Below, one piece after another: positions 1 to 64,000 of a stretch of 64,000 nt of DNA. The notes under the pieces were generated by a model. That model made no database searches. It was not told where the DNA came from and saw nothing but the letters and a program-made list of their open reading frames with translations. The DNA lies in IMG/VR virus record IMGVR_UViG_3300032116_000001, positions 248,001 through 312,000 of that record. One strand, given 5' to 3'. Within the stretch, counting starts at the first letter, position 1. Every line of letters starts with the position of its first letter. A program made the position numbers and the translations under genes.

Positions 1-82
1 GAGATAATAACAACTCGTGCACAAATTCTATTGATTTTGAGGATGCAATTTCTCGCAGCACTTGCTCAACGCTTTTCGCCAT
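1..82 (-). CDS. Hypothetical protein, runs off the left edge (MAKSVEQVLREIAS...)
   Basis: Minus-strand ATG at 82-80 with GGAGG SD just upstream; frame open to the window edge. Confidence 0.6.
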   Translation of the reverse strand, partial: MAKSVEQVLREIASSKSIEFVHELLLS

Positions 83-91
83 AGAGCCTCC

Positions 92-412
92 TTATTTTAG
101 GATGTCACTTGCAATATCTTCAATAACAGAAGTTATTCTTCCATCTTTTGAGTGAAGTCTCATGTTGTTAATGTTACGATATTTTTCTTTGATTTTACGT
201 ATAATCAAGTTCACTTTTTGATTAACTTCGTGAATACTGGGGTTGTAATGCCCTTTTGTTCTGAAAAATTTTCTCACAACATTTTCGGTGACCGAATACG
301 CAATTTTAGCCTCGTATCCGTGATCCGAGGCTTGACTTTTTTCAGATGCAAATTGCGTGCGATACCACATAGAATTATTTTTGCTTTTCAAGAGCTGCCA
401 CATTAATGGCAT
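92..412 (-). CDS. Hypothetical protein
   Basis: 106-aa ORF in tandem with flanking minus-strand ORFs; start could be 403. Confidence 0.6.
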   Translation of the reverse strand: MPLMWQLLKSKNNSMWYRTQFASEKSQASDHGYEAKIAYSVTENVVRKFFRTKGHYNPSIHEVNQKVNLIIRKIKEKYRNINNMRLHSKDGRITSVIEDIASDILK

Positions 413-599
413 AAGCCACGTTTTGACTTGCCACGTTCATAACACAGATTGTATGTGATTCATCTTCAAAGATCACATGAAAATCTTTGCCAACTAAAAG
501 CCATCCCTTAAAAATCCCAATGGATTTTTCAGGATTGTAAGTTGTTATTTCCCATTCTCCTTCGCCACGATTATTCAGCACATTGTCTCCTATTCCCAT
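375..599 (-). CDS. Hypothetical protein
   Basis: 74-aa ORF with AGGAG SD upstream on the minus strand. Confidence 0.6.
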   Translation of the reverse strand: MGIGDNVLNNRGEGEWEITTYNPEKSIGIFKGWLLVGKDFHVIFEDESHTICVMNVASQNVAYAINVAALEKQK

Positions 600-728
600 T
601 TTTTAGTTCTCCTGTTTTGTTTTTTAGAACCATGTTTATTTCGGTCATTGAACTTAATTTTCCTTTAAAAACAAAAACACTCGACATATATCCAGAAAAT
701 CCACGAATAAAAGTACATCACCATCGCT

Positions 729-2969
729 ATGGTAGACATTTTGGGTTTAAAAATGACTGCAGATCAAGACAATTTAGTGGAAATCATCGGAGAAGTAACG
801 CGAGTTAATCGCTTTGACAGTGGATACGCCATTGTGACCGTTAAGAAAGGTAATACATCTGTCAAATTAGTGGGAGATATGCCAGGAATTTCCGAGGGTA
901 TGACAATCAAAGCCCTCGCTGAAAAAACTGTACACCAAAAATATGGAGAGCAGTTTAAAGTTCGGGATATTGAGGAAAATGGATTTGCTAATATAGATTC
1001 GCTCATTAAATATTTATCTAGCAACACATTTTCTGGAATAGGGGTTTCCACGGCCAGGTCTATTGTGCAAGTTTTTGGGATGGAAACATTCGATATTTTA
1101 GACAATGATCCAGAAAGACTCTATGATGTCCCAGGCCTATCAGATTCAAAAGTTGACTCTATTATTCAATGTTGGACAGAAAATCGAGAATTTAACAGAA
1201 TTATAGCCGAATTAGTTAAGTATGGCATGACTCCCATGATGGCCAAGAAAGTCTACAAATCGCTTGGCGAATCTGCTTTAGATATGATTCGAGAAAATAT
1301 CTACACATTAACACAAGTTTCGGGAATTGGATTTCTTAAAGCGGATGAAATTGCCCTTAAGTCGGGTGTTAAATTAGATAGTCCACAGCGCGTTGACGCC
1401 GCTGTTTTGTACGTACTCGATCAAGCGTTGTCCAGTGGACATTGTTATTTGCCTCTTCCTGATGTTTCTGAACAATCAGTGGGGCTTCTAAAAGGCAACG
1501 TGAACGCAACACATGTTATGGAGTCTGTCCGAAGGTTGGCTTCGTCATCTCAAATTGTGAACGAAAACCACAAAATATTTCTTTCAGGTATCCGCGAGGC
1601 TGAGAAAAATGTTGCTAGTATGATCACAGATATGTTGTGCTACAAGGGTGATGCCATATACAAAGACCTTGCAGCACTTAGAAAGGATTTAAAACAAATT
1701 GATGTCACAAAAGATATTGTTCTTGCTGAAAAGCAAGAGGAAGCCTTGTTCACGGCCCTTAATTCAAGGGTTGCGATTATAACTGGTGGCCCAGGTGTTG
1801 GTAAAACCACGGTCACGAAAGCCCTTTGTGCGCTTTTCGAAAGGCACAACATGGATTTTTTGCTTTGCGCACCTACGGGCCGCGCTGCAAAAAGGCTTTC
1901 CGAGGCCACAGGATCAGAGGCCTCAACTATACATCGATTGCTAAAAGGGGATTCAACTTCCCAAAAGTTTACTTATCATCAGGGAAATCCACTTTGGGCC
2001 GATGTTGTTGTCATTGATGAATCGTCAATGATGGACATTAGATTGTTTAGATCGATTTTATTTGCAATGGAAAGACACATGAGACTAATTATTGTGGGTG
2101 ATAAAGACCAATTACCATCCGTTGGACCAGGAAATGTATTAAGAGACCTTATTTCATCAGGCAAAGTCCCTTGTGTTAAGTTAGATCAAATATTCAGACA
2201 AAGCAAGGGGAATACTATTATTCCCGTAGCACACGACATTTTGCATGGCGTAGTGCCTGATTTGCCAACACCTATTGAATCTAAAGGAAGAAATTGCGTT
2301 TTAGTTGTCTCTGAAGATCAGGCAACACTGACCGATATGATCATTAAGTTGGTTACTCAATCATTGCCAAAGGCAGGTTTCAAAAATGAAGACATTCAAA
2401 TTCTAACCCCCATGCGTGGTCGGGGACTGGGGGTTGAAGATTTAAATCCACCTCTGCAAGCGGCACTTAATCCGCCATCTGATAAAAAGCCAGAAATCCA
2501 GGATAGAAATCGTATTTTTAGGGTTGGTGATCGCGTTATGCAAATTAAGAATAATTATAAAAAGGGCGATGCGGGGGTTTTCAACGGAGACATAGGTTAT
2601 ATTTCGTCTATTATAAATGACGAAAAAGATGGCACGACAATTTGGGTTAAATACCCCGATATGGAATCGCCAGTTGAGTATTCTCGCGAAGACTGGGATG
2701 AAATTATGCATTGTTTAGCGTGCACTGTTCATAAGTCTCAGGGTGCAGAATATCCTTGCGTAATTTTGGTTCAACATCCTTCCCAATATAATATGCTCCA
2801 ACGCAACTTGATTTACACTGGAGTGACTCGTGCCAAAAAGCTTTGTATTATTGCGGGCACTAAGAAAGCGCTAGAGATAGCAGTGGCAAATGACAGGGAA
2901 ATATCTCGCAATACAACTTTATCTGATCTGTTGAAAAATTTAGTTGACGATACTTCTAGGGCATCATAG
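729..2969 (+). CDS. recD2: RecD2-like SF1B helicase
   Basis: N-terminal HhH repeats (SGIGVSTA, GIGFLKAD), Walker A GGPGVGKT, APTGRAAKRL, IDESSM, VGDKDQLPSVGPG, TVHKSQGAEY, YTGVTRAK. True start may be ATG 753. Ends in TAG. Confidence 0.95.
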   Translation: MVDILGLKMTADQDNLVEIIGEVTRVNRFDSGYAIVTVKKGNTSVKLVGDMPGISEGMTIKALAEKTVHQKYGEQFKVRDIEENGFANIDSLIKYLSSNTFSGIGVSTARSIVQVFGMETFDILDNDPERLYDVPGLSDSKVDSIIQCWTENREFNRIIAELVKYGMTPMMAKKVYKSLGESALDMIRENIYTLTQVSGIGFLKADEIALKSGVKLDSPQRVDAAVLYVLDQALSSGHCYLPLPDVSEQSVGLLKGNVNATHVMESVRRLASSSQIVNENHKIFLSGIREAEKNVASMITDMLCYKGDAIYKDLAALRKDLKQIDVTKDIVLAEKQEEALFTALNSRVAIITGGPGVGKTTVTKALCALFERHNMDFLLCAPTGRAAKRLSEATGSEASTIHRLLKGDSTSQKFTYHQGNPLWADVVVIDESSMMDIRLFRSILFAMERHMRLIIVGDKDQLPSVGPGNVLRDLISSGKVPCVKLDQIFRQSKGNTIIPVAHDILHGVVPDLPTPIESKGRNCVLVVSEDQATLTDMIIKLVTQSLPKAGFKNEDIQILTPMRGRGLGVEDLNPPLQAALNPPSDKKPEIQDRNRIFRVGDRVMQIKNNYKKGDAGVFNGDIGYISSIINDEKDGTTIWVKYPDMESPVEYSREDWDEIMHCLACTVHKSQGAEYPCVILVQHPSQYNMLQRNLIYTGVTRAKKLCIIAGTKKALEIAVANDREISRNTTLSDLLKNLVDDTSRAS

Positions 2970-2973
2970 CAAA

Positions 2974-3004
2974 AGCCCTGCAAATGAAAAACATTTGCAG
3001 GGCT
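2974..3004 (+). terminator. Hairpin after recD2, probable terminator
   Basis: 13-bp stem AGCCCTGCAAATG / CATTTGCAGGGCT followed by a T-rich tract. Confidence 0.7.
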
Positions 3005-3023
3005 GCTTGGTTTTTGTTGAGAA
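2999..3023 (+). promoter_or_regulatory. Putative phage late promoter AGG-N18-AGAA
   Basis: Same spacing recurs at 7 intergenic sites in the window. Confidence 0.6.
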
Positions 3024-3087
3024 TTTTTATTAAGATATTGAGCAACTTTATTGTTCATCGTAACTTCTGAGGAGATTTAAACACAAA

Positions 3088-3930
3088 ATGTTAAGAAAAT
3101 TCGCCGAAACTGCCATGTGGCTTGACCAGCAGGGGCTTTTTGCTGAAGCTGATGTTGTAACTGACGTGCTTCGCAAATATGCTGCTAATGCCCTTTGGGA
3201 GGCAGATGACGAAAATGATGTTGAGGAAATTGACCCATATCATGCTCAGATGTATCACACAATTAAGAATTTAGACTTAAGCGACCCTGAACACCTAGAA
3301 ATTATTCGCGGCGCACATCCAGAACTTGCCGATGCGATAGAAAATTATACACCTGGCCGCAGAATACCAATGAAAGAGCCAATGCGGTATGGACCTCGGA
3401 CAGTAATGTTGCCCCCAGGATTTAAAAGCAATTTTGAAAAAAGACTCCCAGAGTTTTTTATGAGCCCAGATCAACTTCAACGCAACAGAGAGGCTTTTTA
3501 TGACAGACTCGATAAGGCCACACGCAACCGATCTCGTCGTGCAACTTTTGATTTAGATTATGCTTCTACAAGCAAACCTGGATATGAGCGGTCTTACATT
3601 TTTGATCCCGAATTAAATAGTCTAATGTCTTCTGACCCCGATTTTAGACCAAGCGAAAACAATGTTAGTCTTTATGACAAAAGAAAGCTTCGCGCACTTT
3701 TTGATCCAACATTTGATCTTGAGTCACTGGATGAAGACGAAAAATCTGGAAGAGAGCGCTATTTAGGCGTTGATCCCAAGACGGGTGAACCATACTCTCT
3801 TCCTAAGCAGATTGGTTGGGCTCACCGTCAAATTAAGCCCGAAAGTGTTTTAACATTCCGCGGTCACAAAGGCGAAGTCGATCCCGAAACTGGAAAGCGC
3901 AAGCCAAATTACTACTTTAAAGCCAGATAG
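3088..3930 (+). CDS. Hypothetical protein with N-terminal A-x2-LD-x2-G-x3-EAD motif; possible virion/internal protein
   Basis: AMWLDQQGLFAEADVVTDVLRKYA; GAGGAG SD; ends TAG-TAA. Confidence 0.75.
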   Translation: MLRKFAETAMWLDQQGLFAEADVVTDVLRKYAANALWEADDENDVEEIDPYHAQMYHTIKNLDLSDPEHLEIIRGAHPELADAIENYTPGRRIPMKEPMRYGPRTVMLPPGFKSNFEKRLPEFFMSPDQLQRNREAFYDRLDKATRNRSRRATFDLDYASTSKPGYERSYIFDPELNSLMSSDPDFRPSENNVSLYDKRKLRALFDPTFDLESLDEDEKSGRERYLGVDPKTGEPYSLPKQIGWAHRQIKPESVLTFRGHKGEVDPETGKRKPNYYFKAR

Positions 3931-3944
3931 TAAAAGGATACATT

Positions 3945-5009
3945 ATGGATAAGCCTTGGTTAAAATCAGGAATACAAAGGTTGGATGAGGCGGATTCCGC
4001 CCTTATCCGCGAATCTGATTTTCTTTACAAAGAGGCTATTCGCGGCGAGATGGACTGGGGAGGCTACGGAAGAACCGCGCTAGAGGGCGGAGCAGGAGGG
4101 GCTATCGGTGGCGCTCTTTTCGGGGGCGTGGGAGCTGTTCCTGGGGCTGCCATTGGTGCGGCGGGTAACGTCGCGATCAAAGGCATAACAGACATATGGT
4201 ACAATACTCGCTCGAACCAAGATAAAGCATCTTGGCAAGCTGGCGATCTTGAGGAGAGATTGAACAAACTTGCGGACTTAATTCAAGGGCAAGACTCAAC
4301 TCTAGCCTCGGTACTAAAGACATTAGGTAACCAATACAAAGAGTTTGTTGACGGGCATATTCAGGGAAGAAAATCTGAAAATTTTCAAAGCAATAGATTC
4401 AATATTTCTCCTGAAGAAATGACGCAAAAATTTCAGCAGGAATATGCTAATTTACAAAACTTAAGAGCCTCATCATACGAGAGTATTAATCAAATTGTCA
4501 GAATAGCATCATCTGCGGATAATCAAAACTATTTTATATCAAACTCTAACAATTCGCCATCTTCAAATTATGGCCATGACTTAGGCTCTTCCGCTAAGCA
4601 ATTAGGCACGGAATTAGGCACAGGTGCATTGGGTGGTAATGCTGGGGAATACGCAGTTAAGAAAACTGTTCAAAACCTTGCTCCCAATATGTTAAAAGGC
4701 GTGGGCAGCCTAAAGAGTATGGGCGTTGGATTAGTCGGCGAATTAGGTGTTGGAGCTATCTTTGATGCCATTGAAAATTTACAAGGTGCTCAAAAACTTT
4801 ATCACAATCAGTCAGTAGATATACAAAAAATTATCACAGAAGTTAACAGGCTTACAGGAAATGATCCTCAAGTATTAGCTGCTGGAAATCAAGTTTGGAC
4901 TTATGTTTTAGAAGGCAAAGAGCGAATTGATAATATGGTTCAAAACGCCCAGTCGTCATATGCACAAAATAAATCTGCGAACACTAATGTTAGTAGATTT
5001 AAAAGATAA
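3945..5009 (+). CDS. Hypothetical glycine-zipper protein; possible internal virion/ejection protein
   Basis: Two Gly/Ala-rich GxxxG segments (GGAGGAIGGALFGGVGAVPGAAIG; LGTGALGG...GELGVG) between helical regions. Confidence 0.7.
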   Translation: MDKPWLKSGIQRLDEADSALIRESDFLYKEAIRGEMDWGGYGRTALEGGAGGAIGGALFGGVGAVPGAAIGAAGNVAIKGITDIWYNTRSNQDKASWQAGDLEERLNKLADLIQGQDSTLASVLKTLGNQYKEFVDGHIQGRKSENFQSNRFNISPEEMTQKFQQEYANLQNLRASSYESINQIVRIASSADNQNYFISNSNNSPSSNYGHDLGSSAKQLGTELGTGALGGNAGEYAVKKTVQNLAPNMLKGVGSLKSMGVGLVGELGVGAIFDAIENLQGAQKLYHNQSVDIQKIITEVNRLTGNDPQVLAAGNQVWTYVLEGKERIDNMVQNAQSSYAQNKSANTNVSRFKR

Positions 5010-5014
5010 ATCTA

Positions 5015-5209
5015 ATGAAAAGCCCATGTATTAAGATTTGCAAACTTGACAACAATGTCTGTATTGCTTGCAAGCGATCATTAGAAGAAATACGTAATTG
5101 GTCTCAATATTCAGATGAACAAAGAGAATTAATTATGATGGATATTAAAAATAATCGATTTTCTATTGAGTGTTATATGTATAAACCCAATAATGAAGTT
5201 AAAAAATGA
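5015..5209 (+). CDS. DUF1289-family small Cys-rich protein
   Basis: SPCIKICKLD..VCIACKRSLEEIRNWS signature. Confidence 0.85.
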   Translation: MKSPCIKICKLDNNVCIACKRSLEEIRNWSQYSDEQRELIMMDIKNNRFSIECYMYKPNNEVKK

Positions 5210-5240
5210 AATTTTAACTTTGCTCTAAGCGGTTACTGGT

Positions 5241-6632
5241 ATGATTGATCCTAATAAAATTATCTCAGATGCAAATTGTGTTGTTTGCGGTACTCCACCT
5301 GAAGAAGGCTCAACTGACCAGCGTTACATTCAGTTTCATGATCGTAAAATATTTTTGTGCGGCAAGCATGCCGAGGCCTTTCATATTGGTGCTGTGATGG
5401 GTCAGCTAGAGCTAAATTCTGCATTAGCGGAATTTATTTTAAAAATGGACGATCCATTAAATTCTCAACAAATCAAAGAGCACATACTTGAAATGGTTCC
5501 GTCAGCACGGCGGCAACTTGAAGATAAGCAATTGCAAGCTCATATAAAAGGAACATATAAGGAGCAATCACCTAGAGAAATTTATGAATATCTTGACAAA
5601 AATGTTATTGGCCAAGAAGAAGCAAAAAGACGCATAAGTTTAGCAGTCTACGAACATTATAAAAACGCCCAAAGACGCGCAGATAGCCCGCTATTAGAAA
5701 AACAAAATATACTTATGCTTGGGCCTTCTGGAAGTGGAAAAACATTAATTGCAAATTCCATTGCGAAAATATTAGACGTTCCATTTGTGTCCGCCGATGC
5801 AACAAGTTATTCTCCCACAGGGTTTCAGGGCGCAGATGTTGATACCATTATTTTTGAAATGATGTACAAATCAAGCGGGGTACATCATGCCGCAGAACAA
5901 GGCATTGCATTTATTGACGAAATTGACAAGCTTTCAACACATGCAATGCAAGGCACAAAATCAGAGGGCTTAAACTACGCAACACAAAGTTCTTTACTTA
6001 AACTTATTGAGGGCAAAAAAGTAAAAGTGCCAATGCAAAATTTGGGCCACCCGCCTGGAACAATGACAATGGTGGATACAACCAAGATGCTTTTTATGTT
6101 CGGCGGGGCATTTAACGGACTTGCTGAGCAGGTGGGCAAGTTGATGGGATACTCTGGAAGAACCATTTCCTTATCCAAAAGAAATGAAGAAGATCGTATA
6201 GAATCTTCGATACGCTCGTATAATATTCTTGCCGAAGCGTCAACCGATGTGATCATAAAAGCGTTGATAGATTTTGGAATGAACACCGAGTTTATTGGTC
6301 GAATTCCAATTATTGTTCCGCTTGCGCCACTAACTAAAGAGCAACTTTACAAGTGCTTAATTGATTTGCCAAACTCGCCAGTTTCCAGATCGCAAATGCT
6401 TTTCGCGGAATCAGGAGTAAAATTGGAGTTTGAGGAAAGCATGCTTCAGGCAGTTGTTGAAACAACTGCCAAATCAGACACAGGAACTCGTGCTTTAAAT
6501 ACTCTTGTTAAAAGAGCTGTTAGCCAAGCCGCGTTTGATCTTTTAGGTTCAGAACCTTCCAGAAAGATCAAACATGTTGTTATAACAAATGAGTGCATTG
6601 CCAATCCAGAATCGTATGTTACAATTAATTAA
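5241..6632 (+). CDS. clpX: ClpX-like AAA+ ATPase (divergent)
   Basis: N-terminal CxxC...CxxH, LDKNVIGQEEAK, KQNILMLGPSGSGKT, FIDEIDK, LLKLIEG, EFIGRIP, TGTRAL. Confidence 0.9.
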   Translation: MIDPNKIISDANCVVCGTPPEEGSTDQRYIQFHDRKIFLCGKHAEAFHIGAVMGQLELNSALAEFILKMDDPLNSQQIKEHILEMVPSARRQLEDKQLQAHIKGTYKEQSPREIYEYLDKNVIGQEEAKRRISLAVYEHYKNAQRRADSPLLEKQNILMLGPSGSGKTLIANSIAKILDVPFVSADATSYSPTGFQGADVDTIIFEMMYKSSGVHHAAEQGIAFIDEIDKLSTHAMQGTKSEGLNYATQSSLLKLIEGKKVKVPMQNLGHPPGTMTMVDTTKMLFMFGGAFNGLAEQVGKLMGYSGRTISLSKRNEEDRIESSIRSYNILAEASTDVIIKALIDFGMNTEFIGRIPIIVPLAPLTKEQLYKCLIDLPNSPVSRSQMLFAESGVKLEFEESMLQAVVETTAKSDTGTRALNTLVKRAVSQAAFDLLGSEPSRKIKHVVITNECIANPESYVTIN

Positions 6633-6894
6633 GCCATGATTTAGCTACAAAGAATGCAGCAAGAAGCCAAACTAATCCGATTATAATTGCAGGGCCGACC
6701 CCTGATCCAACAAAAGCCGAAATCATAACCCATGTGCCAAAGGCGATGCCTCCTGTTACGGCAATATAGATCAACACACCCATAAAAAGCAAAGGTAAAA
6801 GGCTCCATTCCTTTCGAGAATTGGGCAGAGCGGCATAAAGAATGATCGTGCCAATCGCTGACATAATCACGAGATTAATGATATTTAAAAACAT
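6625..6894 (-). CDS. Small membrane protein (about 3 TM segments)
   Basis: Hydrophobic 89-aa ORF with AAGGA SD. Confidence 0.7.
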   Translation of the reverse strand: MFLNIINLVIMSAIGTIILYAALPNSRKEWSLLPLLFMGVLIYIAVTGGIAFGTWVMISAFVGSGVGPAIIIGLVWLLAAFFVAKSWLN

Positions 6895-6929
6895 GTGTTC
6901 CTTATTGTACTATATTATTTCTCTATTAT

Positions 6930-6945
6930 AAAAAAGGGGATTTTT
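6930..6945 (-). promoter_or_regulatory. 16-bp motif AAAAATCCCCTTTTTT, copy 1
   Basis: Exact copies at 38121 and 60097; each lies upstream of a gene start. Confidence 0.6.
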
Positions 6946-6952
6946 TGATTCA

Positions 6953-6977
6953 AGGTTTTTTTAGAAAAAATATTGAA
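6953..6977 (+). promoter_or_regulatory. Putative late promoter AGG-N18-TGAA
   Basis: Upstream of the 7007 gene; conserved spacing. Confidence 0.55.
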
Positions 6978-7006
6978 TTTATACTTATACCCTTGGGCAA
7001 GACACT

Positions 7007-8230
7007 ATGACTAATAAATTTTCAAAGACAAATCCAATTGAGCGCGTGTTGGATAATATGCGCGAAGCGGCCATAAACGCTGACTCAGAAAGAGTTGTAG
7101 TTGCGGCTGGTGAGCTAAAAAGTCTGTGGAATTTTTTCAGACGAACGCGAAGTCCGTTTAAAAATACGGATGAAGTCAAAGAGTTGTTTAAAGGGCACAC
7201 TCCAAGTGCCCAAAATGAAATTTTGAACAGAGTTCTTCAAGAAAAAACACTTGAGGCCTTGTCTCCAACAAAAAGAGGAGTTCAAAATATTGGCGTCGGA
7301 AACTTTATGCCTGATGACATGAAAAATCCAACAAAAATTCATGACAGTGACACTTTGCGAGCAATGATTGAGTCTGCTAATTTTGGCCAAGGACGAGGCC
7401 AAATTGGCAATCTAATACAGAAAATCATAGGTGATAACAGGCTAAAGCAAACATTAGAAAAACCACTTGATCCATCAATTGTCGTCAGGGTTGATAACTT
7501 TAATATGAACCCTAAACCTGTTACGATGATGGAATTACTCACCAATCCATCAGCGGCAAACCTGAAAAGAATTGACTCACAAGGCCATGCTGTTGATTAT
7601 GATCAGGTCGAGCTAAATAAAGAAGTAGACAAAATAGCAACTCAATTTGCTGAGCAATACAAAGATGTTGCAGTTTTTAATTATATGAAGGGACTGGCTT
7701 ATAAAGCTATTCTTGCTGTCATTGGTTTAAAGGCTGCGGCTGGTATTGCCATTCCTGCGGCTGCTGCAGCGACCATGGGTTCACCAAGTTCCACGGACAT
7801 ACAAAAATCACTCAATCCATCGCCCACTGCTCCAGTTTCGCCCAATAATACGCAAACAAATAGCTCAAGTTCTGGTCACCCGCACATGACTAACGGCAAC
7901 AATTTTGGTTCACTCGGAGGTATTCAGTCGGCTCCCGATATGTTTGGCAATGATACATTTACAAACAAAGTTGTTGATTATTCTTCTATGTTTAGAGAAA
8001 ATTCAACAAATGACTTACGAATAAGTCTGGCCCAATCTATGATTCAAGAAGCGCCAGAAGAGGCAAAAGAATACCTTGCGTCGATTCCTGATGTTCATCA
8101 ATTTGTTCAAAATATCATTAGCATTATTAATCAACATGGTGGGCCAGAGTCCACGAAAGCAATAGAACATGCAAATCAGTATGTGGGAACAATTGCTGAC
8201 AAAACTGATTTAATATCAAAAACAATTTAA
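7007..8230 (+). CDS. Hypothetical protein; possible virion internal protein
   Basis: 407 aa with one Ala-rich hydrophobic segment and an S/P/N-rich linker. Confidence 0.75.
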   Translation: MTNKFSKTNPIERVLDNMREAAINADSERVVVAAGELKSLWNFFRRTRSPFKNTDEVKELFKGHTPSAQNEILNRVLQEKTLEALSPTKRGVQNIGVGNFMPDDMKNPTKIHDSDTLRAMIESANFGQGRGQIGNLIQKIIGDNRLKQTLEKPLDPSIVVRVDNFNMNPKPVTMMELLTNPSAANLKRIDSQGHAVDYDQVELNKEVDKIATQFAEQYKDVAVFNYMKGLAYKAILAVIGLKAAAGIAIPAAAAATMGSPSSTDIQKSLNPSPTAPVSPNNTQTNSSSSGHPHMTNGNNFGSLGGIQSAPDMFGNDTFTNKVVDYSSMFRENSTNDLRISLAQSMIQEAPEEAKEYLASIPDVHQFVQNIISIINQHGGPESTKAIEHANQYVGTIADKTDLISKTI

Positions 8231-8247
8231 GGCAATAGGGGTATTTT

Positions 8248-8988
8248 ATGAATTCAAACAATTATCAAAGTTTAGTTAAAATGGCGTCTAAAGCCGATAA
8301 CACGGGAGATTACAAAACAGCAGACGCTATTACAGATTTTCTTAGAATTTCCCAGGCTTTAACTTTAAACAAGGCCCTTCAGGGTGTTCCTGGAATGGAA
8401 ATGAGCACTCAAAACCTTGGCGACTCTGCCGAAGGAGCATACAAAGGTTATTTCAAGGGTAATCCTCGGGGAACATTCCAGGATTCATCATCATCTGCAC
8501 CCGATGCACCGATGGTATCACAGGCTAACAATCCTTTAAACTGGGAGGGTAAAAGCGCGGAAGAAATAGGAAAAATGATGTATGATGAATCAATTGCGCT
8601 GCGAAATGACCCAAGCATGGTTTACAGAAATCAGCAAAGCCTAATGCAATATGCAGAATTTCTCCGTCGATATCCAAATTTACCACAGCCCGTTAGACAG
8701 CAAATGTACCAGGCTATTTCTGGGATGCTTTTGGGACAAATGTGGGGTCAGAGCCCGCAAGTTATGCAACAAACTATGGCTCGATTATTCCAATCGTGGC
8801 CAGACATGCCAGCCGATTTGAAAAACTTTTTGAACTCTGAAGCACAAAAGATTATGCAAATGCAATCAACGAATCAGCAAATGCAGGGTGGTAGCGCAAA
8901 TTATTCAGGCCAATCATATAACAGCATGCCAACAACCAACTTACTTGGCTATCAGGGCGCGAGCGGAACACCAACTCCAATTACTTAA
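8248..8988 (+). CDS. Q/M-rich hypothetical protein with the shared N-terminal motif
   Basis: LVKMASKADNTGDYKTADAITDFLRISQ. Confidence 0.75.
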   Translation: MNSNNYQSLVKMASKADNTGDYKTADAITDFLRISQALTLNKALQGVPGMEMSTQNLGDSAEGAYKGYFKGNPRGTFQDSSSSAPDAPMVSQANNPLNWEGKSAEEIGKMMYDESIALRNDPSMVYRNQQSLMQYAEFLRRYPNLPQPVRQQMYQAISGMLLGQMWGQSPQVMQQTMARLFQSWPDMPADLKNFLNSEAQKIMQMQSTNQQMQGGSANYSGQSYNSMPTTNLLGYQGASGTPTPIT

Positions 8989-9009
8989 CTTGCTGTATAA
9001 AAATCTTAA

Positions 9010-9873
9010 ATGAAAAAGTTTGTTAAATTACCTGTCGGCCAAGCTTGCGAGTGCCCGTTTTACCTCCAGGATGTATCTGGTGATAACAAGTGTGTTTTTA
9101 AATTCTTTGTAACACAAGACAAACTTTCAAAATCTTTTTTAGAGCCAGAAGATTTCAGTGAAGACACCTGGAAGGAAGATTGCGAAGGTTTATATTCCCA
9201 GTGTTCTGTTTTGCCTATAATTTGGCAAATGGATGAAGATATCGAAAGCAATGATGAAGAAATCACAGAAGAAGATCAACTAGAAAGTGAAGATTCTGAA
9301 GATTACGACGATTCTGATGAGCCTGATGATTACGAGGATGGAGATGAACATGAAGTTGTTCAAGTTAGCATTCATCAGGTTGATAATCCTTATGCTGTGA
9401 AGTCTGATATTTTGGTTTTGCCTACAAACATTGGCTTAACAATAGATGACTATAAATTAAACCGCCTTTCAAAAGGCTTAATTCAAGAAGAATGTGATAA
9501 AATTGCCGAAGATTCTGTGAAGATGGGCCACGTTTACCTAACAAGCAATGGTGGAGAAAAAAGCTTAGTAGTTCCCAAGGCTATCGTTCATGCAGTTGTG
9601 GCTGGATTTAGCAGGTTGGTCAATGAGCAAGACATAAAAACAGCAATGAGAAAATCTTTATTAATGGCCGAAGAATTAGGCGCAAATAAAGTAGTAATTC
9701 TTCCATGTGATTGTGGCACTCATGACATTGCTCACACGGCCAGAGTGCAGCTATCTGCAATATATACATTTTTAAACAGTGTTGAAACAAAATCAATCAC
9801 CCATGTATATATTGTTATGGAAGATGAAGAAAGTTTTAATATTTTCCAGGAATACTTTAATAGAATATTCTAA
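9010..9873 (+). CDS. Macro-domain protein with Cys-rich N-terminus and acidic linker
   Basis: DILVLPTN, GHVYLTSNG, KAIVHAVV, AEELGANKVVILP..CG. Confidence 0.8.
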   Translation: MKKFVKLPVGQACECPFYLQDVSGDNKCVFKFFVTQDKLSKSFLEPEDFSEDTWKEDCEGLYSQCSVLPIIWQMDEDIESNDEEITEEDQLESEDSEDYDDSDEPDDYEDGDEHEVVQVSIHQVDNPYAVKSDILVLPTNIGLTIDDYKLNRLSKGLIQEECDKIAEDSVKMGHVYLTSNGGEKSLVVPKAIVHAVVAGFSRLVNEQDIKTAMRKSLLMAEELGANKVVILPCDCGTHDIAHTARVQLSAIYTFLNSVETKSITHVYIVMEDEESFNIFQEYFNRIF

Positions 9874-9893
9874 TAATACAAAGAGGAAAACCA

Positions 9894-10247
9894 ATGAGTG
9901 GCTCTGCTAAAACAACAAAATCATCTGAGAATTATCAGAAAATTTTGCAAGCTATGTTGGATAGTTACAGGCATCCAGTTTGGATTGTAGAGGATGATCA
10001 TATTCGACTCATGAATGAACCTGCGAAGGAGCTTGAAAGCCAGGGTTTTGTAATACAGAACTTATCGCAAAACATGAATGTCGGAGAAGTGAAAATTTTG
10101 AGCTTTAAAGGTAGAGACATAAGTATTAAAAAATCAATGATAAAAAATGGTGGAACTGTATTTTTGCATGAGGTGAGTTTTGAAACTCCATCCACCGCGA
10201 GGCTTAAAGCATCTACGGCTAAATTAAGAAAAGCGATTACTAGGTAA
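9894..10247 (+). CDS. Hypothetical protein with PAS-like N-terminus
   Basis: LQAMLDSYRHPVWIVEDDHIRLMNEPAKEL resembles the start of a PAS fold. Confidence 0.6.
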   Translation: MSGSAKTTKSSENYQKILQAMLDSYRHPVWIVEDDHIRLMNEPAKELESQGFVIQNLSQNMNVGEVKILSFKGRDISIKKSMIKNGGTVFLHEVSFETPSTARLKASTAKLRKAITR

Positions 10248-10266
10248 TTTATTAATTGAACTCGAA

Positions 10267-10310
10267 AAAAGAATCTTGGGCATGTTTTCAAAACGGTCAA
10301 AGATTCTTTT
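10267..10310 (+). terminator. Inverted repeat, possible terminator
   Basis: AAAAGAATCTT...AAGATTCTTTT between genes. Confidence 0.45.
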
Positions 10311-10344
10311 TAATTATAAAAGAATCAAAAGAGAGTGTTATACA

Positions 10345-11043
10345 ATGAGTGAAAAAAATTCAAATAATTCATCTATAGAAGATTTGAAAATGTTGCGCAA
10401 TGAAATCACAGCGCAAACTGAAGCTTATGTGGAATTTTCTAATGCACTCGTCCGTATTTACGATCTGCAAACAGAGATTAAAGCAGACATTGAAAAACTC
10501 AGCGAATCTGACTCAAAAGAAGTACGCGAAATTTTTGAGAAAATAACAACAATGAGCGAACTGCTGAAAACTTATCAGCAGTATCAACGCGAAGGCGATG
10601 CATTAATGTCGGAAGAAATTGAAGAGTTTAATGCAGTTTTGTCTCATTTTGGCTCTGAATTGGAGTTGTTTAAGGCCAAAATTGAGCAGCTTATTAGTGA
10701 CGATGGCAAGCTCGGCAGTGCCAATAGAGAGGCTGTCGAAAGTGCTTTAAATGATATGATTTCTGAATTTGAAATAATGGCAAAGGATACTCGTGCTCAT
10801 TTTGAAAGTGAAAGCCAAGCAAGAAAACAAGTTATTGAAAAGTTAGATCAAATAACAAATTATCTCGAATCTTTTAAACAAGTTCAGACAGGTTGGACCG
10901 AATGGAAAAAAAGAATTGGATGGGGAATTGCGGGCATTTCTGCTTTAATTGCAGTTCTTATGGCACTGGCTCAATTTAATGCATTGAAAATTGAATATTT
11001 CCCAAAAAACCATGAAGCAACGCCTGTGACAAGGCCACGATAA
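10345..11043 (+). CDS. Coiled-coil protein with C-terminal TM helix
   Basis: Heptad-rich sequence, then WGIAGISALIAVLMALA; start moved to ATG 10345. Confidence 0.75.
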   Translation: MSEKNSNNSSIEDLKMLRNEITAQTEAYVEFSNALVRIYDLQTEIKADIEKLSESDSKEVREIFEKITTMSELLKTYQQYQREGDALMSEEIEEFNAVLSHFGSELELFKAKIEQLISDDGKLGSANREAVESALNDMISEFEIMAKDTRAHFESESQARKQVIEKLDQITNYLESFKQVQTGWTEWKKRIGWGIAGISALIAVLMALAQFNALKIEYFPKNHEATPVTRPR

Positions 11044-11046
11044 GAT

Positions 11047-11439
11047 ATGAACGTTAAAGTAATTTCTGGAGCCAATAATAACATTGATGCAACGGGCCTT
11101 AAAAACAAACTTAAAGCCATAGGCTTGCATGAAAAGCACGATGTGATTGCGCTTAATGATGATCAAGCAAACTTTGATCTTAATATATGGTTTGGCGACA
11201 ATCCTCCTGAGAATACAGAGGCCTTAATAATGAATTCCAGTGAATTTAGTGGCCATGAAATGCTAAAGAAATATCCAAGATTATTATTATTGGCTCAAAT
11301 AGTTTCTACAAATGGATTAATACCTGAGTTTTATGCTGTTTATGAAAGAACGTCGTATAAGCCAGTGTTTTTTATTAACAAACACGAAATGGAAGGTTAT
11401 TTTGTGGACAAAATAGCATCAGTACAGGAGCTACCATAA
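11047..11439 (+). CDS. Hypothetical protein
   Basis: 130-aa ORF in a tightly packed operon. Confidence 0.7.
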   Translation: MNVKVISGANNNIDATGLKNKLKAIGLHEKHDVIALNDDQANFDLNIWFGDNPPENTEALIMNSSEFSGHEMLKKYPRLLLLAQIVSTNGLIPEFYAVYERTSYKPVFFINKHEMEGYFVDKIASVQELP

Positions 11440-11759
11440 TGTCAGAAAGAAAACCAGCAACAATTTCTTGCAAATGTGTAGAATGCGGAATGTCGTTTTA
11501 TGAAAAAGGCGATGCAGTTGGCGTCATGCCCTCGATGCGGCCTGTAAAAAAATGGCAGCGTGGTGATCCTTTAACAACATGGGCAGACTGGGTCATGCAC
11601 ATACAAACACACTGTCCAGACTGCAGAATAGTTGTGCCACCACCCGATTGTGTAAACGACTTGCGGGCTCAACTTTCTGAATTCAGGCATGCAAATTCAC
11701 AAGATTTTGAGCTTGAGTCTGATGAGTACACAAGATTATTTAATGAAAGGCTTAAGTAA
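11439..11759 (+). CDS. Zn-ribbon hypothetical protein
   Basis: CVEC...CPDC; TAATG overlap with the upstream gene. Confidence 0.7.
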   Translation: MSERKPATISCKCVECGMSFYEKGDAVGVMPSMRPVKKWQRGDPLTTWADWVMHIQTHCPDCRIVVPPPDCVNDLRAQLSEFRHANSQDFELESDEYTRLFNERLK

Positions 11760-11806
11760 TGTGTTAATTTGACTTATTTTTTACGAATAGATAAATAAGT
11801 CAAATT

Positions 11807-12589
11807 ATGATCGACGGCAAAATTTCTATAGACGTGGTGTTACTAGGTCCGCCAGCAAGTGGAAAAGGCACTGTTGTGTCTTATTTTTTGGATAAATATA
11901 ATTGGAATGCAATTGTTCCTGGCGATATTTATAGAAAAATACGCGACGAAGACAGCGACCTGGGCGCTTTAGTTAGAGAATCTCTTGAAAGGTACCATCA
12001 TTGTCCCGATGATTTAACAAATAGAATTATTCACAAAGCTGTTGATGATTGTCTAAAAATTAATCAACTCTTGGATTTACCAAATTCTAGATTTGTTTTT
12101 GATGGTTATCCAAGGTCTTTTGAGCAATTGGATTATTTAGATAAAAATTTCAATGTTTCTGCATTTATTCATCTTGATGCGCCGATTGAAACCACACTAG
12201 CTGCCGCAATCAATCGAAGATATTGTTCTGGTTGCAATAAGGTGTTTTCAAAGCAGTCTCCCCCAAAAATCACGGGTCCGAACATTTCGTGCATAGACGG
12301 TGAAGCTTCAAGACCTTATTTAACAAATACTTGTCTTGAAAACGAAGCCCAGTGGCTTTCGTGCTCGGATTCTTGCGCTGCTACATCAGAAAACAACTGG
12401 ATTACTCGATGGGACGATAGCGAGGAAAAGTATTATGAAAGAATAAGCGCATTTAACCAGAACACACTGCCTGTAATTGAGGCAATTTCACAAAGACCAA
12501 ATTATAAAAAGTTTCAAATTATCGGTAACGATAAGGGCTTAAGTGAAATTGAAGATTGGCTTAACGCTGTCTTAGGTAATAATTGTTAA
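11807..12589 (+). CDS. adk: Adenylate kinase family protein with expanded Cys-rich LID
   Basis: LLGPPASGKGT, GDIYR, FDGYPRS..Q, RRYCxxC, RWDD. Confidence 0.85.
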   Translation: MIDGKISIDVVLLGPPASGKGTVVSYFLDKYNWNAIVPGDIYRKIRDEDSDLGALVRESLERYHHCPDDLTNRIIHKAVDDCLKINQLLDLPNSRFVFDGYPRSFEQLDYLDKNFNVSAFIHLDAPIETTLAAAINRRYCSGCNKVFSKQSPPKITGPNISCIDGEASRPYLTNTCLENEAQWLSCSDSCAATSENNWITRWDDSEEKYYERISAFNQNTLPVIEAISQRPNYKKFQIIGNDKGLSEIEDWLNAVLGNNC

Positions 12590-12870
12590 TTTTTTCTTTG
12601 AACTCCATGAAGAGCTTCTTGAACTTCATTTTCAAAGACATTTGTACTCATAATTTCATCGTTGCTGACACCATCAAGACTAAGTTTCTGCAAAATTATG
12701 TTAATCAAATCGGATATCTTCTTGTCCTTAAGTCTTATGTCGTCTTGATTGTTGCTTTCGGGATAAGAAGATATAGCCTCGTCAATTTCGTTAGCTTCGT
12801 CAATGAAGCCCGATTCATCCAAGTCGTTTGCAATTTGGGCCAATCTTCTGATCACATCAACACTGATCAT
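12586..12870 (-). CDS. Small hypothetical protein with the shared motif
   Basis: RRLAQIANDLDESGFIDEANEIDEAI. Confidence 0.75.
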   Translation of the reverse strand: MISVDVIRRLAQIANDLDESGFIDEANEIDEAISSYPESNNQDDIRLKDKKISDLINIILQKLSLDGVSNDEIMSTNVFENEVQEALHGVQRKN

Positions 12871-12873
12871 GAT

Positions 12874-13182
12874 TTACCTCTTTGTAAATATATCTACAAA
12901 TATTTGATCAATTATTTTAGACGCCTCTGCAGATCGACCAGATTCTATAATAGCAGAGGCTTTTTCCATCATTTGCTCAGTGGTTGGATTATTTTGAAGG
13001 AAAGATTTTTGTGCATCTATGCAAGTGGGGCACTGCCAATAAGATACAAAAAGAGGTCTGTGTTTGCGACAAACAGCTTTGCCACAATTATCACAGAAAG
13101 CCCGCGCCCAGCCTTTCACCTGTCTGTTGCAGATAGAACAAATCGGGTCACTATAGAATTTCTTAATTGGTGCGCCTGGCAT
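12874..13182 (-). CDS. Zn-finger protein with the shared motif at its C-terminus
   Basis: CSIC, CDNC, CRKH, CPTC, then KASAIIESGRSAEASKIIDQI. Confidence 0.75.
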   Translation of the reverse strand: MPGAPIKKFYSDPICSICNRQVKGWARAFCDNCGKAVCRKHRPLFVSYWQCPTCIDAQKSFLQNNPTTEQMMEKASAIIESGRSAEASKIIDQIFVDIFTKR

Positions 13183-13206
13183 GGTTTCTTAACCTTATGT
13201 TTTTAT

Positions 13207-13231
13207 TTCTCTAATTTAAATAATCAATCCT
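13207..13231 (-). promoter_or_regulatory. Putative late promoter AGG-N18-AGAA
   Basis: Upstream of the 13182 gene. Confidence 0.55.
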
Positions 13232-13452
13232 GGTTGAACTTCAGCCAACATATAACGTTTTTTGAGATTGTTCTCAAAAAAAATCCCCTAAATTTATTTA
13301 AGCAAAATGCTAAAATATGGGGAAACAAGGCGGACACTGCCTGCAAACCGATTGTGTCGCCCGCGGCCACGCCTGCGTTGCTGGTTTTTTTCGGTACCAG
13401 CACAAAGACGTTGCGTAAATAAAACCTGCGGGAGAATAAAGGTAAAAAAAAT

Positions 13453-14187
13453 ATGAATATTAGAAACATAACCTTGACATTCGCGATTCTTTTCGCGTCG
13501 TATGCCACTGCTACATTTGTGCCCAACAGCACGGATGCCACAACTGTTGCCAATCAGGCTTCAAAGCCAATTAGCACTAAGGCGGCGAACATTGTACAGG
13601 TACATCAAACAAACACGGTGGATCAGGAACAAAAGCGCATTAGTGAATTTGTTTACATTGTTCAAAGCCGTTTGGGCCGCGAGTATGCCGACAGAGTTGC
13701 AAAGGCAATTGTAACGTCGGCGCGACGCAATGGCCTTCCTCCAATGATGGTTGCAACCACAGGATATATCGAAAGTGAATTTCGAATGGTAAGCCGCCCA
13801 GCTATTGGAATTATGCAAATTCTTCCTTCAACTGCTCGAAGAGTTTTTGGAAACAGCGGTCTCGATCCTTATAAACTCGAAGACAATATTGAAATGGGGT
13901 CGAGATACTTGGCAACCCATTATCGAAAATATGCTGGTTCATACTCTAGACTCAGAGGTAACACAACTAGTAGAAGCGGGTCTACTGGCTCTTCAGCATC
14001 CGTGCCAAATTTAACTCCTGATCAACAAGTTATCGTTATGCGACAAACTTGGGGGAGATATAATGGTAGTGGAATGAATGGAGCTTATCAAAGAAAAGCT
14101 ATGATTGTTTGGAATCGTGTTACAAAGTTAACCCCAGATGATTGGAAAAAGCATGTAAACACAAAAGGTCCTCTCTGGAAGAACTAA
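13453..14187 (+). CDS. Lytic transglycosylase (SLT family) with signal peptide
   Basis: IESEF (catalytic Glu), AIGIMQILPSTA, DNIEMGSRYL, RYNG; hydrophobic N-terminus. Confidence 0.9.
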   Translation: MNIRNITLTFAILFASYATATFVPNSTDATTVANQASKPISTKAANIVQVHQTNTVDQEQKRISEFVYIVQSRLGREYADRVAKAIVTSARRNGLPPMMVATTGYIESEFRMVSRPAIGIMQILPSTARRVFGNSGLDPYKLEDNIEMGSRYLATHYRKYAGSYSRLRGNTTSRSGSTGSSASVPNLTPDQQVIVMRQTWGRYNGSGMNGAYQRKAMIVWNRVTKLTPDDWKKHVNTKGPLWKN

Positions 14188-14188
14188 A

Positions 14189-14917
14189 ATGCTGAACAAA
14201 CCCATGATTCTTGATCTAAGAGGATATTTGTCCTATGCCATGCCTGAAAAAATTGCGCATGGACGAGGGCAGACAATGGCTAAGGACTTGATGGGTCAGG
14301 CTAGGTATACAGTTTATACCGAGGCTGCAGAAGCCATTGCAGAGGTTACTTATAGTCGCCTCTGCAATGTGATTGGCTTGTCATGTGTTCAATCAGAGTA
14401 TGCCACAGGCCTAGATGGCGTAAAACCCAATATCGTAAGCGCTTCAGAGTATGATGATTCTTGGATGCCAGCACCAACAAGTGTAGTGTCTCTGGGCTCA
14501 AGGCAGGCCAATAATGATGCTATAAAAAATTATGGATTGTCTATGCTTTTATTTAATCCCTTTACAAATAAAAAACCTGGCTATATTAAAGGTGATAAAT
14601 CTTTTGTAAAAGCAAATAATGGGCAGTGTTTCTATTCATTTGAGTTGAAAAAAATTTTAGAAGGAACCGATAAGGAATACAAATCCCCATATTCGCCAAT
14701 GTCTGTGGATGTTTATTTTCAAATTAGCAGCATGTTTCCTCAAATCAAAGAGATAATTCCACGAATTGAATCACTTACTGATGAGCAAATTGAATGGTGC
14801 GCAAGCACGCCAGGAGATTTGTATGGCGGTAAAATTGGCTCTGAATTTGTAAGTCTTCGGTTGCATCTACTAAGAGATTTTGCAAAAAAAGCAACAAGGG
14901 CCATGCTTGATGAATAA
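14189..14917 (+). CDS. Hypothetical protein; possibly a degenerate HipA/PI4K-like kinase fold
   Basis: AIAEVTYSRLCNVIGL and IESLTDEQIE..LRLHLL resemble HipA-like helices; no catalytic DxHxxN. Confidence 0.5.
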   Translation: MLNKPMILDLRGYLSYAMPEKIAHGRGQTMAKDLMGQARYTVYTEAAEAIAEVTYSRLCNVIGLSCVQSEYATGLDGVKPNIVSASEYDDSWMPAPTSVVSLGSRQANNDAIKNYGLSMLLFNPFTNKKPGYIKGDKSFVKANNGQCFYSFELKKILEGTDKEYKSPYSPMSVDVYFQISSMFPQIKEIIPRIESLTDEQIEWCASTPGDLYGGKIGSEFVSLRLHLLRDFAKKATRAMLDE

Positions 14918-14939
14918 GATTTCCAATAATTGAAAATTA

Positions 14940-14970
14940 AAAAAGCCGAAAGTTTTACTTTCGGCTTTTT
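14940..14970. terminator. Bidirectional intrinsic terminator
   Basis: AAAAAGCCGAAAGT-TTT-ACTTTCGGCTTTTT between convergent genes. Confidence 0.85.
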
Positions 14971-14992
14971 TAACGGACGGCTTACGGCTTTT

Positions 14993-15424
14993 TTAATAGC
15001 CTCTATTCCATCCAGATGGGTATCTAGATGCAGGAAGCGAGCCTTTGGTATCAATCAGTGATACATCTTCGGTAAGGCGGTTAAGCGCAAAAGCGAATTC
15101 TTCAGCTTTTTGCGTCAGAGTAACAAGTGTCAAAGAAAGAGCGTTAGCAATGTAATCCTTTTCAATTGCGCTAGTAGTAGCAATTGCAGCTTGATAAGCA
15201 TTTATTTCTGTTTCAAGAGTTTGAATAACTGTGTCAAAATCTTCGATAGTGGCCGTGGAATCTGTCAGATCGGTAGTACCTCTGGATTGGTCGGTGGGAT
15301 AAGGCCCAGCCTGGCCAATTGTGTTGACAGTAATGTTCTTAATTTCACGATTGTCCGTGATGTTATTTACGGAACGCTCGCCAGGAGCAGTCCCGCTTAT
15401 GAAAGATGAAGGGTAGTTAGGCAT
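14993..15424 (-). CDS. Hypothetical protein, probably structural
   Basis: 143 aa; AGGAG SD; late-promoter motif upstream. Confidence 0.75.
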   Translation of the reverse strand: MPNYPSSFISGTAPGERSVNNITDNREIKNITVNTIGQAGPYPTDQSRGTTDLTDSTATIEDFDTVIQTLETEINAYQAAIATTSAIEKDYIANALSLTLVTLTQKAEEFAFALNRLTEDVSLIDTKGSLPASRYPSGWNRGY

Positions 15425-15479
15425 TTAAGTTTCGTTCTCCTGTAGTAAGCAGCCCGCTGAAGCGTGCCACATTATCACA

Positions 15480-15504
15480 TTCTAGAAAATGTTCTTTGTC
15501 ACCT
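15480..15504 (-). promoter_or_regulatory. Putative late promoter AGG-N18-AGAA
   Basis: Upstream of the 15424 gene. Confidence 0.55.
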
Positions 15505-15574
15505 TTTCTTAAACTTTACAATCTATACCTTCTCAAAAGTTATTTTTTTTGTTTTTTTCAAATTTTCTGAATGT

Positions 15575-15599
15575 AGGCCCTGATCTTGTATTTGCTGAA
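15575..15599 (+). promoter_or_regulatory. Putative late promoter AGG-N18-TGAA
   Basis: Upstream of the tail-fibre operon at 15650. Confidence 0.55.
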
Positions 15600-15649
15600 T
15601 AATAAAATACATCTTTTGCTTTCAAAAAGTAAGCAATAAGGGCGATCAG

Positions 15650-17380
15650 ATGGATAATTTTGGCATAAAAATATCAAATAATAAGATTTCCATAGATACG
15701 GGTGCTAATTTCACATGGACGGGTAGTCATGCTTTTGTCAGACCTGTGTCTTTTTGCGCTGATCAAAAGATTTCAACAGACTCGTTGTTTAACGCAAGAC
15801 TATCTGCGGGGGATATGTTATTTGGCAACATCAATGGTTTTAGTCTGCTAAAAATTGGGCCAATAGGATCAGTGCTTTTTTCTTCTGGCAGCTCGCCAAC
15901 TTGGGGCTATGTTAATTTAGAGTCTCACGTAACTGGTGTTCTGCCATTGCATCTTGGTGGCACAGGGTTGTCATCTGCGCCTGAAAAAGGATTGTTTGTA
16001 AGTGATGGTCATAAAATATTGAGCTTGCCCCTGGGCGAAAGCGGAACATTTCTTTGTGTTGAACATGGCCAATTAATGTGGAAGCGTATAAATTTAAATA
16101 TTGACCAAAATGATGATTCTTATATAGAGCCCTTGTCTCAAATTAATAATGATAATTCTGAAAAAGAGAATCAGTTTGTTGCACAGTGGAATGATAGCGG
16201 AGAGTTAATCGAGGGCTTAGTGCCCTCAAAACACATTTTAGGCACAATTAACACTACTGCGGGTGGCACGGGAATAAGCAAGTTTGCCGTGGGGGATATT
16301 CTTTATGCATCGTCTGAAAACAAGTTGTCAAAACTTTCAACAAAGGGAAAAGAAAATTGCTTTCTACAAGTTTCAAACGGCGTGCCTGTTTGGAAAAAAA
16401 TACCCGAATTAGACAAGCTGGCTAAAAAATCTTATTCTTTTGAATTTGGTGATAATGGGCTAATTTATGTTGATGGTAAAAAACGTAAATCCATTGTTTT
16501 GCATGGCGAAGATATTACTGGGAAATCATCTGGGATAAATGGAATTTTAAATCTGGAGAGCGGTGGGACTGGTAGGGATTTATCAAGTTTTACAGCTGGC
16601 TCTCTAGTCATATTAAATGACAAGTCTTCGATGATAGGATTAGATCAGGGCAACAATGGGCTTGTCTTAGTTAGCAAGGGTGTGGGCAATCCTCCAGCTT
16701 GGGAGCCATCAGTGATGAGAGTTGAGGCTAATGAAGGCATACTTTGTTTTGAAAAAGATGGATTAGTGAGATTGGAAGTTGATTCAACTGAAAAATTTAA
16801 TCCCGTGTGGCAAGGACAACATGTTTTTGACAATACAGTTGGATTTTCCAAGCCTCCAATTATGGCTAAAGGGCTATCGATTGCAGAGAATAATGATTAT
16901 GAAAATCATGCCAGTGGAGATTTGTGGCGACAAAATGACCACTTGTATTATCGATCAGGCGCAAAAACCATTTGCATTTCGCAACCTGAAAATGATTCTA
17001 AATTATTGCGCACATCCCATTATATTAGGATTGCGTTTGGTGATTCTATTGACAATGGGGAAATTCAAAAAAACAGAACTTTAATGCCTCATACTTTAGA
17101 TAAAATCATTTCTGGGGCTCAGTGGAGAATTGCGCGAATTGATGTTTTGTGCGAGCAGTGTCCAACACAAGACTCTGGCGCACTAATAGATGTTGTTTTA
17201 GAAAATGGCTCTAGCGTTCTAGTGTCTCCGATTACTATAGAAAAGGATTCTAGAAGGGGATTCTCTGTAGAGTTTAAACAAGCAGTTTTAAGCGACGACG
17301 AGACTTTAAGGCTTGTTATAAAAAATAGCGGAGAAGCTAATTTTTGGTCAGCATGGGTTCTGATTGAAGAATTTTGTTAA
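15650..17380 (+). CDS. Tail-fibre-related protein
   Basis: Repeated LPxxxGGTG / GDILY / LxxGxxGxxLxxxxGxPxW fibre modules, shared with the two downstream genes. Confidence 0.75.
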   Translation: MDNFGIKISNNKISIDTGANFTWTGSHAFVRPVSFCADQKISTDSLFNARLSAGDMLFGNINGFSLLKIGPIGSVLFSSGSSPTWGYVNLESHVTGVLPLHLGGTGLSSAPEKGLFVSDGHKILSLPLGESGTFLCVEHGQLMWKRINLNIDQNDDSYIEPLSQINNDNSEKENQFVAQWNDSGELIEGLVPSKHILGTINTTAGGTGISKFAVGDILYASSENKLSKLSTKGKENCFLQVSNGVPVWKKIPELDKLAKKSYSFEFGDNGLIYVDGKKRKSIVLHGEDITGKSSGINGILNLESGGTGRDLSSFTAGSLVILNDKSSMIGLDQGNNGLVLVSKGVGNPPAWEPSVMRVEANEGILCFEKDGLVRLEVDSTEKFNPVWQGQHVFDNTVGFSKPPIMAKGLSIAENNDYENHASGDLWRQNDHLYYRSGAKTICISQPENDSKLLRTSHYIRIAFGDSIDNGEIQKNRTLMPHTLDKIISGAQWRIARIDVLCEQCPTQDSGALIDVVLENGSSVLVSPITIEKDSRRGFSVEFKQAVLSDDETLRLVIKNSGEANFWSAWVLIEEFC

Positions 17381-17423
17381 TTGAAAAAACTGTAAAATTA
17401 AAAACATAAGTCGGAGAAAGTAA

Positions 17424-19862
17424 TTGCCTAATTTCGTTATAATACCACCAAGATTAATAGTTGGTAGTTCTGTTGGCACTGATGTTGTAACGTCAGTGAA
17501 CGGGGTTCGTGGCGATTTAATATTTTCGGCTACAGATGGCTTACAACTTGGCTTGTCAGGCAAAACTTTCACTCTTTCTGTCATACCAAACACATATGTT
17601 TTAAAATCTGGGGACACATTTACTGGGAATCTTCAATTTGTTCCGACTGGTGGAGCCTATGGGCTCAGGCTGCACACGTCCACCACCGATCCATCCCAAA
17701 GTGCTGAAGGTGCCGCATACGTCAACACATCTGATGGAACTCTTAAAATTTATCTTGGCGGGTCTTGGCTGGATGTGGGGCAAATGGGGTCTCTTACCGA
17801 GGCACAAGCAGACCTCAGGTACTTAAAACTTGATGGCAGCAACGATCCTATCACTGGGGATATCTCCATGGGTGTTGCCACGCTTAGATTTGGGAATAAA
17901 GCAGGAGACCCTGTTTCTGGTTCTGCGGGAGACGTGTATTTCAACACAAGTCTTAACAAATTAAGGCTTCACAATGGCTCTGCATGGGTGGACGTGGGTT
18001 CGTCAGGCGTCACAAGTATTTCTTCTGGCAATGGCCTTGCAGCTTCTCCCAGCAGCCCCATTACTTCTACTGGAACTCTTTCTGTAGACCAGGCTTATAA
18101 TTTTAACTGGACGGGAGCACACACATTTTCTCAAGCGATCAGTTTTGCCAGCGGCCAAACATTTGATGCGTCAAAACTAACTATAGGAAGTCAGGCTACT
18201 GGCGACATTTTATATTACTCAGGGTCGGCTTGGAGCAGGCTCGCCATTGGGTCAAGCGGCGAAGTTTTAACAGTTGTGAGTGGCGCACCACAATGGGAGC
18301 CTGCGCTTGGAGGACAAATTGGTACGCCATCTGATGGGGTTTATAGTGATGGCTTTTTTGATTCTTGGACATCATCAACTGATGTATCTAACGCCTTTGA
18401 CGACGTAAATGAATTACTTAAAGATATCGCTCCAGTCAAAGCTGGCTTACTTACAGGTAATGCACTTACTCAAATTTCCATGCCTACATTTTACTCTGTT
18501 AAGCTTTCATCAGGCTTAACAGCAGATTGGTATCCATCTGGTGTGGCAGCAGGTGACACGATCAATACTTATTACTTAAGTGGCAATATTGAGCTTACTT
18601 CTCCCTCTGCTTCTAGCGCTTTTAGAGCAGGCAGAAAATTACAGCCATTAACTTTTGGAAGTGTAAATCATAGAATTCATAACAACACGAACCCATCTGG
18701 TGCCACAGCAGCGACAATTGATCTCACCACAGAACCATCTATACCAGCAACATCTGGGTCCCTAACCGTGACTGATCATGGCATATATAATTCAATTTGG
18801 ATGAAAGCTAATGCAGAAGTTAATTATACTCAAACCGCCGAAGGTTGGGAAGGGCATAGTATTTCGTCCACCGAGGCTGGGGAAACGCTTAGATTAGATG
18901 TGTGGCGCGATACGCACTCTAATTCTAACCCAACTCCGTCTTTTTCTACAAGCCCGACGGCCACTGAGGATACTCCCGTAAATAAATATTTAAGTGGGAT
19001 TAATCACTATGGTTTAAACAGCACTTTTGAAGTTCGATTCGCTGCCGCATCTGGCATATTTAACAGATGTTACAATAGCACACAAGTTGCGAGAATTTCT
19101 GGCACTGGAATGCCAAATCTGAATTTAAATCCAGGATCAACGCCGAATTATCTTGACGCTTATGATCGAACAGGGGTGAATTTTGCCCTGGCCACATTAA
19201 GTACATCCAATTCGGCATCACCGAACAAATATTTAACAGTTACTATTTATAAGGCACATGGTGCGTCTGCTTCATCAAACGCATCTATAAACAGGCCCAT
19301 TTGTACATACGGAACAGTATCCACAAATACATCTGACGTGTTTATGGACGAGGCTCAAAGATTGGTAATAGGCACAACGACTTCCTGGACTTCTTCTTCG
19401 GCACTAAGCAACGGAAATGCGCAGCAAAAAATAACAGGCACAAATGTATCATCCTTGCAATATCCTGACTCAAGTGATTATCCAGGGTTTACGGGAGATC
19501 AAGAGTACCAAAGATTTATTTACAAAACATCAGCTTCAACAGGAACAATAACATTTGGGACACTTACAGCCGCGCAAATTTCTCCCTATGGCACAGGTGA
19601 TGTTAACATTTTGTTATATTTAGACGATGACGCTGTATGGTTTGACCTCGGTGTTGTTCAGGGTTCTAATAGTAACGATGGAAGTAGTAGGGCCTTGGCA
19701 ATTCCTGTCAGAGTTTCCACAACAACATCGGGCAGTACTGTTGGCTTTTCTTTTGGAACATATACTACAGGACCCACAGGGTCTGGTAATTTGGGTAGAT
19801 ATCGAATTGTAATTATATTCAGAAATAATACTCGGACAATAACTTCACTCACTGGTGCTTAA
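17424..19862 (+). CDS. Virion structural / tail-fibre protein
   Basis: S/T/G-rich 812 aa; VTSVNG..G, DLRYLKLDG, GDILYY..WSRLAIGSSGEVLTV..GAPQW; TTG start with GGAG SD. Confidence 0.8.
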   Translation: MPNFVIIPPRLIVGSSVGTDVVTSVNGVRGDLIFSATDGLQLGLSGKTFTLSVIPNTYVLKSGDTFTGNLQFVPTGGAYGLRLHTSTTDPSQSAEGAAYVNTSDGTLKIYLGGSWLDVGQMGSLTEAQADLRYLKLDGSNDPITGDISMGVATLRFGNKAGDPVSGSAGDVYFNTSLNKLRLHNGSAWVDVGSSGVTSISSGNGLAASPSSPITSTGTLSVDQAYNFNWTGAHTFSQAISFASGQTFDASKLTIGSQATGDILYYSGSAWSRLAIGSSGEVLTVVSGAPQWEPALGGQIGTPSDGVYSDGFFDSWTSSTDVSNAFDDVNELLKDIAPVKAGLLTGNALTQISMPTFYSVKLSSGLTADWYPSGVAAGDTINTYYLSGNIELTSPSASSAFRAGRKLQPLTFGSVNHRIHNNTNPSGATAATIDLTTEPSIPATSGSLTVTDHGIYNSIWMKANAEVNYTQTAEGWEGHSISSTEAGETLRLDVWRDTHSNSNPTPSFSTSPTATEDTPVNKYLSGINHYGLNSTFEVRFAAASGIFNRCYNSTQVARISGTGMPNLNLNPGSTPNYLDAYDRTGVNFALATLSTSNSASPNKYLTVTIYKAHGASASSNASINRPICTYGTVSTNTSDVFMDEAQRLVIGTTTSWTSSSALSNGNAQQKITGTNVSSLQYPDSSDYPGFTGDQEYQRFIYKTSASTGTITFGTLTAAQISPYGTGDVNILLYLDDDAVWFDLGVVQGSNSNDGSSRALAIPVRVSTTTSGSTVGFSFGTYTTGPTGSGNLGRYRIVIIFRNNTRTITSLTGA

Positions 19863-19866
19863 TTTT

Positions 19867-22800
19867 ATGCCTTGGAACGAAACAGATATTGCTTTTAAGA
19901 AGCTTAATAACAAAAGAGTAACCACTAATCTTGGAAAGGGGATTAATGAAGAACGCGGCGCAAAAACCATCAATGTGAGTGCTGATGAAATTTGGACAGA
20001 TAGTGTTCCTGGTGTGCCGCCTGGATCAACCACATCTGTAATTGAAGTCTATGATTATGCCGATAGACTTACTTTGATAGAAGACCTATCAGTTCCTAAT
20101 CAACAAGCATGGTTTGCGACGACAATCACAAATACTGTGACTGCTAACAACGGCACAACTTTATCTGAGTCTTCTCGATTAATGGATTGGGTTTCAGATA
20201 AATATGATGCCCCTGGCACGGCCCCTGGTTTAGGCTATGAAATCAAAGTGTATGATAAAGATGACATATTAATTCCAAAGGGAGATGCAAGTCAGTGGTA
20301 CTTTGATTATCAAACTGGTATTCTAATTTTTAGAAATGCAAGCACAGATAGCGGAAGCGTGTCGTCAAGAGCGCCTTTTAAAATAGTAGGTTACAGATAT
20401 ATAGGAAACAAAGGCGCTGGAACAGTTTCTTCTATTGGTGGCAGTAATGGGATTATAACTGATTTAATATCAAATGCACCAATCACTTCATCAGGTAATT
20501 TGCAGCTAGATGTGGCATATTCGCCGTCTTGGTCTAGTAGACATACCTTTAGTTATAATCCAACATCAGGCGTTAGCACTAATCATATATTATCAATTAC
20601 TGGTGCGCCTTTTGGACAATCAAGTGGCGCGGCCATCGAAATAGGTGCCACAAGTGCCTTTGATGGATCAACCGCTGGTTTTTTCAATGGAAGTTCTAGT
20701 GGCACATACATTGCGATTAATGCTGCTTCTTCGTACACGGGTGATTTTTTAAATTTTGGCCTTGCCGCGGGCGCTGGCTACAGCGAAAGACTTAAAATTA
20801 GTGGACAAGGCGTCCTTTCTCTTTTAAACCCAGGAGGGGCGTCAGGCCCGCAAATCTTCTTTGGAAATGCTTCTGCTCCAAGCTCTCCGTCTAATGGAGA
20901 CCTTTGGTATACTGGCAGTGCGCTTAATTTTAGATCAAGTGGAACTATATATAATCTTATAGGAAGCACTATAGGCGATCCATTAAGTGGCGGAACTGTG
21001 GGTTCGGTTATTTTCGTGGGATCAGGTAACACATTGTCACAAGATAATGCGAATTTATTTTGGGACGACTCTAATAATCGCCTGGGACTTGGCAATGCTA
21101 CGCCGCAAATGCCGCTAGATGTCAGAACTGGAGCAAGCTCAATTATTAGAGCGTTAAACACGACATCTTCAGGGCTGAATGAGGGCTCGGTAATATCACT
21201 TCACCAAGGCGATGTTGGATTGATCGTTAATGGTAATAGACTTGGTGGTATCATGATGGGAGGGGCTGATGGAGCCAATTATTCATCTCAGCATAATGCA
21301 GCAGCAATACAGGCTTTTGCTGGCCAAACTTGGTCTTTTGGTTCGTCAGAAGGCTCTTATTTAACTTTTGAAACCACGCCATTGGGCTCTGCAAGTCGTG
21401 TTGAACGAATGAGAATTGACGCTGGCCCAATTATTTGGTTTGGTAATGGTGCAGCATCAGCCTCGCCTATTTCAACTACGATATCAGCAACCTCTGGCTT
21501 AGGAACTAATATCGGTGGCGCAAATTTAACCATAAGAAGTGGCTCTGGAACTGGCACTGGCCAAAGTGGAGATATAGTTTTTCAGACAGCTACCCCAGGT
21601 GGATCAGGGTCGGGGGCAAATGCCCACAGCGATAGATTTGTTATTTCTAGCCATGGGGATATAACCATTTATGGCAACACTGGAAATATTTTATGGCATG
21701 CAGATACAAGCAAATTAATTATTGATGGCGACGGTTATTCAGATCATGTTTCTATTAAGCAAGGAGGCGTAACATCAATACAGCTCGGGCATTCATCTTT
21801 GTCAGGTTTGCTGGGCGGAAGAATTTATGGTTCAGGAGAAGAAGCTGGCGGACTCGAAATTTCTTCAGTTAGTTCGATACAATTACTGTCTGGAGTCGAC
21901 CATGGCATAGACATATATCCACCTGGTGTTGGAGCAGGAGAAACTGGCCAGTTGCGCTTTAGAGAGCTTGATGCGAATGGCTCTAATTTCATATCTTTTA
22001 AATCCCCTGACGCAATTGCAAATAATGTCACATATGTTTTACCATCGGCACACCCAAGCACTAACCAAGTGCTCACAGCCTCAAGCATATCTGGCTCAGG
22101 CCCATATGAGGTTGTTTTAAGCTGGGGAACCCCGTCTGGTGGAGGAATTACAAGCTTAAATGGCCAAACAGGAGGAACACAGACATTTGCCAATGATACA
22201 AATGTTACTATTTCTTCATCATCTAATACTCATACTCTTGGATGGACTGGGCAACTTGCAGTGTCTCGTGGCGGCACAGGTGCTGGTACATTTACTTCCA
22301 ACGGTGTTTTACTCGGAAGTGGCACATCGGCAATTACAGCCACGGCGGCGGGGACGTCTAACCAAGTATTGAGAGTTCCTGGAGCGGGTGGCGCTCCCGC
22401 ATTCGGGGCAATTGATATTTCATCAACCGCGGCTGTTACAGGGTCGCTTGCCGTAACCAATGGCGGCACGGGCACGGGGACAGCATTTACAGAAAACAAT
22501 GTTGTTTTCGCTGGATCGTCGGGCGTATATTCACAGAGTAATGCTTTTGCATTTACTTCATCAACAGGACAACTGGCACTTTCGACAACAGGCGCTGCAG
22601 CAGGCGTGCTCATCGGCGGTGATGTCCAGTTATATCGTTCTGGAGCCAATATTCTTGGGATTCCAGACATTGTTGAAATTCGCTCAGCAAATGAATTACG
22701 TTTCAACAACTCTGCTGATACTAAATTCACTTCTTTTGTGCCTGGGTCACAGACGGTCACGATTAACTATACTCTTCCAGCGTCTGCGCCCTCTCTCAAT

Positions 22801-24669
22801 GATGTCTTAAAAGCGACGTCAGTGTCGGGAACTGACCCTGTCACAGTTGCATTGGGATGGGCTGCAGATACTGATACAGGAATTACAAGCCTTAATAGTC
22901 AGACAGGAAACACACAAACGTTTGCAAATGATACAAACGTTACAATTACATCAGGTTCTAACACTCATACACTTGGGTGGAGCGGCCAGCTTTCTGTTGG
23001 CCGCGGTGGAAGTGGTGCGGGAACGTTCACCTCAAATGGTGTCTTGCTCGGGAATGGAGCATCTCCTTTTAATGTGACAGCTGCTGGCACTGCCAACCAA
23101 GTCTTACGAATTCCTGGGGCTGGCGGAGCGCCAGTTTTTGGTGCAATTGATCTTGCACAAGCCGCCGCGGTCACGGGCACACTTGCGGTCGGAAACGGTG
23201 GGACTGGGACTGGAACTGCGTTTACGGCGGGGAGTGTTGTTTTTGCAGGTTCTGGTGGAACATATTCGCAAGACAATGCAAATCTTTTCTGGGATGACAC
23301 AAACGACCGCTTAGGAATAAGAACTAATACACCAGGTGCTACACTTCATATTAACCCGTCAACTGGCTCTCAGGCGTCATGGTTACAAGAAGGTGCTTTC
23401 TTTAGGGTTCAGGCTGGAACAAGAACAAACAACAGCACCGCAACATCTGGAACAGCTACATGGGCAGTGTTTAACTCATTTGCGCAACCAACCTTAGCGG
23501 CCACGAACACTGGCGTCACAACCACAAACGCAGCAACCGTATTTATAGCTAACTCTCCAGCGGCTGGGGCTAATATGACAATTACCAACAGGTATGCTCT
23601 ATGGGTAGACGCTGGTTGGTCAAGATTTAACGGCTCTGTGGGATTGGGCTTGGTCCCAGATGACAACAACATGTTGTTCAGTTTTATTACCACTTCCTCA
23701 AACTTAACTCGACGTGCGATACAGGGCTTAAATTCGGTTACGGGATCAATTACCTCAACATTTCCCGTTGGTATATCAGGAAGAATAGAGATTAATGCTG
23801 CCGCAAACACAATTTCATACGCAGCAGGGCTGTTTGGATCAGCAAGAACACTTTCGGGCCAAAGCGGGACTATTACCGCTCTTTACGGTATGGATTTCGA
23901 TGTATGGCATCAGGGCACCGCAAATATTGGCACCATGGCAGCGTCCAGAGCTTTTGCTACACTAACAAATACATCTAATGGAACCATTACTGATTGGATT
24001 GGCTATTCTGCACAGCTTAATACCTCTGTTGGCGGAAGTGCTTCTGCCACAAATGCATTAGGTTACGATACGATCTTTTCATTAAGCGGATCGGGAACGA
24101 TTGCAAATCTAACAGGCTACCGAATACAAAACCCGTCGGGAAGCCAAACGATAACAAATCTTTATGGCATTCGGATCGCTGACCTAACGCGGGGAACAAA
24201 CAACTTCGGTATCTACTTTGATGGTACATCAGGGCTGGCAAGGCAAGGCATCTGGTGGAATGCTGACACAAATCTTTATCGCTCAGCAGCAAACACACTG
24301 AGAACGGATGATGAACTAGTCGTTGGGCAAAGAGCTACATCAGGCGTTGTCGTGTTGACAGACGGGGCGAATATCTCACTAGATGCCAGTTTGGGCAACC
24401 ACTTCAGGGTGACTTTAGGGGGTAACAGAACACTACTGGCTCCGACAAATCCAGTCGATGGACAAAAGATTACGATTGAAGTCATTCAAGACGGTGGCGG
24501 AAATAGGACATTAACTCTAACCACGGGGAGTAGCGGAAGTTTCATTTTTGGGACAGATATAACAGGAATAACACTTACCACGACTGGTGGCCTGCGCGAT
24601 TTAATCGGATGTGTTTATTCATCATCGCTTAGTCGATGGATGGTTGTGAGTTTTGTCAAGGGATTCTAA
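19867..24669 (+). CDS. Long tail fibre / receptor-binding protein (about 1600 aa)
   Basis: G/S/T-rich; SQDNANLFWDD..RLG twice, ERMRID, large internal duplication, C-terminal DASLGNHFRVTLGGNRTL..PTN..GQ..IQDGGGNRTLT tip domain; ATG at 19867. Confidence 0.9.
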   Translation: MPWNETDIAFKKLNNKRVTTNLGKGINEERGAKTINVSADEIWTDSVPGVPPGSTTSVIEVYDYADRLTLIEDLSVPNQQAWFATTITNTVTANNGTTLSESSRLMDWVSDKYDAPGTAPGLGYEIKVYDKDDILIPKGDASQWYFDYQTGILIFRNASTDSGSVSSRAPFKIVGYRYIGNKGAGTVSSIGGSNGIITDLISNAPITSSGNLQLDVAYSPSWSSRHTFSYNPTSGVSTNHILSITGAPFGQSSGAAIEIGATSAFDGSTAGFFNGSSSGTYIAINAASSYTGDFLNFGLAAGAGYSERLKISGQGVLSLLNPGGASGPQIFFGNASAPSSPSNGDLWYTGSALNFRSSGTIYNLIGSTIGDPLSGGTVGSVIFVGSGNTLSQDNANLFWDDSNNRLGLGNATPQMPLDVRTGASSIIRALNTTSSGLNEGSVISLHQGDVGLIVNGNRLGGIMMGGADGANYSSQHNAAAIQAFAGQTWSFGSSEGSYLTFETTPLGSASRVERMRIDAGPIIWFGNGAASASPISTTISATSGLGTNIGGANLTIRSGSGTGTGQSGDIVFQTATPGGSGSGANAHSDRFVISSHGDITIYGNTGNILWHADTSKLIIDGDGYSDHVSIKQGGVTSIQLGHSSLSGLLGGRIYGSGEEAGGLEISSVSSIQLLSGVDHGIDIYPPGVGAGETGQLRFRELDANGSNFISFKSPDAIANNVTYVLPSAHPSTNQVLTASSISGSGPYEVVLSWGTPSGGGITSLNGQTGGTQTFANDTNVTISSSSNTHTLGWTGQLAVSRGGTGAGTFTSNGVLLGSGTSAITATAAGTSNQVLRVPGAGGAPAFGAIDISSTAAVTGSLAVTNGGTGTGTAFTENNVVFAGSSGVYSQSNAFAFTSSTGQLALSTTGAAAGVLIGGDVQLYRSGANILGIPDIVEIRSANELRFNNSADTKFTSFVPGSQTVTINYTLPASAPSLNDVLKATSVSGTDPVTVALGWAADTDTGITSLNSQTGNTQTFANDTNVTITSGSNTHTLGWSGQLSVGRGGSGAGTFTSNGVLLGNGASPFNVTAAGTANQVLRIPGAGGAPVFGAIDLAQAAAVTGTLAVGNGGTGTGTAFTAGSVVFAGSGGTYSQDNANLFWDDTNDRLGIRTNTPGATLHINPSTGSQASWLQEGAFFRVQAGTRTNNSTATSGTATWAVFNSFAQPTLAATNTGVTTTNAATVFIANSPAAGANMTITNRYALWVDAGWSRFNGSVGLGLVPDDNNMLFSFITTSSNLTRRAIQGLNSVTGSITSTFPVGISGRIEINAAANTISYAAGLFGSARTLSGQSGTITALYGMDFDVWHQGTANIGTMAASRAFATLTNTSNGTITDWIGYSAQLNTSVGGSASATNALGYDTIFSLSGSGTIANLTGYRIQNPSGSQTITNLYGIRIADLTRGTNNFGIYFDGTSGLARQGIWWNADTNLYRSAANTLRTDDELVVGQRATSGVVVLTDGANISLDASLGNHFRVTLGGNRTLLAPTNPVDGQKITIEVIQDGGGNRTLTLTTGSSGSFIFGTDITGITLTTTGGLRDLIGCVYSSSLSRWMVVSFVKGF
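22144..23271 (+). repeat. Internal duplication in the tail fibre (two copies of about 130 aa, 735 nt apart)
   Basis: GITSLNxQTGxTQTFANDTNVTI...GTGTGTAFT..VVFAGS.G.YSQ at about 22144-22536 and 22879-23271. Confidence 0.9.
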
Positions 24670-24671
24670 AG

Positions 24672-25250
24672 ATGATTTTACCTGGAGACATTACGCCATA
24701 TACTGACGAAGAAAGATCGTGGTTGAACGCTGCCTATGATTTAATTCGCGACAAGATCGAACCTGCTGAATGTGATGGAGTTATTTTAAGAGCAGGTAAG
24801 CACTATTGCGATCCTTTTTGGATATTAGACATCGACAAAATGTGCTGGATGGCCACAGCTCCGATTGATCTGTACGCCCATAAATGCATATTAGACGACA
24901 TGTATGGTGATGTTTGTTTAACAGGACTTGGGATTGGAGTTGGTCTGATATTTGCTGAGGCGAATCCGAGGATCAGCAATATAACTATTATAGAAAACGA
25001 TATGAGAGTAGCCAATGCTGTTTGGAATATGCATTTAGACTTAAAAAATGTTCATAAAGCAAAATTAATTATTGCCGATGCTAATAAATTTGACTTCAGT
25101 AATTTTGATTGTACATTTATCGATCACACACCAAATGTACAAGCTGAACTAGAGGTCCTTGATCGTGCATATAACCAAACAAAGGTTTTTAATTGGTATG
25201 ACATTGCCATTAGCATAGAAGATAGATGGAGGTCCAGGCCATGGCCGTAA
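24672..25250 (+). CDS. Class I SAM-dependent methyltransferase-like protein
   Basis: VCLTGLGIG, ITIIEND, LIIADA..FD..FID. Confidence 0.7.
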   Translation: MILPGDITPYTDEERSWLNAAYDLIRDKIEPAECDGVILRAGKHYCDPFWILDIDKMCWMATAPIDLYAHKCILDDMYGDVCLTGLGIGVGLIFAEANPRISNITIIENDMRVANAVWNMHLDLKNVHKAKLIIADANKFDFSNFDCTFIDHTPNVQAELEVLDRAYNQTKVFNWYDIAISIEDRWRSRPWP

Positions 25251-25825
25251 CCGTTTGGAAGCCCGCTGGAACGTGTGCCACAGATAGCACGATGGGAACA
25301 AAATCGTGGCTTACAACATCTTCGGGGACACTTGTTGGAACAGAAGTGTCTTCGAACAATGATGTTTTCGCAGCCACGACTGCATCACAAGGCGAAACGT
25401 CGCACTTACTAAGATGCACAAATTTTGGGTTCACATCAAGTGATGTCCCATCGGGGTCAACAATTGATGGCATAGAAATTAGGCTTCGAAGGTATAGAGT
25501 TTCTGGAACCGAACCTGTGGTCGTGGATACAAATTACAGAGTTGTTAAGGGAGGAACTGTCCAAACGACAAATACAACAAAATCTGGCGACTGGACCACC
25601 TCTGAGATCGAAGACACGCTTGGTAATTCAACTTATCTTGGTGGCACGACTTTTACACAATCGGATATTTTGAGTAGTGGTTTTGGAGTAGCCGTTGGCG
25701 TAACTACGGCCACTGGGAGAATCGGTGTGCCAGGCCAGTCACACTTCATAGATATTGTTGAGTCAAGAGTGTATTACACACCACCTTACTCAGCTAATCA
25801 ATCAAGTATGTTTTTGGCATTTTAA
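25241..25825 (+). CDS. Virion-associated / tail-fibre accessory protein
   Basis: TNFGF..VPSGSTIDGIE..., SSGFGV; GGAGG SD before ATG 25241. Confidence 0.7.
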   Translation: MAVTVWKPAGTCATDSTMGTKSWLTTSSGTLVGTEVSSNNDVFAATTASQGETSHLLRCTNFGFTSSDVPSGSTIDGIEIRLRRYRVSGTEPVVVDTNYRVVKGGTVQTTNTTKSGDWTTSEIEDTLGNSTYLGGTTFTQSDILSSGFGVAVGVTTATGRIGVPGQSHFIDIVESRVYYTPPYSANQSSMFLAF

Positions 25826-26025
25826 GCTCTTTTTTGTTTTCCAACTCTTTGGACTTTCTTTTCTTTCATGTCCTCATTTGGTGTTGTTTCAAGCACGTTA
25901 AAACCTTTTATTTTATCAAGAAAAGCCATTAACTCAATACACTCTGCGCCTTGAGTACCATTGGGCACAACATGTACATTTCCTTTTTCATCTATTTCAA
26001 CTTCAAGATAAACTTCTTTAGCCAT
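25822..26025 (-). CDS. DUF2997-family protein
   Basis: VEIDEKGNVHV..NGTQGAECIELMAFL; adjacent to DUF1257. Confidence 0.75.
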   Translation of the reverse strand: MAKEVYLEVEIDEKGNVHVVPNGTQGAECIELMAFLDKIKGFNVLETTPNEDMKEKKVQRVGKQKRA

Positions 26026-26456
26026 TATATCACCTTTTTGCTGCGCATATTTATTTTTGTCCTTGTTCTAGACGTTAAACCGATATCATCCTTAAGCGTG
26101 ACCTTCGTTTTAAAGCCTTGTGACTTTAGCGCCTTTTCAATGACAACTTTTGCATAAGCTTGCTTTACTCTTTGATCGATCATGCATGCCTTATCATAAT
26201 CAGAACAAAACATCACAAACTCTCCCTTTTGCTCGTCAAAAGCAAAGCCAAGATCATTTGAAGCCCCAGTGAAAGCCTTGTTCAGCTGATGTTTACCCAC
26301 TATAATTTCTGCCTTCTGTTCTCTTAGTGTGCCTTCAAAGCCGCTGAGGGACTGAGGGTTTTCATAAACTTTAGGGATTAATCCCAGCTCTTTTAAGGCC
26401 GATAACAAAGCATCTTTGTCTACTAGGCTGCATTCTATTCTTTTATAGGCTGACAT
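26025..26456 (-). CDS. DUF1257 (Ycf35-like) protein
   Basis: MSAY..I...D...LLSALKELG, AEII, NDLGF, SDYD, KQAYA. Confidence 0.8.
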   Translation of the reverse strand: MSAYKRIECSLVDKDALLSALKELGLIPKVYENPQSLSGFEGTLREQKAEIIVGKHQLNKAFTGASNDLGFAFDEQKGEFVMFCSDYDKACMIDQRVKQAYAKVVIEKALKSQGFKTKVTLKDDIGLTSRTRTKINMRSKKVI

Positions 26457-26472
26457 AACACTTTACTTCCAT

Positions 26473-26820
26473 TTAATTAAAACCTGGGCCTTTGAAATTT
26501 GGAACAAACTCTTTTTGGGGCATTCTGCACTGAGGACACAGCCAAATATTTACCATAATTTCCTGTGGGATTTCTGAAGAAATTTCTTCTGCATTTTCTC
26601 CCGCGATTAGATTAATATTGTTAATTGTAGGTTGCCCCAATGACCCCTGTCCCCTTTTACCCATTAAGCAAAGCGGACAGCCAATCGGAACATAATTAGA
26701 ATCATTAACTTTTACTATAGTAAGCCCAGTGGAATTACTAACAAAATGTTCTCCGCCCATTTTTTTGCTAATTTGTGCAACTTTTGTTAAAAATTCTATA
26801 TCTTGCTCTTTAAATATCAT
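26473..26820 (-). CDS. Zn-ribbon hypothetical protein
   Basis: CPLC...CPQC. Confidence 0.7.
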   Translation of the reverse strand: MIFKEQDIEFLTKVAQISKKMGGEHFVSNSTGLTIVKVNDSNYVPIGCPLCLMGKRGQGSLGQPTINNINLIAGENAEEISSEIPQEIMVNIWLCPQCRMPQKEFVPNFKGPGFN

Positions 26821-26823
26821 GAT

Positions 26824-27171
26824 TTAAAGGTATTCGTCAGTTGACGTGTTCTTTTGATTGGCTTCTGTGACATCGTTTAACTCAGTCTCAAATCTTGAAG
26901 ATACCCAAGTCACGGTATTTGCAAGTCCATTTCTCGTTCTGACAAGCGCAGAAATTAAAGCCGCTGCACCGACGTCTACCTGATTTGCCATTTCGATACC
27001 CTCAAGTACAACCTCAGTTGTATCAAGGCAGTATTCAATTAATTCCAGGAATTCTTCTGCGTTGAGGTTTTTGATTGCTTCCAATACCTGACGATTTTGA
27101 GATTCAGTAATATCATCAGTGGCATCAGCGGCGTCAAGAAAAATTTCGGAAGTTTTATTATTTGATTTCAT
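26824..27171 (-). CDS. Hypothetical acidic helical protein
   Basis: 115-aa ORF in the minus-strand operon. Confidence 0.7.
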   Translation of the reverse strand: MKSNNKTSEIFLDAADATDDITESQNRQVLEAIKNLNAEEFLELIEYCLDTTEVVLEGIEMANQVDVGAAALISALVRTRNGLANTVTWVSSRFETELNDVTEANQKNTSTDEYL

Positions 27172-27195
27172 AATTGTTTCTCTTATACATTAAAC

Positions 27196-27549
27196 TTAAT
27201 GTCCTTGGATAATTAAATTTTCCAATTGATCAAGAATGATCGCGGTTTGAATCTGGTGGGGAATAGACAATTCACTTACAGAGACCACTTCATCTGATGA
27301 CTCTATAATTTCTTTTGGCAGGCCTCGCGAATCTCCAACAAAAAATGTAACACAATCTCGTGCAAGAATTTCTTTGATCTTGTTTTCTGTTAATGGCTGC
27401 CCCGAGTTGCAAATAGAAACTTTAAAACCTGGTTTGGCTGGCATATCACTACTTAAATCTGCTTGCCGAAGTCGTGAAATTTTCTTTATTGAGTCTTTTG
27501 CGTAATTAGTGTACTTACCGCCAGTTCCTCTGTGTACGATGTGTATCAT
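27196..27549 (-). CDS. Truncated RlmH-like SPOUT protein
   Basis: FFVGDSRGLPKEI..SDEVVSVSELSIPHQI..IILDQL matches the RlmH knot (FxIGGxxGL...SLSxxTxPH..xLxEQ); C-terminal YRA...PYH is missing. Confidence 0.7.
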   Translation of the reverse strand: MIHIVHRGTGGKYTNYAKDSIKKISRLRQADLSSDMPAKPGFKVSICNSGQPLTENKIKEILARDCVTFFVGDSRGLPKEIIESSDEVVSVSELSIPHQIQTAIILDQLENLIIQGH

Positions 27550-27555
27550 AGTTAA

Positions 27556-27587
27556 AAAATATCCATTGGGTCAAGAATGGATATTTT
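27556..27587 (-). terminator. 12-bp hairpin, probable minus-strand terminator
   Basis: AAAATATCCATT-N8-AATGGATATTTT. Confidence 0.55.
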
Positions 27588-27721
27588 ATCATCGTGTATT
27601 TTCATTATTTTTTTAATGTGAAAATATTTTGTGTAAAAAATCAGAAATTTTGTCTGTTTTTTTACACCCTACTTAAGGCATATTAATAATGATCATTATT
27701 CTAATCATTTATTAATGATCA

Positions 27722-28666
27722 TTATTCAACTGGTCTGATGGACTGAAATCTTGCTTCGCCACTTGTGATATTGATTTTAAATCTTGCCCAAAACCTTAAT
27801 GGATTGCTTAAAAGCGTAGGTGGCTGCGTGTTCCCGTTAGTTACATCGTTAATAATATCATTGATCGAATCATTAATTTGCCTTTTCACCCAAGTAGCAG
27901 CATTAATCAAAACAACTCCGTCAAATCTAAATGATCCTGGAGAAGACATACCGTCCGACGTATTATCAAGAACCGAACCTGCCACTACCCATGCGGACCC
28001 ATTCCATACCTCCGCAGTTAATGCAGAATTTGAACCTGTGGATACGGTTGAAAATTCAAATAGCCATTTGTTTTGAGGTTTTTCTGACCCTACATAAACA
28101 TAATCATTTGCATTATTAAGTGGAAAATTTTCTCCCCCATGTAGGGTCATGGCGCTTGTGATGTCAGTCAGCGCCCCCGTGCCACTATCTTCATGAACGA
28201 CTTTGAAGCTTAGATCACGTGCTATCCCAGTGCTATCCCCCCTGTTGGCAGTTGTTGGGAAGCTTCTCTTCCCTTCGGCTCGAACAGTAAATACAGTGCC
28301 TGTTGTGATCGATGCAGCAGAAATCCTAAGATGTAGAACACCAACATTTCTTACATCTTCAACAAAACATTCACTTAAATCTAATACAAGCATATTATTA
28401 GCCATACTTCCCGAGGCTGATCCTGCTATGTAAAGTGGCTTGTTCGTTGCGCTGGCGGCTCTGTAGAGCGCAGAGTCTGTCAACACTGTCACCGTTACGT
28501 TGGCAATGCTGTTATTTGCCGACAGAATAATTCTATCAACAGTGCTGCTTTTTGGCCATCCACCGATGCTAATGTATACTTCCGTTGCCCCCGCCAATGA
28601 AGCTGGCGCACTGGCAACTTTACTTATGACGGAATTTTGATTTATTATAGATTGAATGTAATTCAT
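27722..28666 (-). CDS. Probable virion structural protein (beta-rich)
   Basis: DYVYVGS, AEVWNGSAW, DNTSDG...FRFDG, FWARF; late-promoter motif upstream. Confidence 0.7.
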   Translation of the reverse strand: MNYIQSIINQNSVISKVASAPASLAGATEVYISIGGWPKSSTVDRIILSANNSIANVTVTVLTDSALYRAASATNKPLYIAGSASGSMANNMLVLDLSECFVEDVRNVGVLHLRISAASITTGTVFTVRAEGKRSFPTTANRGDSTGIARDLSFKVVHEDSGTGALTDITSAMTLHGGENFPLNNANDYVYVGSEKPQNKWLFEFSTVSTGSNSALTAEVWNGSAWVVAGSVLDNTSDGMSSPGSFRFDGVVLINAATWVKRQINDSINDIINDVTNGNTQPPTLLSNPLRFWARFKINITSGEARFQSIRPVE

Positions 28667-28703
28667 GAAACCTTTTTCTCCAGCCTTGGATACGTCATTA
28701 TTG

Positions 28704-28728
28704 TTCTGCTTTTCTGCGAACCGATCCT
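28704..28728 (-). promoter_or_regulatory. Putative late promoter AGG-N18-AGAA
   Basis: Upstream of the 28666 gene. Confidence 0.55.
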
Positions 28729-28797
28729 GTTATTTGTAAAATAACTATTTTTGGCTCATCACGTGATTATTTTGCTGTAAAATTAACGTATATAGAT

Positions 28798-28897
28798 TTA
28801 GCAGCTTTGGGTAATCATGGTTGCTGAGGGGGTATACTCTGGAATTATCGTCTTGAAAAAGGCATGAGGCGCTCTGAGTTCCATGTGGATACCCCTT
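28798..28897 (+). ncRNA. Candidate structured RNA or 5' leader
   Basis: GC-richer intergenic island with a 9-bp hairpin and a long nested stem (AGGGGGTAT/ATACCCCTT, TGGAATT/AGTTCCA, CGTCTT/GAGGCG); G-U pairs favour the + strand. Confidence 0.45.
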
Positions 28898-28908
28898 GGT
28901 TTTAATTT

Positions 28909-29898
28909 ATGTCAAGTGTATTAATAGTATCGCATATCGCTGATCTTGATGGAGTCGCTTCAGCAGTTTTGTTAACTGCATATTTCAAGGAGTTCAGAGG
29001 GATATTGCCCAATGTTGTGTTTGCAGATTACGAAAATGCTCAAGAAAAAGTTTTGAGTAATTCTGATTTTGCAGATGAAATCTGGATATGTGATTTATCA
29101 TGGAAGGAAAATAATATTGATTTGATTGATAAACTAAAATCAATCAAAATATTTTTTTTCGATCATCATTCAAGTTCAAGAAAATGTTTTGAGCATTGGG
29201 CTAACTCCGCAAGTATTTTTTTTGATGATTCAGGAAAAATGTGCACGGCGGATATAATTTACGCTTATTTGAGTAGTTTGTCTGAATCCACGGAGCTTCC
29301 ACCGCCAACTGAAGATTTTTTAAAGCTTATGGCCCCCATAGTTTCAGCAACTCATAGCAGAGACTTATGGATTAAAGATGACCCAAATGGCTGTGCTATA
29401 TCATGTGTTATTGATGATTTGGGCGCAGAACATGTTTTTTTTGAACTTATTAAAAATCCAGAAAAAATACACATATCTAATTTCCCGAAACAATGGACTG
29501 ATTCTGTGAGTAAGTTTGAAGAAAAATTAAACTTATCATATGACATGGCCCAAAAAACACTTTTGACGGAAGTTGTTAATGGGGTTAATGTTTGTGCATG
29601 TTTTGCCTTGGGTGCAATTTCAGAAACTGGAGAAAGAATCCTCAAAGAAAAAGGTCCTAGTCTTATTGGTTTTATTGATTTGAACAGAAAGGAAATATCT
29701 TTTAGAACAAATGAAGAAACAATAGAAATTGTCGGATTTGGGGTAAATAAAATCGCATCATTTATTCATCAAAATGGTGGCGGTCACCCCTGTGCCGCTG
29801 GAGCAGCCTGTTCCTCCAAGCATTTCACAGAAGGCCCTATCGCCCTACTTAATGATATGCTTAAATGTGTCAAAAATCAACAATTAATTAAAAAGTAA
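28909..29898 (+). CDS. DHH/DHHA1 phosphoesterase (NrnB-like)
   Basis: SHIADLDG, ICDLS, FDHH, RDLW, SFR, GGGHPCAAG. Confidence 0.9.
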   Translation: MSSVLIVSHIADLDGVASAVLLTAYFKEFRGILPNVVFADYENAQEKVLSNSDFADEIWICDLSWKENNIDLIDKLKSIKIFFFDHHSSSRKCFEHWANSASIFFDDSGKMCTADIIYAYLSSLSESTELPPPTEDFLKLMAPIVSATHSRDLWIKDDPNGCAISCVIDDLGAEHVFFELIKNPEKIHISNFPKQWTDSVSKFEEKLNLSYDMAQKTLLTEVVNGVNVCACFALGAISETGERILKEKGPSLIGFIDLNRKEISFRTNEETIEIVGFGVNKIASFIHQNGGGHPCAAGAACSSKHFTEGPIALLNDMLKCVKNQQLIKK

Positions 29899-29910
29899 AA
29901 AGAGAAAAAT

Positions 29911-31461
29911 ATGAAAGTTACTCAAGTATCTATAATTCCATCAGAACAAGCTGCACTAGCTGGCCGACCCGCTCTTACTCCTGAATTACTTGCTGCGACA
30001 GGGGCCAGATATTCTCGCAATAACGAGGGATTGGATTCCATCATTGCCAATATCGACTTTGGAAATCGAGACGAAGTCATGTCTAGTGTTGCAGAATGGA
30101 TGCTTGAGCAATCAGAGCGCCATGATCAGGGAGATTGCGAATTCAATGACTTGGTGATTGCGTTTGATGAACATGCGCAGCGTATAAGACAGATTCGCGA
30201 TGCTAAGCTGGACAAGGGGGTGGATTCAATTTTCAAGATGGTGGACTACGGCCACGCCAGTATTGCCGATATGGCTCCTGTGGCGATTTTCATAGATGGA
30301 ATATCAATTTTTGCTGCATATTATCTATGGTCTATATGCCCTGTTGCAAGTGGGCAAGAATCTTCGACTAGATATATTAAACAAAACGCCTCTGGCTTAG
30401 TCTCACCCCATGTACTAGGAATACCTGAACACCTTCATGAAGAATGGGAGAAAGAAATGCTTAAGGCTTTTGAGTTGTATCAAAAAGCATTGGAGTTTTG
30501 GGAAAAATTAGCTCAAGAAAATCCAGAAATTACAAAAATACCAAAATCTCTTCTTGAGAGTACAGATGAAAAAGACAAGAAGAAAGTTGATCGAATGCTG
30601 AGGAACTATGCGTTCGATAGGGCCAGAGTTTACTTACCTGTTGCAGCTGCAACGAATGTCATGATGATTCAATCAGCTCGTGCCTGGGCCTCTACAGCAT
30701 CTTATTTGCAGTCTACTCCCTGGCCCGAATTAGTAACTCTTGGCGAGAATATCGCCAAAGAAATGGCTCTTGCCACCCCGAGACTACTTAAGCACACGAA
30801 GCCTACAGAATCAACTAAATTGGTCTTGATTGATGAAATTAACAATTGGAAAGACATGATCCTAGATATTTTGCTTTATCCATTAGAATTAGAACATGGC
30901 GTTGGTTCCGCTGCTAATCCAAAGGCAAATATTAGAATATCCGCCCCGCCTCTTACTAAGAGCGAATTTCAAAAAGCTCTTGTGCATAGAACGAATCGCT
31001 ATTCTTTGGTCGGCAGCGCTTTAGAAAGAACATGGGTTACATTCTGGTGGGACGCTGTTGCAATGGCTGAAATTCGTGACTTAAATAGACACAGGACGGG
31101 AAACAAATATTGCCCACTTGTACCCGTAGGTTTTTATGCTGCCCTAGATCAAATTCCCGAAGGAGTCAATGATAACGATATGATAGAAGCAGCTTTTTGG
31201 GGGCGTAATGCCTCTTTAGATGCTGCTGAGATGTTAATTCACGGATCATATCATTATATTTATTGGACTTACCTTGGGACTCAGTTTCCATTTGAACATC
31301 AAACAACTGCAGATAAATTCATTTATGAAATGGAACTTCGAACAGGAATAGGTTCGCATTACAGATACGCAAAGCATTGTTTTGATATGCTTGAACTATT
31401 TTATGAAGAATTCCCAGAGCTTAAAGGATTAGTTCTGGAAGGTACTGCAGAGCCAGAATAA
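29911..31461 (+). CDS. thyX: FAD-dependent thymidylate synthase-like protein (two ThyX-like halves)
   Basis: ARYSR, YGHASIAD, QESSTRY, FDRARVYLP, RDLNRHR, ELRT..GSHYRY. Confidence 0.8.
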   Translation: MKVTQVSIIPSEQAALAGRPALTPELLAATGARYSRNNEGLDSIIANIDFGNRDEVMSSVAEWMLEQSERHDQGDCEFNDLVIAFDEHAQRIRQIRDAKLDKGVDSIFKMVDYGHASIADMAPVAIFIDGISIFAAYYLWSICPVASGQESSTRYIKQNASGLVSPHVLGIPEHLHEEWEKEMLKAFELYQKALEFWEKLAQENPEITKIPKSLLESTDEKDKKKVDRMLRNYAFDRARVYLPVAAATNVMMIQSARAWASTASYLQSTPWPELVTLGENIAKEMALATPRLLKHTKPTESTKLVLIDEINNWKDMILDILLYPLELEHGVGSAANPKANIRISAPPLTKSEFQKALVHRTNRYSLVGSALERTWVTFWWDAVAMAEIRDLNRHRTGNKYCPLVPVGFYAALDQIPEGVNDNDMIEAAFWGRNASLDAAEMLIHGSYHYIYWTYLGTQFPFEHQTTADKFIYEMELRTGIGSHYRYAKHCFDMLELFYEEFPELKGLVLEGTAEPE

Positions 31462-31463
31462 TT

Positions 31464-32300
31464 TCATGATTGAATCTTGAACAGAAGCACACTGAACCCG
31501 TCTTTGCTTTTCAGTACTCGATAGGGCTTGATTTCGGATGAGGCTATAATACTTGCCTCATCCGAAATTTCAGTAAAAACTATAGCCGTTTTTTGGGGCG
31601 GCAAGGTGGCGATTGTTTCGGCAGTGGCGCTCACGTTACCAGAATGGCAGATGATATATGTTGATGGATTTTCTTGAACAAAATTCCCTGCTATTAGGGA
31701 AATCATTTGAATTTCGTTTATAAATTTAGTGTTTGATTTACTCAATGGGTGCAGTCCAACACTTGTCATTGATGCTGTTTCTGCGATTGATTTTATAACC
31801 GAATTTGTGCTAGCTTCTATGCCATTCATCGCCATTATAAAATCAAACTCGCTATCCGATTGATTATTTTGATTTTCTAAGATTTGTTTTTTTCTATATA
31901 CGGCTTCAAATCCATCAATGATAATGTTTTCTCTAATATTGCCCCAAACAAACTCATTTTCATAATAAGCTGATGAAGAGCTTATTTGTTTTAAACAATC
32001 GAGAATGTTATCCTTGGACGGACATTCATGAGCCCAGCAAAACAACAAATTCCAATGAGTAAAATTTGAATATATTACTCCAGTTTTTACAGCCAATTCC
32101 TCGCACAATGGATGTTCAATAACCCTTTCAAGATTCATTGTCCTGTCCGCCTCGGTCATCCATGATATTTCCGAAGCACTTGGCGTGTGACCAAGAAATA
32201 TAAAAAACCTATCTGTGTTTTCAATATGGCCAAGTTTTGCGCCAGCATAAGAAGCCTCTTCATGAGTTCGGCAAAAAATAATTATTAAATTAGAAGCCAT
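31464..32300 (-). CDS. Hypothetical protein
   Basis: 278-aa ORF filling the gap between genes. Confidence 0.7.
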   Translation of the reverse strand: MASNLIIIFCRTHEEASYAGAKLGHIENTDRFFIFLGHTPSASEISWMTEADRTMNLERVIEHPLCEELAVKTGVIYSNFTHWNLLFCWAHECPSKDNILDCLKQISSSSAYYENEFVWGNIRENIIIDGFEAVYRKKQILENQNNQSDSEFDFIMAMNGIEASTNSVIKSIAETASMTSVGLHPLSKSNTKFINEIQMISLIAGNFVQENPSTYIICHSGNVSATAETIATLPPQKTAIVFTEISDEASIIASSEIKPYRVLKSKDGFSVLLFKIQS

Positions 32301-32348
32301 ATGTTTATTTTACAAATTATTGATTGTATAAAGAAGCAAATAATCAAT

Positions 32349-33746
32349 ATGAATATTACGGGAAATATAAAGGGCAGTTTACCAGATGGTGCAAGCAGAA
32401 TTGCGCAAAAACTATTTGGCGCACCCGACGACCCAAATTTATATAATAAAGATTCGTATAAAATAGCATCTCGTTTTTCTAATGAGAATTTTTGCGTTGT
32501 TGGTATTGCTGCTGATAAGGGCGCGTGTGGTCATTACAGATTGAAATTTCCGTTAATGCATTTGGAAAAACTTGGAGTAGAAATAAGAATATCTGACATC
32601 GGTGACATATCTGATTTAGATATGATTATTTTCAAGGGAGCAACCCATGTTATTCTTTCGCGTTGTTCTGATCGAGACATGTTCGAAGCGATAAGGGCAT
32701 GCTGTAAAAGATATGACATTACGTTGATTTATGACATTGATGATTGTTTTCATGAGATTAATGTAAAAAACCCAGCTTTTGGATTTTTTGATATAAACAC
32801 GGAATTTGGGAATAAAAATTTAAGGAACTTTGAATATTTTCTTGCAGAATCAGATGGGGTTATTTTCTCAACCAGAGAGCTTAAAGGTTATTATGAAGAA
32901 CAATTCCCGCATAGTCACATTCTTCATAATGGCTTGGACCTGAGCCTTAAGTGCAGAAATTGGTCGCCTTCCTCCAAGGCCAAGCGAAATGAAATTGCCG
33001 CATCTCAAGGATGCTATGTAGATGAAAACACAGTTGTTGTGGGCTGGGCGGGCAGCATTACGCATATTGCTGATTTGGAGCCAATGTCAGATGCAATAAA
33101 TACAATTCTTCAACAGAATCCAAATTCTTTAATAGGAATGTATTGCGATCCAGAAATGGCTATGCATTTTTGTTTGAACTCCTGGGGGTTGGCAGAAAAC
33201 AGATATTTTTTAATCCCGCCAACATCATTCAAATATTATCCAGAAAAGTTATCTTATTTTGATATTGGTTTAGCGCCGATTAAAAACTGTGCATTTAATC
33301 GATGCAAAAGTGACTTAAGGCTCATAGAAATGGGAGCAATGGGAGTGCCTTATGTAGCCAGTAAAGTCGCCCCTTATTATAGATTTCATCTTCAGACCAA
33401 GGGGGTCGGAGGATACATAGCGGAAACAACCGAAGAGTGGGTTGAAAAAACAAGCTTGTTAATTAGAAAAACTCAAGAGAGAGAGCTACGAGGATTGACG
33501 CTTAAAAACTATGTTTATAATAATTGTGATGTAAGTAATTCGGCAAGCAGCCTTGTATACACGCTGAAAACAATAAGAGAAAATAGCTTTAGCTATACGA
33601 AAGCGCCAGACGCTACTATTTTAAATGATCGAAGCATCGGCGTACCCAAACCCCGAAAAGAATACAAGCTAACTGACCAATGTCCTTGCGGAAGTGGAGA
33701 TCAGTATGGGACTTGTTGGAGAAATTGTTCTCCTGCCTGGGGATGA
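32349..33746 (+). CDS. GT-B (GT4-like) glycosyltransferase with C-terminal SEC-C-like motif
   Basis: GACGHYR, YDIDD, GWAGS.TH..DL, DIGLAP....FNRCKSDLRLIE; C-terminal DQCPCGSGDQYGTC. Confidence 0.85.
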   Translation: MNITGNIKGSLPDGASRIAQKLFGAPDDPNLYNKDSYKIASRFSNENFCVVGIAADKGACGHYRLKFPLMHLEKLGVEIRISDIGDISDLDMIIFKGATHVILSRCSDRDMFEAIRACCKRYDITLIYDIDDCFHEINVKNPAFGFFDINTEFGNKNLRNFEYFLAESDGVIFSTRELKGYYEEQFPHSHILHNGLDLSLKCRNWSPSSKAKRNEIAASQGCYVDENTVVVGWAGSITHIADLEPMSDAINTILQQNPNSLIGMYCDPEMAMHFCLNSWGLAENRYFLIPPTSFKYYPEKLSYFDIGLAPIKNCAFNRCKSDLRLIEMGAMGVPYVASKVAPYYRFHLQTKGVGGYIAETTEEWVEKTSLLIRKTQERELRGLTLKNYVYNNCDVSNSASSLVYTLKTIRENSFSYTKAPDATILNDRSIGVPKPRKEYKLTDQCPCGSGDQYGTCWRNCSPAWG

Positions 33747-34553
33747 TTAGACATGATTGTGAATAGCTTCCGCTGCGCTTCTGTAATTAATAAGGGCAGC
33801 ATGGGCAGCATCCATGTCTCTTGGCGTTAAAGTGTCTTTTTCGGGATTATCATGATTTTGGTGGATACATATTGTTCTTTCGTCCATCAATGTGTCCGTT
33901 TGTATACCCAGAAGATGTCTTCTTCCAAGAAAGTCCATATCAATAGAACCCCAGGTGTCAAACTCAGTCATGCCCCCGATGCGTCTCCACGTGTTTTTTG
34001 ATAAACCTCCGAAAACCCAGGATTGCCATTCTGTATGTTTGTCCATTGCCGAGTGGGAATAGTCACTCATATTATAAGCAGGATCAGAAGAGTAAAAACC
34101 TTCAAGATTTCTGACTTCCAGTGGGTTCTCCCACCATTTCACGGTGTCTAAATTTTCTTGCTCTTGAGGACTTAGATAATATATCTTACTTGCTACATAT
34201 ACTTCGTCTCTCGCGGCTGCGGCAACATGCTGCAAGGTCATCCATCCTGGAATAACTTCTGGATGAGTTGCCACAATAAAATTCCCTTTCGCGGCTCGAA
34301 TACCAAGGTTGATATTTCTTGCACAATCGCGCCAAACGTTTTCCCGCTTTCTCACAATGATCGACTTAATATCTATCTTTTTAGCATACTCCTTTATTAC
34401 AGCTTGAGTGTTGTCAGTTGAATCATCGTCTATGATGATTAGTTCAAAATCTTTATATGGCTGAGATTCGTATACTTTGAGTGATCTTTCAAGCAAGTGA
34501 GCACGATTATAAGTGACCATGACGACAGATAGCATGAGTATTTTATACATCAT
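33747..34553 (-). CDS. GT2 glycosyltransferase
   Basis: SVVMVTYNR, ELIIIDDDSTD, NLGIRAAKG, GGMTE...WGSID; start may be 34535. Confidence 0.9.
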   Translation of the reverse strand: MMYKILMLSVVMVTYNRAHLLERSLKVYESQPYKDFELIIIDDDSTDNTQAVIKEYAKKIDIKSIIVRKRENVWRDCARNINLGIRAAKGNFIVATHPEVIPGWMTLQHVAAAARDEVYVASKIYYLSPQEQENLDTVKWWENPLEVRNLEGFYSSDPAYNMSDYSHSAMDKHTEWQSWVFGGLSKNTWRRIGGMTEFDTWGSIDMDFLGRRHLLGIQTDTLMDERTICIHQNHDNPEKDTLTPRDMDAAHAALINYRSAAEAIHNHV

Positions 34554-34561
34554 GCTGATAA

Positions 34562-35788
34562 ATGCCAGAAATATTTCGTATTAGTGGTATGCATATTTCA
34601 AATATAATTTACAAAGGCGACCACGATGAGGCTACAATAAAGCAGATTCAGAATTGCGCTACAGATGAGTATGCGCAGCATGCTGTGCTGTGTGCAGATG
34701 GACACAAAGGTTGGAATATGCCCATTGGCGGCGTAGTGGCTTATGAAAATCACATCAGCCCTGCGGGAGTTGGGTTTGACATTGCGTGTGGTAATAAGGC
34801 CGTGCAGCTCAATGTAACATACGATCAAATTAAGGACGATTTGGCCAAAATCGCTGATGAAATTTTTGCATCTTTATCATTCGGAGTGGGAAGGGTGAAT
34901 AATGAGCGTGTCGAGCATGATGTATTTAATGATGCTGCGTGGCGCAACGTTAACTTTCTTCGTAAAACTCAATCGTTGATGCCTCTTGCTAGAGAACAAC
35001 TTGGTACTATCGGCTCTGGTAATCATTATGTAGATGTGTTCAAAGATGAAAAGGATTGTGTATGGGTGGGTGTTCACTTCGGTAGCCGAGGCCTTGGGCA
35101 CAAGATTGCCACTGAGTTCATTACTCAAGCTGGTGCAAATCCCAATGGTAACATGGATGATCCTCCTTGTCTTTTGGATGTAAACACTTCACTGGGGGAA
35201 GACTATATTCAAGCTATGAATTTAGCAGGACGGTATGCTTATGCAGGAAGAGACTGGGTGTGTCAGAAGGTGGCTTCTATCCTTGGAGCACAGATCGTGG
35301 AAGAGATTCATAATCACCATAATTTTGCATGGAAGGAGAATCATTTTGGCTCGGATTATTGGGTAGTCAGAAAGGGAGCTACTCCCGCGGCTCCTGGGCA
35401 GAAGGGATTTGTCGGCGGATCAATGGGCGAAAACTCTGTGATCCTTGAGGGTGTTGACACTGAAGAATCTGCGAAAATGCTTTATTCTACAGTACATGGC
35501 GCAGGCCGTGTACTGTCAAGAACTCAAGCCGCAGGCAAAACAAGATGGGTGAACGGAGAAAAAATCAGAGTTTCTGAAGGCCTTGTGAACATGGATAATG
35601 TTTTAAAGAATCTTTCCGAAAGTGGTGTAATCCTTCGTGGCGGTGGTGCTGACGAAGCGCCAGAGGTTTACAAGAGATTACCCGAAGTGCTTGCGCATCA
35701 TGGAAATACGATCAAGGTTGTTCACCAATTGAGCCCACTAATTGTGTGTATGGCGGGATCGGAAATCAGAGACCCGTATAAAGATTAA
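34562..35788 (+). CDS. rtcB: RNA 3'-phosphate/5'-OH ligase RtcB
   Basis: ADGHKG..MPIGG, VGFDIACG, LGTIGSGNHY, HFGSRGLG, HNHHN, RKGATPA, HGAGR, DEAPEVYK. Confidence 0.95.
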   Translation: MPEIFRISGMHISNIIYKGDHDEATIKQIQNCATDEYAQHAVLCADGHKGWNMPIGGVVAYENHISPAGVGFDIACGNKAVQLNVTYDQIKDDLAKIADEIFASLSFGVGRVNNERVEHDVFNDAAWRNVNFLRKTQSLMPLAREQLGTIGSGNHYVDVFKDEKDCVWVGVHFGSRGLGHKIATEFITQAGANPNGNMDDPPCLLDVNTSLGEDYIQAMNLAGRYAYAGRDWVCQKVASILGAQIVEEIHNHHNFAWKENHFGSDYWVVRKGATPAAPGQKGFVGGSMGENSVILEGVDTEESAKMLYSTVHGAGRVLSRTQAAGKTRWVNGEKIRVSEGLVNMDNVLKNLSESGVILRGGGADEAPEVYKRLPEVLAHHGNTIKVVHQLSPLIVCMAGSEIRDPYKD

Positions 35789-35798
35789 TTAATGCCGC

Positions 35799-36575
35799 AT
35801 GAGTCATACTAATCCCCAAACACTAGAGCGAAAACACTACGATAATATCAAGGTGTTTTCGCCCGATGATATTTTGATGTTTTTAACTTCAAGAAGGAAG
35901 GCTAACTGGTATCTTAAAAAAGGCATTGCCGAAGATATCATCGGGGATGCGTCGTCAATTAAGCTGAAATTTAAGCCGAATCAGCTTGGCCATCACGGTG
36001 ATGATTTTTATCTTAATGAAAAAGACAATATTTGTGTATGTTGTGGTTCATCTTGTGAACTAACAAGACATCATGTCATACCTAAGTGTTTTAGCAGGTA
36101 TATGCCAGCAAAATACACAAAGCACTCGTCGCACGATGTTCTACTGCTGTGTCGTGTGTGCCACGAAAAGTACGAAGATTCTGCCACTGCTATTAAAATG
36201 CAAATGATTGAACCATTTGCACAAAACTATAGCGAAGTAAGAAAAGCCAGCAGTGCCGCCCGCGCCATACTTAACAACTATGACAATTTAAGCTTTGAAA
36301 GATTTCAACATTATTTTCATATCATTGAAAACTATTTAGATAATGATTTTAGCCAAGAAGCATTAAGAAATTTAGCCAACATAAATAGTGGATATCAAAA
36401 AAATTGGTGGGCCGAGTACATTGCCAATTTAGAAAACCTGGATGAATTTAATAAATTTTGGCGTTCACATTTTATTGAAACATTAAAACCAAAATATCTC
36501 CCGCACGGCTGGAGCGTAGATAGATTGCCAAGTCTTATTTTGGCGGAACAAAAACAAGAGGAATATTCATTATGA
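35799..36575 (+). CDS. HNH-type nuclease resembling the EXD2 C-terminal domain
   Basis: SPDD...RRKANWYLKKG, NICVCCG, RHHVIP, HSSHDVLLLCRVCH. Confidence 0.8.
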   Translation: MSHTNPQTLERKHYDNIKVFSPDDILMFLTSRRKANWYLKKGIAEDIIGDASSIKLKFKPNQLGHHGDDFYLNEKDNICVCCGSSCELTRHHVIPKCFSRYMPAKYTKHSSHDVLLLCRVCHEKYEDSATAIKMQMIEPFAQNYSEVRKASSAARAILNNYDNLSFERFQHYFHIIENYLDNDFSQEALRNLANINSGYQKNWWAEYIANLENLDEFNKFWRSHFIETLKPKYLPHGWSVDRLPSLILAEQKQEEYSL

Positions 36576-37537
36576 ACAATATTATGGTTTTCGGCGGTGG
36601 GTCTCATCCCCAATTAACACATGATATTTGTAAAATAATGTCATTGTCTCCTGGTAAAACTTTAACAACTCGATTTTCTGATGGCGAAACGAGGGTAATC
36701 ATTGAGGATTCGGCTCGTGGGAAAGACGTATTCATCATTCAGCCGACTTGCGCTCCTGTGAATGACACATTTATGGAATTGTTTATCATGGCTGATGCTT
36801 TCAAGCGAGCTTCGGCAAGAACAATTACAGCTGTAATGCCTTATTTTGGATATGCCCGACAAGATAAGAAAGTGAAACCCAGAGAACCAATTACTGCCAG
36901 AATGGTGTGCGATTTTCTTAAAGCCACTGGTGTAAATAGAATAATGGCCATTGACATTCATGCTGAACAAATTCAAGGCTTCTTCGACGGTCCATTTGAC
37001 CATCTTTATGCTGGTCCAATTTTTGCCAATGCCCTGTCATATGTCGAGAAAACTCCAGATGATTATGTGATTGTCAGCCCTGACGCTTCTGGAACGAAAA
37101 GGGCGGAAAATCTTGCCAAACATTTAAATTGTGATTTTGCTATCATCACAAAAAACAGGCCGTCTCCAAATGCTGTTACACCAGGTAAGCTTATTGGTAA
37201 TGTAAAAGGCAAAAAATGTATCATATTGGATGATATGCTTGATACATGTGGAACTATTTGTCAGGCGGCTGACATGCTTATTGATGCTGGAGGCGTTTCT
37301 TCTATGGCTTGTTGCACTCATCCAGTTTTGTCGGGGAATGGAGCGAAAAAAATAGGAGAAAGCCAGTCCATTGAAAAGATTTTGGTTTTAGATACGATAC
37401 CCATTAGTCCACAAAAGCTTAATCAATTAAATAACAAGGCTGAAATTCTATCTTGTGCCGATTTGATTGCGCAATCTATCAAGTTGCATACAAGAGGGGA
37501 ATCTGTCAGCAGTTTGTTTTCGGAGTGGAGAGTTTGA
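36572..37537 (+). CDS. prs: Ribose-phosphate pyrophosphokinase
   Basis: FSDGE, PYFGYARQDKK, DIHAEQIQGFF, VSPDASG, ILDDMLDTCGT. Confidence 0.95.
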   Translation: MNNIMVFGGGSHPQLTHDICKIMSLSPGKTLTTRFSDGETRVIIEDSARGKDVFIIQPTCAPVNDTFMELFIMADAFKRASARTITAVMPYFGYARQDKKVKPREPITARMVCDFLKATGVNRIMAIDIHAEQIQGFFDGPFDHLYAGPIFANALSYVEKTPDDYVIVSPDASGTKRAENLAKHLNCDFAIITKNRPSPNAVTPGKLIGNVKGKKCIILDDMLDTCGTICQAADMLIDAGGVSSMACCTHPVLSGNGAKKIGESQSIEKILVLDTIPISPQKLNQLNNKAEILSCADLIAQSIKLHTRGESVSSLFSEWRV

Positions 37538-38106
37538 GAGTTGGTATTTTCGGTGGGAGCTTTGATCCTCCTCACTTGGGTCACGCGCAAATTCTTTGCG
37601 ATGCTGTTCATGCAATAAATCTTGATAAAGTGATTGTTGTACCCGCGAAAGTGAGTCCTTTTAAAATTGGTTCCACAAAAACACCCCCAGAGCACAGACT
37701 CAGAATGTCTCAGTTGGCATTTCCGAATGCATCGGTAAGTGACATAGAGATAGCTCGCCCAGAACCAAGTTTTTCATATTACACATTGCTTGATTTTCAA
37801 AAGATTATAAACGGGGAATTTTGGTGGATAGGGGGCACTGATTTATTATCAGGGTTAACAAAATGGCACAAAATCGAAGAGATGGCTGGTGCTTGTCGTT
37901 TTGCGATAGGCAATAGGCCTGGGTTTTGCAAGAGGCAGGAAGATGATTTACCTGACTGGCTTGTTAATAAAATTGACTTCTTTGACTCTGATCACGGAAT
38001 TAGCCTGTCTTCCACTGTGATTAGAGAAAATAAAGACATATGGGAATCTGGTCTTGACCCCTTAGTGAGAGAATATATTGCGTCTCAAAATTTATATCTA
38101 CAATAA
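37534..38106 (+). CDS. nadD: Nicotinate-nucleotide adenylyltransferase
   Basis: GIFGGSFDPPHLGH, SPFK, IGGTD...WH, LSSTVIRE, YI..NLY; TTG start overlapping the prs stop. Confidence 0.9.
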   Translation: MRVGIFGGSFDPPHLGHAQILCDAVHAINLDKVIVVPAKVSPFKIGSTKTPPEHRLRMSQLAFPNASVSDIEIARPEPSFSYYTLLDFQKIINGEFWWIGGTDLLSGLTKWHKIEEMAGACRFAIGNRPGFCKRQEDDLPDWLVNKIDFFDSDHGISLSSTVIRENKDIWESGLDPLVREYIASQNLYLQ

Positions 38107-38120
38107 CTAAGCGCACCTAA

Positions 38121-38136
38121 AAAAATCCCCTTTTTT
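38121..38136 (+). promoter_or_regulatory. 16-bp motif AAAAATCCCCTTTTTT, copy 2
   Basis: Upstream of ruvB, followed by TATAAT. Confidence 0.6.
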
Positions 38137-38179
38137 CAAGCCTTAGATAAGATATAATAGACATCAAGGCACATTTAAA

Positions 38180-39229
38180 ATGAGTACCACAATTAACACT
38201 GAATTTCGTCCCCTTACCTTCGCTGACTATTCGGGCCAGGAAGAAAGCAAGACCTACCTGCAGCTTAAAGTTTCGGCTTTCAAGAAGACTCGCCAGGCGG
38301 CAGGGCACGTGCTTTTCCTTGGCCCCTCGGGTCTTGGTAAGACTACGATTGCTACGATCTTTGCGAATGAACTTGGTGTTCGATTTCATCAGTTGATGGG
38401 CACTCGCATCAAGTCTTTTCAGGATATTATCAATATCGTTCAAAACATTAAGGAAAATGATATTGTTTTCATTGACGAAATTCACGCCTTGAATTCTCGT
38501 ATTCAGGAAGAGTTGTATATCTTGATGGAAGATTTTGCTTACGATCACTTTAGTCACCACTATGGCAAGAGTATTCGCCGAACTGTTCCGCGATTTACTC
38601 TGATTGGTGCCACTACTCATGCTGGCGATCTTAACGCTCCGCTTCTTGCACGGTTTCAAGATCGTATTGAACTTTCGCCTTACTCTCGTGCTCAGTTGAC
38701 CGAAATGATTATTAAGGCTGGGAAGCGCATGTACATGATTGATATTCCTGTGATTATTGCTGATAATCTTGCTAGACTTTCTCGACGAACTGCCCGCCAT
38801 GCGTATAGTTTGCTCAAGAGTTACATGGAAGTTGTTGAGGCTATGACCCCTGGAAATGTTACTGCAAATGATCTTGCCCTTGACTTGCTGGAAAAGACAC
38901 TTCGCATGAAGCGCATTGACCCAATCCTTGGCCTTGACGTTGCTTCACGCAAGTATCTTGTTGCTATTCTGCGCGATCCTTCGCCCATGGGTATCAAGTC
39001 TTTGGCCACGATGATTAATGAACAGGAAAGCACGATTAGTTACATGATTGAGCCCTTCTTGTTCTCTGATACCACTCTTTCGTACAACGGTCAGGACTTT
39101 TCTGGTCCCATGGCCCGACCGACGAAGAAGGGTCGAGTTGTTACCGAAGTGGCTGAAGCTTATATTCTGGCTTGCCAAAATCTTCAAAAAGAATCTGGAT
39201 GGTTTAATAACGAGTCGTTGACTTTTTAA
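38180..39229 (+). CDS. ruvB: Holliday junction branch migration ATPase RuvB
   Basis: RPLTFADYSGQ, GPSGLGKTT, FIDEIH, MEDF, FTLIGATT..GDL..PL..RF, IEPFL. Confidence 0.92.
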   Translation: MSTTINTEFRPLTFADYSGQEESKTYLQLKVSAFKKTRQAAGHVLFLGPSGLGKTTIATIFANELGVRFHQLMGTRIKSFQDIINIVQNIKENDIVFIDEIHALNSRIQEELYILMEDFAYDHFSHHYGKSIRRTVPRFTLIGATTHAGDLNAPLLARFQDRIELSPYSRAQLTEMIIKAGKRMYMIDIPVIIADNLARLSRRTARHAYSLLKSYMEVVEAMTPGNVTANDLALDLLEKTLRMKRIDPILGLDVASRKYLVAILRDPSPMGIKSLATMINEQESTISYMIEPFLFSDTTLSYNGQDFSGPMARPTKKGRVVTEVAEAYILACQNLQKESGWFNNESLTF

Positions 39230-39263
39230 AAAACACACTAAAACCAATAAGGTATAGACTAAT

Positions 39264-40574
39264 ATGACGCAAAACACACAAGTCACTATGGACATGATTG
39301 ATCCCAAGATGTACACAACTGTATTTTCAACGGGTATTCTTGAGGCTGTCACAAGTAAAGACGGCCTCAAGTTTTGGCAAGGGCATGTTGCTTGTACACA
39401 TGACGAATCTACATGGGTGACATACACTACTTATTGCCAACTTCTTGCAGGGGGAAAGATTTCCGCAGATGAAAATAACTGGCCATCTTTACAAGGGTCT
39501 GACATTTCAAAGATTACTATTAGTGCCCCAACGGTAATTAAGGGTAAAAACATTGGCAGATCGAATGAGACAACCCCGAAAGAACAAGCATTATTCGAGA
39601 TTGATTCTACATATAAAAAGCAAATTGATAAAGGCTATTATCCTATTGGCGAGAAGACGGCAAGAGAAGGAGCATTGGTCTTACCTATGCTTGCGTACCC
39701 ATTTCCCGACAAGGCTCATAAAGTGGAATTCCCATTAACATTACAGCCAAAATACGATGGAATAAGGGCAATTTGTGATGGTGAAAAGATGTGGAGTAGA
39801 AAGGGCAAGGAATTTTCCCCAAATATCGTTGCTCATTTCTTTAAAAACAATGATCTAGAGAAAAATGAAATTAAAGTAGGCCAGGTCACCTTGTCTGATT
39901 TACTCTCAGATAATGATAGTGAAAGTATTGTAGGCGGATTGGATACACTTGGTTATATTGTAGACGGCGAACTAATTCTCCCCGAAGGTTACTCTTTGCA
40001 AGAGACGGTTAGCGCGGCAAAGAAATTCTACCCCGATTTGTCTCCCAAACTTTTGTATCGAATCTACGACGTTGTTGAACCCGATCTATGCTATACTGAG
40101 AGATACAAAATCGTACAAGAAATTGTAGCGAAATCAAATCATCCCCAGATCGTAGCCGCGCCTATTCATGTTATTGAAAGTGAAGAAGAAATGCATCCTG
40201 TACATGAGCGGTATGTAGCGGAGGGCTGGGAGGGAACCATGATCCGATTACATGGCATGGGTTACAAAGTGGGTCAACGCACTCACCAGTTATTAAAGCT
40301 TAAAGACTTTCTTGAAGAAGAATTTCTTGTGATCGGAGTAAAAGAAGGCGGCGGAAAATTTGCGGGTGCGGCAATTTTTATCTGCCAGACTAATGATGGA
40401 GCCGTGTTTGACACTGTGCCGATTGGGACAATGGAGCAAAGACAATATTATTTCCAAAATTCTCATGAAGTAATCGGGTCTTACTGGACGGTGCGCTTCC
40501 AGGCCTGGACCAAAGATCGAAAACCACAATTTGGCCGCGCTATTAATCAACGTGATGTGGATGTGCAGGGATGA
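39264..40574 (+). CDS. ATP-dependent DNA ligase
   Basis: QPKYDGIRA, DGEL, IYD, EGTMIR, LLKLK and an OB domain; N-terminal GKNIGRSNETT extension. Confidence 0.92.
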   Translation: MTQNTQVTMDMIDPKMYTTVFSTGILEAVTSKDGLKFWQGHVACTHDESTWVTYTTYCQLLAGGKISADENNWPSLQGSDISKITISAPTVIKGKNIGRSNETTPKEQALFEIDSTYKKQIDKGYYPIGEKTAREGALVLPMLAYPFPDKAHKVEFPLTLQPKYDGIRAICDGEKMWSRKGKEFSPNIVAHFFKNNDLEKNEIKVGQVTLSDLLSDNDSESIVGGLDTLGYIVDGELILPEGYSLQETVSAAKKFYPDLSPKLLYRIYDVVEPDLCYTERYKIVQEIVAKSNHPQIVAAPIHVIESEEEMHPVHERYVAEGWEGTMIRLHGMGYKVGQRTHQLLKLKDFLEEEFLVIGVKEGGGKFAGAAIFICQTNDGAVFDTVPIGTMEQRQYYFQNSHEVIGSYWTVRFQAWTKDRKPQFGRAINQRDVDVQG

Positions 40575-40966
40575 GTAAGTATCAGAGTAAATACATCGCT
40601 TTTGTGGTCGGAGCAGGGGAGGGTTGTGATTACACGATGGGTTGTAATCGCAGCCTCTTTGAGATCGTGGCAGAAACAGATGACCAGGCACACAAGGGGC
40701 TGTTTGAACTTCTATTTGGCGAGTGGTGTGAAGATAGAAAATGCTGGGTAAGCTCTGGGTTACATAATCCCGACAATCGTGTTGGCGAGGTGTATCTGTT
40801 CAAGGTTGACTCGTGCTCAGGAAACATCATAAGCGAGATGCTTCAGACAAAAGATATTTTTGACAATTCCGAAAAAGAGCAGATCGAGACAATTCGCCGT
40901 CATAAGTCCGAGGAAGCGGAACGCCTTGAATATGAGCGCCTCAAAGCCAAGTTCGGAGAACAATGA
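40571..40966 (+). CDS. Hypothetical protein
   Basis: GEGCDYTMGC; C-terminal ERLEYERLKAKF. Confidence 0.75.
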   Translation: MSKYQSKYIAFVVGAGEGCDYTMGCNRSLFEIVAETDDQAHKGLFELLFGEWCEDRKCWVSSGLHNPDNRVGEVYLFKVDSCSGNIISEMLQTKDIFDNSEKEQIETIRRHKSEEAERLEYERLKAKFGEQ

Positions 40967-41577
40967 AATCCTATCCATCTATTCCGCAAAGTACAGGCCA
41001 GTCATTTTGTGAGTTTCAGGCGTATGTTTTTGACAAACTTGACGGATCGAACTTGCGCTTTGAATGGGCGCGAAAATCGGGCTGGGGCAAGTTTGGGACA
41101 CGTAATCGGTTATTTGACGAGAGCGATCCTGTATTTGGCTCGGCAATACCCATCTTCTTTGATACTCTTGCCGAGCCCATCGAGAGAGTTGCGAGCATGG
41201 AAAAATGGGAACGTGTCACAGTATATGCCGAGTTCTGGGGCGAGAAAAGTTTTGCTGGCTTACATGAACCTGGTGATCCTAAAGTCCTAACACTCTTTGA
41301 TGTCGCACCTCACAAGAAGGGTTTACTCGGCCCACAAGAGTTTTTGAAGAAGTTCGACCACCTTCCAATTCCTAAGCTTCTAGGCCAGATGAAATGGACA
41401 CGCGACTTAGTACAGCGTGTGCGAGAGGGCGAACTTGAAGGAGTGACTTTTGAGGGAGTGGTTGGCAAGGCTGGCGAGGGTCACAAGCTCATTATGGCCA
41501 AAGCAAAAACTCAAGCCTGGATCGATGCAGTTCGGTCCCGATGTGGCGCAACCGCCGATCAGATAATTGCCAGTTAA
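40963..41577 (+). CDS. RNA ligase (Rnl2-like nucleotidyltransferase domain)
   Basis: DKLDGSN, AEFWG, LFDV, EGVV, AKAK motifs. Confidence 0.8.
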   Translation: MKSYPSIPQSTGQSFCEFQAYVFDKLDGSNLRFEWARKSGWGKFGTRNRLFDESDPVFGSAIPIFFDTLAEPIERVASMEKWERVTVYAEFWGEKSFAGLHEPGDPKVLTLFDVAPHKKGLLGPQEFLKKFDHLPIPKLLGQMKWTRDLVQRVREGELEGVTFEGVVGKAGEGHKLIMAKAKTQAWIDAVRSRCGATADQIIAS

Positions 41578-41604
41578 AATCCCATTTGCTGTATCTAGTA
41601 AATT

Positions 41605-42504
41605 ATGATGTTTAATACGAAGCGGTTTTTGGTGACGGGCGGAGCAGGCTTTATAGGCACGCAACTTATAAAGCATCTGCTCAATAAATACGAAGACTGT
41701 GTTATACTTTCAGTTGATAATTATTTCACAGGCCTTATTGAAAACCATATCACAGACCCAAGAGTTACTTACTTGGCATGCTGCACGACAGAGATAAATC
41801 AAAATGCGTCTACTGTAAATTTCAGCCCCGATATTGTTTTTCATCTAGGTGAATTCAGTCGAATAGTTAAAAGTTTTGACGATATTGAAGAATGTCATAA
41901 ATTTAACATGGCTGGAACTTTTCAGGTGCTTCTCTATTGCCGAAAAACTAATGCTCGTTTAGTTTATGCAGCTTCTTCATCAAAATTTGGCAACAATGGC
42001 GAAGACCAGCACTTATCCCCTTATGCCTGGATGAAAGCCAAAAATATAGAACTTATAAATAATTGGCATCATTGGTATGGGCTTGATTTCGTAATCACAT
42101 ATTTTTATAATGTATATGGTCCTGGTCAAATTATGAGCGGAGATTATGCTGCTGTGATCGGAAGATTTCAGCAGCAAGTTATTGACAATCAGCCGATCAC
42201 TGTGGTTGCCCCTGGAACTCAAAGGCGAGATTTTACCAACGTTGAAGATATTGTCCGAGGCATTGTTCTCGCCGCAGAAAAAGGATCAGGCGATGGATAT
42301 TTACTTGGAACAGGTAAAAACTATACTCTTTTAGAAATTGCCGAAGCTTTTGATCATCCTTATATGATAATTCCAGAGCGCAAAGGCGAAAGATTTTCTG
42401 GACAAGCATATCCATCAAAAGCCGAAGAAGAGCTTGGGTGGGTTGCGGAACATAATATCATTGAATACATTAAAAACTGGAAAAAAGAATTCACAAAGCC
42501 ATAA
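41605..42504 (+). CDS. NAD-dependent nucleotide-sugar epimerase/dehydratase
   Basis: TGGAGFIG, SPYAWMK, YNVYGP, GTQRRDF. Confidence 0.92.
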   Translation: MMFNTKRFLVTGGAGFIGTQLIKHLLNKYEDCVILSVDNYFTGLIENHITDPRVTYLACCTTEINQNASTVNFSPDIVFHLGEFSRIVKSFDDIEECHKFNMAGTFQVLLYCRKTNARLVYAASSSKFGNNGEDQHLSPYAWMKAKNIELINNWHHWYGLDFVITYFYNVYGPGQIMSGDYAAVIGRFQQQVIDNQPITVVAPGTQRRDFTNVEDIVRGIVLAAEKGSGDGYLLGTGKNYTLLEIAEAFDHPYMIIPERKGERFSGQAYPSKAEEELGWVAEHNIIEYIKNWKKEFTKP

Positions 42505-42573
42505 TTAATATGAACACTATGTTTGTTTTATCTGTATAAGTTCAATTAGTTCTTAAACAGAAGGAATTACTAA

Positions 42574-44217
<1,644 letters not shown>

Positions 44218-44240
44218 TTGTTGTATAACAATATTTGACT

Positions 44241-44274
44241 CAAGAGGACAAACTAAATTTAGTTTGTCCTCTTG
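44241..44274. repeat. Perfect 34-bp palindrome after groL (terminator or operator)
   Basis: CAAGAGGACAAACTAAA|TTTAGTTTGTCCTCTTG. Confidence 0.85.
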
Positions 44275-44302
44275 GCTTTGAAAATATCCCAGGTAAACAT
44301 AT

Positions 44303-45178
44303 ATGAAGAAAGCCTTTACGCTCATCGAACTTCTTGTTGTTATCGCAATTATTGCTATTTTAGCTGCGATTCTTTTCCCCGTCTTTTCTCAGGCCAAGCT
44401 TGCCGCCAAGAAAACTGTTGGTTTAACCCAAGTTAAACAGATTGGAACATCAATGCAGCTGTATGTCGGCGATTATGATGACATGCTGTTTCCGTACCGA
44501 CTTAATGGTACACAAAACCCCGATTATGCCCGCGCCATTGCTGCTCGGGGGCAGGCGTATGCCGATAGCGTTGTAGGAACTAGTGCAAGAAATGTTATTT
44601 TCTTTAACCAGCTTCTGCAACCATATATGAAAAATAATGATATTTTCAAGGCACCTACCAAGCCAAATGCCTGGGCTGGCGTTGATACTTTCGGTTCTGA
44701 CACTGAACCTGCATTCCGATCTTACGGCGGACAAAACAGCTATGGTGTTAACAATTATGTGTTTACATCTCAGGCGGGCACGTCATCAATCGGCGGGGGG
44801 CTTAATATGGGCGAAATAGCAGAACCAAGCAATACTTTGATTATGGTTGATGCAAGCTATTATAATGTTCTTCCCCGATTCGTTGGAAGACTTAATGGAT
44901 ACACTGGCACATTTAATGTGTGCAGCAGCAGTTACCCGTTGTATTGGAAGAATCTCGGCAACTCCTATCTCTTTAGATGGAATGGTGGACCAAACACGCC
45001 ATCTGACGCTGAAGCTCTGCGATTGATTAATAACCGATATAATGGACCATTGAATATGGTTCAGGGCGACACTAGTTCAAGAGCCGTTGCAGCTAATGCA
45101 ATTCTGAACAACCTGAGAGATCGGGGCGCAGAATCATTTTGGGACCCATACAAACTCGGCAACACTCCATGTCCGTAA
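44303..45178 (+). CDS. Prepilin-type N-terminal cleavage/methylation domain protein (DUF1559-like)
   Basis: [35 protein letters not shown]...Y..DYDD, PYMKN, SYG.N. Confidence 0.92.
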
Positions 45179-45207
45179 TGCAACAAAACTGCATTATATA
45201 ACGTATA

Positions 45208-45243
45208 ATAATTGGCTCAACTGATTGTAGTTGGGCCAATTAT
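45208..45243. terminator. 15-bp hairpin between the two pilin-like genes
   Basis: ATAATTGGCTCAACT-N6-AGTTGGGCCAATTAT (one G-U pair). Confidence 0.6.
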
Positions 45244-45255
45244 ATTAGAATTATT

Positions 45256-46017
45256 ATGAGACAGGCTTTTACACTTATTGAATTACTTGTTGTGATCGCA
45301 ATTATCGCGGTTTTGGCTGCAATCCTTTTCCCAGTTTTTTCACAAGCAAAGGAAGCTGCCAAGAAAACTCAGTCGATTTCCAACATGCGCCAACTTGGTA
45401 TTTCCTGGCAGCTTTACAATACTGACTACGATGATACCTTAATGAGAGTTTCTGTGCCTGATGAGCATGGTGTGGTTTATTGGTGGGGATGTTGGGAAGA
45501 AGACGAACAAGAACTTAGAGTTGAGGAAGGCCTTTTATATCCTTATACTCGAAACAATGGTATTTACAAGGATTCATCTTTTAATGCTCAAGTTACGGGA
45601 AGTATGAATTTCTCTGGGTATGGATATAATTATGCTTATTTGAGTCCGTCAACTTATTCTCCTCCGAACTGGGAAGAAAATCCCATTCCCGTAAATGCTT
45701 CATCGATTGAGTTTCCATCTGAGACAGTCGCTTTTGCATCAAATGCGAGACTAAATACATGGGCTTATGACAATCCTGTTTTAGAGGGCACGGGATACTT
45801 AGAGCCACCTTCTTTCGATTTCCCAACATTTCAGGGCCGACACAATAAGCATGGCGTAGTACTTTGGTCTGACGGGCATGCCAAGGCGCAAAAGCCTATT
45901 TTGAGGACTGGGGACTTCGGCTGGGGATATAACGGGGCTCAGTTTGCCCCATATAATCTTGGGGAAATAGATAAAGATGGTAATCTTTCAACTGATGAAC
46001 TTTTTGATTTAGAGTGA
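45256..46017 (+). CDS. Prepilin-type N-terminal cleavage/methylation protein with C-terminal H-X9-DG motif
   Basis: [16 protein letters not shown]...QAKEAAKKT; GYGYN; [16 protein letters not shown]. Confidence 0.92.
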
Positions 46018-46064
46018 ATTTGCAACAGGTGTTGATCAACAAACGTAGAATAATAAAACACTAC

Positions 46065-46422
46065 GGGGGCATAAGGGATCGATTGACGTTGCTATCTTAT
46101 GTTTGCAAGGCGCGGATGTATCCTTGGCCGCGATAACAAAGGATGCAAAAAGTAAATGCGGAAAACAACTTCGCTTTCGCTGCTTAATTAAGCTGGCGCA
46201 TGAACCTGAGACGAGTCTGTAGTTAATGGGGATTGTAAAATAAATCAGACTTAGCTTTGAAACTTCGGCTTGTAGTTGAAAAAGCGATATTAATCAAGCT
46301 GCTGTCAAGAAAGTGCTGGCCTCTAGCCAAAGCTTGACTTAAGATTAATATGAGGAGAACCTTGTGGCGAGCATAGGCTCTGTACGGACAACAAGCGGGT
46401 TCAAATCCCGCTGCCTCCACCA
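46065..46422 (+). ncRNA. ssrA: tmRNA with tag (A)AENNFAFAA
   Basis: 5' GGGGGCA pairs with 3' TGCCTCC-ACCA including the G3-U Ala determinant; T-arm GCGGG-TTCAAAT-CCCGC; resume codon GCG at 46158, TAA at 46185-46187. Confidence 0.95.
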
Positions 46423-46427
46423 ATTTT

Positions 46428-46461
46428 GCAGTATGATTTTTTCATACTGCTTTTATTTTTT
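46428..46461 (+). terminator. Intrinsic terminator after the tmRNA
   Basis: GCAGTATGA-TTTTT-TCATACTGC followed by TTTTATTTTTT. Confidence 0.85.
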
Positions 46462-46617
46462 GGGCGGACTCAACTTAAACATGCCCACAGGGGCTTTTTT
46501 AATAAAATGCTGAGCAGCCAAAAGTGAATAGAATTTTTTAATATCTCCTGCTTTAAATTTGACTCCGCTATAAACTCCAGGCCGACTGCATTCTACATAA
46601 AAAACTTTTCGGTTCAT
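46453..46617 (-). CDS. Small hypothetical protein (54 aa, MNRKVFYVECSRPG...)
   Basis: Manually read ORF that fills the gap between the tmRNA and the tRNAs. Confidence 0.45.
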   Translation of the reverse strand: MNRKVFYVECSRPGVYSGVKFKAGDIKKFYSLLAAQHFIKKAPVGMFKLSPPKK

Positions 46618-46691
46618 ATGATTTTTTTTGGGTTTTTAGTCCCAAATTGCCTACTTTTTATTTAAAAATACGTATTATAATTATATTGCTT

Positions 46692-46762
46692 GCTCCATTA
46701 GCTCAATGGTAGAGCTGGGGTCTCTAAAACCTTGGTCGCGGGTTCGATTCCCGTGTGGAGCA
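46692..46762 (+). tRNA. tRNA with CUA anticodon (amber suppressor) no. 1; CCA not encoded
   Basis: Acceptor GCTCCAT/GTGGAGC, D-arm GCTC..GAGC, anticodon arm GGGGT-CTCTAAA-ACCTT (CTA at 46724-46726), T-arm GCGGG-TTCGATT-CCCGT, A73. Confidence 0.85.
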
Positions 46763-46783
46763 GACAATATATTAAAAATACGC

Positions 46784-46858
46784 GCTCTAGTAACTCAGTG
46801 GTAGAGTGGCCCTCTCTAAAAGGGCATGTCGCGGGTTCGAGTCCCGCCTAGAGCGCCA
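46784..46858 (+). tRNA. tRNA with CUA anticodon (amber suppressor) no. 2
   Basis: Acceptor GCTCTAG/CTAGAGC, D-arm ACTC..GAGT, anticodon arm GCCCT-CTCTAAA-AGGGC (CTA at 46816-46818), T-arm GCGGG-TTCGAGT-CCCGC, G73-CCA. Confidence 0.93.
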
Positions 46859-46882
46859 AGGTTTCTAAAACAATACAGAGTC

Positions 46883-47098
46883 ATGTCAAACAAAAACAAT
46901 TATCAAGAATCTGATCAACCAGACGGCGTATTTCTTAAAGGGGTCATGTATGGGGCCGTCATAAGCATTTTTATTTTAATTATAGCAAAGGCCTTATCAT
47001 TGATTTTGAGCCTAAATATATTTGCCAGCTTGGGCATTTCCGTGCTTGCTATTTTCTTAATTGCTTTATTTTTTGAAATTTTTCGGAAAAGATGCTAA
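46883..47098 (+). CDS. Small membrane protein (2 TM segments)
   Basis: MSNKNNYQ... followed by two hydrophobic helices; start moved downstream of the tRNA. Confidence 0.7.
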   Translation: MSNKNNYQESDQPDGVFLKGVMYGAVISIFILIIAKALSLILSLNIFASLGISVLAIFLIALFFEIFRKRC

Positions 47099-47115
47099 CT
47101 TTTTTGTTGAAAAGC

Positions 47116-47140
47116 AGGTATTAAAGATATAACACGAGAA
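47116..47140 (+). promoter_or_regulatory. Putative late promoter AGG-N18-AGAA upstream of the leader/tRNA-Lys unit
   Basis: Exact spacing match to the six other copies. Confidence 0.5.
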
Positions 47141-47155
47141 TTAAGGTAATTCAAA

Positions 47156-47197
47156 ATGAGACACAACATTCTTAAACGCAAACCTAAACATTACTAG
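47156..47197 (+). CDS. Putative leader peptide MRHNILKRKPKHY-amber
   Basis: TAAGGT SD 8 nt upstream; three AAA codons; TAG stop; lies within alternative hairpins. Confidence 0.6.
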   Translation: MRHNILKRKPKHY

Positions 47198-47314
47198 GTT
47201 CTAGTTCTTTCCGAGGCTAGAATCTGGCCTCTTTGCGTATGTGTCTGCAAATCAAAAGTTATTTTTAACTTTTCCTGCGATCAGAAAACCTTCGGGGCCA
47301 AAACTTTAAATTTT

Positions 47315-47390
47315 GGGTCAGTAGCTCAGTTGGTAGAGCAGCGGTCTTTTAAACCGCGGGTCGCGGGTTCGAGCCCCGCCTGGCCCACCA
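47315..47390 (+). tRNA. tRNA-Lys(UUU)
   Basis: GGGTCAG/CTGGCCC-ACCA; anticodon arm GCGGT-CTTTTAA-ACCGC. Confidence 0.96.
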
Positions 47391-47401
47391 GAATTTTTCA
47401 T

Positions 47402-47477
47402 GGAGGGATAGCTCAGTCGGTAGAGCAGCTGACTCTTAATCAGCATGTCGTGGGTTCGATCCCCACTCCCTTCACCA
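47402..47477 (+). tRNA. tRNA-Lys(CUU)
   Basis: GGAGGGA/TCCCTTC-ACCA; anticodon arm GCTGA-CTCTTAA-TCAGC. Confidence 0.96.
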
Positions 47478-47482
47478 ATATA

Positions 47483-47590
47483 TGGTGTTCTGGTACAAGT
47501 GGATTAACTCTGCGCCACAGGAAAAAGACGATGGAAAAACCCATCCATATTTGCAGAGATGTTCAGGCTCGTCCCCTGATAATTTCATCA
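47483..47590 (+). ncRNA. tRNA-like structured element or pseudo-tRNA
   Basis: D-loop-like AAGTGGATTAA, CTCTGC/GCAGAG stem enclosing a GATGG/CCATC hairpin, T-arm-like TCAGG-CTCGTCC-CCTGA. Confidence 0.35.
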
Positions 47591-47632
47591 AGATTGATTT
47601 ATTTTATTGGGCAAATTAACGGCTCAATTAAA

Positions 47633-47752
47633 AAGGAGGTCTCACCTATGTTGTAGGTCATTCGTCCGCCTTAATCATATTTGTAATTCCATTCACTAAC
47701 TTCGTTCATGGCTTTGCATAGCCCACGATTACAAACAGAAATACAAATATGA
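47633..47752 (+). promoter_or_regulatory. Amber-containing leader (ATG TTG TAG GTC ATT CGT CCG CCT TAA, 47648-47674) and an 11-bp helix over the next start codon
   Basis: AAGGAGG SD at 47633-47639; TCATATTTGTA (47675-47685) is exactly complementary to TACAAATATGA (47742-47752), which contains ATG 47749. Confidence 0.7.
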
Positions 47753-48192
47753 AAAACACACTTAATAAAAACATAACATCGACGTTCTTTAACTCTCCTG
47801 ATGGCTACGAAAAGCTTCGGTCTAAATGGAGTGAAATTGTAAATTCTAACTCAGAATACAAACTTACTGCAGCAGATTACATGCTTTATGCAATTCTTCG
47901 TGGAAAAGATTGGAGAAAAGGATTTACAATGCCCAAAAAGCAAGACCCATCTTGGGAGTACGAGACTCCAATTATTGTTTCAAACTCAATGTATACTTCT
48001 AGTACAATCCTGAGATCAATGGCTTGTCCAGTATCAAAGAGTCAAAAATTTTGGGCTGATAATTTCGGGGATATTTTAAATCTCGAAACTGCAAAATCTA
48101 TTTCTAAATTTTATTATCGTCTTGATAGAAGGGAAAATATACTTAAGCAAAGCGCTTATATTTTGGAGGATTCTTCCGAGAATGTGGCCTAA
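47749..48192 (+). CDS. Hypothetical phage protein, first gene of the leader-controlled operon
   Basis: 147 aa; LTAADYMLYAILRGKDWRKGFT; no clear SD of its own. Confidence 0.8.
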   Translation: MKNTLNKNITSTFFNSPDGYEKLRSKWSEIVNSNSEYKLTAADYMLYAILRGKDWRKGFTMPKKQDPSWEYETPIIVSNSMYTSSTILRSMACPVSKSQKFWADNFGDILNLETAKSISKFYYRLDRRENILKQSAYILEDSSENVA

Positions 48193-48775
48193 AATTGTAA
48201 TAAATGAAGATTTGCAAGTGGTTGAGACTTTGGAAACTTATGGATCACGAAGTCTGGCTCAGGCATTCGACCACTATCAAGCGCCTCGTATTAGGGATGG
48301 CGTCGAGCTTGTAACCCTTGCTGACCCAGAGACCTGGGTGCCAGCAGACTATGATAAACAATCCGAAAATTGGACCGAAAGGTCTGTTATTTTAATGTCA
48401 AAGCTATATAAAGCTTTTGAAGAAAAAATTAAAATGGTTTCTGATTATTACGTGCTCACAATGGGAGAAAGCGGAGAAAGGTTTCAACGAATTTATGCTA
48501 TTGGCGACGACCATATCACGGTTGAATATTCTTCTCGTGGATGTTTGAGGGGGTGCTGTCCCGATGAAGAATATTCTTATGATATTCCTATACAGGCACT
48601 CTGGGACACCAGCGTTATTGACAATATGAAAACCGAAAAAGAAAAAGCCGCGCAAGAGAAAAAAGCACAAGAGATTAAAGATGCCCGCGACCGCGAAAGA
48701 CAACGTAAAAAAGAACGAGAAGAAAATGAACTTAAAGAATATCATCGGCTTATGGAAAAATACAAAGGAAACTAA
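48182..48775 (+). CDS. Hypothetical protein with charged C-terminal helix
   Basis: GGAGG upstream of ATG 48182; CxxCC; ends ELKEYHRLMEKY. Confidence 0.75.
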   Translation: MWPKIVINEDLQVVETLETYGSRSLAQAFDHYQAPRIRDGVELVTLADPETWVPADYDKQSENWTERSVILMSKLYKAFEEKIKMVSDYYVLTMGESGERFQRIYAIGDDHITVEYSSRGCLRGCCPDEEYSYDIPIQALWDTSVIDNMKTEKEKAAQEKKAQEIKDARDRERQRKKEREENELKEYHRLMEKYKGN

Positions 48776-48776
48776 A

Positions 48777-49502
48777 ATGACTACCGAATACAAACCGCCA
48801 TATGTTGCTCGCCTTGGTGAAGGTTTTTTAAAGCCTTGCAAGTTTAGTGACGGAAAAGTTCACAAGATTAAATATCACTATGTTGATGTCTATGAGGTTA
48901 ATGAGGACTCAGAAACTAAAATAGGAACATACGAGGTTTCCGATTTTAAGTCCCCGCGTGTTGTGTTTCATCCGTTTAGACATGACGGTGAATGGTACGC
49001 ACTAGTAAGTGAAAGCAAAAAAATATTTGTCTATTCATTGCCAGAAATGAAATTATTAGCTGAACTTGAACCACAGGGTTGCATTAAGTTTTTAGAATTT
49101 TATATACCCAGATTTCATCATGTAGTATATAAAGGAGTTGCTTTTACTCTTGTGGACAAAGAAATTGAAGAAGATTATAAGGATAATGAAGCATGGTGCC
49201 ATGCAGATTTTGCTTTTGTAATGGGGTATGACCCGTTCTGTAATTCGCCTAATTACGTAAATATTGTTGATCTTTCAAATATTAAGATCGGAGAAATTAA
49301 ATTTAAGCAAGAATATTGGCATGAATGTCCGCAGTGGCTTGATTTAAATCAAATTGTGCAAATATCCTATTGGGATAAAAGCTTCCCTGCATTTGCAATC
49401 GCCACAGTAGAGTATGCTTCAACGTCAACGGGCTTAAAATGCGGAAACAATGGATGGACTGACGAAACTCTTGGTGCCATAGATAGTGGTGAAAAATCAT
49501 GA
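48777..49502 (+). CDS. Hypothetical beta-rich protein
   Basis: AAGGA SD; ATG 1 nt after the previous stop. Confidence 0.75.
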   Translation: MTTEYKPPYVARLGEGFLKPCKFSDGKVHKIKYHYVDVYEVNEDSETKIGTYEVSDFKSPRVVFHPFRHDGEWYALVSESKKIFVYSLPEMKLLAELEPQGCIKFLEFYIPRFHHVVYKGVAFTLVDKEIEEDYKDNEAWCHADFAFVMGYDPFCNSPNYVNIVDLSNIKIGEIKFKQEYWHECPQWLDLNQIVQISYWDKSFPAFAIATVEYASTSTGLKCGNNGWTDETLGAIDSGEKS

Positions 49503-49825
49503 GCTAGACTACCGCGCCTTATATATATATTTTCGTTAGAAAAGACATTGGCGTAGCGGACCAGATGGTTCAGGCCTGTCATGCTGCGCAAGAATCGGGA
49601 GCTAAATTTGGCTGCCCCGATTCTTGCCACCTTGTTCTTTGCTCGGTTGAAAATACATTTGAATTGGAAAAAATAAGCTATGTTTGCCAAGAGAATGACA
49701 TAAAATTTGTTACTTTTTACGAGCCTGATGACCAGATGGGAGACACTGCAATTTGCACGGAACCAATCTGGGGAGAAAAAAGAAAGGCTTTTAGAAAATT
49801 TAACACATGGAAACCCGTGGTATAA
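49499..49825 (+). CDS. Pth2-like peptidyl-tRNA hydrolase with in-frame TAG at codon 3 (49505-49507)
   Basis: ATG AGC TAG ACT..., then YIFVRKDI...QMVQACHAAQE...HLVLCSVEN..EL...FYEPD....TAICTEP; ATGA overlap with the upstream stop; the ORF-track start at 49565 would remove the conserved VRxD strand. Confidence 0.8.
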
Positions 49826-49853
49826 ATATTGATTTCTTTTCGTAGAATAATTA

Positions 49854-51659
49854 ATGAACATTGTTATTGCTCAATTAGAACTCCGCACGGGCGACCTATA
49901 CGGGAATACTGCGAAAATTATCAACACCGTGGAAGAATCAAGCGACAATTCCGTGATTATATTTCCAGAACTTGCTGTCACTGGGTATAATTGCGGGTCG
50001 CTTTTTGAAAGTGACGACTTTATCAATGACGCCCTTGAGTGTGTGGATCAAATTGTTAAAGCGACTAAGGGCACAAACAAAACTGCTATTTTTGGAGCAC
50101 CGAGATTTGCCACGCCTGATAGAGAACCTAACGGTAACATCAGACTCCACAACAGTGCTATGATCGCAAGAGACGGAAAACTTCTTGCTGTTTACGACAA
50201 GATTTTGTTGGCTAATGATTTTCAGCATGAAGATCGAAAATATTTTATTCCTGGTGAGAATCTATTCACATTCCAGGTTGGCGATCAGGTGGCGGGCGTT
50301 CTTATCTGTGAGGATATCTGGGCACCCGATCATGACCGAAACTTGGTTGCAGAGCTTAAAGCCCTCAATCCTGATCTTTCCATGATCTTTTGCATCAACT
50401 ATAGTTACTACACTTATGAGAAGCATTCAGCTCGTCAAAATTTGCTTTCTAATCTTGCACGAGATCATAAAGTAGGAATTTTTTATGTTAACGCCGTGGG
50501 GGTGGGAGATATTGTTAAGAACTTTATGGTTTATGACGGTAGGTCGATGGTTTATGATGCCTTGGGCAATCTGTTTGACATCCTTCCGTCTTTCGAAGAA
50601 AAAATTATATCTTGCTCCTTAAAAAAGGGGAAAATTTTCAATTGGTTTGACAATGATTGGGATGGAATTGACAAGCGTAATCAAAGGAGATTTCTATATT
50701 CAAAGAATGATAAATACCAGACTATCTGGTGTGCCCTGAAATATGCTTTGCGTCAGTTGATGGACCAAACTGGCATAGAGCGTGCCCAAGTTCACGTTTC
50801 TGGTGGCATAGACAGCGCCGTTGTGGCAGCGCTTTGCGCCAAGGCGCTTGGGCCTGATCGTTGTGTTTTCATTAGTAATCCCTCCCAATATAATGGAGAT
50901 ATTACTAAAAATAATGCTCAGTACATTGCTGACAAGCTCGGGGTCCCCCTGTATTGGATGCCCGTGGGCGATCTTACAAATCATGCCAAGTCGATTTTCC
51001 AAAATGCTTACTTGGAATCTGCAGAAGATGGTTGTCGCATGCCCCTTGCCAGCGAAGAGCTTCCCCAGATGGTGGACACTACATTAGATGCTGTAGGTCG
51101 AACATTGCTTGGCCTGTCAATCTGTCATTATTTTAAATCGGCTATTATTTCCACGGGCAATCACACTGAAAATGTACTTGGATGGTTTACTTTCCATGAC
51201 GTGGGCAGCGTGGGTCTTTTCCAGCCGCTTGGTGACCTGACAAAATCAGAGGTAAATTGCTTGGCGAAATATATCAATGAAATATATGAGGATGAAATCA
51301 TTCCAATCAATCTTTATGATGGAAGCACCAAGCCCATGGCTGAGCTTGCAGACAGTAGCGAAGACCCATTTGATTATCCTCTGTATTCTGGAATTTGTGC
51401 CGAAATTATCCGACGCAGGATGACTGTAAGAGACCTGGAAGAAGCCTATGATAATCACACGTTAACTACTGATTATTTTTGCGAATGCGACCCATACAAT
51501 TATCCCAAGGATGTTTTTGTGTCGGCGGCACGTGATGCCTGGAATCGATCAAAGAGGAGTGTATTTAAGTGCGCACAATCATCCCCAACACTTATTGTTT
51601 CTCCCAGAAGCAGAGGCTTTAGTTCAAGAGAGACAATTTTAAACTACTATAATTCTTAA
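49854..51659 (+). CDS. nadE: Glutamine-dependent NAD+ synthetase
   Basis: Nitrilase-fold FPELAVTGY, YDK..L, ICEDIW; synthetase SGGIDSAV, STGNHTE, LGDLTKSEV, PMAEL. Confidence 0.93.
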   Translation: MNIVIAQLELRTGDLYGNTAKIINTVEESSDNSVIIFPELAVTGYNCGSLFESDDFINDALECVDQIVKATKGTNKTAIFGAPRFATPDREPNGNIRLHNSAMIARDGKLLAVYDKILLANDFQHEDRKYFIPGENLFTFQVGDQVAGVLICEDIWAPDHDRNLVAELKALNPDLSMIFCINYSYYTYEKHSARQNLLSNLARDHKVGIFYVNAVGVGDIVKNFMVYDGRSMVYDALGNLFDILPSFEEKIISCSLKKGKIFNWFDNDWDGIDKRNQRRFLYSKNDKYQTIWCALKYALRQLMDQTGIERAQVHVSGGIDSAVVAALCAKALGPDRCVFISNPSQYNGDITKNNAQYIADKLGVPLYWMPVGDLTNHAKSIFQNAYLESAEDGCRMPLASEELPQMVDTTLDAVGRTLLGLSICHYFKSAIISTGNHTENVLGWFTFHDVGSVGLFQPLGDLTKSEVNCLAKYINEIYEDEIIPINLYDGSTKPMAELADSSEDPFDYPLYSGICAEIIRRRMTVRDLEEAYDNHTLTTDYFCECDPYNYPKDVFVSAARDAWNRSKRSVFKCAQSSPTLIVSPRSRGFSSRETILNYYNS

Positions 51660-51671
51660 GGAGATTTTACA

Positions 51672-52064
51672 ATGACACAAAGAATGAAAGAGCGCAAGAT
51701 TAAGTATATCGAAAAAACCATGGAATATCTAGATATTGAATTTATTTCAGTTTCTGACAAAAATTCTGTTTCTGAAATAATGAATGAGATTGGCTTGCCG
51801 ATGCCAGAAGATGGCCACCGTTTAAGTTTTAGGTATTATCTTTACTGTAGCCCTGGACAACAAGAAATGATATTAAGAGACGGAGGTTTCGAGCGCGGCT
51901 CTTACCCTGCCACAAACACTATGATTGATGAAGTTTTCTTTCATTGTTGTCAAATTTTGCCACAAAAGATATATCAAGACATTTTGGAAAACGAATATAA
52001 AAATAAAATCCACAATTTGATTCTTAAATTTGAAGATATAGAAGAGCGATTAAGAATATTTTAA
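51672..52064 (+). CDS. Hypothetical protein
   Basis: 130-aa ORF with GGAG SD. Confidence 0.7.
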   Translation: MTQRMKERKIKYIEKTMEYLDIEFISVSDKNSVSEIMNEIGLPMPEDGHRLSFRYYLYCSPGQQEMILRDGGFERGSYPATNTMIDEVFFHCCQILPQKIYQDILENEYKNKIHNLILKFEDIEERLRIF

Positions 52065-52079
52065 CATGATACAAATTAT

Positions 52080-52820
52080 ATGATGAACCAATTATTTCAA
52101 AAAGACAAAAACACTTCTGTTAGAGAGCACCCGCTTTCTCTAAATTCAGCAATGGTGCAGGCCGTCCTTGATGGCCGCAAGACGCAGACGCGGCTGATCG
52201 TGAAGATGACCGACTTTGGTAAGCCTGCTCCTGGTCCATGCAATCATACCCAACGAGTGTTTGAATCAGACGGCAAATTCTATCAACAAGATTGTTTTAT
52301 TCCCCCATGCGCTTTGCCTATTTTGGGGCCGCGACATGAAATTTCATGTCCTTACGGCATTCCTGGCGACCGCCTTTGGGTGCGCGAGACGTGGTGTGAG
52401 CTGCGCGTGGGCCACTTCAACGAGCTTGGCCTCCCGCGTGACCTGCTTGTTACTCGTTACGACGACCCGCGTCGCAACGGGGCGGCGTATCGCGCCAATT
52501 GCAGCGCGGAGGGCGAAGAAATCCGCGCCAGCTACGGCTATCGCTGGAAGCCCTCCATCCACATGCCCCGATGGGCCTCAAGACTTACACTTGAAATTGT
52601 AAATGTTCGCGTGGAACGATTGCATGACCTGTCCGAAGCCGACGCTCTTGACGAAGGATGTGACATTAATCTTTTGCCTGACGGTGCGGGAGAAGGTGGT
52701 GAGTTTACCTGCCCAACAGAATGGTTTATGAACTTATGGAATACCAAATACGGTTCGAAGGCATGGGATGATAATCCATGGGTATGGGTTATTGATTTCA
52801 AGCGAACGGAGGATGAATAA
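52080..52820 (+). CDS. ASCH/PUA-like conserved phage protein
   Basis: MVQAVLDGRKTQTR, PYG..GDRLWVRETW, WKPSIHMPRWASRL, VERL.D, NPWVWV. Confidence 0.85.
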   Translation: MMNQLFQKDKNTSVREHPLSLNSAMVQAVLDGRKTQTRLIVKMTDFGKPAPGPCNHTQRVFESDGKFYQQDCFIPPCALPILGPRHEISCPYGIPGDRLWVRETWCELRVGHFNELGLPRDLLVTRYDDPRRNGAAYRANCSAEGEEIRASYGYRWKPSIHMPRWASRLTLEIVNVRVERLHDLSEADALDEGCDINLLPDGAGEGGEFTCPTEWFMNLWNTKYGSKAWDDNPWVWVIDFKRTEDE

Positions 52821-53054
52821 ATGAAAAACGCATATGTTCGGCCCAGAGGGGAACAATGGATTGTGATTTCCGAAGGATGTAAGAGGCCATCAACAGTGCG
52901 TCATACGTTGGCGGACGCTATTAAAATTGGCCGCAGAATTGCCATGAACCGAGGTTGTGAGTTGATTGTCTATCGGGTAGACGGTACGATGCGCTCAAAA
53001 GATAGTTTGGGGACCGACCCATTTCCGCCAATGCCGAGGGATGATGAGAAATGA
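52821..53054 (+). CDS. DUF2188-family protein
   Basis: V.PR...W.V..EG..R.S....T..DAI...R.IA...EL.....DG.....DS.G.DPFPP. Confidence 0.85.
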   Translation: MKNAYVRPRGEQWIVISEGCKRPSTVRHTLADAIKIGRRIAMNRGCELIVYRVDGTMRSKDSLGTDPFPPMPRDDEK

Positions 53055-53347
53055 CAATTCTCTATAAGTCTTACGGACAGCTGGTTTTGTGGGCCAACTG
53101 TGAAGAAATTGGCGGTGATTACTGGCAACATGCTCATATTATTGATGATAGTGAATGGGAACGCTTACTTAATGAAGCGCAAGGGAATAAGGACGTGATT
53201 AGGCCACAAGATATTGATTCTACTGGGCACACAGTGCCGCTTTTAGAAGTTACGGAAGACCTTCTTAGTATAATGTGCGAAAGCGAAGGTGTTGAGTTAA
53301 TTCATATTTGGCCTGATGACCAGGAGGAACAGGATGACATGTTATGA
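53051..53347 (+). CDS. Hypothetical acidic protein
   Basis: ATGA-coupled 98-aa ORF. Confidence 0.7.
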   Translation: MTILYKSYGQLVLWANCEEIGGDYWQHAHIIDDSEWERLLNEAQGNKDVIRPQDIDSTGHTVPLLEVTEDLLSIMCESEGVELIHIWPDDQEEQDDML

Positions 53348-53552
53348 GGCTTTTGACGCCCTGCTGGCAGGCAAGCGAGTGCGTCGAGCAGCGTGGACTG
53401 AAGCGACTTCATGGAAGATGTCGTCCAAGCAGGATGATTACCCAACTCTTATACAAATGTGGGTGGGTAATACCGTAATCACTACGTATGTCACCGAGGA
53501 AGACCTCACTGCTACCGACTGGGAAGTTGTACCCAACCAAGAAAATAAATAA
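53334..53552 (+). CDS. DUF2829 / Tad2-like (Thoeris anti-defence 2-like) protein
   Basis: MTCYEAFDALLAGKRVRRAAW...EDLTATDWEVV; AGGAGG SD. Confidence 0.75.
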   Translation: MTCYEAFDALLAGKRVRRAAWTEATSWKMSSKQDDYPTLIQMWVGNTVITTYVTEEDLTATDWEVVPNQENK

Positions 53553-53557
53553 AAACA

Positions 53558-54007
53558 ATGACACAAACCATATATTTAGCTGGCCCTATTGGGGGATTCG
53601 CCAAATGCGCCGATTGGCGCAAAGAAGCAGAACAAGCCTTAGAAAATCATAATTTAATTGGCCTCAACCCTCTTCGTCATAAAGAGCAAATGCTCATGAA
53701 CACAAGCGCCATGACTGAACTAAATGATACGATTCACGCCCTTGAAAAGATTATCATGAGACGAGACGCTTTAGATATAGAGCAGTCTAGTGGTATGATT
53801 GTATGTTTTCAAGGGGCGGAAAAAGTCAGCGTTGGAACATGTATAGAAGTTGGGATTGCTTATGCACTTAAAAAACCAATTATTCTAGTTATGGACAGGG
53901 GTGTTGGGAACCCACACGATCATGCTATGGTCAGAGAAGCCGCTTGGGCGATAGTCAACGACATTGAAGAAGCAGTGAGGCTTATGGCAAGCTTTCTGAA
54001 TAAATAA
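53558..54007 (+). CDS. Nucleoside 2-deoxyribosyltransferase-like protein
   Basis: IYLAGPI, LNPLR, RD..DI, SVGTCIEVGIAYALKKPI. Confidence 0.85.
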   Translation: MTQTIYLAGPIGGFAKCADWRKEAEQALENHNLIGLNPLRHKEQMLMNTSAMTELNDTIHALEKIIMRRDALDIEQSSGMIVCFQGAEKVSVGTCIEVGIAYALKKPIILVMDRGVGNPHDHAMVREAAWAIVNDIEEAVRLMASFLNK

Positions 54008-54008
54008 C

Positions 54009-54659
54009 ATGAAATTATCACTTAAATCAGATTGGCGAGATTATTACGATCATATGTTTCATATGTTTGGCGATGACCTTGTCGTGTTTGAAAGACTATC
54101 GCGTAGCGGGCCAAACAAAGAGCAACAATTTGATTTTTTAGTAAGTCTGGGACAAAATACTCCTTCTTATGGGAAAATTAGTGATTTGCTAGACGAAACG
54201 AAAGACGATACGCAAAAATTTGTTATTTATGATGATTTAGACGCTCATGCTGGAGATGGGAAAAGGCTTGTAGATTATCAACAAGCCTTAAAAGAGCCTG
54301 TTGATTCTTTTGCATCTTCATATATCCCGCGCCAACAAGAAAATCCGATTACTTTACGATGGCTTCAGGTCGGATATCAACCATTTCTTCTTGAATATTC
54401 TAGCGATGATGACTGGAGATCAAATTGCGGAGATGTTAATATCAAAATTCTCCAAGTCAGCGATCTTATTGGCCCAATAAGAAAAGTGCCTTACCCTTTG
54501 TGGGCGATAGATTATATACCACTAAACAATGGAGAGGTTGTGGCTATTGACTTTAATATTTCCCCTGGACTAAGGGGCACTGGTGTAGAAGAGCATATGA
54601 CAGCTTCAGAGGTCGTTCACGCAATTACTTATGTAATGGAGATTCTTTTAAAAAAATAA
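54009..54659 (+). CDS. Hypothetical protein with ATP-grasp-like C-terminus
   Basis: DWRSNCG, WAIDY, AIDFNISPGL. Confidence 0.6.
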   Translation: MKLSLKSDWRDYYDHMFHMFGDDLVVFERLSRSGPNKEQQFDFLVSLGQNTPSYGKISDLLDETKDDTQKFVIYDDLDAHAGDGKRLVDYQQALKEPVDSFASSYIPRQQENPITLRWLQVGYQPFLLEYSSDDDWRSNCGDVNIKILQVSDLIGPIRKVPYPLWAIDYIPLNNGEVVAIDFNISPGLRGTGVEEHMTASEVVHAITYVMEILLKK

Positions 54660-54714
54660 ATGAAAACAACACTATAATAAATTACAAACCAATTTCAAAC
54701 GAGGCGAATCAAAA

Positions 54715-55413
54715 TTGACAGCAGAACTTAAAATCCCATCACATATCCCCGATCATTGGCCCCGAGAGAAAAAAATTGAAAACTTAATGGGAATTGCTTT
54801 TTATTTATCCAAGCACTGGAAATCAGTAGACAATGGCCTTGTGACTATGGATAGTGATGATATTTATCAAGTGGCTGCCATGGCAATTGTAAAGGCCGTA
54901 GATACATACAACCCTTCACACGGGGCTAAGCTTTCCACATGGGCCACGTCCCAGGCTAAACTTTCTATCAGAGACGCTGTAAGAAAAAATTCTCATGCCA
55001 CCAGAAGCATGCAGGAAAAAGGCAACAATATACGATGGGTTAGCTTTGATCAGTGTGTATCAGATGGCACAGGAGACATGATATCAATAGAAGATATTAT
55101 ATCAGAATCACAATCTTTTTCATCGGTTGATATCATCGATTTGTTACATAAAGACTGGGAAAGACAAAAGATTGAAGAATATTTACAGCGGCTAAACAAA
55201 CGTGAACAAGAAGTCATACGTGAATACATTTCTGGAAAATCTATATCTTCTATTGCAAAATCTATTGACGTTTGCGACTCAAGGGTTTATCAAATTATTG
55301 ACACTTCGATTAAGAAAATGCAAAATTATGATCGGATAGAGAGAAAAAAAGAAGAAATATCATTAGATAAACTTGAGAAGCATTATAATAATTTAGGAAG
55401 AGAAGATTTATGA
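54715..55413 (+). CDS. Sigma-70 family sigma factor (FliA/WhiG-like)
   Basis: Region 2 DDIYQVA..AIVKAVDTYNPSHGAKLSTWA; region 4 LNKREQEVI...SISSIA....SRVYQI. Confidence 0.88.
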   Translation: MTAELKIPSHIPDHWPREKKIENLMGIAFYLSKHWKSVDNGLVTMDSDDIYQVAAMAIVKAVDTYNPSHGAKLSTWATSQAKLSIRDAVRKNSHATRSMQEKGNNIRWVSFDQCVSDGTGDMISIEDIISESQSFSSVDIIDLLHKDWERQKIEEYLQRLNKREQEVIREYISGKSISSIAKSIDVCDSRVYQIIDTSIKKMQNYDRIERKKEEISLDKLEKHYNNLGREDL

Positions 55414-55706
55414 AATTAAATATTGAAATTGATAATATTACCCAATCTCAGGCGGCAGCCATTGAAGATATGCTGGCACTATGGTCAGAGCTTGGTGAAC
55501 AAAATGCCAGTCGATGGGTAGCATTTTTTGCCAACGGGCATGAAGGATTTGCTCCGATCATTAAAGTCGAAGGAAATTTCGCCAGCCGATACAAAGGTGA
55601 CATGGGTCAAAGATGGGGCAAAGTTGCTTTTAATAACAAAAACAACGAAGACGAAGAATTGGAAACAGTGTATTTCATTGACCCTCATAAAATTCACACA
55701 GAATAA
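55410..55706 (+). CDS. Hypothetical phage protein
   Basis: QAAAIEDML..W..LG...SRWVAFFA.G..F.P. Confidence 0.7.
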   Translation: MKLNIEIDNITQSQAAAIEDMLALWSELGEQNASRWVAFFANGHEGFAPIIKVEGNFASRYKGDMGQRWGKVAFNNKNNEDEELETVYFIDPHKIHTE

Positions 55707-55723
55707 AACGGGGAAAATACTCA

Positions 55724-56275
55724 ATGAATCATCCAAACATACTTGTAAATTTTTTTGGCGGCCCAGCAATTGGAAAAAGCAATTGCGCAAGATCGCTTTG
55801 TTCATTATTGAGTGAATTCGGTATATCAAACGAATATGTTCCCGAATTTGCAAAAAAATTAACTTGGAAATCTGACTTAAACACCAGATCAAACCAAGTG
55901 TTTGTTACAGCAACACAATTTGACGACATACTAACTGTTTATGATAAGGTGTCCGTAACGGTCACTGATGGCCCCTTAATTCTGGGCATGGTTTATCCAG
56001 GCCCATGCTGCACTCCCGTTTGGAAAGAACATGTTATTGAAATGCATAATTATTTCAACAACATCAACATATTTATTCAAAGAAATAATGAATGGTATCA
56101 GCCAATTGGCAGAACCCAAACACTTGAAGAATGCATAAGTGCCGATCAAAGAACTTTAGACTTCTTGAATCAATATCAAATTGATTATGTCACCATCCCA
56201 GCTGACAGACACATGTCTAGTCGTGTCTTTGATGTTTTAATGGAGAAAATAAAAAATGAGAAAACACACACATAA
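55724..56275 (+). CDS. P-loop NTPase, NadR/AAA_28-like
   Basis: NFFGGPAIGKS, EFAK.L.W, TDGPL, GRTQTLEE. Confidence 0.8.
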   Translation: MNHPNILVNFFGGPAIGKSNCARSLCSLLSEFGISNEYVPEFAKKLTWKSDLNTRSNQVFVTATQFDDILTVYDKVSVTVTDGPLILGMVYPGPCCTPVWKEHVIEMHNYFNNINIFIQRNNEWYQPIGRTQTLEECISADQRTLDFLNQYQIDYVTIPADRHMSSRVFDVLMEKIKNEKTHT

Positions 56276-56750
56276 ATACATTGAAGTGATCGTGAACGGC
56301 AAAGTTATTAGTCGATTTACTCGCCCAGAAGCTTACAAAAGTATAAATGAAGCTCGCGACAATTATTCAAGTATTTACAAGAAATGGAAAAGAGATGACT
56401 CTGATTATCCATGTCTTAATTGCGATGGGGCAGGCACTTATCATAAGTTTGAAGATAGAGACATTATAGAGGGCTACAAACTGGCTCCGCTTTATACATG
56501 TAAATCGTGCAGTGGCTCTGGCCGCGGCCCCAAAGAGATGTTTAAGGCATACTATGACGCTGAAAAACAAAAGATTAAAGCGCAACAACAAAAATTTGAC
56601 AAAGACTTAGATTCTTTTATGGAAGCGATACAAGTTCTTAGCCCCGAACAAATTTTAACACTAAATAAAATGCTAGGAAATGTGTGTCCAATTTATGAAA
56701 AAAATGCCCCAATTAAGAAAATTAAGGTGAGAAAAAATGGAATGGCGTAG
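56256..56750 (+). CDS. Protein with DnaJ-type zinc-finger repeats
   Basis: CLNCDGAG and CKSCSGSG; ends in TAG. Confidence 0.75.
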   Translation: MRKHTHKYIEVIVNGKVISRFTRPEAYKSINEARDNYSSIYKKWKRDDSDYPCLNCDGAGTYHKFEDRDIIEGYKLAPLYTCKSCSGSGRGPKEMFKAYYDAEKQKIKAQQQKFDKDLDSFMEAIQVLSPEQILTLNKMLGNVCPIYEKNAPIKKIKVRKNGMA

Positions 56751-57225
56751 TGGTGATATGCTGCAGGTAGCAAGGGAAGAAGAATGCGAAATTATTGCCT
56801 TCACTGCAAACTCCGTGCTTAAAAGCATCAACGGAAGTCAAGCTTTAGTTATGGGCGGCGGCGCAGCTAAGCGTGTTCGAGATGCTTTTCCTGGTATTGA
56901 TGTTCAGCTTGCTGAAAAAATCATAGAGTCAAGAAGTATTGACAACAATAATTCAGCAGACTATTATGTTGTTGCATCAAAAACTAATGGTTTGTGGGTT
57001 GCCGCAGTTCAAGTAAAAAGACATTGGAAAGATGATGGAGACTGGAAACTTACTGAAACAAGCCTCAAAACCTTGGCCAGACATTTGTCAAAAAATCCGA
57101 ACCGTAAATGTGTTCTTAATTGCCCGTTAATTGGGCTTGGTGGCTTTTCTGACCGCATTGATGATGTGAAACAGATGGTAGAGGACACACTTAAAGACGC
57201 CAATGTTTTCGTTTGTATAATTTGA
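56737..57225 (+). CDS. Macro-domain-like (ADP-ribose-binding) protein
   Basis: GDM, FTANS...LVMGGGAAK, VKRHWKD, PLIGLGG. Confidence 0.8.
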   Translation: MEWRSGDMLQVAREEECEIIAFTANSVLKSINGSQALVMGGGAAKRVRDAFPGIDVQLAEKIIESRSIDNNNSADYYVVASKTNGLWVAAVQVKRHWKDDGDWKLTETSLKTLARHLSKNPNRKCVLNCPLIGLGGFSDRIDDVKQMVEDTLKDANVFVCII

Positions 57226-57228
57226 CAA

Positions 57229-58614
57229 ATGGCATCAAAAAACAATCCAGAATTTAGCATTATAACTTGGGTTAATAAACCTGAATTATATGATGGGTTG
57301 GTCAAAAGTTGCTCGCATATTGATTGTGAATTTATATGTGTTGATCAGAAATTTAACAACATGTCATCAGCCTATAACTTTGCCACGGATAAGGCAAGGG
57401 GGAAATTCTTGGTTTATTGTCATCAAGATGTTGAGATATTAGACACACAGTTTTGTGATAAGGTTAGGTTTGTTTTTGAGAACCATAAAGATATTGGATT
57501 TTTAGGCCCCATTGGTTCTATAACAAATCATCGAAAACGACTTTGGTTTAATGAAGGTCATGAAAATTCACGTGGATGGATACTTCAGGGTAATCGAATC
57601 ACTGGCTGCGGTAATTACAATGGAATTGCAAGATTGCTTGACGGGCTGATGATGATTACAGATAAGCGTATGGATTTTCCAGAATTTCTTCCTGGAATTC
57701 ACTGTTTAGACACTATGATGTGTATGCAAGCAGAATCACAAGGTTTGAGAAATTGGATTACTCCTTTGGCTATCAGGCATTGGTCTGAAGGAGACACTGG
57801 AAGCCCAGATATTGATGTAAATTCTGATTATCTTTTAAGGTTCATATCCCAGAAATATAAAGATTCTTTTCCAGATGATCTTTTCGATCCTGCAAAGGCT
57901 TTTTGGCACTCAGAGGGTCTTTATGATTGTGACGGAAGTGATTTAACAGTTGTTATACCCGTTCTGAATCAGATAGAACACACAAAAGAATGCCTGGAGT
58001 CACTAAAAAAAGATGTTCCTCAAGCCACGGTAATTATTATTGACAACAATAGTCTTGATGATACATCTGTTGTTATTAAGAGGGATTTTCCGTGGGTTAA
58101 ATATGTAAAAAATACATTTAATGCTGGTGTTGCCGCATCGTGGAATCAGGGGGCAGCATTATCAGACACAGATTTAATTTGTTTTTTAAACAATGATACG
58201 ATTGTTCAACCAGACGGAATGCGGATGCTTGTCCGTGAGGCCAGAAGAGTCGGTGCATCAACAGTTGTGGGAAGAATGTTGAACCCCAATTTTACTTGCG
58301 GCCCAATTACTGAAAATACCGACCAAATGCATTATCCCGAGGCATTTGCACTTATTTTAACAAGAGATACATATAAAAAAGTTGGCCCATTTGATGAAAG
58401 ATTTTGGCCTGCGTATTCAGAAGACGCAGATTATGGTATTAGAATGTTATTAGCAGGCATTAAATGTGCTATTGTCCCCAATAGTATAGCACACAAGGGC
58501 TCTGCGACATCGACAGAAATACCCGACATCGCTGATGTGATTTCAGCAAATAGACAAAAGCTTTTTAAAAAATGGTCTAAAACACCTAATATTCATAAAA
58601 TTTTAACCGTATAA
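57229..58614 (+). CDS. Two-domain GT2 glycosyltransferase
   Basis: N-terminal AYN...YCHQDV..LDG; C-terminal VVIPV, IIDNNS.D, FLNNDT, FDERF...EDADY. Confidence 0.88.
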   Translation: MASKNNPEFSIITWVNKPELYDGLVKSCSHIDCEFICVDQKFNNMSSAYNFATDKARGKFLVYCHQDVEILDTQFCDKVRFVFENHKDIGFLGPIGSITNHRKRLWFNEGHENSRGWILQGNRITGCGNYNGIARLLDGLMMITDKRMDFPEFLPGIHCLDTMMCMQAESQGLRNWITPLAIRHWSEGDTGSPDIDVNSDYLLRFISQKYKDSFPDDLFDPAKAFWHSEGLYDCDGSDLTVVIPVLNQIEHTKECLESLKKDVPQATVIIIDNNSLDDTSVVIKRDFPWVKYVKNTFNAGVAASWNQGAALSDTDLICFLNNDTIVQPDGMRMLVREARRVGASTVVGRMLNPNFTCGPITENTDQMHYPEAFALILTRDTYKKVGPFDERFWPAYSEDADYGIRMLLAGIKCAIVPNSIAHKGSATSTEIPDIADVISANRQKLFKKWSKTPNIHKILTV

Positions 58615-58628
58615 CAAATGTAAACATA

Positions 58629-59081
58629 ATGAAACCCGTATATTCTGATCAATCTGTGCTATACAACCAGCCTTCAATTTTCTTAGCTGGTCCGACCCCT
58701 CGCGCTGGCGGACCAGAGTCCTGGAGAAAAGAAGCGTTGCTAATTTTGGATCAACTAGAATTTAAAGACAATGTTTTTATTCCAGAGCCCTCTGACGGTC
58801 GCTGGCCAGAGCATTATGAAGAACAAGTAGGCTGGGAATACGAGGCCTTACATGCCTGTGGTCTTATTGTTTTTTGGGTGCCCCGATCAGAACTGATGCC
58901 TGGTTTCACAACAAACGTTGAATTTGGTTACTGGCTTCGAAGTGGGAAAATCTTATATGGTCGCCCCGACTGGTCTATTAAAAACAGATACTTGGATTCC
59001 ATGTACGAAATTGAAACTGGAATGAAGCCATACGACAATTTGCAATCTCTTTTGGCCGAGGCCGTAAACAAACTTAAATAA
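58629..59081 (+). CDS. Nucleoside 2-deoxyribosyltransferase-like domain protein
   Basis: SIFLAGPTPR, SWR, QVGWE, FWVPR, TTNVEFG. Confidence 0.85.
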   Translation: MKPVYSDQSVLYNQPSIFLAGPTPRAGGPESWRKEALLILDQLEFKDNVFIPEPSDGRWPEHYEEQVGWEYEALHACGLIVFWVPRSELMPGFTTNVEFGYWLRSGKILYGRPDWSIKNRYLDSMYEIETGMKPYDNLQSLLAEAVNKLK

Positions 59082-59082
59082 T

Positions 59083-59478
59083 ATGAACTTTACAATAACA
59101 ATAACAGAATCAGCAGCAAAAGAAGTATTATCGCTGCGCGAAAGCCAATCACTTGAGGATGCCAAGTTGCGCGTTTGGGTTGCTGGCGGTGGTTGTTCTG
59201 GGCTTTCGTATGGCATGGCCCTTGACCCAAATGACCCCGAAGAAGACGATATTGTAGTGGAAAACAATGGGGCCACGATTGTTGTCGATGCCATGTCAGC
59301 AAAATACTTATCTGGAAGCATAATTGAATTTGATGATAACATGATGTCTGGTGGCTTTCGAATTTCTAATCCGAATTCCGTAAAAAGCTGTGGCTGCGGC
59401 TCATCGTTTTCTACAGATGAAGAAGGAATTTCAGAACTTAATGATGGCAAAGGGTGCGGCGGCTGTGGATCAAGATAA
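59083..59478 (+). CDS. iscA: A-type Fe-S carrier (IscA/HesB)
   Basis: GGGCSGLSY, GF..NPN..SCGCGSSF; extra C-terminal GCGGC. Confidence 0.92.
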   Translation: MNFTITITESAAKEVLSLRESQSLEDAKLRVWVAGGGCSGLSYGMALDPNDPEEDDIVVENNGATIVVDAMSAKYLSGSIIEFDDNMMSGGFRISNPNSVKSCGCGSSFSTDEEGISELNDGKGCGGCGSR

Positions 59479-59512
59479 TTTCCCCCTTTTGATAGCGGGA
59501 AGAACATTAGAA

Positions 59513-60097
59513 ATGCCTATTGACACTATCGCTGCGTCAATGGCGAGACAGCTCGTAGGACGATCTTCTTTGCCTACGGGACTGACGTATTACAGTACGT
59601 TTAAATTATATATTCCTGACATTATCGAATACCTTAAAGAATCGCGGCATCTCGATCCACAATTTAGTATTGATTTATTTGGAGATATTTGGATTGATAA
59701 TTTTTTTGATTGGAAAAAAGAAAAAAACAAGCCATTTTGTCGAGATTTAGTGGTTACATTTCCTGATGGAAGCGAATGGAGTGTTCGCGCAGTTGATATT
59801 GCCACGCTGTATGCAGAAAAATTACTTAACGATCAAGAAGACTCTACTAACGATACTATATTTGATCTAAGGGATTCATTTTTGGAAAACGATGAAGATT
59901 TAATCAATTGGGTGAATGGCAACCTCGAATGGGACGATGTCGCCCCATATGCGGAGGAAGTTAAAAGACCACAGCCAGAAACAAATTATTCAGACGCTTG
60001 GCAATCATCTCCAAAAAGAATGCAGCCATGGGAAGATGCTGATTTTGTGATAGGCTGGCTGGCTGATCCAGAAGACGATAATCTAGACGAAGAATGA
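59513..60097 (+). CDS. Hypothetical acidic protein
   Basis: Start moved to ATG 59513, after the iscA stop. Confidence 0.7.
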   Translation: MPIDTIAASMARQLVGRSSLPTGLTYYSTFKLYIPDIIEYLKESRHLDPQFSIDLFGDIWIDNFFDWKKEKNKPFCRDLVVTFPDGSEWSVRAVDIATLYAEKLLNDQEDSTNDTIFDLRDSFLENDEDLINWVNGNLEWDDVAPYAEEVKRPQPETNYSDAWQSSPKRMQPWEDADFVIGWLADPEDDNLDEE

Positions 60098-60112
60098 AAA
60101 ATCCCCTTTTTT
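60097..60112 (+). promoter_or_regulatory. 16-bp motif AAAAATCCCCTTTTTT, copy 3
   Basis: Runs into TTGACA; upstream of the exonuclease gene. Confidence 0.6.
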
Positions 60113-60137
60113 GACATCCAAGACTAATACATAAAAA

Positions 60138-60689
60138 ATGTTTAGAGATATATCGAAAATTCTTTGCGTGGATGTTGAAATGACTTGTTGGGAGTTTTTC
60201 ATCCCAGAAAATCAAGTCCCCGAGATCATTCAGATTGGATATTGCTGGTTAGACACTAATACATTAGAGATTGAAAACAAAAAAGCTATTTATGTCAAGC
60301 CTGTTTTTTCGGAAGTCTCTGACTTCTGCGTTAATTTAACAGGCATCACCCGAAAGCGTGCCTATGGCGGGATGACCTATGAAGCAGCTTGTAAAAACTT
60401 AATTCGCAAAGCTGGTAGCCGAAGATTTGCGTGGGCTGGATGGGGCAACGAACGACAGCCATTCTATGCAGACTGTGAGCGAAAGCAGGTGGAATACCCC
60501 TTCAACGATCAGTTCTTGGATATTAGCGCTTTAGCAAGCTTGTTCTTGGGATTACCCGTAAATAATGGACTTGACAAAACTCTTGCTGACTTTGGCATTT
60601 CTTTTGAAGGTCGGAGACACGATGGCGCAGACGATGCATTTAATCAGGCTAGGGTTCTTGCGGAAATTATTCGCAAGGTTAGACAATAA
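60138..60689 (+). CDS. DEDDh 3'-5' exonuclease (ERI1/KapD-like)
   Basis: VDVEMTCW, EIIQIG, FC..LTGIT, FEGRRHDGADDA. Confidence 0.9.
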   Translation: MFRDISKILCVDVEMTCWEFFIPENQVPEIIQIGYCWLDTNTLEIENKKAIYVKPVFSEVSDFCVNLTGITRKRAYGGMTYEAACKNLIRKAGSRRFAWAGWGNERQPFYADCERKQVEYPFNDQFLDISALASLFLGLPVNNGLDKTLADFGISFEGRRHDGADDAFNQARVLAEIIRKVRQ

Positions 60690-60697
60690 TAATTACA

Positions 60698-61369
60698 ATG
60701 ATTAATCCAGAAGAAGTTTATTTTTTTGAATCTGATGTTCATGAGCTTGAGGAATTCATTCTTTTCTGCGTCGCAGTGGCAGGGAAGAATGCCTCAACAC
60801 AATCGAGGTTACTGCACAAGTTGCTTTATGAGTACATGCATGTTGATTTTTGCAAAGATCATGGATGGATGATAACTTGTTTGCTCGACCTTCCTGACCC
60901 AAGGCTATATGGCGGGCCTGTGGAAAAAGACTCTCCTTTTGAAAGACTAAGATTTTTAGAAAGGGAGGGTCTTCTTGGGCAATTCATTCGGCATTCTAAA
61001 CTTGGACAATACAATAAAATTGAACGATCATACCGAGAATTGATTAAAAGCAACATATGCCTAAAAACATGCTCTGTGGAGGAACTTGAATCTATTCATG
61101 GCATAGGCATGAAAACCAGTAGATTTTTCTTACTAAGAACAAGGCCTAATCTTAGACTTGCGGTTTTAGATACACACATACTAAAATACATGAGAAATGA
61201 AATGGGATTAGAAAATATACCCAAGGCTACACCAAGTAATCCCAAACAGTATGCCAGATTAGAAAAAATATTTTGCGATCATTGTGATTCTCTTGGGAAA
61301 ACTGTTGATGATCTTGACCTTGAAATTTGGACCAAATACTCACAGTTAGCTCGCGGAGAAAAGAATTAA
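60698..61369 (+). CDS. HhH-GPD DNA glycosylase-like protein (Ogg-like)
   Basis: IHGIGMKTSRFFL and AVLDTHILKY. Confidence 0.8.
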   Translation: MINPEEVYFFESDVHELEEFILFCVAVAGKNASTQSRLLHKLLYEYMHVDFCKDHGWMITCLLDLPDPRLYGGPVEKDSPFERLRFLEREGLLGQFIRHSKLGQYNKIERSYRELIKSNICLKTCSVEELESIHGIGMKTSRFFLLRTRPNLRLAVLDTHILKYMRNEMGLENIPKATPSNPKQYARLEKIFCDHCDSLGKTVDDLDLEIWTKYSQLARGEKN

Positions 61370-61424
61370 TTTAGCCCACCACGTGGATTTGTTAAATTAT
61401 TGCTTTTATGATCGTATAATAAAT

Positions 61425-61988
61425 ATGAAAACCTACTTTACGGCGGACCTACACTTCGGTCACGCAAATGTCATTAAATACAATTCTAGGCCATTTAACT
61501 CAGTAGAAGAGCACGATAGGGCTTTGGTAGACAATTGGAACTCCGTCGTCACTAACAAAGACCGTGTGTATTTTCTTGGAGACTTGGCATTTCACCCTAG
61601 CTCTGCTGCGAAATGGGTGGAAAAGCTAAATGGCCTTAAGTATTGGATTAGAGGCAACCACGATAATCCCTCAGTGCTCTCTAATCTTCGGCAATATTTT
61701 CAATGGGTCAGAGAGATGGAAGAAATTTGCATATTAGACAATGATGCTCCTCATGGAAAGCGATACATAACCTTGAATCACTATGCTATGCGCGTCTGGA
61801 ACAAATCTCACTACGGGGCATGGCATCTTTACGGACACAGCCATGGCTTGCTCCCAGATGATCCAAACTCACTTTCTTTTGACGTGGGTGTTGATTGCCA
61901 CGATTACACTCCGATTTCATATGATCGTGTAAAAGAAATTATGAGCCTTAAAACATGGACCTCTCCATTGGAAAAACAAAACACATGA
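61425..61988 (+). CDS. Calcineurin-like metallophosphoesterase
   Basis: ADLHFGH, LGD, GNHD, HY, GHSH, DVGVD. Confidence 0.92.
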   Translation: MKTYFTADLHFGHANVIKYNSRPFNSVEEHDRALVDNWNSVVTNKDRVYFLGDLAFHPSSAAKWVEKLNGLKYWIRGNHDNPSVLSNLRQYFQWVREMEEICILDNDAPHGKRYITLNHYAMRVWNKSHYGAWHLYGHSHGLLPDDPNSLSFDVGVDCHDYTPISYDRVKEIMSLKTWTSPLEKQNT

Positions 61989-62428
61989 AAGACCTCTCTG
62001 CTAACAATAGTCAATACTTATCGGTTGAATTTTTTAATGCCAATACATGTGAAATCCCGACCATAAAATCCTGTAATTCATTAGGTATGCATGTAATTCT
62101 GGAGCTTATTGGATGCAACCCCAATAATATGAGCGGGGTTGAGAAAATTCAACAAGCTTTTCATGATGCAGCAAAGCTGGCCAAGTGCAACATCGTCACA
62201 GAAGCGTTTCATGAGTTTGAGCCCCATGGCGTTTCAGGAGTTGTTGTAATAAGCGAGAGCCATTTGACCTATCATGGGTGGGATGAACATGGTTATGCCG
62301 CGATTGATTTTTTCTATTGCAGCGATGAAGTGCAAATATCTTTGGCCATTGAACACATAATGAAGTTTCTAGAGGCCGAAAGTTATCAAATCACTGCAAT
62401 CCCCCGTGGATTTAAAAACAGTGTATAA
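61985..62428 (+). CDS. speD: S-adenosylmethionine decarboxylase proenzyme
   Basis: G.H...EL.GC, F.PHGVSGVVVISESHL..H.W.E.GYAAID; exact start uncertain. Confidence 0.9.
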   Translation: MKDLSANNSQYLSVEFFNANTCEIPTIKSCNSLGMHVILELIGCNPNNMSGVEKIQQAFHDAAKLAKCNIVTEAFHEFEPHGVSGVVVISESHLTYHGWDEHGYAAIDFFYCSDEVQISLAIEHIMKFLEAESYQITAIPRGFKNSV

Positions 62429-62439
62429 TATATAATGCT

Positions 62440-62646
62440 ATGTTAAGATTGTTTAAATCATTATTTAAGCGCGAAAAAATCTATCACAAATCTGAGCCCC
62501 TAGTTGAAATCAACCCATCTGATGTTCAAGAGCCATGTGTAAGAATCACCGTAGGGAGAAAATCAATACTCTTATCAGGTGGACAGGCCAGAAGACTGTG
62601 GGGCAAACTTGGATCGAACTTGGAAAAAATTACTCCTGATAAATGA
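62440..62646 (+). CDS. Hypothetical protein
   Basis: 68-aa ORF, ATGA-coupled to the next gene. Confidence 0.6.
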   Translation: MLRLFKSLFKREKIYHKSEPLVEINPSDVQEPCVRITVGRKSILLSGGQARRLWGKLGSNLEKITPDK

Positions 62647-63092
62647 GCTATCAAGATCGATTGCTTAACATAGAACTTGTTCCAGAATCATCATGGTGCA
62701 ATAATGTTCGATCTCATGTCAAGAAATCTTCATGGGACCGAATTAGAAAACAAGTTTACAAAGATTATCAGCATAAATGTGGCATATGCAACTCAAAAGG
62801 CGCTCTTGCCGCCCATGAAATATGGAATTATGATGATTCGTCTTCAAAGCAGACACTAATTGGTATGATTGCGCTTTGTGGCTTGTGTCATCATGTTAAG
62901 CACATTGGATTCGCTGAAGTTTTAGCCAATCAGGGAAAACTAAACTTTCAGCGTGTTGTTAATCATTACTGCAAAATCAACAAATGCACAAATGACGAAT
63001 TTTGGGCCGACAGAGAAGAGGCATTTTATGAATGGTCGAAAAGGTCTAGAAACACATGGTCGGTTGATATATCGTATATAGAGCGATATTAA
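62643..63092 (+). CDS. HNH-like Zn-binding nuclease family protein
   Basis: ELVP.S.W..NVR, CGIC, HEIW.Y, LCGLCH.VKH.G. Confidence 0.8.
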   Translation: MSYQDRLLNIELVPESSWCNNVRSHVKKSSWDRIRKQVYKDYQHKCGICNSKGALAAHEIWNYDDSSSKQTLIGMIALCGLCHHVKHIGFAEVLANQGKLNFQRVVNHYCKINKCTNDEFWADREEAFYEWSKRSRNTWSVDISYIERY

Positions 63093-63146
63093 TTTGCGAA
63101 GAATTCTTGCGCTAATTTCAGATGAATTAATATCGTATTAAAGATA

Positions 63147-63527
63147 ATGCTATTTGATTCTAATCCACAACATGCTGAAAGATACAATGTTGTTTCGATA
63201 ATTTTGAATAACCAGCTTTGGTCTTTTGCCGAAGTTCCAGGTGTTAAAATCATGTCGCCTACTTTTCCGATTAAACACTTTGGCACCGCAACAAATAAAT
63301 CTTGTCCGTCTCCTGTGATTAGATATGCTGTAGATTCAGATTTAAACATCTGGATCGGCAACGATGAAAATGGCATCATGTTTTGCGATGATCAACATCA
63401 TGTTTTGAGCATCCTATTCTTGTACAATCCTTTGGCCTGGGCCTCTGTTTGCGAACAAATTGGAAACAATGCTGTACAAGAAATTATTAATTCATGCGAT
63501 TGGAGCATGACTGACGGTATAGAATGA
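63147..63527 (+). CDS. Hypothetical protein
   Basis: 126-aa ORF. Confidence 0.6.
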   Translation: MLFDSNPQHAERYNVVSIILNNQLWSFAEVPGVKIMSPTFPIKHFGTATNKSCPSPVIRYAVDSDLNIWIGNDENGIMFCDDQHHVLSILFLYNPLAWASVCEQIGNNAVQEIINSCDWSMTDGIE

Positions 63528-63691
63528 ACCAAAACTCTGAACAACAAGAAATTTTTAATCGCCTTAATCGGTATCAAGAATGTTGCCCAAAAGATCATGA
63601 TGTTCAATCAGTGCTATTATTGTGCATACTTGAAGAAATGTCGTCTATTCGAAAATTCTTAGAAAAAATAACCAAAGAAAACAAGGACTAA
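63524..63691 (+). CDS. Small hypothetical protein (55 aa, MNQNSEQQ...)
   Basis: ATGA overlap with the upstream stop; read manually. Confidence 0.55.
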   Translation: MNQNSEQQEIFNRLNRYQECCPKDHDVQSVLLLCILEEMSSIRKFLEKITKENKD

Positions 63692-63693
63692 AT

Positions 63694-64000
63694 ATGAATG
63701 TTATCACCAATGCAGACATTATGTCTGCTTACAAATATATAAAAAAAGACGGACAGGCTGATGGACTAACAAACTTCCCCGATGTTGTGCATGCATTAAA
63801 GGCCGACGAAGAATGCCAATATGTTTGGGGTTCTGATTCTATCATGAAAGTCCCAAAAGGGAGCTGGATTTTGGCCGAGAATGATAATGATTTTCCCAGG
63901 CTGCTAGACGATGAATTCTTTCATAAGTTATATGCCTTTGACAGGCAACAAATGGATTTGATTTTTGATGATATTATAAAAGATGCATTTGGAGACCAAG
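63694..64000 (+). CDS. Hypothetical protein, runs off the right edge (MNVITNAD...)
   Basis: AAGGA SD; frame open to the edge. Confidence 0.6.
   Translation, partial: MNVITNADIMSAYKYIKKDGQADGLTNFPDVVHALKADEECQYVWGSDSIMKVPKGSWILAENDNDFPRLLDDEFFHKLYAFDRQQMDLIFDDIIKDAFGDQ

Follow-up and report, generated by a model that had tools for sequence, protein, structure and literature searches.

Leader-peptide attenuators, of which trpL, hisL and pheL and the pheM leader of pheST are examples, are short open reading frames (ORFs) preceded by a Shine-Dalgarno (SD) sequence and carrying codons for the amino acid concerned. Four RNA segments can form mutually exclusive 1:2, 2:3 and 3:4 hairpins, and the position of the ribosome, either at the regulatory codons or at the stop codon, selects the fold. 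In the classical case the 3:4 hairpin is an intrinsic terminator with a U-tract. The pheM leader shows that the principle can be applied to the translation apparatus itself.

In translational attenuation and arrest-peptide switches (ermC, SecM-secA, MifM-yidC2 and the RAPP peptides ApdA and ApdP; PMC7897499, PMC10951233), a stalled ribosome remodels downstream RNA pairing after transcription, no terminator is needed, and the output is exposure of a ribosome-binding site. T-box riboswitches bind a tRNA directly, without translation, and control aaRS and amino-acid genes; they are characterized by Stem I, a specifier loop and a T-box bulge.

Phage tRNA-Lys as a counter to tRNA-Lys nucleases is established, as in the case of T5 tRNA-Lys against PARIS AriB (PMC11464382) and of phage tRNAs against anticodon nucleases (PMC10264068). 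Structured RNAs of other kinds, such as species 1 and 2 of the T4 tRNA cluster, are stable RNAs of unknown function co-located with phage tRNAs.

Here we describe a short lysine-containing ORF located directly upstream of two tRNA-Lys genes of a large freshwater phage, inside an RNA that is predicted to fold in two mutually exclusive ways. We propose, tentatively, that it is a translation-sensing switch of the leader-peptide attenuator type, whose inferred output is folding or processing of the phage's own tRNA-Lys.

Results

The locus and its features

The analysed stretch of 64,000 nucleotides (the window) is positions 248001-312000 of IMG/VR contig UViG_3300032116_000001, a 378,848-bp phage from a freshwater metagenome. 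Its G+C content is 40% and its genes are dense, use the standard code and lie mostly on the + strand. Nearby genes are typical of a very large phage: RecD2-type helicase, ThyX, ATP-dependent ligase, GroEL, two pilin-like proteins and NAD synthetase. The features around the leader are the following:

46065-46422, tmRNA, followed by a canonical terminator at 46428-46460 and by a 54-aa ORF on the minus strand
46691-46858 (+), two tRNA genes with anticodon CUA (amber suppressors; 60.5 and 69 bits with the Rfam tRNA model)
46883-47098 (+), 71-aa ORF for a two-helix membrane protein
47143-47148 (+), SD-like TAAGGT, 7 nt before the leader ATG, in the loop of a small predicted hairpin
47156-47197 (+), leader ORF of 13 codons, MRHNILKRKPKHY plus TAG (47195-47197), with Lys codons (AAA) at 47174, 47180 and 47186
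47159-47182 (+), segment 1, the 5' strands of clamp helices P1 (47159-65, pairing with 47240-46) and P2 (47176-82, pairing with 47232-38), inside the ORF
47181-47200 (+), hairpin A, the 1:2 hairpin (47181-86 with 47195-200, -5.0 kcal/mol), whose 3' strand UAGGUU includes the amber codon
47196-47206 (+), segment 2, pairing either in hairpin A or with segment 3 in the alternative hairpin S2:S3 (47196-206 with 47215-225, -14.6 kcal/mol)
47213-47225 (+), segment 3, the 5' strand of hairpin B (47213-20) and the partner of segment 2 (47215-25)
47224-47231 (+), segment 4, the 3' strand of hairpin B (47213-20 with 47224-31, -12.4 kcal/mol), with S7 as its alternative partner (S4:S7, 47225-31 with 47294-300, -13.5 kcal/mol)
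47232-47246 (+), segment 5, the 3' strands of P2 and P1, including TGCGTATGTGTC (47234-45)
47254-47273 (+), hairpin C, AAAAGTTA/TAACTTTT (47254-61 with 47266-73)
47294-47300 (+), S7 (GGGGCCA), complementary to segment 4 and overlapping the 5' strand of hairpin D
47298-47316 (+), hairpin D (-3.6 kcal/mol, thus weak), whose 3' strand runs into the first nucleotides of tRNA-Lys(UUU); with S7 it can extend to tRNA nt +5
47315-47390 (+), tRNA-Lys(UUU), found by ARAGORN and by the Rfam tRNA model (73.1 bits), the proposed regulated product
47402-47477 (+), tRNA-Lys(CUU) (72.3 bits)
47633-47752 (+), a neighbouring element, not part of the leader, with an SD (AAGGAGG) and a second mini-ORF (uORF) at 47648-47674
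47749-48192 (+), a gene for a 147-aa protein

The observation made in the initial annotation, namely the SD-led ORF with three AAA codons in front of the two tRNA-Lys genes and the set of hairpin-forming complementarities, is correct in every element. These pairings had been listed as competing. In the predicted fold of the free RNA, however, P1, P2, A, B and C are all part of one nested structure, so not all of the pairings compete: the long-range clamp P1/P2 encloses hairpins A and B, and hairpins C and D follow. The folding z-score is only -2.1, which is unremarkable on its own, and the opposite strand folds about as well. Neither a promoter nor a terminator was called inside the element. 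No Rfam 15 family matched over 47099-47314; a covariance-model search of 45500-48500 at E-values up to 10 returned only tmRNA and tRNA matches, none of them in the leader. The T-box family (RF00230) was matched neither there nor in positions 1200-3000 of the relative described below, the latter at E-values up to 1. TAGGT was considered as a phage promoter motif and rejected, because 25 and 22 copies are present on the two strands against about 62 expected per 5-mer, mostly inside genes.

A distant relative keeps the ORF and competing helices

Homologues of the downstream 147-aa protein led to ENA scaffold MUNK22-1_scaffold_10436 (locus L083), the only relative found. It is distant: its G+C content is 53%, and its flanking proteins are 53%, 72% and 25-27% identical to those of the window. 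The gene order is shared. A tRNA(CUA) is followed by a small membrane ORF, a mini-ORF MRHNTLKRKQKHY-TAG and three Lys or Lys-like tRNAs (Lys CUU, a UUU-type with a 27-nt insert in the anticodon loop, and Lys UUU). Next come a GIY-YIG endonuclease, absent from the window, and then the second mini-ORF and the 147-aa homologue. L083 has AAGGA 10 nt before its ATG. From the ATG to the 3' strand of P1 in segment 5 the two sequences align without a gap, TGCGTATGTGTC is identical in both, and L083 folds on its own into the same predicted three-way junction, with z = -3.8.

We listed all 14 stems of at least 5 bp that the window block can form and asked which of them are kept in the same columns in L083. 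Only four are kept: B (8 of 8 pairs, with 2 compensatory changes), P1 (7 of 7 pairs, with 1 compensatory change, A-U to C-G), P2 (5 of 7 pairs) and the alternative hairpin S2:S3 (11 of 13 pairs in the extended stem, with 2 compensatory and 3 one-sided changes). In formal pair counts P1/P2/B are 100% paired, with 3 compensatory pairs, and S2:S3 is 91% paired, with 2 compensatory pairs, against 18-55% when partners are slid. As only two independent sequences exist, covariation statistics are weak, and the column-shuffle controls are not significant and, with two sequences, cannot be.

B and S2:S3 share segment 3 and therefore exclude each other. Their energies lie within 2.2 kcal/mol of each other in each sequence: -12.4 against -14.6 in the window and -16.9 against -18.1 in L083. 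Hairpin A uses the UAGGU that also starts S2:S3, so A and S2:S3 exclude each other as well; L083 has a hairpin at the place of A using GGUGC, in a shifted register. The pairing between segment 4 and S7 is present in both sequences, with one compensatory pair: GGCCUC with GGGGCC in the window, GGCUCC with GGAGCC in L083. At the place equivalent to hairpin C, L083 has a different hairpin, with a C-rich 18-nt loop.

No third example was found. A full peptide-degenerate pattern, an RNA-level pattern and an N-terminal pattern in IMG/VR, a C-terminal peptide pattern in JGI metagenomes and an N-terminal pattern in GTDB genomes returned only the window's own contig or chance hits, namely A-rich coding regions and a capsid-like gene. 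Searches anchored on the 147-aa, 54-aa and membrane proteins gave L083 and many loci without the leader, and a covariance model of the element found nothing else in 35 sources. Seven further assemblies of the window phage are identical across the element, any difference being at one base outside it. Five GenBank phages with tRNA-Lys genes show no comparable leader.

The coding capacity of the leader

The SD, AUG and stop are kept in both sequences. Between the two ORFs there are 4 synonymous and 2 non-synonymous codon changes, and the three single-base differences outside the stems are all synonymous third-position changes. K7, K9 and K11, and with them the K-R-K-x-K motif, are kept. Lysine makes up 23% of the peptide (3 of 13 codons) against 5.6% in the window's ORFs, and Lys tRNAs follow the leader in both genomes, at a distance of 117 nt in the window. 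On the other hand, the two ORFs are not independent of sequence conservation, the SD is weak, three Lys in 13 codons is a modest enrichment, weaker than in hisL or pheL, and an SD-led mini-ORF of this size is not rare by chance (we estimate about 0.2 per intergenic region). We consider translation of the ORF likely and, given translation, sensing of lysine somewhat more likely than not.

Four freshwater metatranscriptome assemblies contain the phage tmRNA as exact 340-nt contigs and one of them also contains exact pieces at 47646-47966, but none covers 47100-47314, where depth is too low to conclude anything.

Ribosome position and the predicted fold

To imitate a ribosome, both RNAs were folded with a 33-nt stretch made unpairable. 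With Lys codon 7 or 9 in the A site, segment 1 and the 5' strand of A are covered, S2:S3 forms (probability 0.62-0.85), B disappears, and segment 4 pairs with S7 (0.84-0.90). With UAG in the A site, or with no ribosome, B (0.85-0.99) and D form, and S4:S7 does not. With K11 in the A site, the window sequence stays in the off fold. In these predictions the hairpins thus follow the 1:2 / 2:3 / 3:4 logic of classical attenuators, with two added layers.

There is no U-tailed terminator after B, as the initial annotation had already remarked. The tail is UUUGCGUAUGUGU, in which only 4 of 8 bases after the stem are T, and it is not called by a terminator scan that does call the terminator after the tmRNA. 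Canonical terminators were rejected as a yardstick: the scan count equals chance, with only the tmRNA terminator convincing. The 12 invariant bases that follow B are the partners of the ORF in P1/P2. P1/P2 and S4:S7 can only form in transcripts that have passed B, which argues for an effect after transcription.

We therefore included the first tRNA in the ensemble calculation and followed the probability of its acceptor stem. For the tRNA alone it is 0.94 in the window and 0.88 in L083. With the last 30 nt of leader it falls to 0.03 (0.03-0.06 over the calculations made) and 0.09, respectively. With the whole leader it is 0.08-0.10 and 0.13-0.18 in the off states, and 0.52-0.53 and 0.69-0.80 in the on states. 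Shuffling the leader after the TAG reproduced so large an on-off difference in 1 of 100 trials (window) and 3 of 100 trials (L083). The predicted anti-acceptor effect is not specific on its own, since 3 of 9 control tRNAs with their native leaders also lose the acceptor stem in this model. Moreover, thermodynamic folding ignores tRNA tertiary structure, kinetics and proteins, and undervalues real tRNA stability.

A neighbouring amber-interrupted uORF

A second element, 450 nt downstream, is better supported than the leader. Behind a strong SD lies a uORF consisting of ATG, TTG, the amber codon TAG, the codons GTC and ATT, then CGT CCG CCT (Arg-Pro-Pro) and TAA. L083 and a third scaffold, L112, have ML-TAG-VARPP-TAA and ML-TAG-TARPP-TAA. 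Eight contigs filed under Chloroflexota and Armatimonadota MAGs carry a tRNA(CUA), followed after a few dozen nucleotides by a mini-ORF of a start codon, at most one more codon (Leu, Gln or Arg) and TAG; a further 2-8 codons then lead to RAPP, RDPP or RPP, and about 100 nt further on lies a homologue of the 147-aa gene. In the 11 loci together, RAPP is present in 5, RDPP in 1 and RPP-stop in 5, always after the in-frame TAG. Arg is encoded by CGT, CGC, CGA or AGA. Selection therefore acts on the amino acids after the TAG, which means that the UAG is decoded in these uORFs. The pattern occurs once in the whole window.

RAPP is a known ribosome-arrest motif (PMC7897499, PMC10951233, PMC12992588); the Lys leader has no known arrest motif. 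The bases right after the Pro-Pro codons are complementary to the SD or start codon of the main gene (6-11 nt perfect); in the window these are the 11 nt after the stop, TCATATTTGTA at 47675-85, and TACAAATATGA at 47742-52, which include the start codon of the 147-aa gene. In folding predictions alone, a ribosome placed at Pro-Pro raises the accessibility of the start region in 10 of 11 loci, and a ribosome at UAG does not. The element looks like an arrest-peptide switch that fires only when amber suppression is active; we found no description of such a natural element, although the idea that phages respond to suppressor tRNAs has been raised (10.1101/2021.08.26.457843). RAPP-type switches regulate Sec or YidC protein-localisation components, but the 147-aa protein gave no Pfam or PHROG hit and no fold match.

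In the window and in L083 the membrane gene, the Lys leader and the tRNA-Lys genes sit between the suppressor tRNA and this uORF. A homing endonuclease joins them in L083, and an HNH-like one lies in L112. The block looks like an insertion into the suppressor-uORF module. TAG is a rare gene stop in the window (4 of 68 long ORFs, three of them with a back-up stop within 6 codons), no gene in the window or in the related loci needs recoding by TAG, and similarity searches with the CUA tRNAs gave mixed hits that did not decide their identity.

Discussion

Our best explanation, which remains tentative and on present evidence is somewhat less likely than not, is a cis-acting, translation-sensing RNA switch of the leader-peptide attenuator type in front of the phage's tRNA-Lys genes. 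In the resting state, with no ribosome or with a ribosome that has reached the UAG, hairpins A and B would form, the 5' half of the ORF would be clamped to the segment after B by P1/P2, and the free S7-D segment would trap the 5' strand of the first tRNA-Lys, so that the precursor folds or is processed poorly. When Lys-tRNA is scarce, the ribosome would wait on Lys codon 7 or 9, covering segment 1 and the 5' strand of hairpin A but leaving segment 2 free. Segment 2 would then pair with segment 3, and the released segment 4 would capture S7. Hairpin D would collapse and the acceptor stem could form, so that more phage tRNA-Lys matures. The result would be negative feedback on Lys decoding capacity, and a plausible use is to counter host nucleases that cut tRNA-Lys. 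What our analysis shows is the ORF, the helices, their conservation and covariation, and the synteny with tRNA-Lys; that the ORF is translated, that Lys codons and the supply of Lys-tRNA are the sensed signal, that the output is tRNA folding or RNase P processing, and any link to nucleases of the PrrC or PARIS type, are inferred.

The interpretation offered in the initial annotation, an attenuator-like sensor that raises the supply of phage tRNA-Lys when ribosomes stall on AAA codons or at UAG, is therefore supported only in part. The attenuator anatomy and the predicted response to a ribosome on Lys codons hold in both sequences. Stalling at UAG as a second inducing signal is not supported, since a ribosome there gives the same predicted fold, the off state, as no ribosome. 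Conservation of the UAGG can be explained by its participation in hairpin A and in S2:S3.

Other readings are less likely but deserve weighing. The same sensor might have a classical output, hairpin B and the U/G-rich tract UUUGCGUAUGUGU acting as a weak intrinsic terminator, or being followed by a Rho-dependent site, with S2:S3 as antiterminator allowing transcription into the tRNA-Lys genes. The hairpin logic matches the trp and his attenuators, B is G+C-rich and directly followed by UUU in the window, the tract after B is 100% conserved, and the C-rich, G-poor 18-nt loop of L083 could serve Rho. This main alternative for the output is nevertheless unlikely, as B is not called as a terminator, the conservation of the tract is already explained by its pairing with the ORF, and P1/P2 and the conserved S4:S7 pairing point to a role after transcription. 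Somewhat less doubtful is an untranslated structured RNA, either a bistable 5' leader guiding processing of the tRNA precursor or a stable small RNA released by RNase P, as with the stable RNAs of the T4 tRNA cluster, the ORF being a by-product of conserved sequence. The best conserved bases of the ORF are exactly those that pair in P1 and P2, the three-way junction is predicted independently in both sequences, the presence of the ORF in L083 is not independent of sequence conservation, and the SD is weak. Yet the unpaired parts of the ORF are also conserved, with single-base changes that are all synonymous, SD, AUG and stop are kept, no Rfam family matches, and an RNA-only model gives no trigger for the conserved alternative hairpin S2:S3.

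A sensor of amber suppression rather than of lysine, in which termination or read-through at UAG by the phage's tRNA(CUA) decides the fold and ties tRNA-Lys expression to the code switch of the phage, is unlikely too. In its favour, the two tRNA(CUA) genes lie 300-460 nt upstream on the same strand, the stop is TAG followed by G in both relatives, TAG is a rare gene stop, the neighbouring uORF is clearly built around a decoded UAG, and the leader frame stays open for 158 codons after the TAG, across both tRNAs (shuffle p about 0.01 in the window, 0.19 in L083). However, a protein read through the TAG can be rejected, because the residues after it are not conserved apart from those encoded by the 3' strand of P1/P2; only RNA pairing is conserved. 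Read-through, moreover, does not need the S2:S3 alternative, and a ribosome at UAG gives the resting fold. The amber codon of the leader can be explained by its pairing role, although an added link to suppression is not excluded. Least likely of all is an ordinary small basic peptide gene whose mRNA happens to be structured and whose position has no regulatory meaning. The peptide is conserved and phage intergenic regions often hold small ORFs (14 SD-led mini-ORFs in this window), but this reading does not explain two mutually exclusive hairpins conserved with compensatory changes, or the S4:S7 pairing next to the tRNA.

We found no paper describing leader-peptide control of tRNA genes. If the boldest form of our proposal is true, which we regard as possible but unlikely, this would be the first leader-peptide attenuator that controls a tRNA gene, and it would act without a terminator. 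A relay of four alternative pairings would carry the position of the ribosome on Lys codons to an anti-acceptor segment that decides whether the tRNA-Lys precursor can fold and be cut by RNase P, and the phage would make its tRNA-Lys on demand when the host pool is depleted, for example by anticodon nucleases. As the element sits inside an operon that also holds amber suppressor tRNAs and what looks like an amber-gated arrest-peptide switch, the phage would then monitor two aspects of decoding with two dedicated mini-ORFs. Phage tRNA genes are usually treated as constitutive supplements or as passive decoys against tRNA-cutting defences. A leader that measures lysine decoding and gates maturation of tRNA-Lys would show that phages can regulate tRNA supply by feedback, would extend the attenuator principle to an RNA product and to a post-transcriptional output, and would give a compact, testable part of about 160 nt for studying co-transcriptional RNA switching. 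The neighbouring uORF matters independently, as it offers a direct handle on how phages with suppressor tRNAs time or sense their change of genetic code.

Compared with known systems, the phage shares with the described counter-defence phages the possession of its own tRNA-Lys isoacceptors. Those tRNAs, however, are described as constitutively expressed array members, with no sensing leader reported (PMC11464382, PMC10264068). The stable RNAs of the T4 cluster are likewise structured non-tRNA RNAs co-located, and probably co-transcribed, with phage tRNAs, but they lie at the end of the cluster, are not known to hold a conserved ORF, and no bistable fold has been described for them. A T-box is also a cis-RNA that reports the state of one tRNA species and controls genes of the same amino-acid system through alternative helices, but it does so by binding the tRNA, whereas the leader would sense translation. 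With translational attenuation and arrest-peptide switches the proposed mechanism shares remodelling of downstream pairing by a stalled ribosome; here there is no downstream coding gene, and the proposed output is release of a tRNA acceptor strand. The closest resemblance is to the leader-peptide transcription attenuators, with which the locus shares the short SD-led ORF, the codons of the amino acid concerned and mutually exclusive hairpins whose predicted choice depends on ribosome position. It differs from them in that the regulated genes would be tRNAs and not enzymes, the 3:4 hairpin has no U-tail and there are only 3 alternating Lys codons, and in that three extra layers are present, the P1/P2 clamp, the S4:S7 pairing and hairpin D at the tRNA 5' end, in a phage leader whose stop is an amber codon in a genome that carries amber suppressors.

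Amber-interrupted uORF and suppressor tRNAs

An amber-interrupted, arrest-type uORF was detected in the window and in related loci, namely L083 (the distant relative that also carries the lysine leader), L112 (a third scaffold) and L115-L122 (eight contigs filed under Chloroflexota and Armatimonadota MAGs). The element and nearby genes are located as follows:

Window 47633-47752; L083 2884-3008; L112 640-770; L115-L122 about 3380-3500: amber-interrupted uORF
Window 46691-46763 and 46784-46858: two tRNA genes with anticodon CUA (amber suppressors)
Window 47749-48192; L115-L122 3498-3960: 147-aa protein family

The uORF consists of an SD, a start codon, at most one further codon (Leu, Gln or Arg) and TAG, followed by 2-8 codons ending in RAPP, RDPP or RPP. 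As Arg is encoded by four different codons, the UAG must be decoded. An anti-SD or anti-AUG segment follows, complementary to the start region of the conserved 147-aa gene, and the whole arrangement lies next to tRNA(CUA) in 11 loci. The uORF probably acts as a switch that turns the gene on only when amber suppression is active. Only 4 of 68 long ORFs in the window end in TAG, and three of those have a back-up stop within 6 codons. No gene in the window needs TAG read as sense. Similarity left the amino-acid identity of the two tRNAs undecided.

The 147-aa protein family carries the invariant motif LYAILRGKDWRKGFT and is always found next to a tRNA(CUA), including on 50-290-kb contigs binned as Chloroflexota, Anaerolineae, Armatimonas and Chthonomonadaceae, which may be a host hint or mis-binned phages. 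Its AlphaFold model is all-helical (pLDDT 74), and searches returned no Pfam, PHROG or fold match.

If TAG is read as sense, the frame of the lysine leader (window 47156-47674) stays open for 172 codons, across both tRNA-Lys genes, and ends at the same TAA as the second mini-ORF (the amber-interrupted uORF), in the same frame. The shuffle probability of this is about 0.01, whereas in L083 the frame runs on into the GIY-YIG endonuclease gene (p about 0.19). This open frame remains unexplained and may be due to chance.

Other genes of the locus

Further genes and blocks of the locus and its relatives are located as follows:

L083 1938-2034, L083 2151-2858 and L112 38-583: tRNA block of the relatives
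Window 46065-46422: tmRNA
Window 46453-46617, minus strand: conserved 54-aa ORF
Window 42577-46017: chaperonin and pilin-like genes

The tRNA block of the relatives holds a tRNA with a 27-nt insert in the anticodon loop (UUU-type). It is flanked by homing-endonuclease genes, GIY-YIG plus NUMOD3 in L083 and a Cys-rich HNH-like ORF on the other strand in L112, while the window has only a 170-nt spacer there.

The tmRNA is encoded by the phage, with tag peptide AENNFAFAA. It is present as exact 340-nt contigs at depth 36-57 in four freshwater metatranscriptome assemblies, and is thus probably abundantly expressed in nature. The 54-aa ORF (MNRKVFYVEC...) is 72% identical in L083, and its more distant homologues lie beside a class II aminoacyl-tRNA synthetase (PF00152, the Asp/Asn/Lys type) and an NAD synthetase in other phage-like contigs. 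The phage also encodes a GroEL-type chaperonin and two proteins with the N-terminal methylation motif of type IV pilins.

What the first reader, a model, noticed from the sequence alone, without database searches (positions are those of the whole stretch)
47315..47390. tRNA-Lys(UUU) with a U31-A39 pair, a possible anticodon-nuclease-resistant variant
The anticodon arm is GCGGT-CTTTTAA-ACCGC, giving U31-A39. Typical bacterial tRNA-Lys, and the neighbouring Lys(CUU), have A31-U39. As I recall, the same inversion is what makes phage T5 tRNA-Lys resistant to the PARIS nuclease AriB; this needs verifying. The only sense tRNAs in the window are Lys, a common target of defence nucleases.
Basis: partly seen in the sequence, partly recalled or inferred. 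Interest (0 to 1): 0.6.

Follow-up and report, generated by a model that had tools for sequence, protein, structure and literature searches.

The report
Huge-phage lysine tRNA with T5-like stem
A giant freshwater phage carries a normal-looking lysine tRNA whose anticodon stem has the same rare base-pair flip that protects phage T5's lysine tRNA from a bacterial defence nuclease, but nothing here shows that the flip serves that purpose in this phage.

Summary
Window 47315-47390 (+) is a canonical tRNA-Lys(UUU) with the anticodon arm GCGGU-CUUUUAA-ACCGC (U31-A39). The neighbouring tRNA-Lys(CUU) has A31-U39.

The pair is rare. Only 71 loci in 185,579 bacterial species genomes have it, and 2 of 80 sampled viral tRNA-Lys. 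The stated refutation test is not met. The likely host lineage is Fimbriimonadaceae (Armatimonadota), inferred from pilin-like genes, the tmRNA tag and near-identical tRNAs. It uses C31-G39 or A31-U39, with 0 U-A among 150 tRNA-Lys of that phylum.

The resistance reading remains unproven and is weakened:
- The window is part of a 379-kb phage with about 33 tRNAs, including a second Lys(UUU) copy.
- U31-A39 is this phage's commonest 31-39 pair (13 of 34).
- All stems of this tRNA differ from the host's, not just the anticodon stem.
- AriB was not found in 81 host-family genomes.
- The host tRNA-Lys lacks AriB's UAAU motif.
- The stem keeps the CNG pair that P2-OLD cuts.
- Codon supply explains carriage: AAA is 64% of Lys codons in the phage and 34% in the host.

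An RtcB RNA ligase nearby is mild support for tRNA damage as a pressure. Verdict: a new member of a known kind, of modest interest.

The parts
47315..47390 (+). tRNA-Lys(UUU), anticodon arm GCGGU-CUUUUAA-ACCGC (U31-A39; U36AAACC41), U16-U17 in the D loop, A73, encoded CCA
   Evidence: identical in four other assemblies
47402..47477 (+). tRNA-Lys(CUU), arm GCUGA-CUCUUAA-UCAGC (A31-U39); this arm is identical to that of the host-family tRNA-Lys(CUU)
46065..46422 (+). Phage-encoded tmRNA, tag AENNFAFAA; context and host marker
   Evidence: host-family tags ANNNFAYAA, ANNNYAFAA and similar; exact 340-nt contigs in four metatranscriptomes
46691..46763 (+). tRNA with anticodon CUA (amber suppressor type), first of two; context
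46784..46858 (+). tRNA with anticodon CUA (amber suppressor type), second of two; context
34562..35788 (+). RtcB RNA ligase (the tRNA-repair type), 11.5 kb upstream; context for tRNA damage as a selective pressure
   Evidence: Pfam PF01139, E 1.4e-70
44303..45178 (+). Pilin-like protein with an N-terminal methylation motif; 52-73% identical over its full length to chromosomal genes of Fimbriimonadaceae; used as a host marker
45256..46017 (+). Second pilin-like protein with an N-terminal methylation motif

Best explanation
This is a functional elongator tRNA-Lys(UUU). It is one of two diverged copies in a roughly 380-420 kb freshwater phage that most likely infects Fimbriimonadaceae (Armatimonadota). 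Its main role is to decode AAA for an AT-rich phage genome in a GC-rich host that prefers AAG, as part of a near-complete phage tRNA set. The U31-A39 pair, with G29-C41 and G30-C40 behind it, is a feature of this tRNA's own lineage. The host does not share it, and nothing shows it to be an adaptation. By sequence alone the tRNA would be predicted to escape an E. coli-B185-type AriB, because it has A39 and C41 as T5 does. Shown: the gene, its fold, its arm, its rarity, the difference from the host lineage, and the codon bias. Inferred: the host, expression, charging, and neutrality of the pair.
For: Canonical tRNA. The phage has 34 ARAGORN tRNA calls, 32 over the Rfam cut-off, covering 19 amino acids, plus a tmRNA. 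Phage GC is 40.6% with AAA at 64% of Lys codons; host-family loci have GC 58% with AAA at 34%. U31-A39 is the commonest 31-39 pair in the phage (13 of 34). The same stem, GCGGU/ACCGC, occurs in the tRNA-Ser(UGA) of both phage and host, and in host Leu(CAA) and Trp(CCA). Against host tRNA-Lys(UUU), identity is 75-79%, with changes in the acceptor stem (4 of 7), T stem (2 of 5) and anticodon stem (3 of 5), so this is general divergence and not a targeted flip. AriB was not found in 81 host-family genomes. Host tRNA-Lys reads UAAG, not UAAU. The stem keeps the paired CNG motif (C28-G-G / C40-C-G) that P2-OLD cuts.
Against: The pair is rare: 71 loci in 185,579 species genomes, 0 of 150 in Armatimonadota, and 2 of 80 in an unselected viral sample. 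Positions 29-41 are identical to the experimentally AriB-resistant T5 tRNA. The neighbouring Lys(CUU) keeps the host's arm exactly, while Lys(UUU) and Thr(UGU) both changed from host C31-G39 to U31-A39. U-A pairs are enriched in the phage over the host (13 of 34 versus 7 of 44, p=0.036). The phage also carries RtcB and an Rnl-type ligase, which suggests that tRNA breakage matters to it.
Confidence: 0.6

Rival explanations
1. Nuclease-evasion variant. The anticodon stem of Lys(UUU), and of Thr(UGU), has been selected to differ from the host's so that a host anticodon-stem nuclease (Toprim/OLD/AriB-like or unknown) cannot cut it. This keeps AAA decoding alive after the host tRNA is destroyed. 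RtcB acts as a second line of repair.
For: The 29-41 string is the same as in AriB-resistant T5 tRNA-Lys. The pair is absent from the host phylum sample. Lys(UUU) and Thr(UGU), the two best AriB substrates in E. coli, are the ones that changed from host C-G to U-A, while Lys(CUU) and Arg(UCU) keep the host arms. The second copy has C16, which is T5's third resistance change. RtcB and an Rnl-type ligase are present. U31-A39 tRNA-Lys recurs in unrelated phage tRNA arrays.
Against: No AriB in 81 host-family genomes. Host tRNA-Lys lacks the UAAU motif, so the E. coli rule does not carry over. The paired CNG motif cut by P2-OLD is present. The window copy has U16, the sensitive state. All stems have diverged, not just this one. 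Other UAAG tRNAs of the phage (Arg-UCU, Ile, Thr-GGU) are unchanged. That the five differences between the two copies spare the 17-nt arm is expected by chance, about 0.28 by my own calculation, (59/76)^5, from the sequences.
Confidence: 0.25
2. Horizontal origin. The tRNA was captured from, or descends from, a lineage in which U31-A39 is the native state, and the pair is simply inherited.
For: Native-looking tRNA-Lys(UUU) with the same arm occur in Hydrogenothermaceae, Planctomycetota and a group of rumen Clostridia. In the Clostridia, positions 8-65 match this tRNA except for one base, and the gene sits in tight bacterial tRNA arrays.
Against: The acceptor stems are entirely different. D and T arms of this type are common, so core identity is weak evidence. 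The phage is a freshwater one, its other host markers point to Fimbriimonadaceae, and tRNAs are too short for a reliable tree.
Confidence: 0.1
3. Non-functional or decoy tRNA: not charged, acting only as a competitor for a nuclease, or a decaying duplicate.
For: There are two copies. The PARIS paper raises competition as a possibility.
Against: The cloverleaf is intact. UUU and A73 are present; these are the known LysRS identity elements (established knowledge, not tested here). CCA is encoded, and the Rfam score is among the best in the genome. The two copies differ by compensatory changes in the T stem, which indicates purifying selection on the structure.
Confidence: 0.05

Closest known systems
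Phage T5 tRNA-Lys(UUU), the PARIS (AriB) suppressor (PMC11464382, PMC12409363)
   Same: A phage-encoded tRNA-Lys(UUU) in a large tRNA set. It has the identical G29-G30-U31 / CUUUUAA / A39-C40-C41, that is U36AAACC41. The second genomic copy also shares C16.
   Different: The window copy has U16-U17. Positions 27-28 and 42-43, the acceptor stem, the D loop and the T arm all differ. The host is E. coli for T5 and probably Fimbriimonadaceae here. In T5 the host tRNA has the UAAU target and PARIS is present; here the host tRNA has UAAG and AriB was not found. Resistance was shown for T5 and has not been tested here.
Phage tRNAs proposed to evade anticodon nucleases (van den Berg et al. 2023, PMC10264068); T5 tRNA-Tyr against retron Ec78 PtuAB
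   Same: The general idea that phage tRNAs differ from the host's near the cleavage site.
   Different: That survey concerns anticodon-loop changes. Here the loop is identical to the host's and only the stem differs.
Phage tRNA-Thr(UGU) resistant to P2-OLD (PMC12445682)
   Same: An anticodon-stem sequence decides sensitivity to a Toprim nuclease.
   Different: Resistance there needs loss of the paired CNG motif and a shortened stem. This tRNA-Lys keeps a 5-bp stem with C28-G-G / C40-C-G, so by that rule it would be a substrate.
T4 Pnk/Rnl1 repair of PrrC-cut tRNA-Lys
   Same: The phage carries RNA-repair ligases (RtcB and an Rnl type) alongside tRNA-Lys.
   Different: This is a different ligase family. 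No PrrC, Stp or Pnk was examined here. Repair and evasion are separate strategies.

Membership tests
Bacterial-type elongator tRNA-Lys(UUU) | Cloverleaf with 7/4/5/5-bp stems and a 7-nt anticodon loop reading UUU | tested here: met
   ARAGORN, Rfam 73.1 bits against a cut-off of 29, minimum-energy fold is the cloverleaf
Bacterial-type elongator tRNA-Lys(UUU) | LysRS identity elements (U35, U36, A73) and a 3' CCA | tested here: met
   Read directly from the sequence. That these are the identity elements is established knowledge, not tested here.
Bacterial-type elongator tRNA-Lys(UUU) | Expressed, modified and aminoacylated | not testable with these tools
   Metatranscriptome contigs cover the tmRNA but not the tRNA. 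Standard RNA-seq libraries capture tRNAs poorly.
T5-type AriB-resistant tRNA-Lys | A39 in place of U39, with the 31-39 pair swapped (Mut1) | tested here: met
T5-type AriB-resistant tRNA-Lys | C41 in place of A41 at the cleavage site (Mut2) | tested here: met
T5-type AriB-resistant tRNA-Lys | C16 in place of U16 in the D loop (Mut3) | tested here: not met
   The window copy has U16-U17. The copy at genome 36990-37065 has C16-A17.
T5-type AriB-resistant tRNA-Lys | Not cleaved by activated AriB; rescues infection or growth in PARIS+ cells | not testable with these tools
   Needs an in vitro cleavage or rescue assay
T5-type AriB-resistant tRNA-Lys | The host lineage carries PARIS and a sensitive tRNA-Lys (UAAU, C40|A41) | tested here: not met
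   PF14491 was not found in 81 host-family genomes, while the control genomes gave hits. Host tRNA-Lys reads UAAGGC or UAAGCC. The host assignment is itself inferred.
P2-OLD-resistant phage tRNA | Loss of the paired CNG motif and a shortened anticodon stem | tested here: not met
   C28-G29-G30 and C40-C41-G42 are present in a 5-bp stem

The most novel reading that the evidence does not exclude
The stretch from RtcB to the two Lys tRNAs (RtcB, tmRNA, two CUA tRNAs, Lys-UUU, Lys-CUU) is a translation-rescue kit of a huge Armatimonadota phage. [quoted passage not shown] The C31-G39 to U31-A39 change in just these two phage tRNAs would be the evasion step. That would be a case of convergence with T5 in a phylum where no phage-host biology is known.
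Probability: 0.12. Interest if true: 0.6.

Novelty: new member of a known kind. Interest (0 to 1): 0.3.

Why it matters
If the stem flip does protect the tRNA, it would show that the T5 solution to anticodon-stem nucleases has arisen independently in an uncultivated huge phage of a little-studied phylum. It would also point to a tRNA-cutting defence in Fimbriimonadaceae. Two by-products are useful as things stand. One is a well-supported host prediction for a widespread freshwater huge phage. The other is a rough census showing that U31-A39 in tRNA-Lys(UUU) is confined to a few bacterial lineages and to scattered phage tRNA arrays. That makes the pair a cheap marker to screen for candidate resistant tRNAs.

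Tried and rejected
- An exact-arm scan of IMG/VR, with N at positions 31 and 39, found only one other contig (L033), and that one has A31-U39.
- A GroEL-based search for relatives in IMG/VR gave only hits at 50% identity or less, so these are not relatives. The GroEL relatives at 68-71% lie on short contigs without the tRNA region, and one has no DNA on hand.
- tblastn of all phage ORFs against the 58 viral loci that carry U31-A39 tRNA-Lys found only scattered weak hits. I took the ORFs in the tRNA regions for homing endonucleases, but did not annotate them. These phages are therefore unrelated to this one.
I used an unconstrained scan as an unbiased sample instead.
- The rumen Clostridia were considered as host because their tRNA core is nearly identical. 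I rejected this because the phage is found in freshwater and every named homologue of its pilin-like protein but one is from Fimbriimonadaceae. ARAGORN returned no usable tmRNA tag for those genomes to compare.
- An AT-drift explanation for U-A pairs was rejected. The phage's anticodon stems are about as GC-rich as the host's (0.66 against 0.69).
- A first pattern with a mis-registered variable loop found nothing and was corrected.
- The closest GenBank phage tRNA-Lys (Stenotrophomonas phage RAS14, 88% identical) has A31-U39.
- PrrC/RloC (Pfam AAA_13) and OLD-family searches of the host family were not run. AAA_13 is not specific to anticodon nucleases.

Full report
**What is there.** ARAGORN finds five RNA genes in a row on the + strand of the window. 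They are a tmRNA (46065-46422, tag AENNFAFAA), two tRNAs with anticodon CUA (46691-46763 and 46784-46858), tRNA-Lys(UUU) (47315-47390) and tRNA-Lys(CUU) (47402-47477). Rfam confirms all five. The Lys(UUU) gene scores 73.1 bits. The sequence folds into the canonical cloverleaf as its minimum-energy structure. Its anticodon arm is GCGGU-CUUUUAA-ACCGC, so U31 pairs with A39 and positions 36-41 read UAAACC. A73 and CCA are present. The Lys(CUU) neighbour has GCUGA-CUCUUAA-UCAGC, which is A31-U39. The gene is identical in four other assemblies of the same phage.

**What the window belongs to.** The window is bases 248001-312000 of a 378,848-bp virus record. The same GroEL protein occurs on contigs of up to 421 kb. 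The stretch is held by freshwater metagenomes of many studies. Genes in the window include:
- RecD2 helicase, a ClpX-like ATPase, ThyX, an ATP-dependent DNA ligase and GroEL
- NAD synthase, a PRPP-synthetase-like protein and an NMNAT-like protein
- glycosyltransferases and an RtcB RNA ligase

On the whole genome ARAGORN tRNAs, for 19 amino acids, with Asn missing. Of these, 32 pass the Rfam tRNA cut-off. They include a second tRNA-Lys(UUU) at genome 36990-37065. That copy has the same anticodon arm but C16-A17 in the D loop and a compensatory change in the T stem. So 'only Lys tRNAs' is an effect of where the window was cut.

**Is the recalled T5 fact right?** Yes.
- PMC12409363 places the AriB cut at C40|A41 within U36AAUCA41. 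It gives T5 as U36AAACC41.
- The same paper shows that U39->A abolishes cleavage and that A41->C strongly inhibits it, and that U16->C impairs it.
- Restoring the E. coli site in the T5 tRNA does not restore cleavage, so other determinants exist.

The T5 gene taken from GenBank reads CUGGU-CUUUUAA-ACCAU. Positions 29-31 and 39-41 are therefore the same in T5 and here.

**How rare is the pair?**
- A scan of one genome for each of 185,579 bacterial and archaeal species looked for the canonical Lys D arm followed by U31, CUUUUAA and A39. It found 71 loci.
- Most of these are in Hydrogenothermaceae and other Aquificota, or in Planctomycetota. Five are in rumen Clostridia, where the gene sits in tight bacterial tRNA arrays.
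- A few hits look like phage DNA inside MAGs, for example L034 with 14 spaced tRNAs and a CUA tRNA.
- Nearly all 71 share GGU...ACC.
- In two phylum samples, 51 of 61 and 150 of 301 genomes match the unconstrained pattern. The bacterial frequency is therefore of the order of 1 in 1,500-2,000 species. This is a rough figure.
- In IMG/VR, 58 contigs have the pair. Many are phage tRNA arrays with unrelated acceptor stems and no protein kinship to this phage.
- An unconstrained scan gave an unselected sample of 80 viral contigs: A-U 53, C-G 14, G-C 10, U-A 2 and G.U 1.

The pair is thus a small minority in phages too, though apparently commoner there than in bacteria.

**Host lineage.** Four lines of evidence agree.
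- The pilin-like protein at 44303-45178 has full-length homologues of 52-73% identity on chromosome-sized contigs. Every named one but one (a Chlorobia MAG) is named Fimbriimonadaceae or Fimbriimonas. They lie beside housekeeping genes.
- In 25 genomes of that family the tmRNA tag is a 9-residue ANNNFAYAA, ANNNYAFAA, ADNNFAYAA or AENQYAYAA at the same offset. The phage tag is AENNFAFAA.
- Against a complete genome of the family (G375), phage tRNA-Arg(UCU) is 96% identical, Val(GAC) 93% and Arg(GCG) 88%. Lys(CUU) is 83% identical with the same anticodon arm.
- The habitat is fresh water.

I take Fimbriimonadaceae (Armatimonadota) as the likely host, with confidence of about 0.75.

**The refutation test.**
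- Fimbriimonas ginsengisoli has UCGGA...UCCGU (A31-U39).
- The family genomes have ACGCC...GGCGU or GCGGC...GCCGU (C31-G39).
- By my tally of the family members listed, plus G071, the counts are 15 C-G, 2 A-U and 0 U-A.
- Over 301 genomes of the phylum, the 150 listed tRNA-Lys(UUU) are 81 C-G, 69 A-U and 0 U-A. Four further matches were not listed.

**Why the resistance reading is still weak.**
- U31-A39 is the commonest 31-39 pair in this phage: 13 of 34 tRNAs, among them Ser(UGA), Thr(UGU), both Gln, Cys, Trp, Phe and both CUA tRNAs. The host genome has 7 of 44. The excess is modest (p=0.036).
- The stem GCGGU/ACCGC is a stock module. The host uses it in Ser(UGA), Leu(CAA) and Trp(CCA).
- Phage and host tRNA-Lys(UUU) are 75-79% identical. 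They differ in the acceptor stem (4 of 7), the T stem (2 of 5) and the anticodon stem (3 of 5). This is an old, generally diverged tRNA, not a host copy with one edited pair.
- AriB (DUF4435) was not found in 81 genomes of the host family, although the search worked on control genomes. The host tRNA-Lys has G39, as T5's own resistant Thr(UGU) and Asn(GUU) do. It therefore lacks the UAAU motif.
[quoted passage not shown] This tRNA has C28-G-G paired with C40-C-G, so it is not generally proof against Toprim nucleases.
- The window copy keeps U16.
- The two copies share the arm, but with only five differences between them this is expected by chance about 28% of the time. That figure is my own calculation, (59/76)^5, from the sequences.

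**The ordinary explanation.** The phage has 40.6% GC and uses AAA for 64% of its Lys codons. Host-family loci have 58% GC and use AAA for 34%. A large, AT-rich phage with a near-complete tRNA set and two Lys(UUU) genes fits codon supply.

**What speaks for tRNA damage as a pressure.**
- RtcB (34562-35788, E 1.4e-70) lies 11.5 kb upstream.
- An Rnl-type RNA ligase lies at genome 377695-378387.
- A weak RNA-ligase-like ORF lies at 40963-41577.
- Lys(UUU) and Thr(UGU), the two best AriB substrates in E. coli, are among the five phage tRNAs that have U-A where the host has another pair. In both of them the host pair is C-G. Lys(CUU) and Arg(UCU) keep the host arms.

This is suggestive, not more. 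Other UAAG tRNAs of the phage are unchanged.

**Verdict.** The stated refutation is not met, and the function is not shown. The most likely reading (0.6) is a supply tRNA whose stem flip is a lineage trait. An evasion variant aimed at an unknown host nuclease remains possible (0.25). This is a new member of a known kind.

Noticed in passing
window 46065-46422: The phage-encoded tmRNA has a tag (AENNFAFAA) close to the 9-residue tags of Fimbriimonadaceae. Exact 340-nt contigs that match the gene's limits, at depth 27-57, occur in four freshwater metatranscriptomes of different studies. The flanks are absent from those contigs, which suggests a stable, abundant RNA.
   Followed up: partly
window 46691-46763 and 46784-46858: There are two tRNAs with anticodon CUA next to the tmRNA. 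Coding density under the standard code is already 0.9 or more over most of the genome, and reading TAG as sense adds little. TAG is the rarest stop (29 of 282 long ORFs). Which amino acid these tRNAs carry was not resolved.
   Followed up: partly
window 34562-35788; genome 377695-378387; window 40963-41577: An RtcB RNA ligase, an Rnl-type RNA ligase and a weak RNA-ligase-like ORF are present. Together they give the phage a possible tRNA-repair capacity.
   Followed up: partly
window 44303-45178 and 45256-46017: Two pilin-like proteins with an N-terminal methylation motif sit in the phage. The first is 52-73% identical to chromosomal Fimbriimonadaceae genes. They are useful for host prediction, but their role in the phage is unknown.
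   Followed up: partly
window 36572-37537, 37453-38106, 49854-51659: A PRPP-synthetase-like protein, an NMNAT-like nucleotidyltransferase and a glutamine-dependent NAD synthase are present. They may form an NAD-restoring gene set of the kind phages use against NAD-depleting defences.
   Followed up: no
genome 36990-37065 (outside the window): This is a second tRNA-Lys(UUU) with the same anticodon arm. It has C16-A17 and a compensatory T-stem change. C16 is the third T5-type change that impairs AriB.
   Followed up: partly
whole genome: The tRNA set covers 19 amino acids, but no tRNA-Asn was called. In E. coli, tRNA-Asn(GUU) is one of the AriB targets.
   Followed up: no
L052, L086, L087, L090, L091 (rumen Clostridia MAGs): These carry a native tRNA-Lys(UUU) with U31-A39 and an unusual A1-U72 acceptor end, in tight tRNA arrays. 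Positions 8-65 match the phage tRNA except for one base.
   Followed up: partly
L035-L104: Hydrogenothermaceae and other Aquificota, and several Planctomycetota families, appear to use U31-A39 natively in tRNA-Lys(UUU). Almost all have G29-G30/C40-C41 behind it.
   Followed up: partly
contig of GroEL relative P0004 (no DNA held): A related phage contig has the same gene order and also carries RtcB, a Tad2-like protein, a GIY-YIG endonuclease and a short RF-1-like ORF.
   Followed up: no

Follow-up and report, generated by a model that had tools for sequence, protein, structure and literature searches.

Arrest peptides carrying the motif RAPP or RGPP (ApdA, ApdP, ApcA and SecM-like peptides as well as CruR; Sakiyama 2021; Fujiwara 2024/2025; Morici 2024) are the comparison group for the locus described here. 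In these cellular systems the peptides carry a signal or membrane segment, the arrest site is reached by every ribosome and regulation takes place at release, through Sec/YidC pulling or copper. Among known arrest cores RAPP and RGPP rank strongest, RSPP is permissive, and RAPP-like arrest motifs are EF-P-resistant, active behind different N-terminal sequences and purged from proteomes (PMC12992588); the same paper makes no mention of phage, suppressors or stop codons. A related logic is known from the attenuators of ermC and ermB, where a pause in a short leader ORF led by a Shine-Dalgarno (SD) sequence keeps one helix strand occupied, so that the SD sequence or start codon downstream becomes accessible, the pause requiring a macrolide in the exit tunnel. 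Termination itself is read out in prfB, which senses RF2 at a UGA within its own coding sequence and shifts +1 at a slippery site with an SD-like stimulator upstream, and in TnaC, which blocks release at its own stop with tryptophan and acts on transcription; both operate without suppressor-tRNA sensing and without a separate arrest motif and a helix over a ribosome-binding site (RBS). Engineered amber leaders, with TAG placed in the tna/trp leaders (Liu, Qi, Yanofsky and Arkin 2011), are reviewed in PMC6412442 as synthetic elements for unnatural amino acids that act through tna/trp transcription control, and C-terminal prolines slow termination (Hayes et al. 2002, listed in PMC6412442). On the phage side, code change modules have been reported, in which suppressor tRNA genes lie in standard-code regions and a role in late-gene timing was proposed; that work treats tRNA, aminoacyl-tRNA synthetase and release factor genes together with recoded late genes, and the word 'leader' does not occur in it (Borges et al., 10.1101/2021.08.26.457843). 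In the literature on phage suppressor tRNAs, leader and arrest peptides, upstream ORFs, anti-SD sequences and quadruplet-reading tRNAs, no element of the kind presented below was found to be described.

Here, a 64-kb stretch of DNA (the window), corresponding to bases 248001-312000 of the 378,848-bp phage contig IMGVR_UViG_3300032116_000001, was analyzed, and positions are given in window coordinates. We propose that 47633-47752 is probably a cis-acting translational ON switch which reports that amber codons are being read as sense. The features concerned are listed in Table 1; their parts and order, their conservation, the covariation of the helix and the agreement between leader stop and tRNA anticodon can be read from the sequence and from comparison of related loci.

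Table 1. Coordinates of the leader, the gated gene and the neighboring RNA genes in the window.
Feature	Positions	Strand	Basis or remark
Shine-Dalgarno sequence AAGGAGG of the leader ORF	47633-47639	+	8-nt spacer to ATG
Leader start and sensor codon, ATG TTG TAG (Met-Leu-amber)	47648-47656	+	Sequence
Readthrough extension, GTC ATT CGT CCG CCT TAA (Val-Ile-Arg-Pro-Pro-stop)	47657-47674	+	Sequence
Putative stall site, RPP-TAA	47663-47674	+	Inferred
Helix 5' strand	47675-47689 (core 47675-47685, extension 47687-47689)	+	Sequence, RNAfold, duplex -14.0 kcal/mol
Helix 3' strand, over ATG 47749-47751 and the A-rich region preceding it	47738-47752	+	Sequence, RNAfold
Small hairpin within the loop closed by the long helix, TCGT/ACGA around GGCT-TTGCAT-AGCC (47710-47723)	47702-47728	+	MFE structure
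tRNA, anticodon CUA (amber suppressor), copy 1	46691-46763	+	ARAGORN; Rfam tRNA 60.5 bits
tRNA, anticodon CUA, copy 2, CCA encoded	46784-46858	+	ARAGORN; Rfam tRNA 69 bits
tmRNA gene	46065-46422		Upstream of leader
Two tRNA-Lys genes	47315-47477		Between tRNA(CUA) genes and leader
Gated gene, 147-aa all-helical protein, family 1, motif LRGKDWRKGF	47749-48192	+	Homologues, AF2 model

A sequence-only reading of this DNA had described a strong SD sequence in front of a mini-ORF, and both can be read directly from the sequence: the complete mini-ORF occupies 47648-47674, with ATG at 47648-50, TTG at 47651-53 and TAG at 47654-56, followed by sense codons at 47657-71 and the terminal TAA at 47672-74. 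The RPP motif lies in the zero frame after the TAG, with no need of a +1 shift, and the nascent peptide after readthrough has 8 residues. The helix that had been placed over the downstream start codon was likewise recovered, as TCATATTTGTA (47675-47685) and TACAAATATGA (47742-47752) are perfect reverse complements of each other, the latter including the ATG at 47749-51, and RNAfold of 47625-47775 returned this helix in the MFE as well as in the centroid structure, extended by pairing of 47687-89 with 47738-40. The z-score of this fold was -3.6, and none of 200 shuffles folded equally well. The leader TAG does lie short of the helix 5' strand, at a distance of 18 nt. A further proposed element, an ACCTA/TAGGT hairpin around the TAG, is present in the window but is not conserved (mean z -0.1, 29 loci). 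Perfect 11-bp inverted repeats within 100 nt are expected at about 3.7 positions per 64 kb of random sequence of the same composition, for which reason the window anatomy alone makes a weak case, and the case for the leader rests on context and comparison. While AAGGAGG occurs twice on the + strand of the window, the full signature (SD sequence, start, early TAG and in-frame [RK]xPP or [RK]PP-stop) was found a single time in the two strands together, at 47648. Rfam recognized no family over 47478-47760, even at E values up to 1, with tRNA and tmRNA as the sole matches. No terminator-like site was found on the + strand between the tRNA genes and the leader, with which they may be co-transcribed, and a promoter scan of the region yielded promoter-like sites that were not above shuffles and none that stood out.

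The gene products of the window include a RecD2-like helicase, a ClpX-like ATPase, ThyX, RtcB, an ATP-dependent DNA ligase, GroEL, NAD synthetase, a sigma factor and glycosyltransferases; two pilin-like proteins are encoded as well. The tRNA(CUA) genes lie 790 nt upstream of the leader, and copy 1, with a U1-A72 pair and G73, would be Gln-like by E. coli identity rules. An SD-like motif precedes only 17 of 54 window genes; in this genome it is therefore the AAGGAGG of the leader that is exceptional, and a start without an SD sequence, as in gene 47749, is normal. TAG serves as terminator in 4 of the 54-70 called window genes, three of which have a second stop 0-5 codons further on. Three tests for recoding, based on ORF lists in which TAG was read through, on coding density and on the number of ORFs joined over a stop, gave no TAG-specific signal: neither the 64 kb of the window nor the flanks of related loci (10 kb) contained TAG-recoded genes, and the window has a coding density of 91% in the standard code, to which a TAG-as-sense reading adds nothing. 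This absence counts against the proposal, as it leaves the need for a suppression sensor in this phage hypothetical. Scans of 40 window proteins, 30 of them against Pfam and 10 against PHROGs, detected neither a release factor nor an aminoacyl-tRNA synthetase, and a DNA search of 46000-49000 against deposited phages returned tRNA matches only.

The start of gene 47749 is correct, since the N-terminus M-x-N-T-L-x-K is common to the homologues. Its product belongs to a family (family 1) of 718 metagenomic clusters at 50% identity (E up to 0.001) and has no match in Pfam, NCBIfam, PHROGs or PADLOC and none by sequence in the PDB. An AF2 model built from 105 sequences was all-helical with a pLDDT of 87, an earlier one from 10 sequences having been poor (pLDDT 56), and Foldseek with the pLDDT 87 model returned nothing below E = 0.46 in PDB and BFVD. 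At the protein level, family 1 was not found among 50,697 deposited phage genomes.

Family-1 loci were collected from IMG/VR, JGI metagenomes, GTDB genomes and assemblies; three loci (L031, L033 and L034) brought up by a DNA pattern for GKDWRK[GA]F were false and were discarded. That homologues keep the leader, as the sequence-only reading required, was borne out by 30 of the 33 distinct loci, in which early stop, in-frame motif and RBS helix are all present. In one of the remaining three (L035) the contig end cuts the leader and KSPP-TGA followed by an anti-SD is visible, one (L039-41) is a frameshift variant and the only family-1 leader that needs a +1 shift, and at the last (L046) the gene is extended N-terminally in place of a leader. 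The complete leaders consist of an SD sequence, a start codon followed by 0-4 sense codons and a stop, an in-frame RxPP-type motif and, immediately behind it, the helix 5' strand, with the 3' strand over the SD sequence and/or the start codon of the gene. The sense codons before the stop are mostly Leu (TTG, CTG, TTA, CTC), and while an early stop is found at codon 2-6 in every family-1 leader, the remaining peptide, 8-45 residues in total, diverges. Four leaders (L004, L014, L021 and L052) have two TAGs, which should sharpen the response. At all three loci derived from family representatives chosen arbitrarily, by round number and not by leader, the leader was present, and it persists between loci whose flanking genes differ.

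The motifs of the 30 complete leaders are RAPP (8), RGPP (6), KSPP (4), RSPP (3), RPPP (3) and RPP-stop (6, namely the window and L025, L028, L036, L038 and L049). The likeness to RAPP/RGPP arrest motifs suggested beforehand is thus exact in 14 homologous leaders, but the RPP-stop of the window falls outside the published RAP/Pro-tRNA geometry. In 29 of 29 loci the motif was found in the leader frame, compared to 0 of 29 in each of the other two frames, at a background rate of 5.5e-5 per codon. The stop that follows the motif is TAA or TGA and never TAG (10 family-1 and 24 family-2 leaders, the second family being described below), and in 15 of 16 loci the distance from the motif end to the start of the helix is between -4 and +3 nt.

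The 5' and 3' strands of the helix fit each other within a locus: the cognate mean for family 1 was -16.4 kcal/mol as compared to -10.3 kcal/mol for non-cognate strands swapped between loci, a difference equaled in none of 20,000 permutations. Covariation across homologous leaders had been put forward in advance as a check on the helix, and compensatory changes were indeed observed. In a MAFFT alignment of 22 leaders with a 13-pair helix (A4), 80% of the cells were paired, compared to 30-56% when the partner strand was slid by 1-3 columns; compensatory changes occurred in 9 of the 13 pairs, and the covariation score was 0.265 against 0.167 ± 0.016 in shuffles (0 of 500). In the MFE structures of 28 of 29 related leaders, the ribosome-binding region of the gene lies in the helix 3' strand.

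Of the complete-leader loci, 25 have upstream sequence longer than 326 nt, and in 21 of these a suppressor tRNA gene is located upstream on the same strand, often with a gap of 18-64 nt to the leader; in a 22nd locus, L028, ARAGORN calls an odd tRNA that has CUA in the loop. Wherever the upstream sequence retrieved exceeded 1.5 kb, tRNA(CUA) is present upstream on the same strand. The leader stop codon matches the anticodon of the neighboring suppressor tRNA, and this includes a TAA/UUA pair: L006 has the only TAA leader (ATG TTG TAA), a tRNA(UUA) gene 43 nt upstream of it and TGA at the leader end. We regard L006 as the decisive natural experiment. The translational ON switch that senses TAG readthrough, as postulated in the sequence-only reading, is in this way supported by comparison of loci. 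There was no sign of a small-molecule tunnel ligand as the input, and conservation of the early stop and linkage to the tRNA gene point to another one.

Searching IMG/VR with a DNA pattern for the leader gave six matches: one new family-1 locus on a 479-kb contig, two loci in front of a different protein of 111-134 aa, and three (L053, L055 and L057) that were rejected as GC-rich chance matches. The different protein defines a second family (family 2) with 43 IMG/VR loci, in 37 of which tRNA(CUA) lies downstream on the same strand. The leader is present in 31 of 36 distinct family-2 loci, with the first TAG after 1-8 sense codons in these 31. With a motif pattern that was widened after inspection of the data, the family-2 motifs were KPP-stop (13), RGPP (6), RAPP (3), RPP-stop (3) and RSPP (2), besides RGP-stop, RSP-stop, KSPP and RDPP. 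[RK]PP-stop therefore occurs in 16 family-2 leaders, and by these counts the RPP-TAA of the window is a member of a common class, and [R/K]-Pro-Pro-stop would seem to be under selection as a termination-stall motif. Helix strands of family 2 are likewise matched within loci (cognate mean -14.7 vs. -8.0 kcal/mol; 0 of 20,000). The Pro-Pro codons of family 2 often pair with the downstream SD sequence (CCUCC with GGAGG of the gene), so that they may in part be conserved for the RNA rather than for the peptide. Both protein families share the motif H-x-H/L-I/L-x-Y-x-x-x-R-G-K/R; homology between them is not claimed, as hhalign gave a probability of 10-20% over 15-40 columns. For family 2, Pfam gave no match above threshold, and the family was not found in the 50,697 deposited phage genomes, so that a cultured phage to serve as a model was found for neither family; the absence of both gene families from this collection may be a reason why the device went unnoticed. 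On sequence evidence the device is modular, preceding two gene families at about 60 loci.

Taking the window as an example, we propose that ribosomes would start from the strong SD sequence and the ATG at 47648, and that in the OFF state release factor 1 would win at UAG codon 3, with termination after Met-Leu at 18 nt before the helix, which would leave 47675-85/47742-52 closed over the start codon of gene 47749. In the ON state, the phage tRNA(CUA) would decode the UAG and the ribosome would continue through Val-Ile-Arg-Pro-Pro to the TAA, where it would dwell, as Pro-Pro-stop would terminate slowly. The stall in the window would accordingly be one at termination, while in most relatives the dwell would result from RAPP/RGPP elongation arrest rather than from termination. 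The ribosome footprint extends approximately 15 nt downstream of the P site; with the P site on CCT (47669-71), the calculated downstream cover reaches 47684, and the ribosome would occupy about 47675-47684 of the helix 5' strand (47675-85), by which the start codon would be freed and gene 47749 translated.

The main rival to this mechanism is readthrough coupling by occupancy, without a special arrest, access still being gated by the early stop: the mere presence of a ribosome at the leader end would melt the helix, and CCNCC would be kept as an anti-SD. The pairing of Pro-Pro CCUCC with the GGAGG of the gene in many family-2 leaders would be in line with such coupling, as would the leader ORFs of at least eight family-1 loci, which end at or 1 nt before the gene ATG (ATGA overlap), and those of three family-1 loci that are in frame with the gene. 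We nevertheless consider it unlikely, since the Arg/Lys before the prolines is conserved and Arg is written with all six of its codons across leaders (CGT, CGA, CGC, CGG, AGA and AGG), which argues for selection at the peptide level and would not be expected from a role at the RNA level only. Moreover, the motifs are those shown to arrest ribosomes (PMC12992588; PMC10951233), and in the window, as in most family-1 leaders, the Pro-Pro codons are not part of the helix or touch no more than its edge.

A very improbable reading is that TAG is always sense in these phages and that the leader is an ordinary arrest-peptide attenuator for EF-P, proline supply or pulling force, the early TAG being incidental. 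Phages reading TAG as Gln do exist (10.1101/2021.08.26.457843), and the known RAPP leaders are regulated at release and not at arrival (PMC10951233). Against this, the stop is kept at codon 2-6 amid a diverging peptide, it switches to TAA exactly where the adjoining tRNA is UUA, and the leader is tied physically to a suppressor tRNA gene in both gene families; furthermore, no in-frame TAG occurs in window genes, and the short family-1 peptides have no obvious signal or membrane segment by eye. Hardly credible is the opposite direction of control, in which a ribosome at Pro-Pro-stop would block or destabilize the downstream message and suppression would mean OFF. Nothing specific speaks for it beyond the facts that mRNA cleavage or tmRNA action can follow when ribosomes stall and that a tmRNA gene lies nearby, whereas the stalled ribosome would be 47-106 nt before the gene start in family 1, too far to occlude it, and would sit on the strand whose pairing hides the RBS, so that occupancy should expose the latter. 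Finally, the possibility that a spurious SD sequence, a mini-ORF and an AT-rich inverted repeat came together without function is practically negligible: inverted repeats of this length do arise by chance at the rate given above, but the combined signature occurs once in the window and is conserved with covariation at about 60 loci of two gene families.

Control by phages of the change in stop-codon meaning is, to our knowledge, represented so far by gene inventories only. The ON switch proposed here would add a testable regulatory link, namely a cis readout of amber suppression that is wired to a conserved gene and tied to a tRNA gene, and it makes families 1 and 2 candidate effectors of the code switch. 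More tentatively, and with rather less confidence than we would need to favor it, the leaders might constitute a general checkpoint by which a phage tests its own non-standard tRNA before making a dedicated effector. If true, the tRNA under test would be an amber or ochre reader or, in the case of L039-41, perhaps a +1/quadruplet UGA-A reader whose anticodon loop has 8 nt; this +1 interpretation comes from a single phage whose neighboring tRNA is aligned differently by standard tools, and a search with P0010 found no more loci of the +1 type. In that case families 1 and 2 would represent the effectors that the phage code switch is still missing, for instance release factor 1 antagonists or late-gene activators, and the leaders the first natural examples of a sensor for genetic-code state. 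As a natural part of about 120 nt, the element should also be usable in engineered cells as a reporter of nonsense suppression or as a gate controlled by it.

In comparison to the code 15 modules, the window encodes the expected suppressor tRNAs (two tRNA(CUA) genes, 46691-46858), while genes restored by reading TAG as sense are missing from its 64 kb. With prfB and TnaC the phage leaders share that a stop early in or at the end of a frame reads out the termination machinery; the +1 bypass of the early stop typical of prfB has no counterpart in the window and would be needed in L039-41 alone. As in the engineered amber leaders, downstream expression would depend on amber suppression of a leader TAG, the phage element differing in being natural, translational and widespread. 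The likeness to ermC/ermB attenuation lies in a pause in a short, SD-led ORF, and in the window the putative pause site is likewise placed over the strand of the sequestering helix (footprint to 47684); in place of a macrolide, the pause in the phage leader would require decoding of a stop codon.

The closest resemblance is to the RAPP/RGPP peptides, with which the phage leaders have in common a small upstream ORF, R-A/G-P-P in the 14 family-1 leaders and an adjoining structure that hides the RBS; in the window the sequestering helix covers the ATG and is conserved with covariation. The arrest core of the window differs from RAPP: in V-I-R-P-P-TAA the R is followed immediately by PP, and a stop codon takes the place of the A-site Pro. 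A targeting segment with forced release is likewise absent, the 8-residue window peptide being too short for it, and no hydrophobic stretch was seen by eye in the leader peptides of the relatives (8-45 residues). The element would work like an arrest-peptide attenuator, while the window departs from RAPP in two defining features, i.e., core geometry and a targeting segment with regulated release. In the known RAPP/RGPP systems release is regulated, whereas in the phage leaders the regulated step would be arrival via the stop at codon 2-6, linked to a suppressor tRNA gene, by which arrest-peptide regulation would be extended from 'regulated release' to 'regulated arrival'; as an input, nonsense suppression by a co-encoded tRNA would be new for arrest-peptide attenuation.

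Among the compared loci, the sole leader interrupted by TAA occurs together with the sole tRNA carrying the anticodon UUA: both are found at L006, where the leader runs ATG TTG TAA, then a KSPP motif and a TGA, and the ochre suppressor tRNA lies 43 nt upstream. At L039, as well as at L040 and L041, the leader reads ATG CGA TGA-A. Its KSPP motif, together with the helix strand downstream, lies in the +1 frame, and that frame lacks its own start codon. Folding of the tRNA located 17 nt upstream of this leader gives an 8-nt anticodon loop, CUUUCAAU, in which the anticodon would be UUCA and the codon read would be UGAA. By contrast, ARAGORN and Rfam call the same gene as tRNA-Glu(UUC), a reading that scores 35 bits and leaves two pairs of the anticodon stem mismatched. 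The L039 tRNA may be a natural +1 or quadruplet decoder, with its own leader testing that decoding.

The same leader type precedes genes of a second family, comprising uncharacterised phage proteins of approximately 92–195 aa with the motif EYRHKHIxYxxLRGRT, and a same-strand tRNA(CUA) is present downstream in 37 of the 43 loci. Within family 1, L046 possesses a tRNA(CUA), yet its gene lacks a stop-interrupted leader and carries a 39-residue N-terminal extension instead; here, a terminator-like hairpin separates the tRNA from the gene. At L017, L019 and L022, the gene shares the readthrough frame of the leader, and ribosomes passing the RGPP arrest would yield a protein with an N-terminal extension, which in the latter two loci would require readthrough of a second TAG.

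Coordinates of the leader variants and of features in and around the module
Feature	Location	Remark
+1-frame leader variant	L039:2326-2510	likewise L040, L041
Ochre tRNA and TAA leader	L006:4775-4932	
Family 2 genes with leader	L052:2882-3311; L056:4080-4565; L058-L100	
Family-1 exception	L046:1383-2151	
Leader in frame with gene	L017:1026-1166; L019:673-819; L022:132-278	
TAG-terminated genes	window 729-2969; 3088-3930; 38117-38800 (-); 56256-56750	
tRNA-Lys genes	window 47315-47477; L004:3997-4512; L036:1351-1619	
tmRNA	window 46065-46422	tag peptide AENNFAFAA; Rfam 91 bits
Two adjoining pilin-like proteins	window 44303-45178; 45256-46017	N-termini match pilin-like PHROGs

Only four genes in the window terminate with TAG, and in three of them a second in-frame stop follows within 0–5 codons, as if these genes were buffered against amber suppression. 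In several of these phages, the suppressor tRNA is accompanied by genes for tRNA-Lys(UUU) and tRNA-Lys(CUU); those called by ARAGORN at L036 fall within an ORF annotated as GIY-YIG endonuclease. The phage-encoded tmRNA lies directly upstream of the window suppressor tRNAs. The match of both pilin-like proteins covers the type IV pilin-like leader region, and the pair adjoins a phage GroEL (window 42577-44217).

Contigs assigned by binning to Chloroflexia, Armatimonadota and Abditibacteriota also carry the module of tRNA, leader and gene (L024; L025-L029). Since L024 lies inside a 1.13-Mb contig of a Chloroflexia MAG (CAVWRY010000007.1), its position points to a prophage and gives a hint of the host range.

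Follow-up and report, generated by a model that had tools for sequence, protein, structure and literature searches.

The gated gene and its surroundings

The window, by which we mean the whole stretch of DNA that was analysed, comprises 64,000 nt on one strand of the virus record IMGVR_UViG_3300032116_000001 (record positions 248,001 to 312,000). At 49499-49825 lies an intact gene for a divergent protein with a predicted Pth2 fold, which on the strength of its structural model and remote homology we place in the Pth2 superfamily. As a sequence-only reading of this DNA had observed, the start codon of the gene overlaps the stop codon of the preceding one and is followed at codon 3 by an amber codon, after which the frame is open to its terminator (Table 1). 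The ATGA overlap suggests that the gene is translationally coupled to the upstream ORF, with which searches of Pfam and PHROG gave no match. The +4 base after the window TAG is an A. That no ATG, GTG or TTG lies in frame between the TAG and the Y-x-F-V-R-x-D strand was also read correctly; the first canonical start after the TAG is ATG 49565, and the 86-aa ORF beginning there would lose strand beta-1, including a near-invariant Arg and an invariant Asp.

Table 1. Positions in the window of the gated gene, the suppressor tRNAs and neighbouring features.
Feature	Coordinates	Strand	Remarks
RtcB gene	34562..35788		
tmRNA, tag peptide AENNFAFAA	46065..46422	+	ARAGORN; Rfam RF00023, 91.3 bits
Terminator hairpin just after the tmRNA	46428..46450		Terminator scan
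Putative amber-suppressor tRNA 1, anticodon CUA, 73 nt	46691..46763	+	ARAGORN; Rfam tRNA model, 60.5 bits
Putative amber-suppressor tRNA 2, anticodon CUA, 75 nt	46784..46858	+	ARAGORN; Rfam tRNA model, 69 bits
Upstream ORF, 273 aa, function unknown	48681..49502	+	TGA stop at 49500-49502 overlaps the leader ATG as ATGA
SD-like motif GTGGTGA	49486..49492	+	Read directly; 6 nt 5' of the leader ATG
Leader ATG AGC TAG	49499..49507	+	ATG 49499-49501, AGC 49502-49504, amber gate TAG 49505-49507
Predicted Pth2-fold domain, 105 sense codons	49508..49822	+	beta-alpha-beta-alpha-beta-beta-alpha
TAA terminator of the Pth2-like gene	49823..49825	+	Read directly

Two tRNA genes with the anticodon CUA, which the sequence-only reading had not listed, lie 2.65-2.74 kb upstream of the gated gene on the same strand. 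The first has U1:A72, G2:C71 and G73 and no encoded CCA, acceptor features that we take, from the identity elements of E. coli GlnRS, to be those of a tRNA-Gln of the supE kind. The second has G1:C72, G73 and an encoded CCA, and is 78% identical to the first. Together with a tmRNA gene, the pair spans the region 2.65-3.4 kb upstream of the gated gene, again on the same strand. Promoter and terminator scans of the window were uninformative except for the terminator of the tmRNA, and an Rfam scan beside the suppressors found no ribozymes or other RNA motifs. The window also encodes two tRNA-Lys genes (ARAGORN) and RtcB. Apart from one tRNA match, a search of the phage collection found no relatives of the window at the DNA level.

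Insertion of selenocysteine or pyrrolysine was considered and rejected on the architecture of the tRNAs; the "Pyl" and "SeC" labels assigned by ARAGORN follow the anticodon only. The suppressor tRNAs are ordinary cloverleaves of 71-80 nt with scores of 60-69 bits against the general tRNA model, and differ from the specialised tRNAs for Sec, with their long variable arm and extended acceptor, and for Pyl, with its compact D-loop.

Fold and remote homology of the gated protein

The sequence-only reading had described the gene product as resembling a peptidyl-tRNA hydrolase, and as regards the fold this stands. With the AlphaFold2 model of the window protein (pLDDT 92.5, pTM 0.86) as the query, the top 14 Foldseek matches in the PDB were all Pth2 (TMq 0.73-0.80, probability 1.0); a four-stranded mixed sheet with flanking helices makes up the alpha/beta fold that the window protein has in common with Pth2 (PF01981; PDB 2zv3, 3erj, 1xty and, for human Bit1, 1q7s). 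The RaK2 protein annotated as "peptidyl-tRNA hydrolase" is a member of the same family and matches the window model at TM 0.93. Remote homology was likewise borne out: all 43 family members match Pfam PTH2 at E<=1 (best E=1.3e-7), and the family profile matches the solved Pth2 entries 24bt (E=7e-6) and 2zv3 (E=5e-4). What did not hold up was an assignment at the Pfam threshold. Against PF01981 the window protein scores 13.2 bits (E=0.11), below the gathering cut-off of 23, and its likeness to Pth is therefore one of fold and remote homology only. A direct Pfam search with it returned nothing at E<=0.1, and its sole PHROG match is a PHROG of unknown function.

The catalytic residues reported for Sulfolobus Pth2 are the Lys of the G-K-G-K loop and the Asp of the D-A-G motif. 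In the HMM alignment, the position of the catalytic Lys of archaeal Pth2 is occupied by a near-invariant Gln in the phage family and by Asp18 in the window protein, and that of the catalytic Asp by a near-invariant Glu72. Given these replacements, peptidyl-tRNA hydrolase chemistry is not assured for the family. Pth2 and the phage proteins share an N-terminal signature, V-x-R-x-D-L...Q-x-x-H-A, and a T-A strand; the G-K-G-K loop of the phage family, however, is two residues shorter, and the D-A-G of Pth2 is replaced by an E-P-D motif. Eight columns are invariant in the alignment of 42 family sequences, and from this conservation the domain that follows the gate is clearly under purifying selection.

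Conservation of the gate and of its cognate suppressor

We surveyed 71 distinct homologues from IMG/VR and from jumbo phages in GenBank. An early in-frame stop is shared by 57 of the 71, far beyond chance, in the arrangement of an SD, an ATG, 0-7 further sense codons and then the stop; 52 of the gates are TAG and 5 are TGA, and 14 homologues are ungated. Counting the ATG, leaders of 2 sense codons occur in 33 of the gated genes, of 3 in 14 and of 4 in 6, so that one or two sense codons follow the ATG in 47 of the 57. An ATG, one or two sense codons and a TAG are found in ME3, CBB, LR756511, XacN1, Arash, RsoM2USA, LR756500 and LR756501. In 48/57 genes the leader start has a strict SD in front of it, against a background of 0.10 (p=3e-39), and the +4 base after the gate is a purine in 54/57 (p=8e-11). 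The last sense codon of the leader is not conserved, with 24 different codons in use.

The sequence-only reading had allowed for a TAG peculiar to this assembly. Compared at their 5' ends, most homologues keep it; family proteins that share the gate position are only 33-46% identical and come from independent assemblies and from cultured phages, and on this comparison of sequences the presence of the same early stop in all of these sources rules out an assembly-specific error. That the gene is a pseudogene, that its TAG is a sequencing error, or that TAG is reassigned genome-wide (code 15) seems to us exceedingly improbable. A lone TAG at codon 3 does look like a nonsense mutation, and phages are known that recode stop codons by means of suppressor tRNAs, but the position of the gate is retained at this degree of divergence, and the ORF after the TAG is intact, unlike a decaying pseudogene, as the earlier reading had argued, and is conserved across the family. 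Nor is coding density raised by reading TAG as sense: the plus strand of the window is densely coding under code 11 and gains little ORF length from TAG as sense, and the median coding density of the family loci is 0.87 under the standard code versus 0.88 with TAG as sense. TAG still terminates three genes of the window. Apart from the gate, the window and the family loci use the standard code.

Within the 64-kb window, no TAG other than that at 49505 falls convincingly in frame inside a real gene. Genome-wide TAG recoding was rejected after inspection of the other "merged" ORFs, which lie inside real genes in another frame or carry an upstream frame-closing TAG. The one other candidate ORF with an in-frame TAG, 55420-55815, was dismissed as spurious, since the same stretch encodes a proper 98-aa ORF in a different frame. 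The back-up stops that follow the three TAG terminators, at 5, 0 and 1 codons, look like an excess but cannot be distinguished statistically from those of TAA-terminated genes (median 6.5).

The identity of the stop follows the anticodon of the tRNA nearby. In the flanking DNA examined, tRNA(CUA) was found with 41 of the 52 TAG-gated genes and tRNA(UCA) with none of them, while the 5 TGA-gated genes are without exception accompanied by tRNA(UCA) and never by tRNA(CUA) (gate codon versus anticodon [[41,0],[0,5]], Fisher p=7.3e-7). A suppressor is near 46/57 gated genes versus 4/14 ungated ones (p=3.7e-4); the nearest is on the same strand in 45 of the 46 cases and upstream in 36, and the median distance is 797 nt. 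Within TAG-gated clades, TGA gates originated three times or more, and the UCA tRNAs of two loci (L057 and L075) most resemble a CUA suppressor. Most suppressors (45/55) are more like another suppressor than like any of 341 sense tRNAs.

The remaining 11 of the 57 gated loci showed no suppressor in the flanking DNA examined, which for several covered +/-3 kb only; for XacN1 and RsoM2USA, suppressors have been reported elsewhere in the genome (RsoM2USA: PMC8504454). A tRNA(CUA) also accompanies two loci with an ungated Pth2, 106 nt upstream in L070 and at some 9.6 kb on the opposite strand in L006, and in neither was a gate identified on Pth2 or HD. Atu_ph07 has been described as having an opal suppressor and two putative Pths; a Pth of this phage is a structural match to the window protein, and tblastn with two family queries did not retrieve a TGA-gated member from this phage.

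A start located after the TAG, which the sequence-only reading had named as the alternative to readthrough, is not what the family indicates. Of 54 short forms, 36 lack any canonical start after the gate, and a non-canonical start 3' of the TAG is very unlikely because of the SD before the leader start, the covariation of gate and anticodon, and a second in-frame TAG that seven members carry mid-domain, in the loop after helix 1.

As the sequence-only reading had suggested, the leader also invites comparison with the bar minigenes of phage lambda, two-codon ORFs that cause peptidyl-tRNA drop-off; as peptidyl-tRNA is the substrate of Pth, that reading had supposed that this might give a feedback. 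A minigene of this type combines an SD with an ORF of 2-3 codons and acts through drop-off of one specific peptidyl-tRNA. The window leader likewise has, behind its SD, an ATG, a single further sense codon and a stop, and there is a thematic link to Pth. It might be supposed that the two-codon leader alone provokes drop-off, the downstream ORF being translated by reinitiation or not made at all, and the leader does resemble bar in its size (two sense codons in 33/57) and in the strength of its SD. We nevertheless give this explanation a very slim chance. The last codon of the leader varies among 24 forms, the type of stop tracks the adjacent anticodon, which neither drop-off nor reinitiation requires, and the leader frame, unlike that of bar, continues into a conserved domain that is under purifying selection and in some members holds the second internal TAG.

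An HD phosphohydrolase is adjacent or fused to the Pth2-like gene (41% identity, E=7e-45), and its HD domain is closest to that of tRNA nucleotidyltransferase. This partner carries conserved internal or N-terminal TAGs and is often amber-gated too; such TAGs also occur in two loci with an ungated Pth2 that keep a tRNA(CUA). No HD partner gene was found in the window. A tRNA nucleotidyltransferase gene is near the ME3 copy of the Pth2-like gene, and tmRNAs are near the Pth2-like gene in four other loci.

Comparative sequence data thus delineate a module consisting of a putative suppressor tRNA and a stop-gated Pth2-like gene, often with an adjacent or fused HD gene that is often gated as well. 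It is quite probable, in our estimation, that a cognate suppressor tRNA encoded by the phage itself gates the translation of 49499-49825, as one case of a conserved jumbo-phage module. The gate TAG is most likely readable only by the nearby suppressor tRNAs of the phage itself. From the conservation of the gate, its covariation with the anticodon and the same-strand linkage of gene and tRNA, all of them products of comparative genomics, we infer that readthrough of the gate does take place. Proximity suggests that the tmRNA may belong to the module as well.

Proposed mechanism, purpose and precedents

Ribosomes would start at ATG 49499, directed by the SD and by coupling to the upstream ORF, add Ser and meet the UAG. 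Where release factor 1 wins at this codon, only fMet-Ser would be released and no enzyme made; where either of the two upstream tRNAs has been expressed, matured and charged, an amino acid would be inserted and a 108-residue protein completed, with the inserted residue falling in the non-conserved N-terminal tail; for tRNA 1 we would expect it to be Gln. The purpose that we prefer, which is one of several rationales that would fit, is that the dose of an enzyme that cleans tRNA 3' ends would be tied automatically to suppressor activity, in the manner of a feed-forward AND gate. No enzyme would be made before the phage tRNA works, and its amount would then be scaled to the extra load of peptidyl-tRNA and stalled ribosomes created by suppression. 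The neighbouring tmRNA fits this feed-forward reading.

The same arrangement could also be read as negative feedback, the Pth2-like enzyme (with HD) acting on the suppressor tRNA or on its aminoacyl or peptidyl form, so that readthrough of host and phage TAG terminators is held at a tolerable level. Through the gate, the amount of enzyme made would depend directly on how active the suppressor is, both partners are of a type that acts on tRNA 3' ends (the Pth2 fold, and an HD domain nearest to that of tRNA nucleotidyltransferase), and the tRNA and the gene are linked tightly enough for joint inheritance. Nothing points to specificity for the suppressor, however, and 10 of the 14 ungated homologues have no suppressor nearby, so that the enzyme has a role independent of suppressors; feedback also leaves unexplained why the phage keeps any suppressor. 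We consider it decidedly unlikely.

Another proposal, which we rate as unlikely, is that the Pth2-like protein and HD form a counter-defence kit that cleans tRNA 3' ends blocked by toxins, for example N-acetyl-aminoacyl-tRNA produced by GNAT toxins or the CCA end pyrophosphorylated by enzymes of the toxSAS/CapRel type, with the gate serving only as a safety catch, by which a potentially harmful tRNA-ester hydrolase would go unexpressed as long as any part of the phage tRNA module is missing or inactive. The pairing of toxSAS with small alarmone hydrolases provides an analogy. Both the Pth2 fold and the affinities of HD point to tRNA 3' ends, and genes for tRNA repair and translation abound in the window and in related loci: the window has RtcB, the two tRNA-Lys and the tmRNA, and the ME3 copy has the nucleotidyltransferase close by. 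Iyer et al. (2021, PMC7824862) assign the PTH2 of jumbo phages to RNA repair and ribosome rescue, and detoxification of a tRNA-acetylating toxin by Pth is documented (PMC9241777). Against this, a gate that needs a charged tRNA would close just when tRNAs are disabled, and our analysis identified no defence system or toxin target; the idea is speculative.

It is conceivable, though we hold it only tentatively, that the suppressor and the gated Pth2-like/HD genes constitute a dedicated sensor-effector circuit, in which the tRNA would mainly report the state of tRNA charging and of release factor, and the enzymes would act on tRNA 3' ends in phage-host conflict. If so, the "orphan" suppressors of standard-code jumbo phages would chiefly operate one switch, the module being an AND gate built on a tRNA, natural and evolvable, in which codon and anticodon switch together between amber and opal.

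In published accounts of jumbo-phage PTH2 we found no mention of a stop-codon gate or of a link to suppressors, and the text of Iyer et al. (2021, PMC7824862) contains neither "suppressor" nor "stop codon"; we found no prior description of a stop-gated Pth2 with its suppressor as a module. Three jumbo-phage papers report suppressor tRNAs without identified targets. The authors of the XacN1 study searched for such targets and found none, while the papers on RsoM2USA (PMC8504454) and Atu_ph07 list only the abundant stop codons. The gated genes are candidate targets for these suppressors, and the pairing of gene and tRNA in dozens of unrelated giant phages would explain the use of such "orphan" suppressors.

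Two known systems come close. In the recoded phages (codes 15 and 4; crAss-like, Lak and others; preprint 10.1101/2021.08.26.457843), a phage tRNA with CUA or UCA decodes in-frame stops, as we propose here, and regulation by suppressor availability has been suggested for them too. Many genes, often the whole late block, contain many in-frame stops in those phages, and coding density collapses under code 11. The Pth2 module, in contrast, is found in standard-code genomes in which TAG still terminates, and in-frame stops are restricted to one small module, where there is usually just one, at codon 2-5. The synthetic "leak dampener" (PMC7969014), which combines an amber target with a co-regulated suppressor tRNA, has the AND logic proposed here; that circuit was engineered in E. 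coli, whereas the phage module is natural, widespread, co-evolving and tied to one enzyme family.

The module would thus be a single-gene translational switch made from a tRNA and a stop codon, occurring naturally inside standard-code genomes, with repeated co-evolution of gate and anticodon. As such a switch is intermediate between ordinary decoding and full reassignment of the code, it bears on how recoding starts. It also joins a Pth2-fold enzyme, an HD phosphohydrolase, a tmRNA and suppressors in one hypothesis about tRNA 3' ends and ribosome rescue, and it may supply parts for synthetic biology in the form of orthogonal gates and natural contexts selected for readthrough, including the +4 purine.

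A systematic annotation error is exposed as well, the gene being missing, truncated or split in many GenBank records. In the records of the phages BF, fHe-Yen9 and Erwinia SNUABM nothing is annotated at the family match, the annotation of CBB_406 is truncated, and in Arash gp84c amounts to a fragment of 50 aa. Suppressor labels are wrong in at least one case, that of Arash being recorded as "tRNA-Phe".

The gated gene and its surroundings

The sequence-only reading described the peptidyl-tRNA hydrolase (Pth2)-like gene at 49499-49825 accurately: a leader (the start and sense codons before an early in-frame stop, the gate) of ATG AGC, then TAG, an intact frame to the TAA, and no earlier alternative start. 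The leader ATG overlaps the TGA of the ORF at 48681-49502 (ATGA). The next canonical in-frame start after the gate, ATG 49565, opens an 86-aa ORF, but it lies within helix 1 and would lose strand beta-1 together with the near-invariant Arg and the invariant Asp. Readings of the gene as a pseudogene, and of its in-frame TAG as a sequencing error, were rejected. A glutamine-dependent NAD synthetase gene (49854-51659; CN_hydrolase + NAD_synthase) lies directly downstream.

The element that the earlier reading missed is a pair of upstream tRNA(CUA) genes, whose anticodon reads TAG. These suppressors, a tmRNA and a tRNA-Lys pair are all on the + strand, 2-3.4 kb 5' of the gated gene, with the tmRNA directly 5' of the suppressors and the tRNA-Lys pair between them and the gated gene. 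Four surveyed homologue loci (L019, L042, L059 and L068) likewise have a tmRNA no more than 10 kb from the Pth2-like gene. The first suppressor reads U1:A72, G2:C71 and G73, acceptor features that we take to be tRNA-Gln-like, and the second G1:C72 and G73 with an encoded CCA. "Pyl" is merely ARAGORN's label for a CUA anticodon and Rfam scores the suppressors as ordinary tRNAs, so insertion of selenocysteine or pyrrolysine was rejected.

The window comes from a jumbo phage, within a 378,848-bp IMG/VR contig, and its genome is not recoded. When TAG is read as sense, the window gains little in + strand ORF length, the other ORFs that merge across a TAG are either alternative frames of real genes or cases where TAG closes a frame 5' of a start, and TAG still terminates genes. 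The 77 greedily chosen window ORFs end in TAA (56), TGA (17) or TAG (4); one of the last is an artefact over the tRNAs, leaving three real TAG terminators, at 2967, 3928 and 56748. The next TAA or TGA stands 5, 0 and 1 codons beyond these, as would suit genes that tolerate amber suppression, but the spacing is not significant against TAA-terminated genes. The only ORF merging across a TAG that merited inspection, 55420-55815, proved spurious. The helicase, RtcB, GroEL and NAD synthetase genes are typical jumbo-phage auxiliary genes, and a 1,604-aa ORF (19855-24669) spans the window's GC peak (0.48 at 22-24 kb, about 0.40 elsewhere).

Features of the window and of the homologue loci (SD, Shine-Dalgarno; L-numbers, surveyed loci)
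Feature	Locus	Position or sequence	Strand	Remarks
Leader ATG	window	49499-49501	+	direct sequence reading; AGC next, then gate TAG 49505-49507
Body of gated gene	window	to TAA 49823-49825	+	105 sense codons after TAG
GTGGTGA	window	49486-49492	+	5' of leader ATG
tmRNA	window	46065-46422	+	ARAGORN; Rfam 91 bits; tag peptide AENNFAFAA
Terminator hairpin of tmRNA	window	46428-46450
tRNA(CUA) 1	window	46691-46763	+	ARAGORN; Rfam 60.5 bits
tRNA(CUA) 2	window	46784-46858	+	ARAGORN; Rfam 69 bits
tRNA-Lys pair (UUU, CUU)	window	47315-47390, 47402-47477	+	ARAGORN
RecD/Dda-like helicase	window	729-2969
RtcB-type tRNA/RNA ligase	window	34562-35788
GroEL chaperonin	window	42577-44217
Pth2 leader	ME3	ATG ACT TAG		behind SD
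Pth2 leader	CBB	ATG GCA CAA TAG		behind SD
Pth2 leader	LR756511 (595 kb)	ATG ACT CAC TAG		behind SD
Pth2 leader	XacN1 ORF364 (L085)	ATG AAG TAG, 943-951		five codons 5' of annotated start
Pth2 leader	Arash	M-L-TAG
Pth2 leader	RsoM2USA	M-L-TAG
Pth2 leader	LR756500	M-K-TAG
Pth2 leader	LR756501 (735 kb, L089)	M-S-TAG		second TAG at 5091
Second TAG	L047, L053, L060, L061, L063, L069, L084	aa 37-40 after gate		one clade; also L089
TAG of HD gene	L002	3450
TAG of HD gene	L044, L045, L048, L049, L056	10450
TAG of HD gene	L039	6900
TAG of HD gene	L008; L029; L043	10465; 10470; 11183
TAG of HD gene	L023; L073; L082	10326; 10636; 3214

The protein family and its HD partner

Searches used the 105-residue piece after the TAG rather than the read-through product. 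It had no Pfam match at E<=0.1 and, in PHROG, matched only an entry of unknown function; tblastn matched 38 phage records, nearly all of jumbo phages, and the family is large, with 1,862 of 1.84 billion representatives matching at E<=1e-10. Pfam PTH2 was touched by every member of the 42-43 aligned homologues (best 1.3e-7), the window piece reaching 0.11 and 13.2 bits, where the cut-off is 23. The family profile matches solved Pth2 structures (24bt, 7e-6; 2zv3, 5e-4; also 1rzw and 1q7s). For the AlphaFold2 model of the window piece (pLDDT 92.5, pTM 0.86), each of the best 14 PDB matches is a Pth2 structure (TMq 0.73-0.80), and the top viral-library match is the annotated peptidyl-tRNA hydrolase of RaK2 (TM 0.93). 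On these profile and structure matches, the predicted fold is that of Pth2 and the family a divergent Pth2 branch. According to HMM alignments, the active site differs: the phage family has a G-K-G-K loop shortened by two residues, a near-invariant Gln at the Lys position and, at the Asp position of D-A-G, the Glu of an E-P-D motif. That Lys and that Asp are presumably the catalytic residues of Pth2. The window protein is on a long branch and has Asp18 in place of the near-invariant Gln, one departure from its family.

The commonest neighbour is an HD-domain protein (HD phosphohydrolase) of about 200 aa with an invariant H...HD...H...D motif, present in 23 of 71 cases and directly downstream in 17 loci; the window holds no HD homologue. 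The long forms (RAS14, XacN1, L038 and L080) carry this domain as an N-terminal fusion (41% identity, E=7e-45). Profile comparison (E=2.4e-4) and fold comparison (all of the best 16 hits) both give one set of solved relatives only, the HD region of a class-II tRNA nucleotidyltransferase (entries 3wfo-3wfs). The HD gene can itself carry the stop, either as a conserved internal TAG (the GAP32/CBB-type group, L008, L029 and L043) or as an N-terminal M-x-TAG leader (L023, L073 and L082); in L073 and L082 the Pth2 gene is ungated, and tRNA(CUA) is present nonetheless. Its own in-frame TAG explains why the HD gene is split into two small GenBank CDSs (e.g. CBB_407 and CBB_408). In the suppressor-less L018, M-L-TGA stands in frame before the HD gene at 11006, which may just mark where the upstream gene ends, or may be an opal gate served by a tRNA beyond the DNA examined.

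Gates and suppressors across homologues

The survey set of 80 IMG/VR loci plus GenBank loci gave 71 distinct proteins, of which, by frame tracing from tblastn anchors, 52 are TAG-gated, 5 TGA-gated and 14 have an ordinary start; the RaK2 and Hallingskeid homologues are ungated. Leaders of the 57 gated genes have two sense codons in 33, three in 14 and four in 6, and start with ATG (55) or GTG (2). In 48 of 57 the leader start has a strict SD before it (background 0.10, p=3e-39). No ATG, GTG or TTG occurs between gate and R-x-D motif in 36 of 54 short forms, and only 6 of the 54 have a post-gate start early enough to retain strand beta-1. In seven members another in-frame TAG lies farther on, in the same loop after helix 1, and no alternative start could rescue these. 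Nonsense suppression in E. coli is favoured by a 3' purine, and a purine follows the gate in 54 of 57 genes, versus 0.56 at first codon positions of the same genes (p=8e-11).

Among gated genes with any suppressor within the DNA examined, TAG gates go with tRNA(CUA) in 41 cases and tRNA(UCA) in none, and TGA gates with tRNA(UCA) in 5 and tRNA(CUA) in none (Fisher p=7.3e-7; our statistics over proteins, the tree-based count excepted, ignore kinship). A suppressor is nearby for 46 of 57 gated and 4 of 14 ungated genes (p=3.7e-4), where, with +/-3-10 kb covered per homologue, "no suppressor" often means "not nearby". The nearest one is on the same strand in 45 of 46 cases and upstream in 36 (median 797 nt), in 13 cases by at most 300 nt. 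The TGA state requires five changes on the maximum-likelihood tree, at least three of them forced by well-supported branches; thus gate and anticodon have switched together repeatedly. The sequence-only reading had proposed that the leader acts as a bar-like minigene, an idea made less likely by the variability of the leader's last sense codon and by the covariation of gate codon with suppressor anticodon.

The suppressors appear to be co-inherited: of 55 distinct tRNAs, 45 resemble a suppressor from a different phage more closely than they resemble any of the 341 sense tRNAs, and the closest relative of the UCA tRNAs of L057 and L075 is a CUA tRNA. The acceptor stems and discriminator bases are so diverse that the inserted residue is unlikely to be conserved, as would suit a gate in the non-conserved N-terminal tail or in a loop. 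Apart from the gates, the loci use the standard code (median coding density 0.87, versus 0.88 with TAG as sense). At two loci a tRNA(CUA) is present although no gate was identified on the Pth2-like gene or on HD: L070 (9779-9850, 106 nt upstream) and L006 (317-392, about 9.6 kb off, opposite strand).

Proposed mechanism and earlier records

Beyond the anatomy, fold, conservation, linkage and covariation documented here, we infer with high confidence that translation from the leader ATG is suppressor-gated. Ribosomes would initiate there, and full-length protein would be made only when the cognate phage suppressor outcompetes release factor at codon 3, making the window gene dependent on tRNA(CUA) 1 and/or 2. 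As to purpose, we favour, with moderate to low confidence, a feed-forward AND gate tying the dose of a putative tRNA-3'-end hydrolase to suppressor activity. Such a gate would delay and sharpen expression, and would match enzyme supply to the added burden of stalled ribosomes and peptidyl-tRNA that readthrough of natural TAG terminators causes. Overexpressed tmRNA or tRNA-Lys relieves Pth deficiency in E. coli, and the adjacent tmRNA and two tRNA-Lys genes fit the AND-gate purpose. tRNA-Lys is the limiting tRNA in Pth-deficient E. coli and a classic anticodon-nuclease target. Two rival purposes are unlikely: a counter-defence module that restores blocked tRNA 3' ends, in which the gate would serve as a safety catch, and, slightly less likely still, a homeostat whose enzyme targets the suppressor. 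The feed-forward AND logic of our favoured purpose has also been built as a synthetic circuit (PMC7969014).

Suppressor tRNAs in jumbo phages and block-wise phage stop-codon recoding are already known, as is PTH2 in jumbo phages, which Iyer et al. 2021 (PMC7824862) assigned to RNA repair and ribosome rescue. The stop-gated Pth2/HD module would be of the same general kind as known phage decoding of in-frame stops by suppressor tRNAs. In a search that left most subscription journals outside, we found no published single-gene stop gate on this module with a cognate suppressor, and no paper combining PTH2, phage, stop codon and suppressor; an earlier description may exist. The XacN1 authors sought targets of its two CUA suppressors and found none, and the RsoM2USA (PMC8504454) and Atu_ph07 papers left suppressor targets open.

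Public records show nothing annotated at the match in BF, fHe-Yen9-03/04 and the Erwinia SNUABM phages, nor at the RsoM2USA (L088) Pth2-like gene (4977-5343). The annotated start of XacN1 ORF364 is placed after the leader. In Arash (L087, OQ632216), the tRNA(CUA) at 6301-6375 is mislabelled tRNA-Phe, and only a 50-aa C-terminal fragment (5163-5315) is annotated "peptidyl-tRNA hydrolase".
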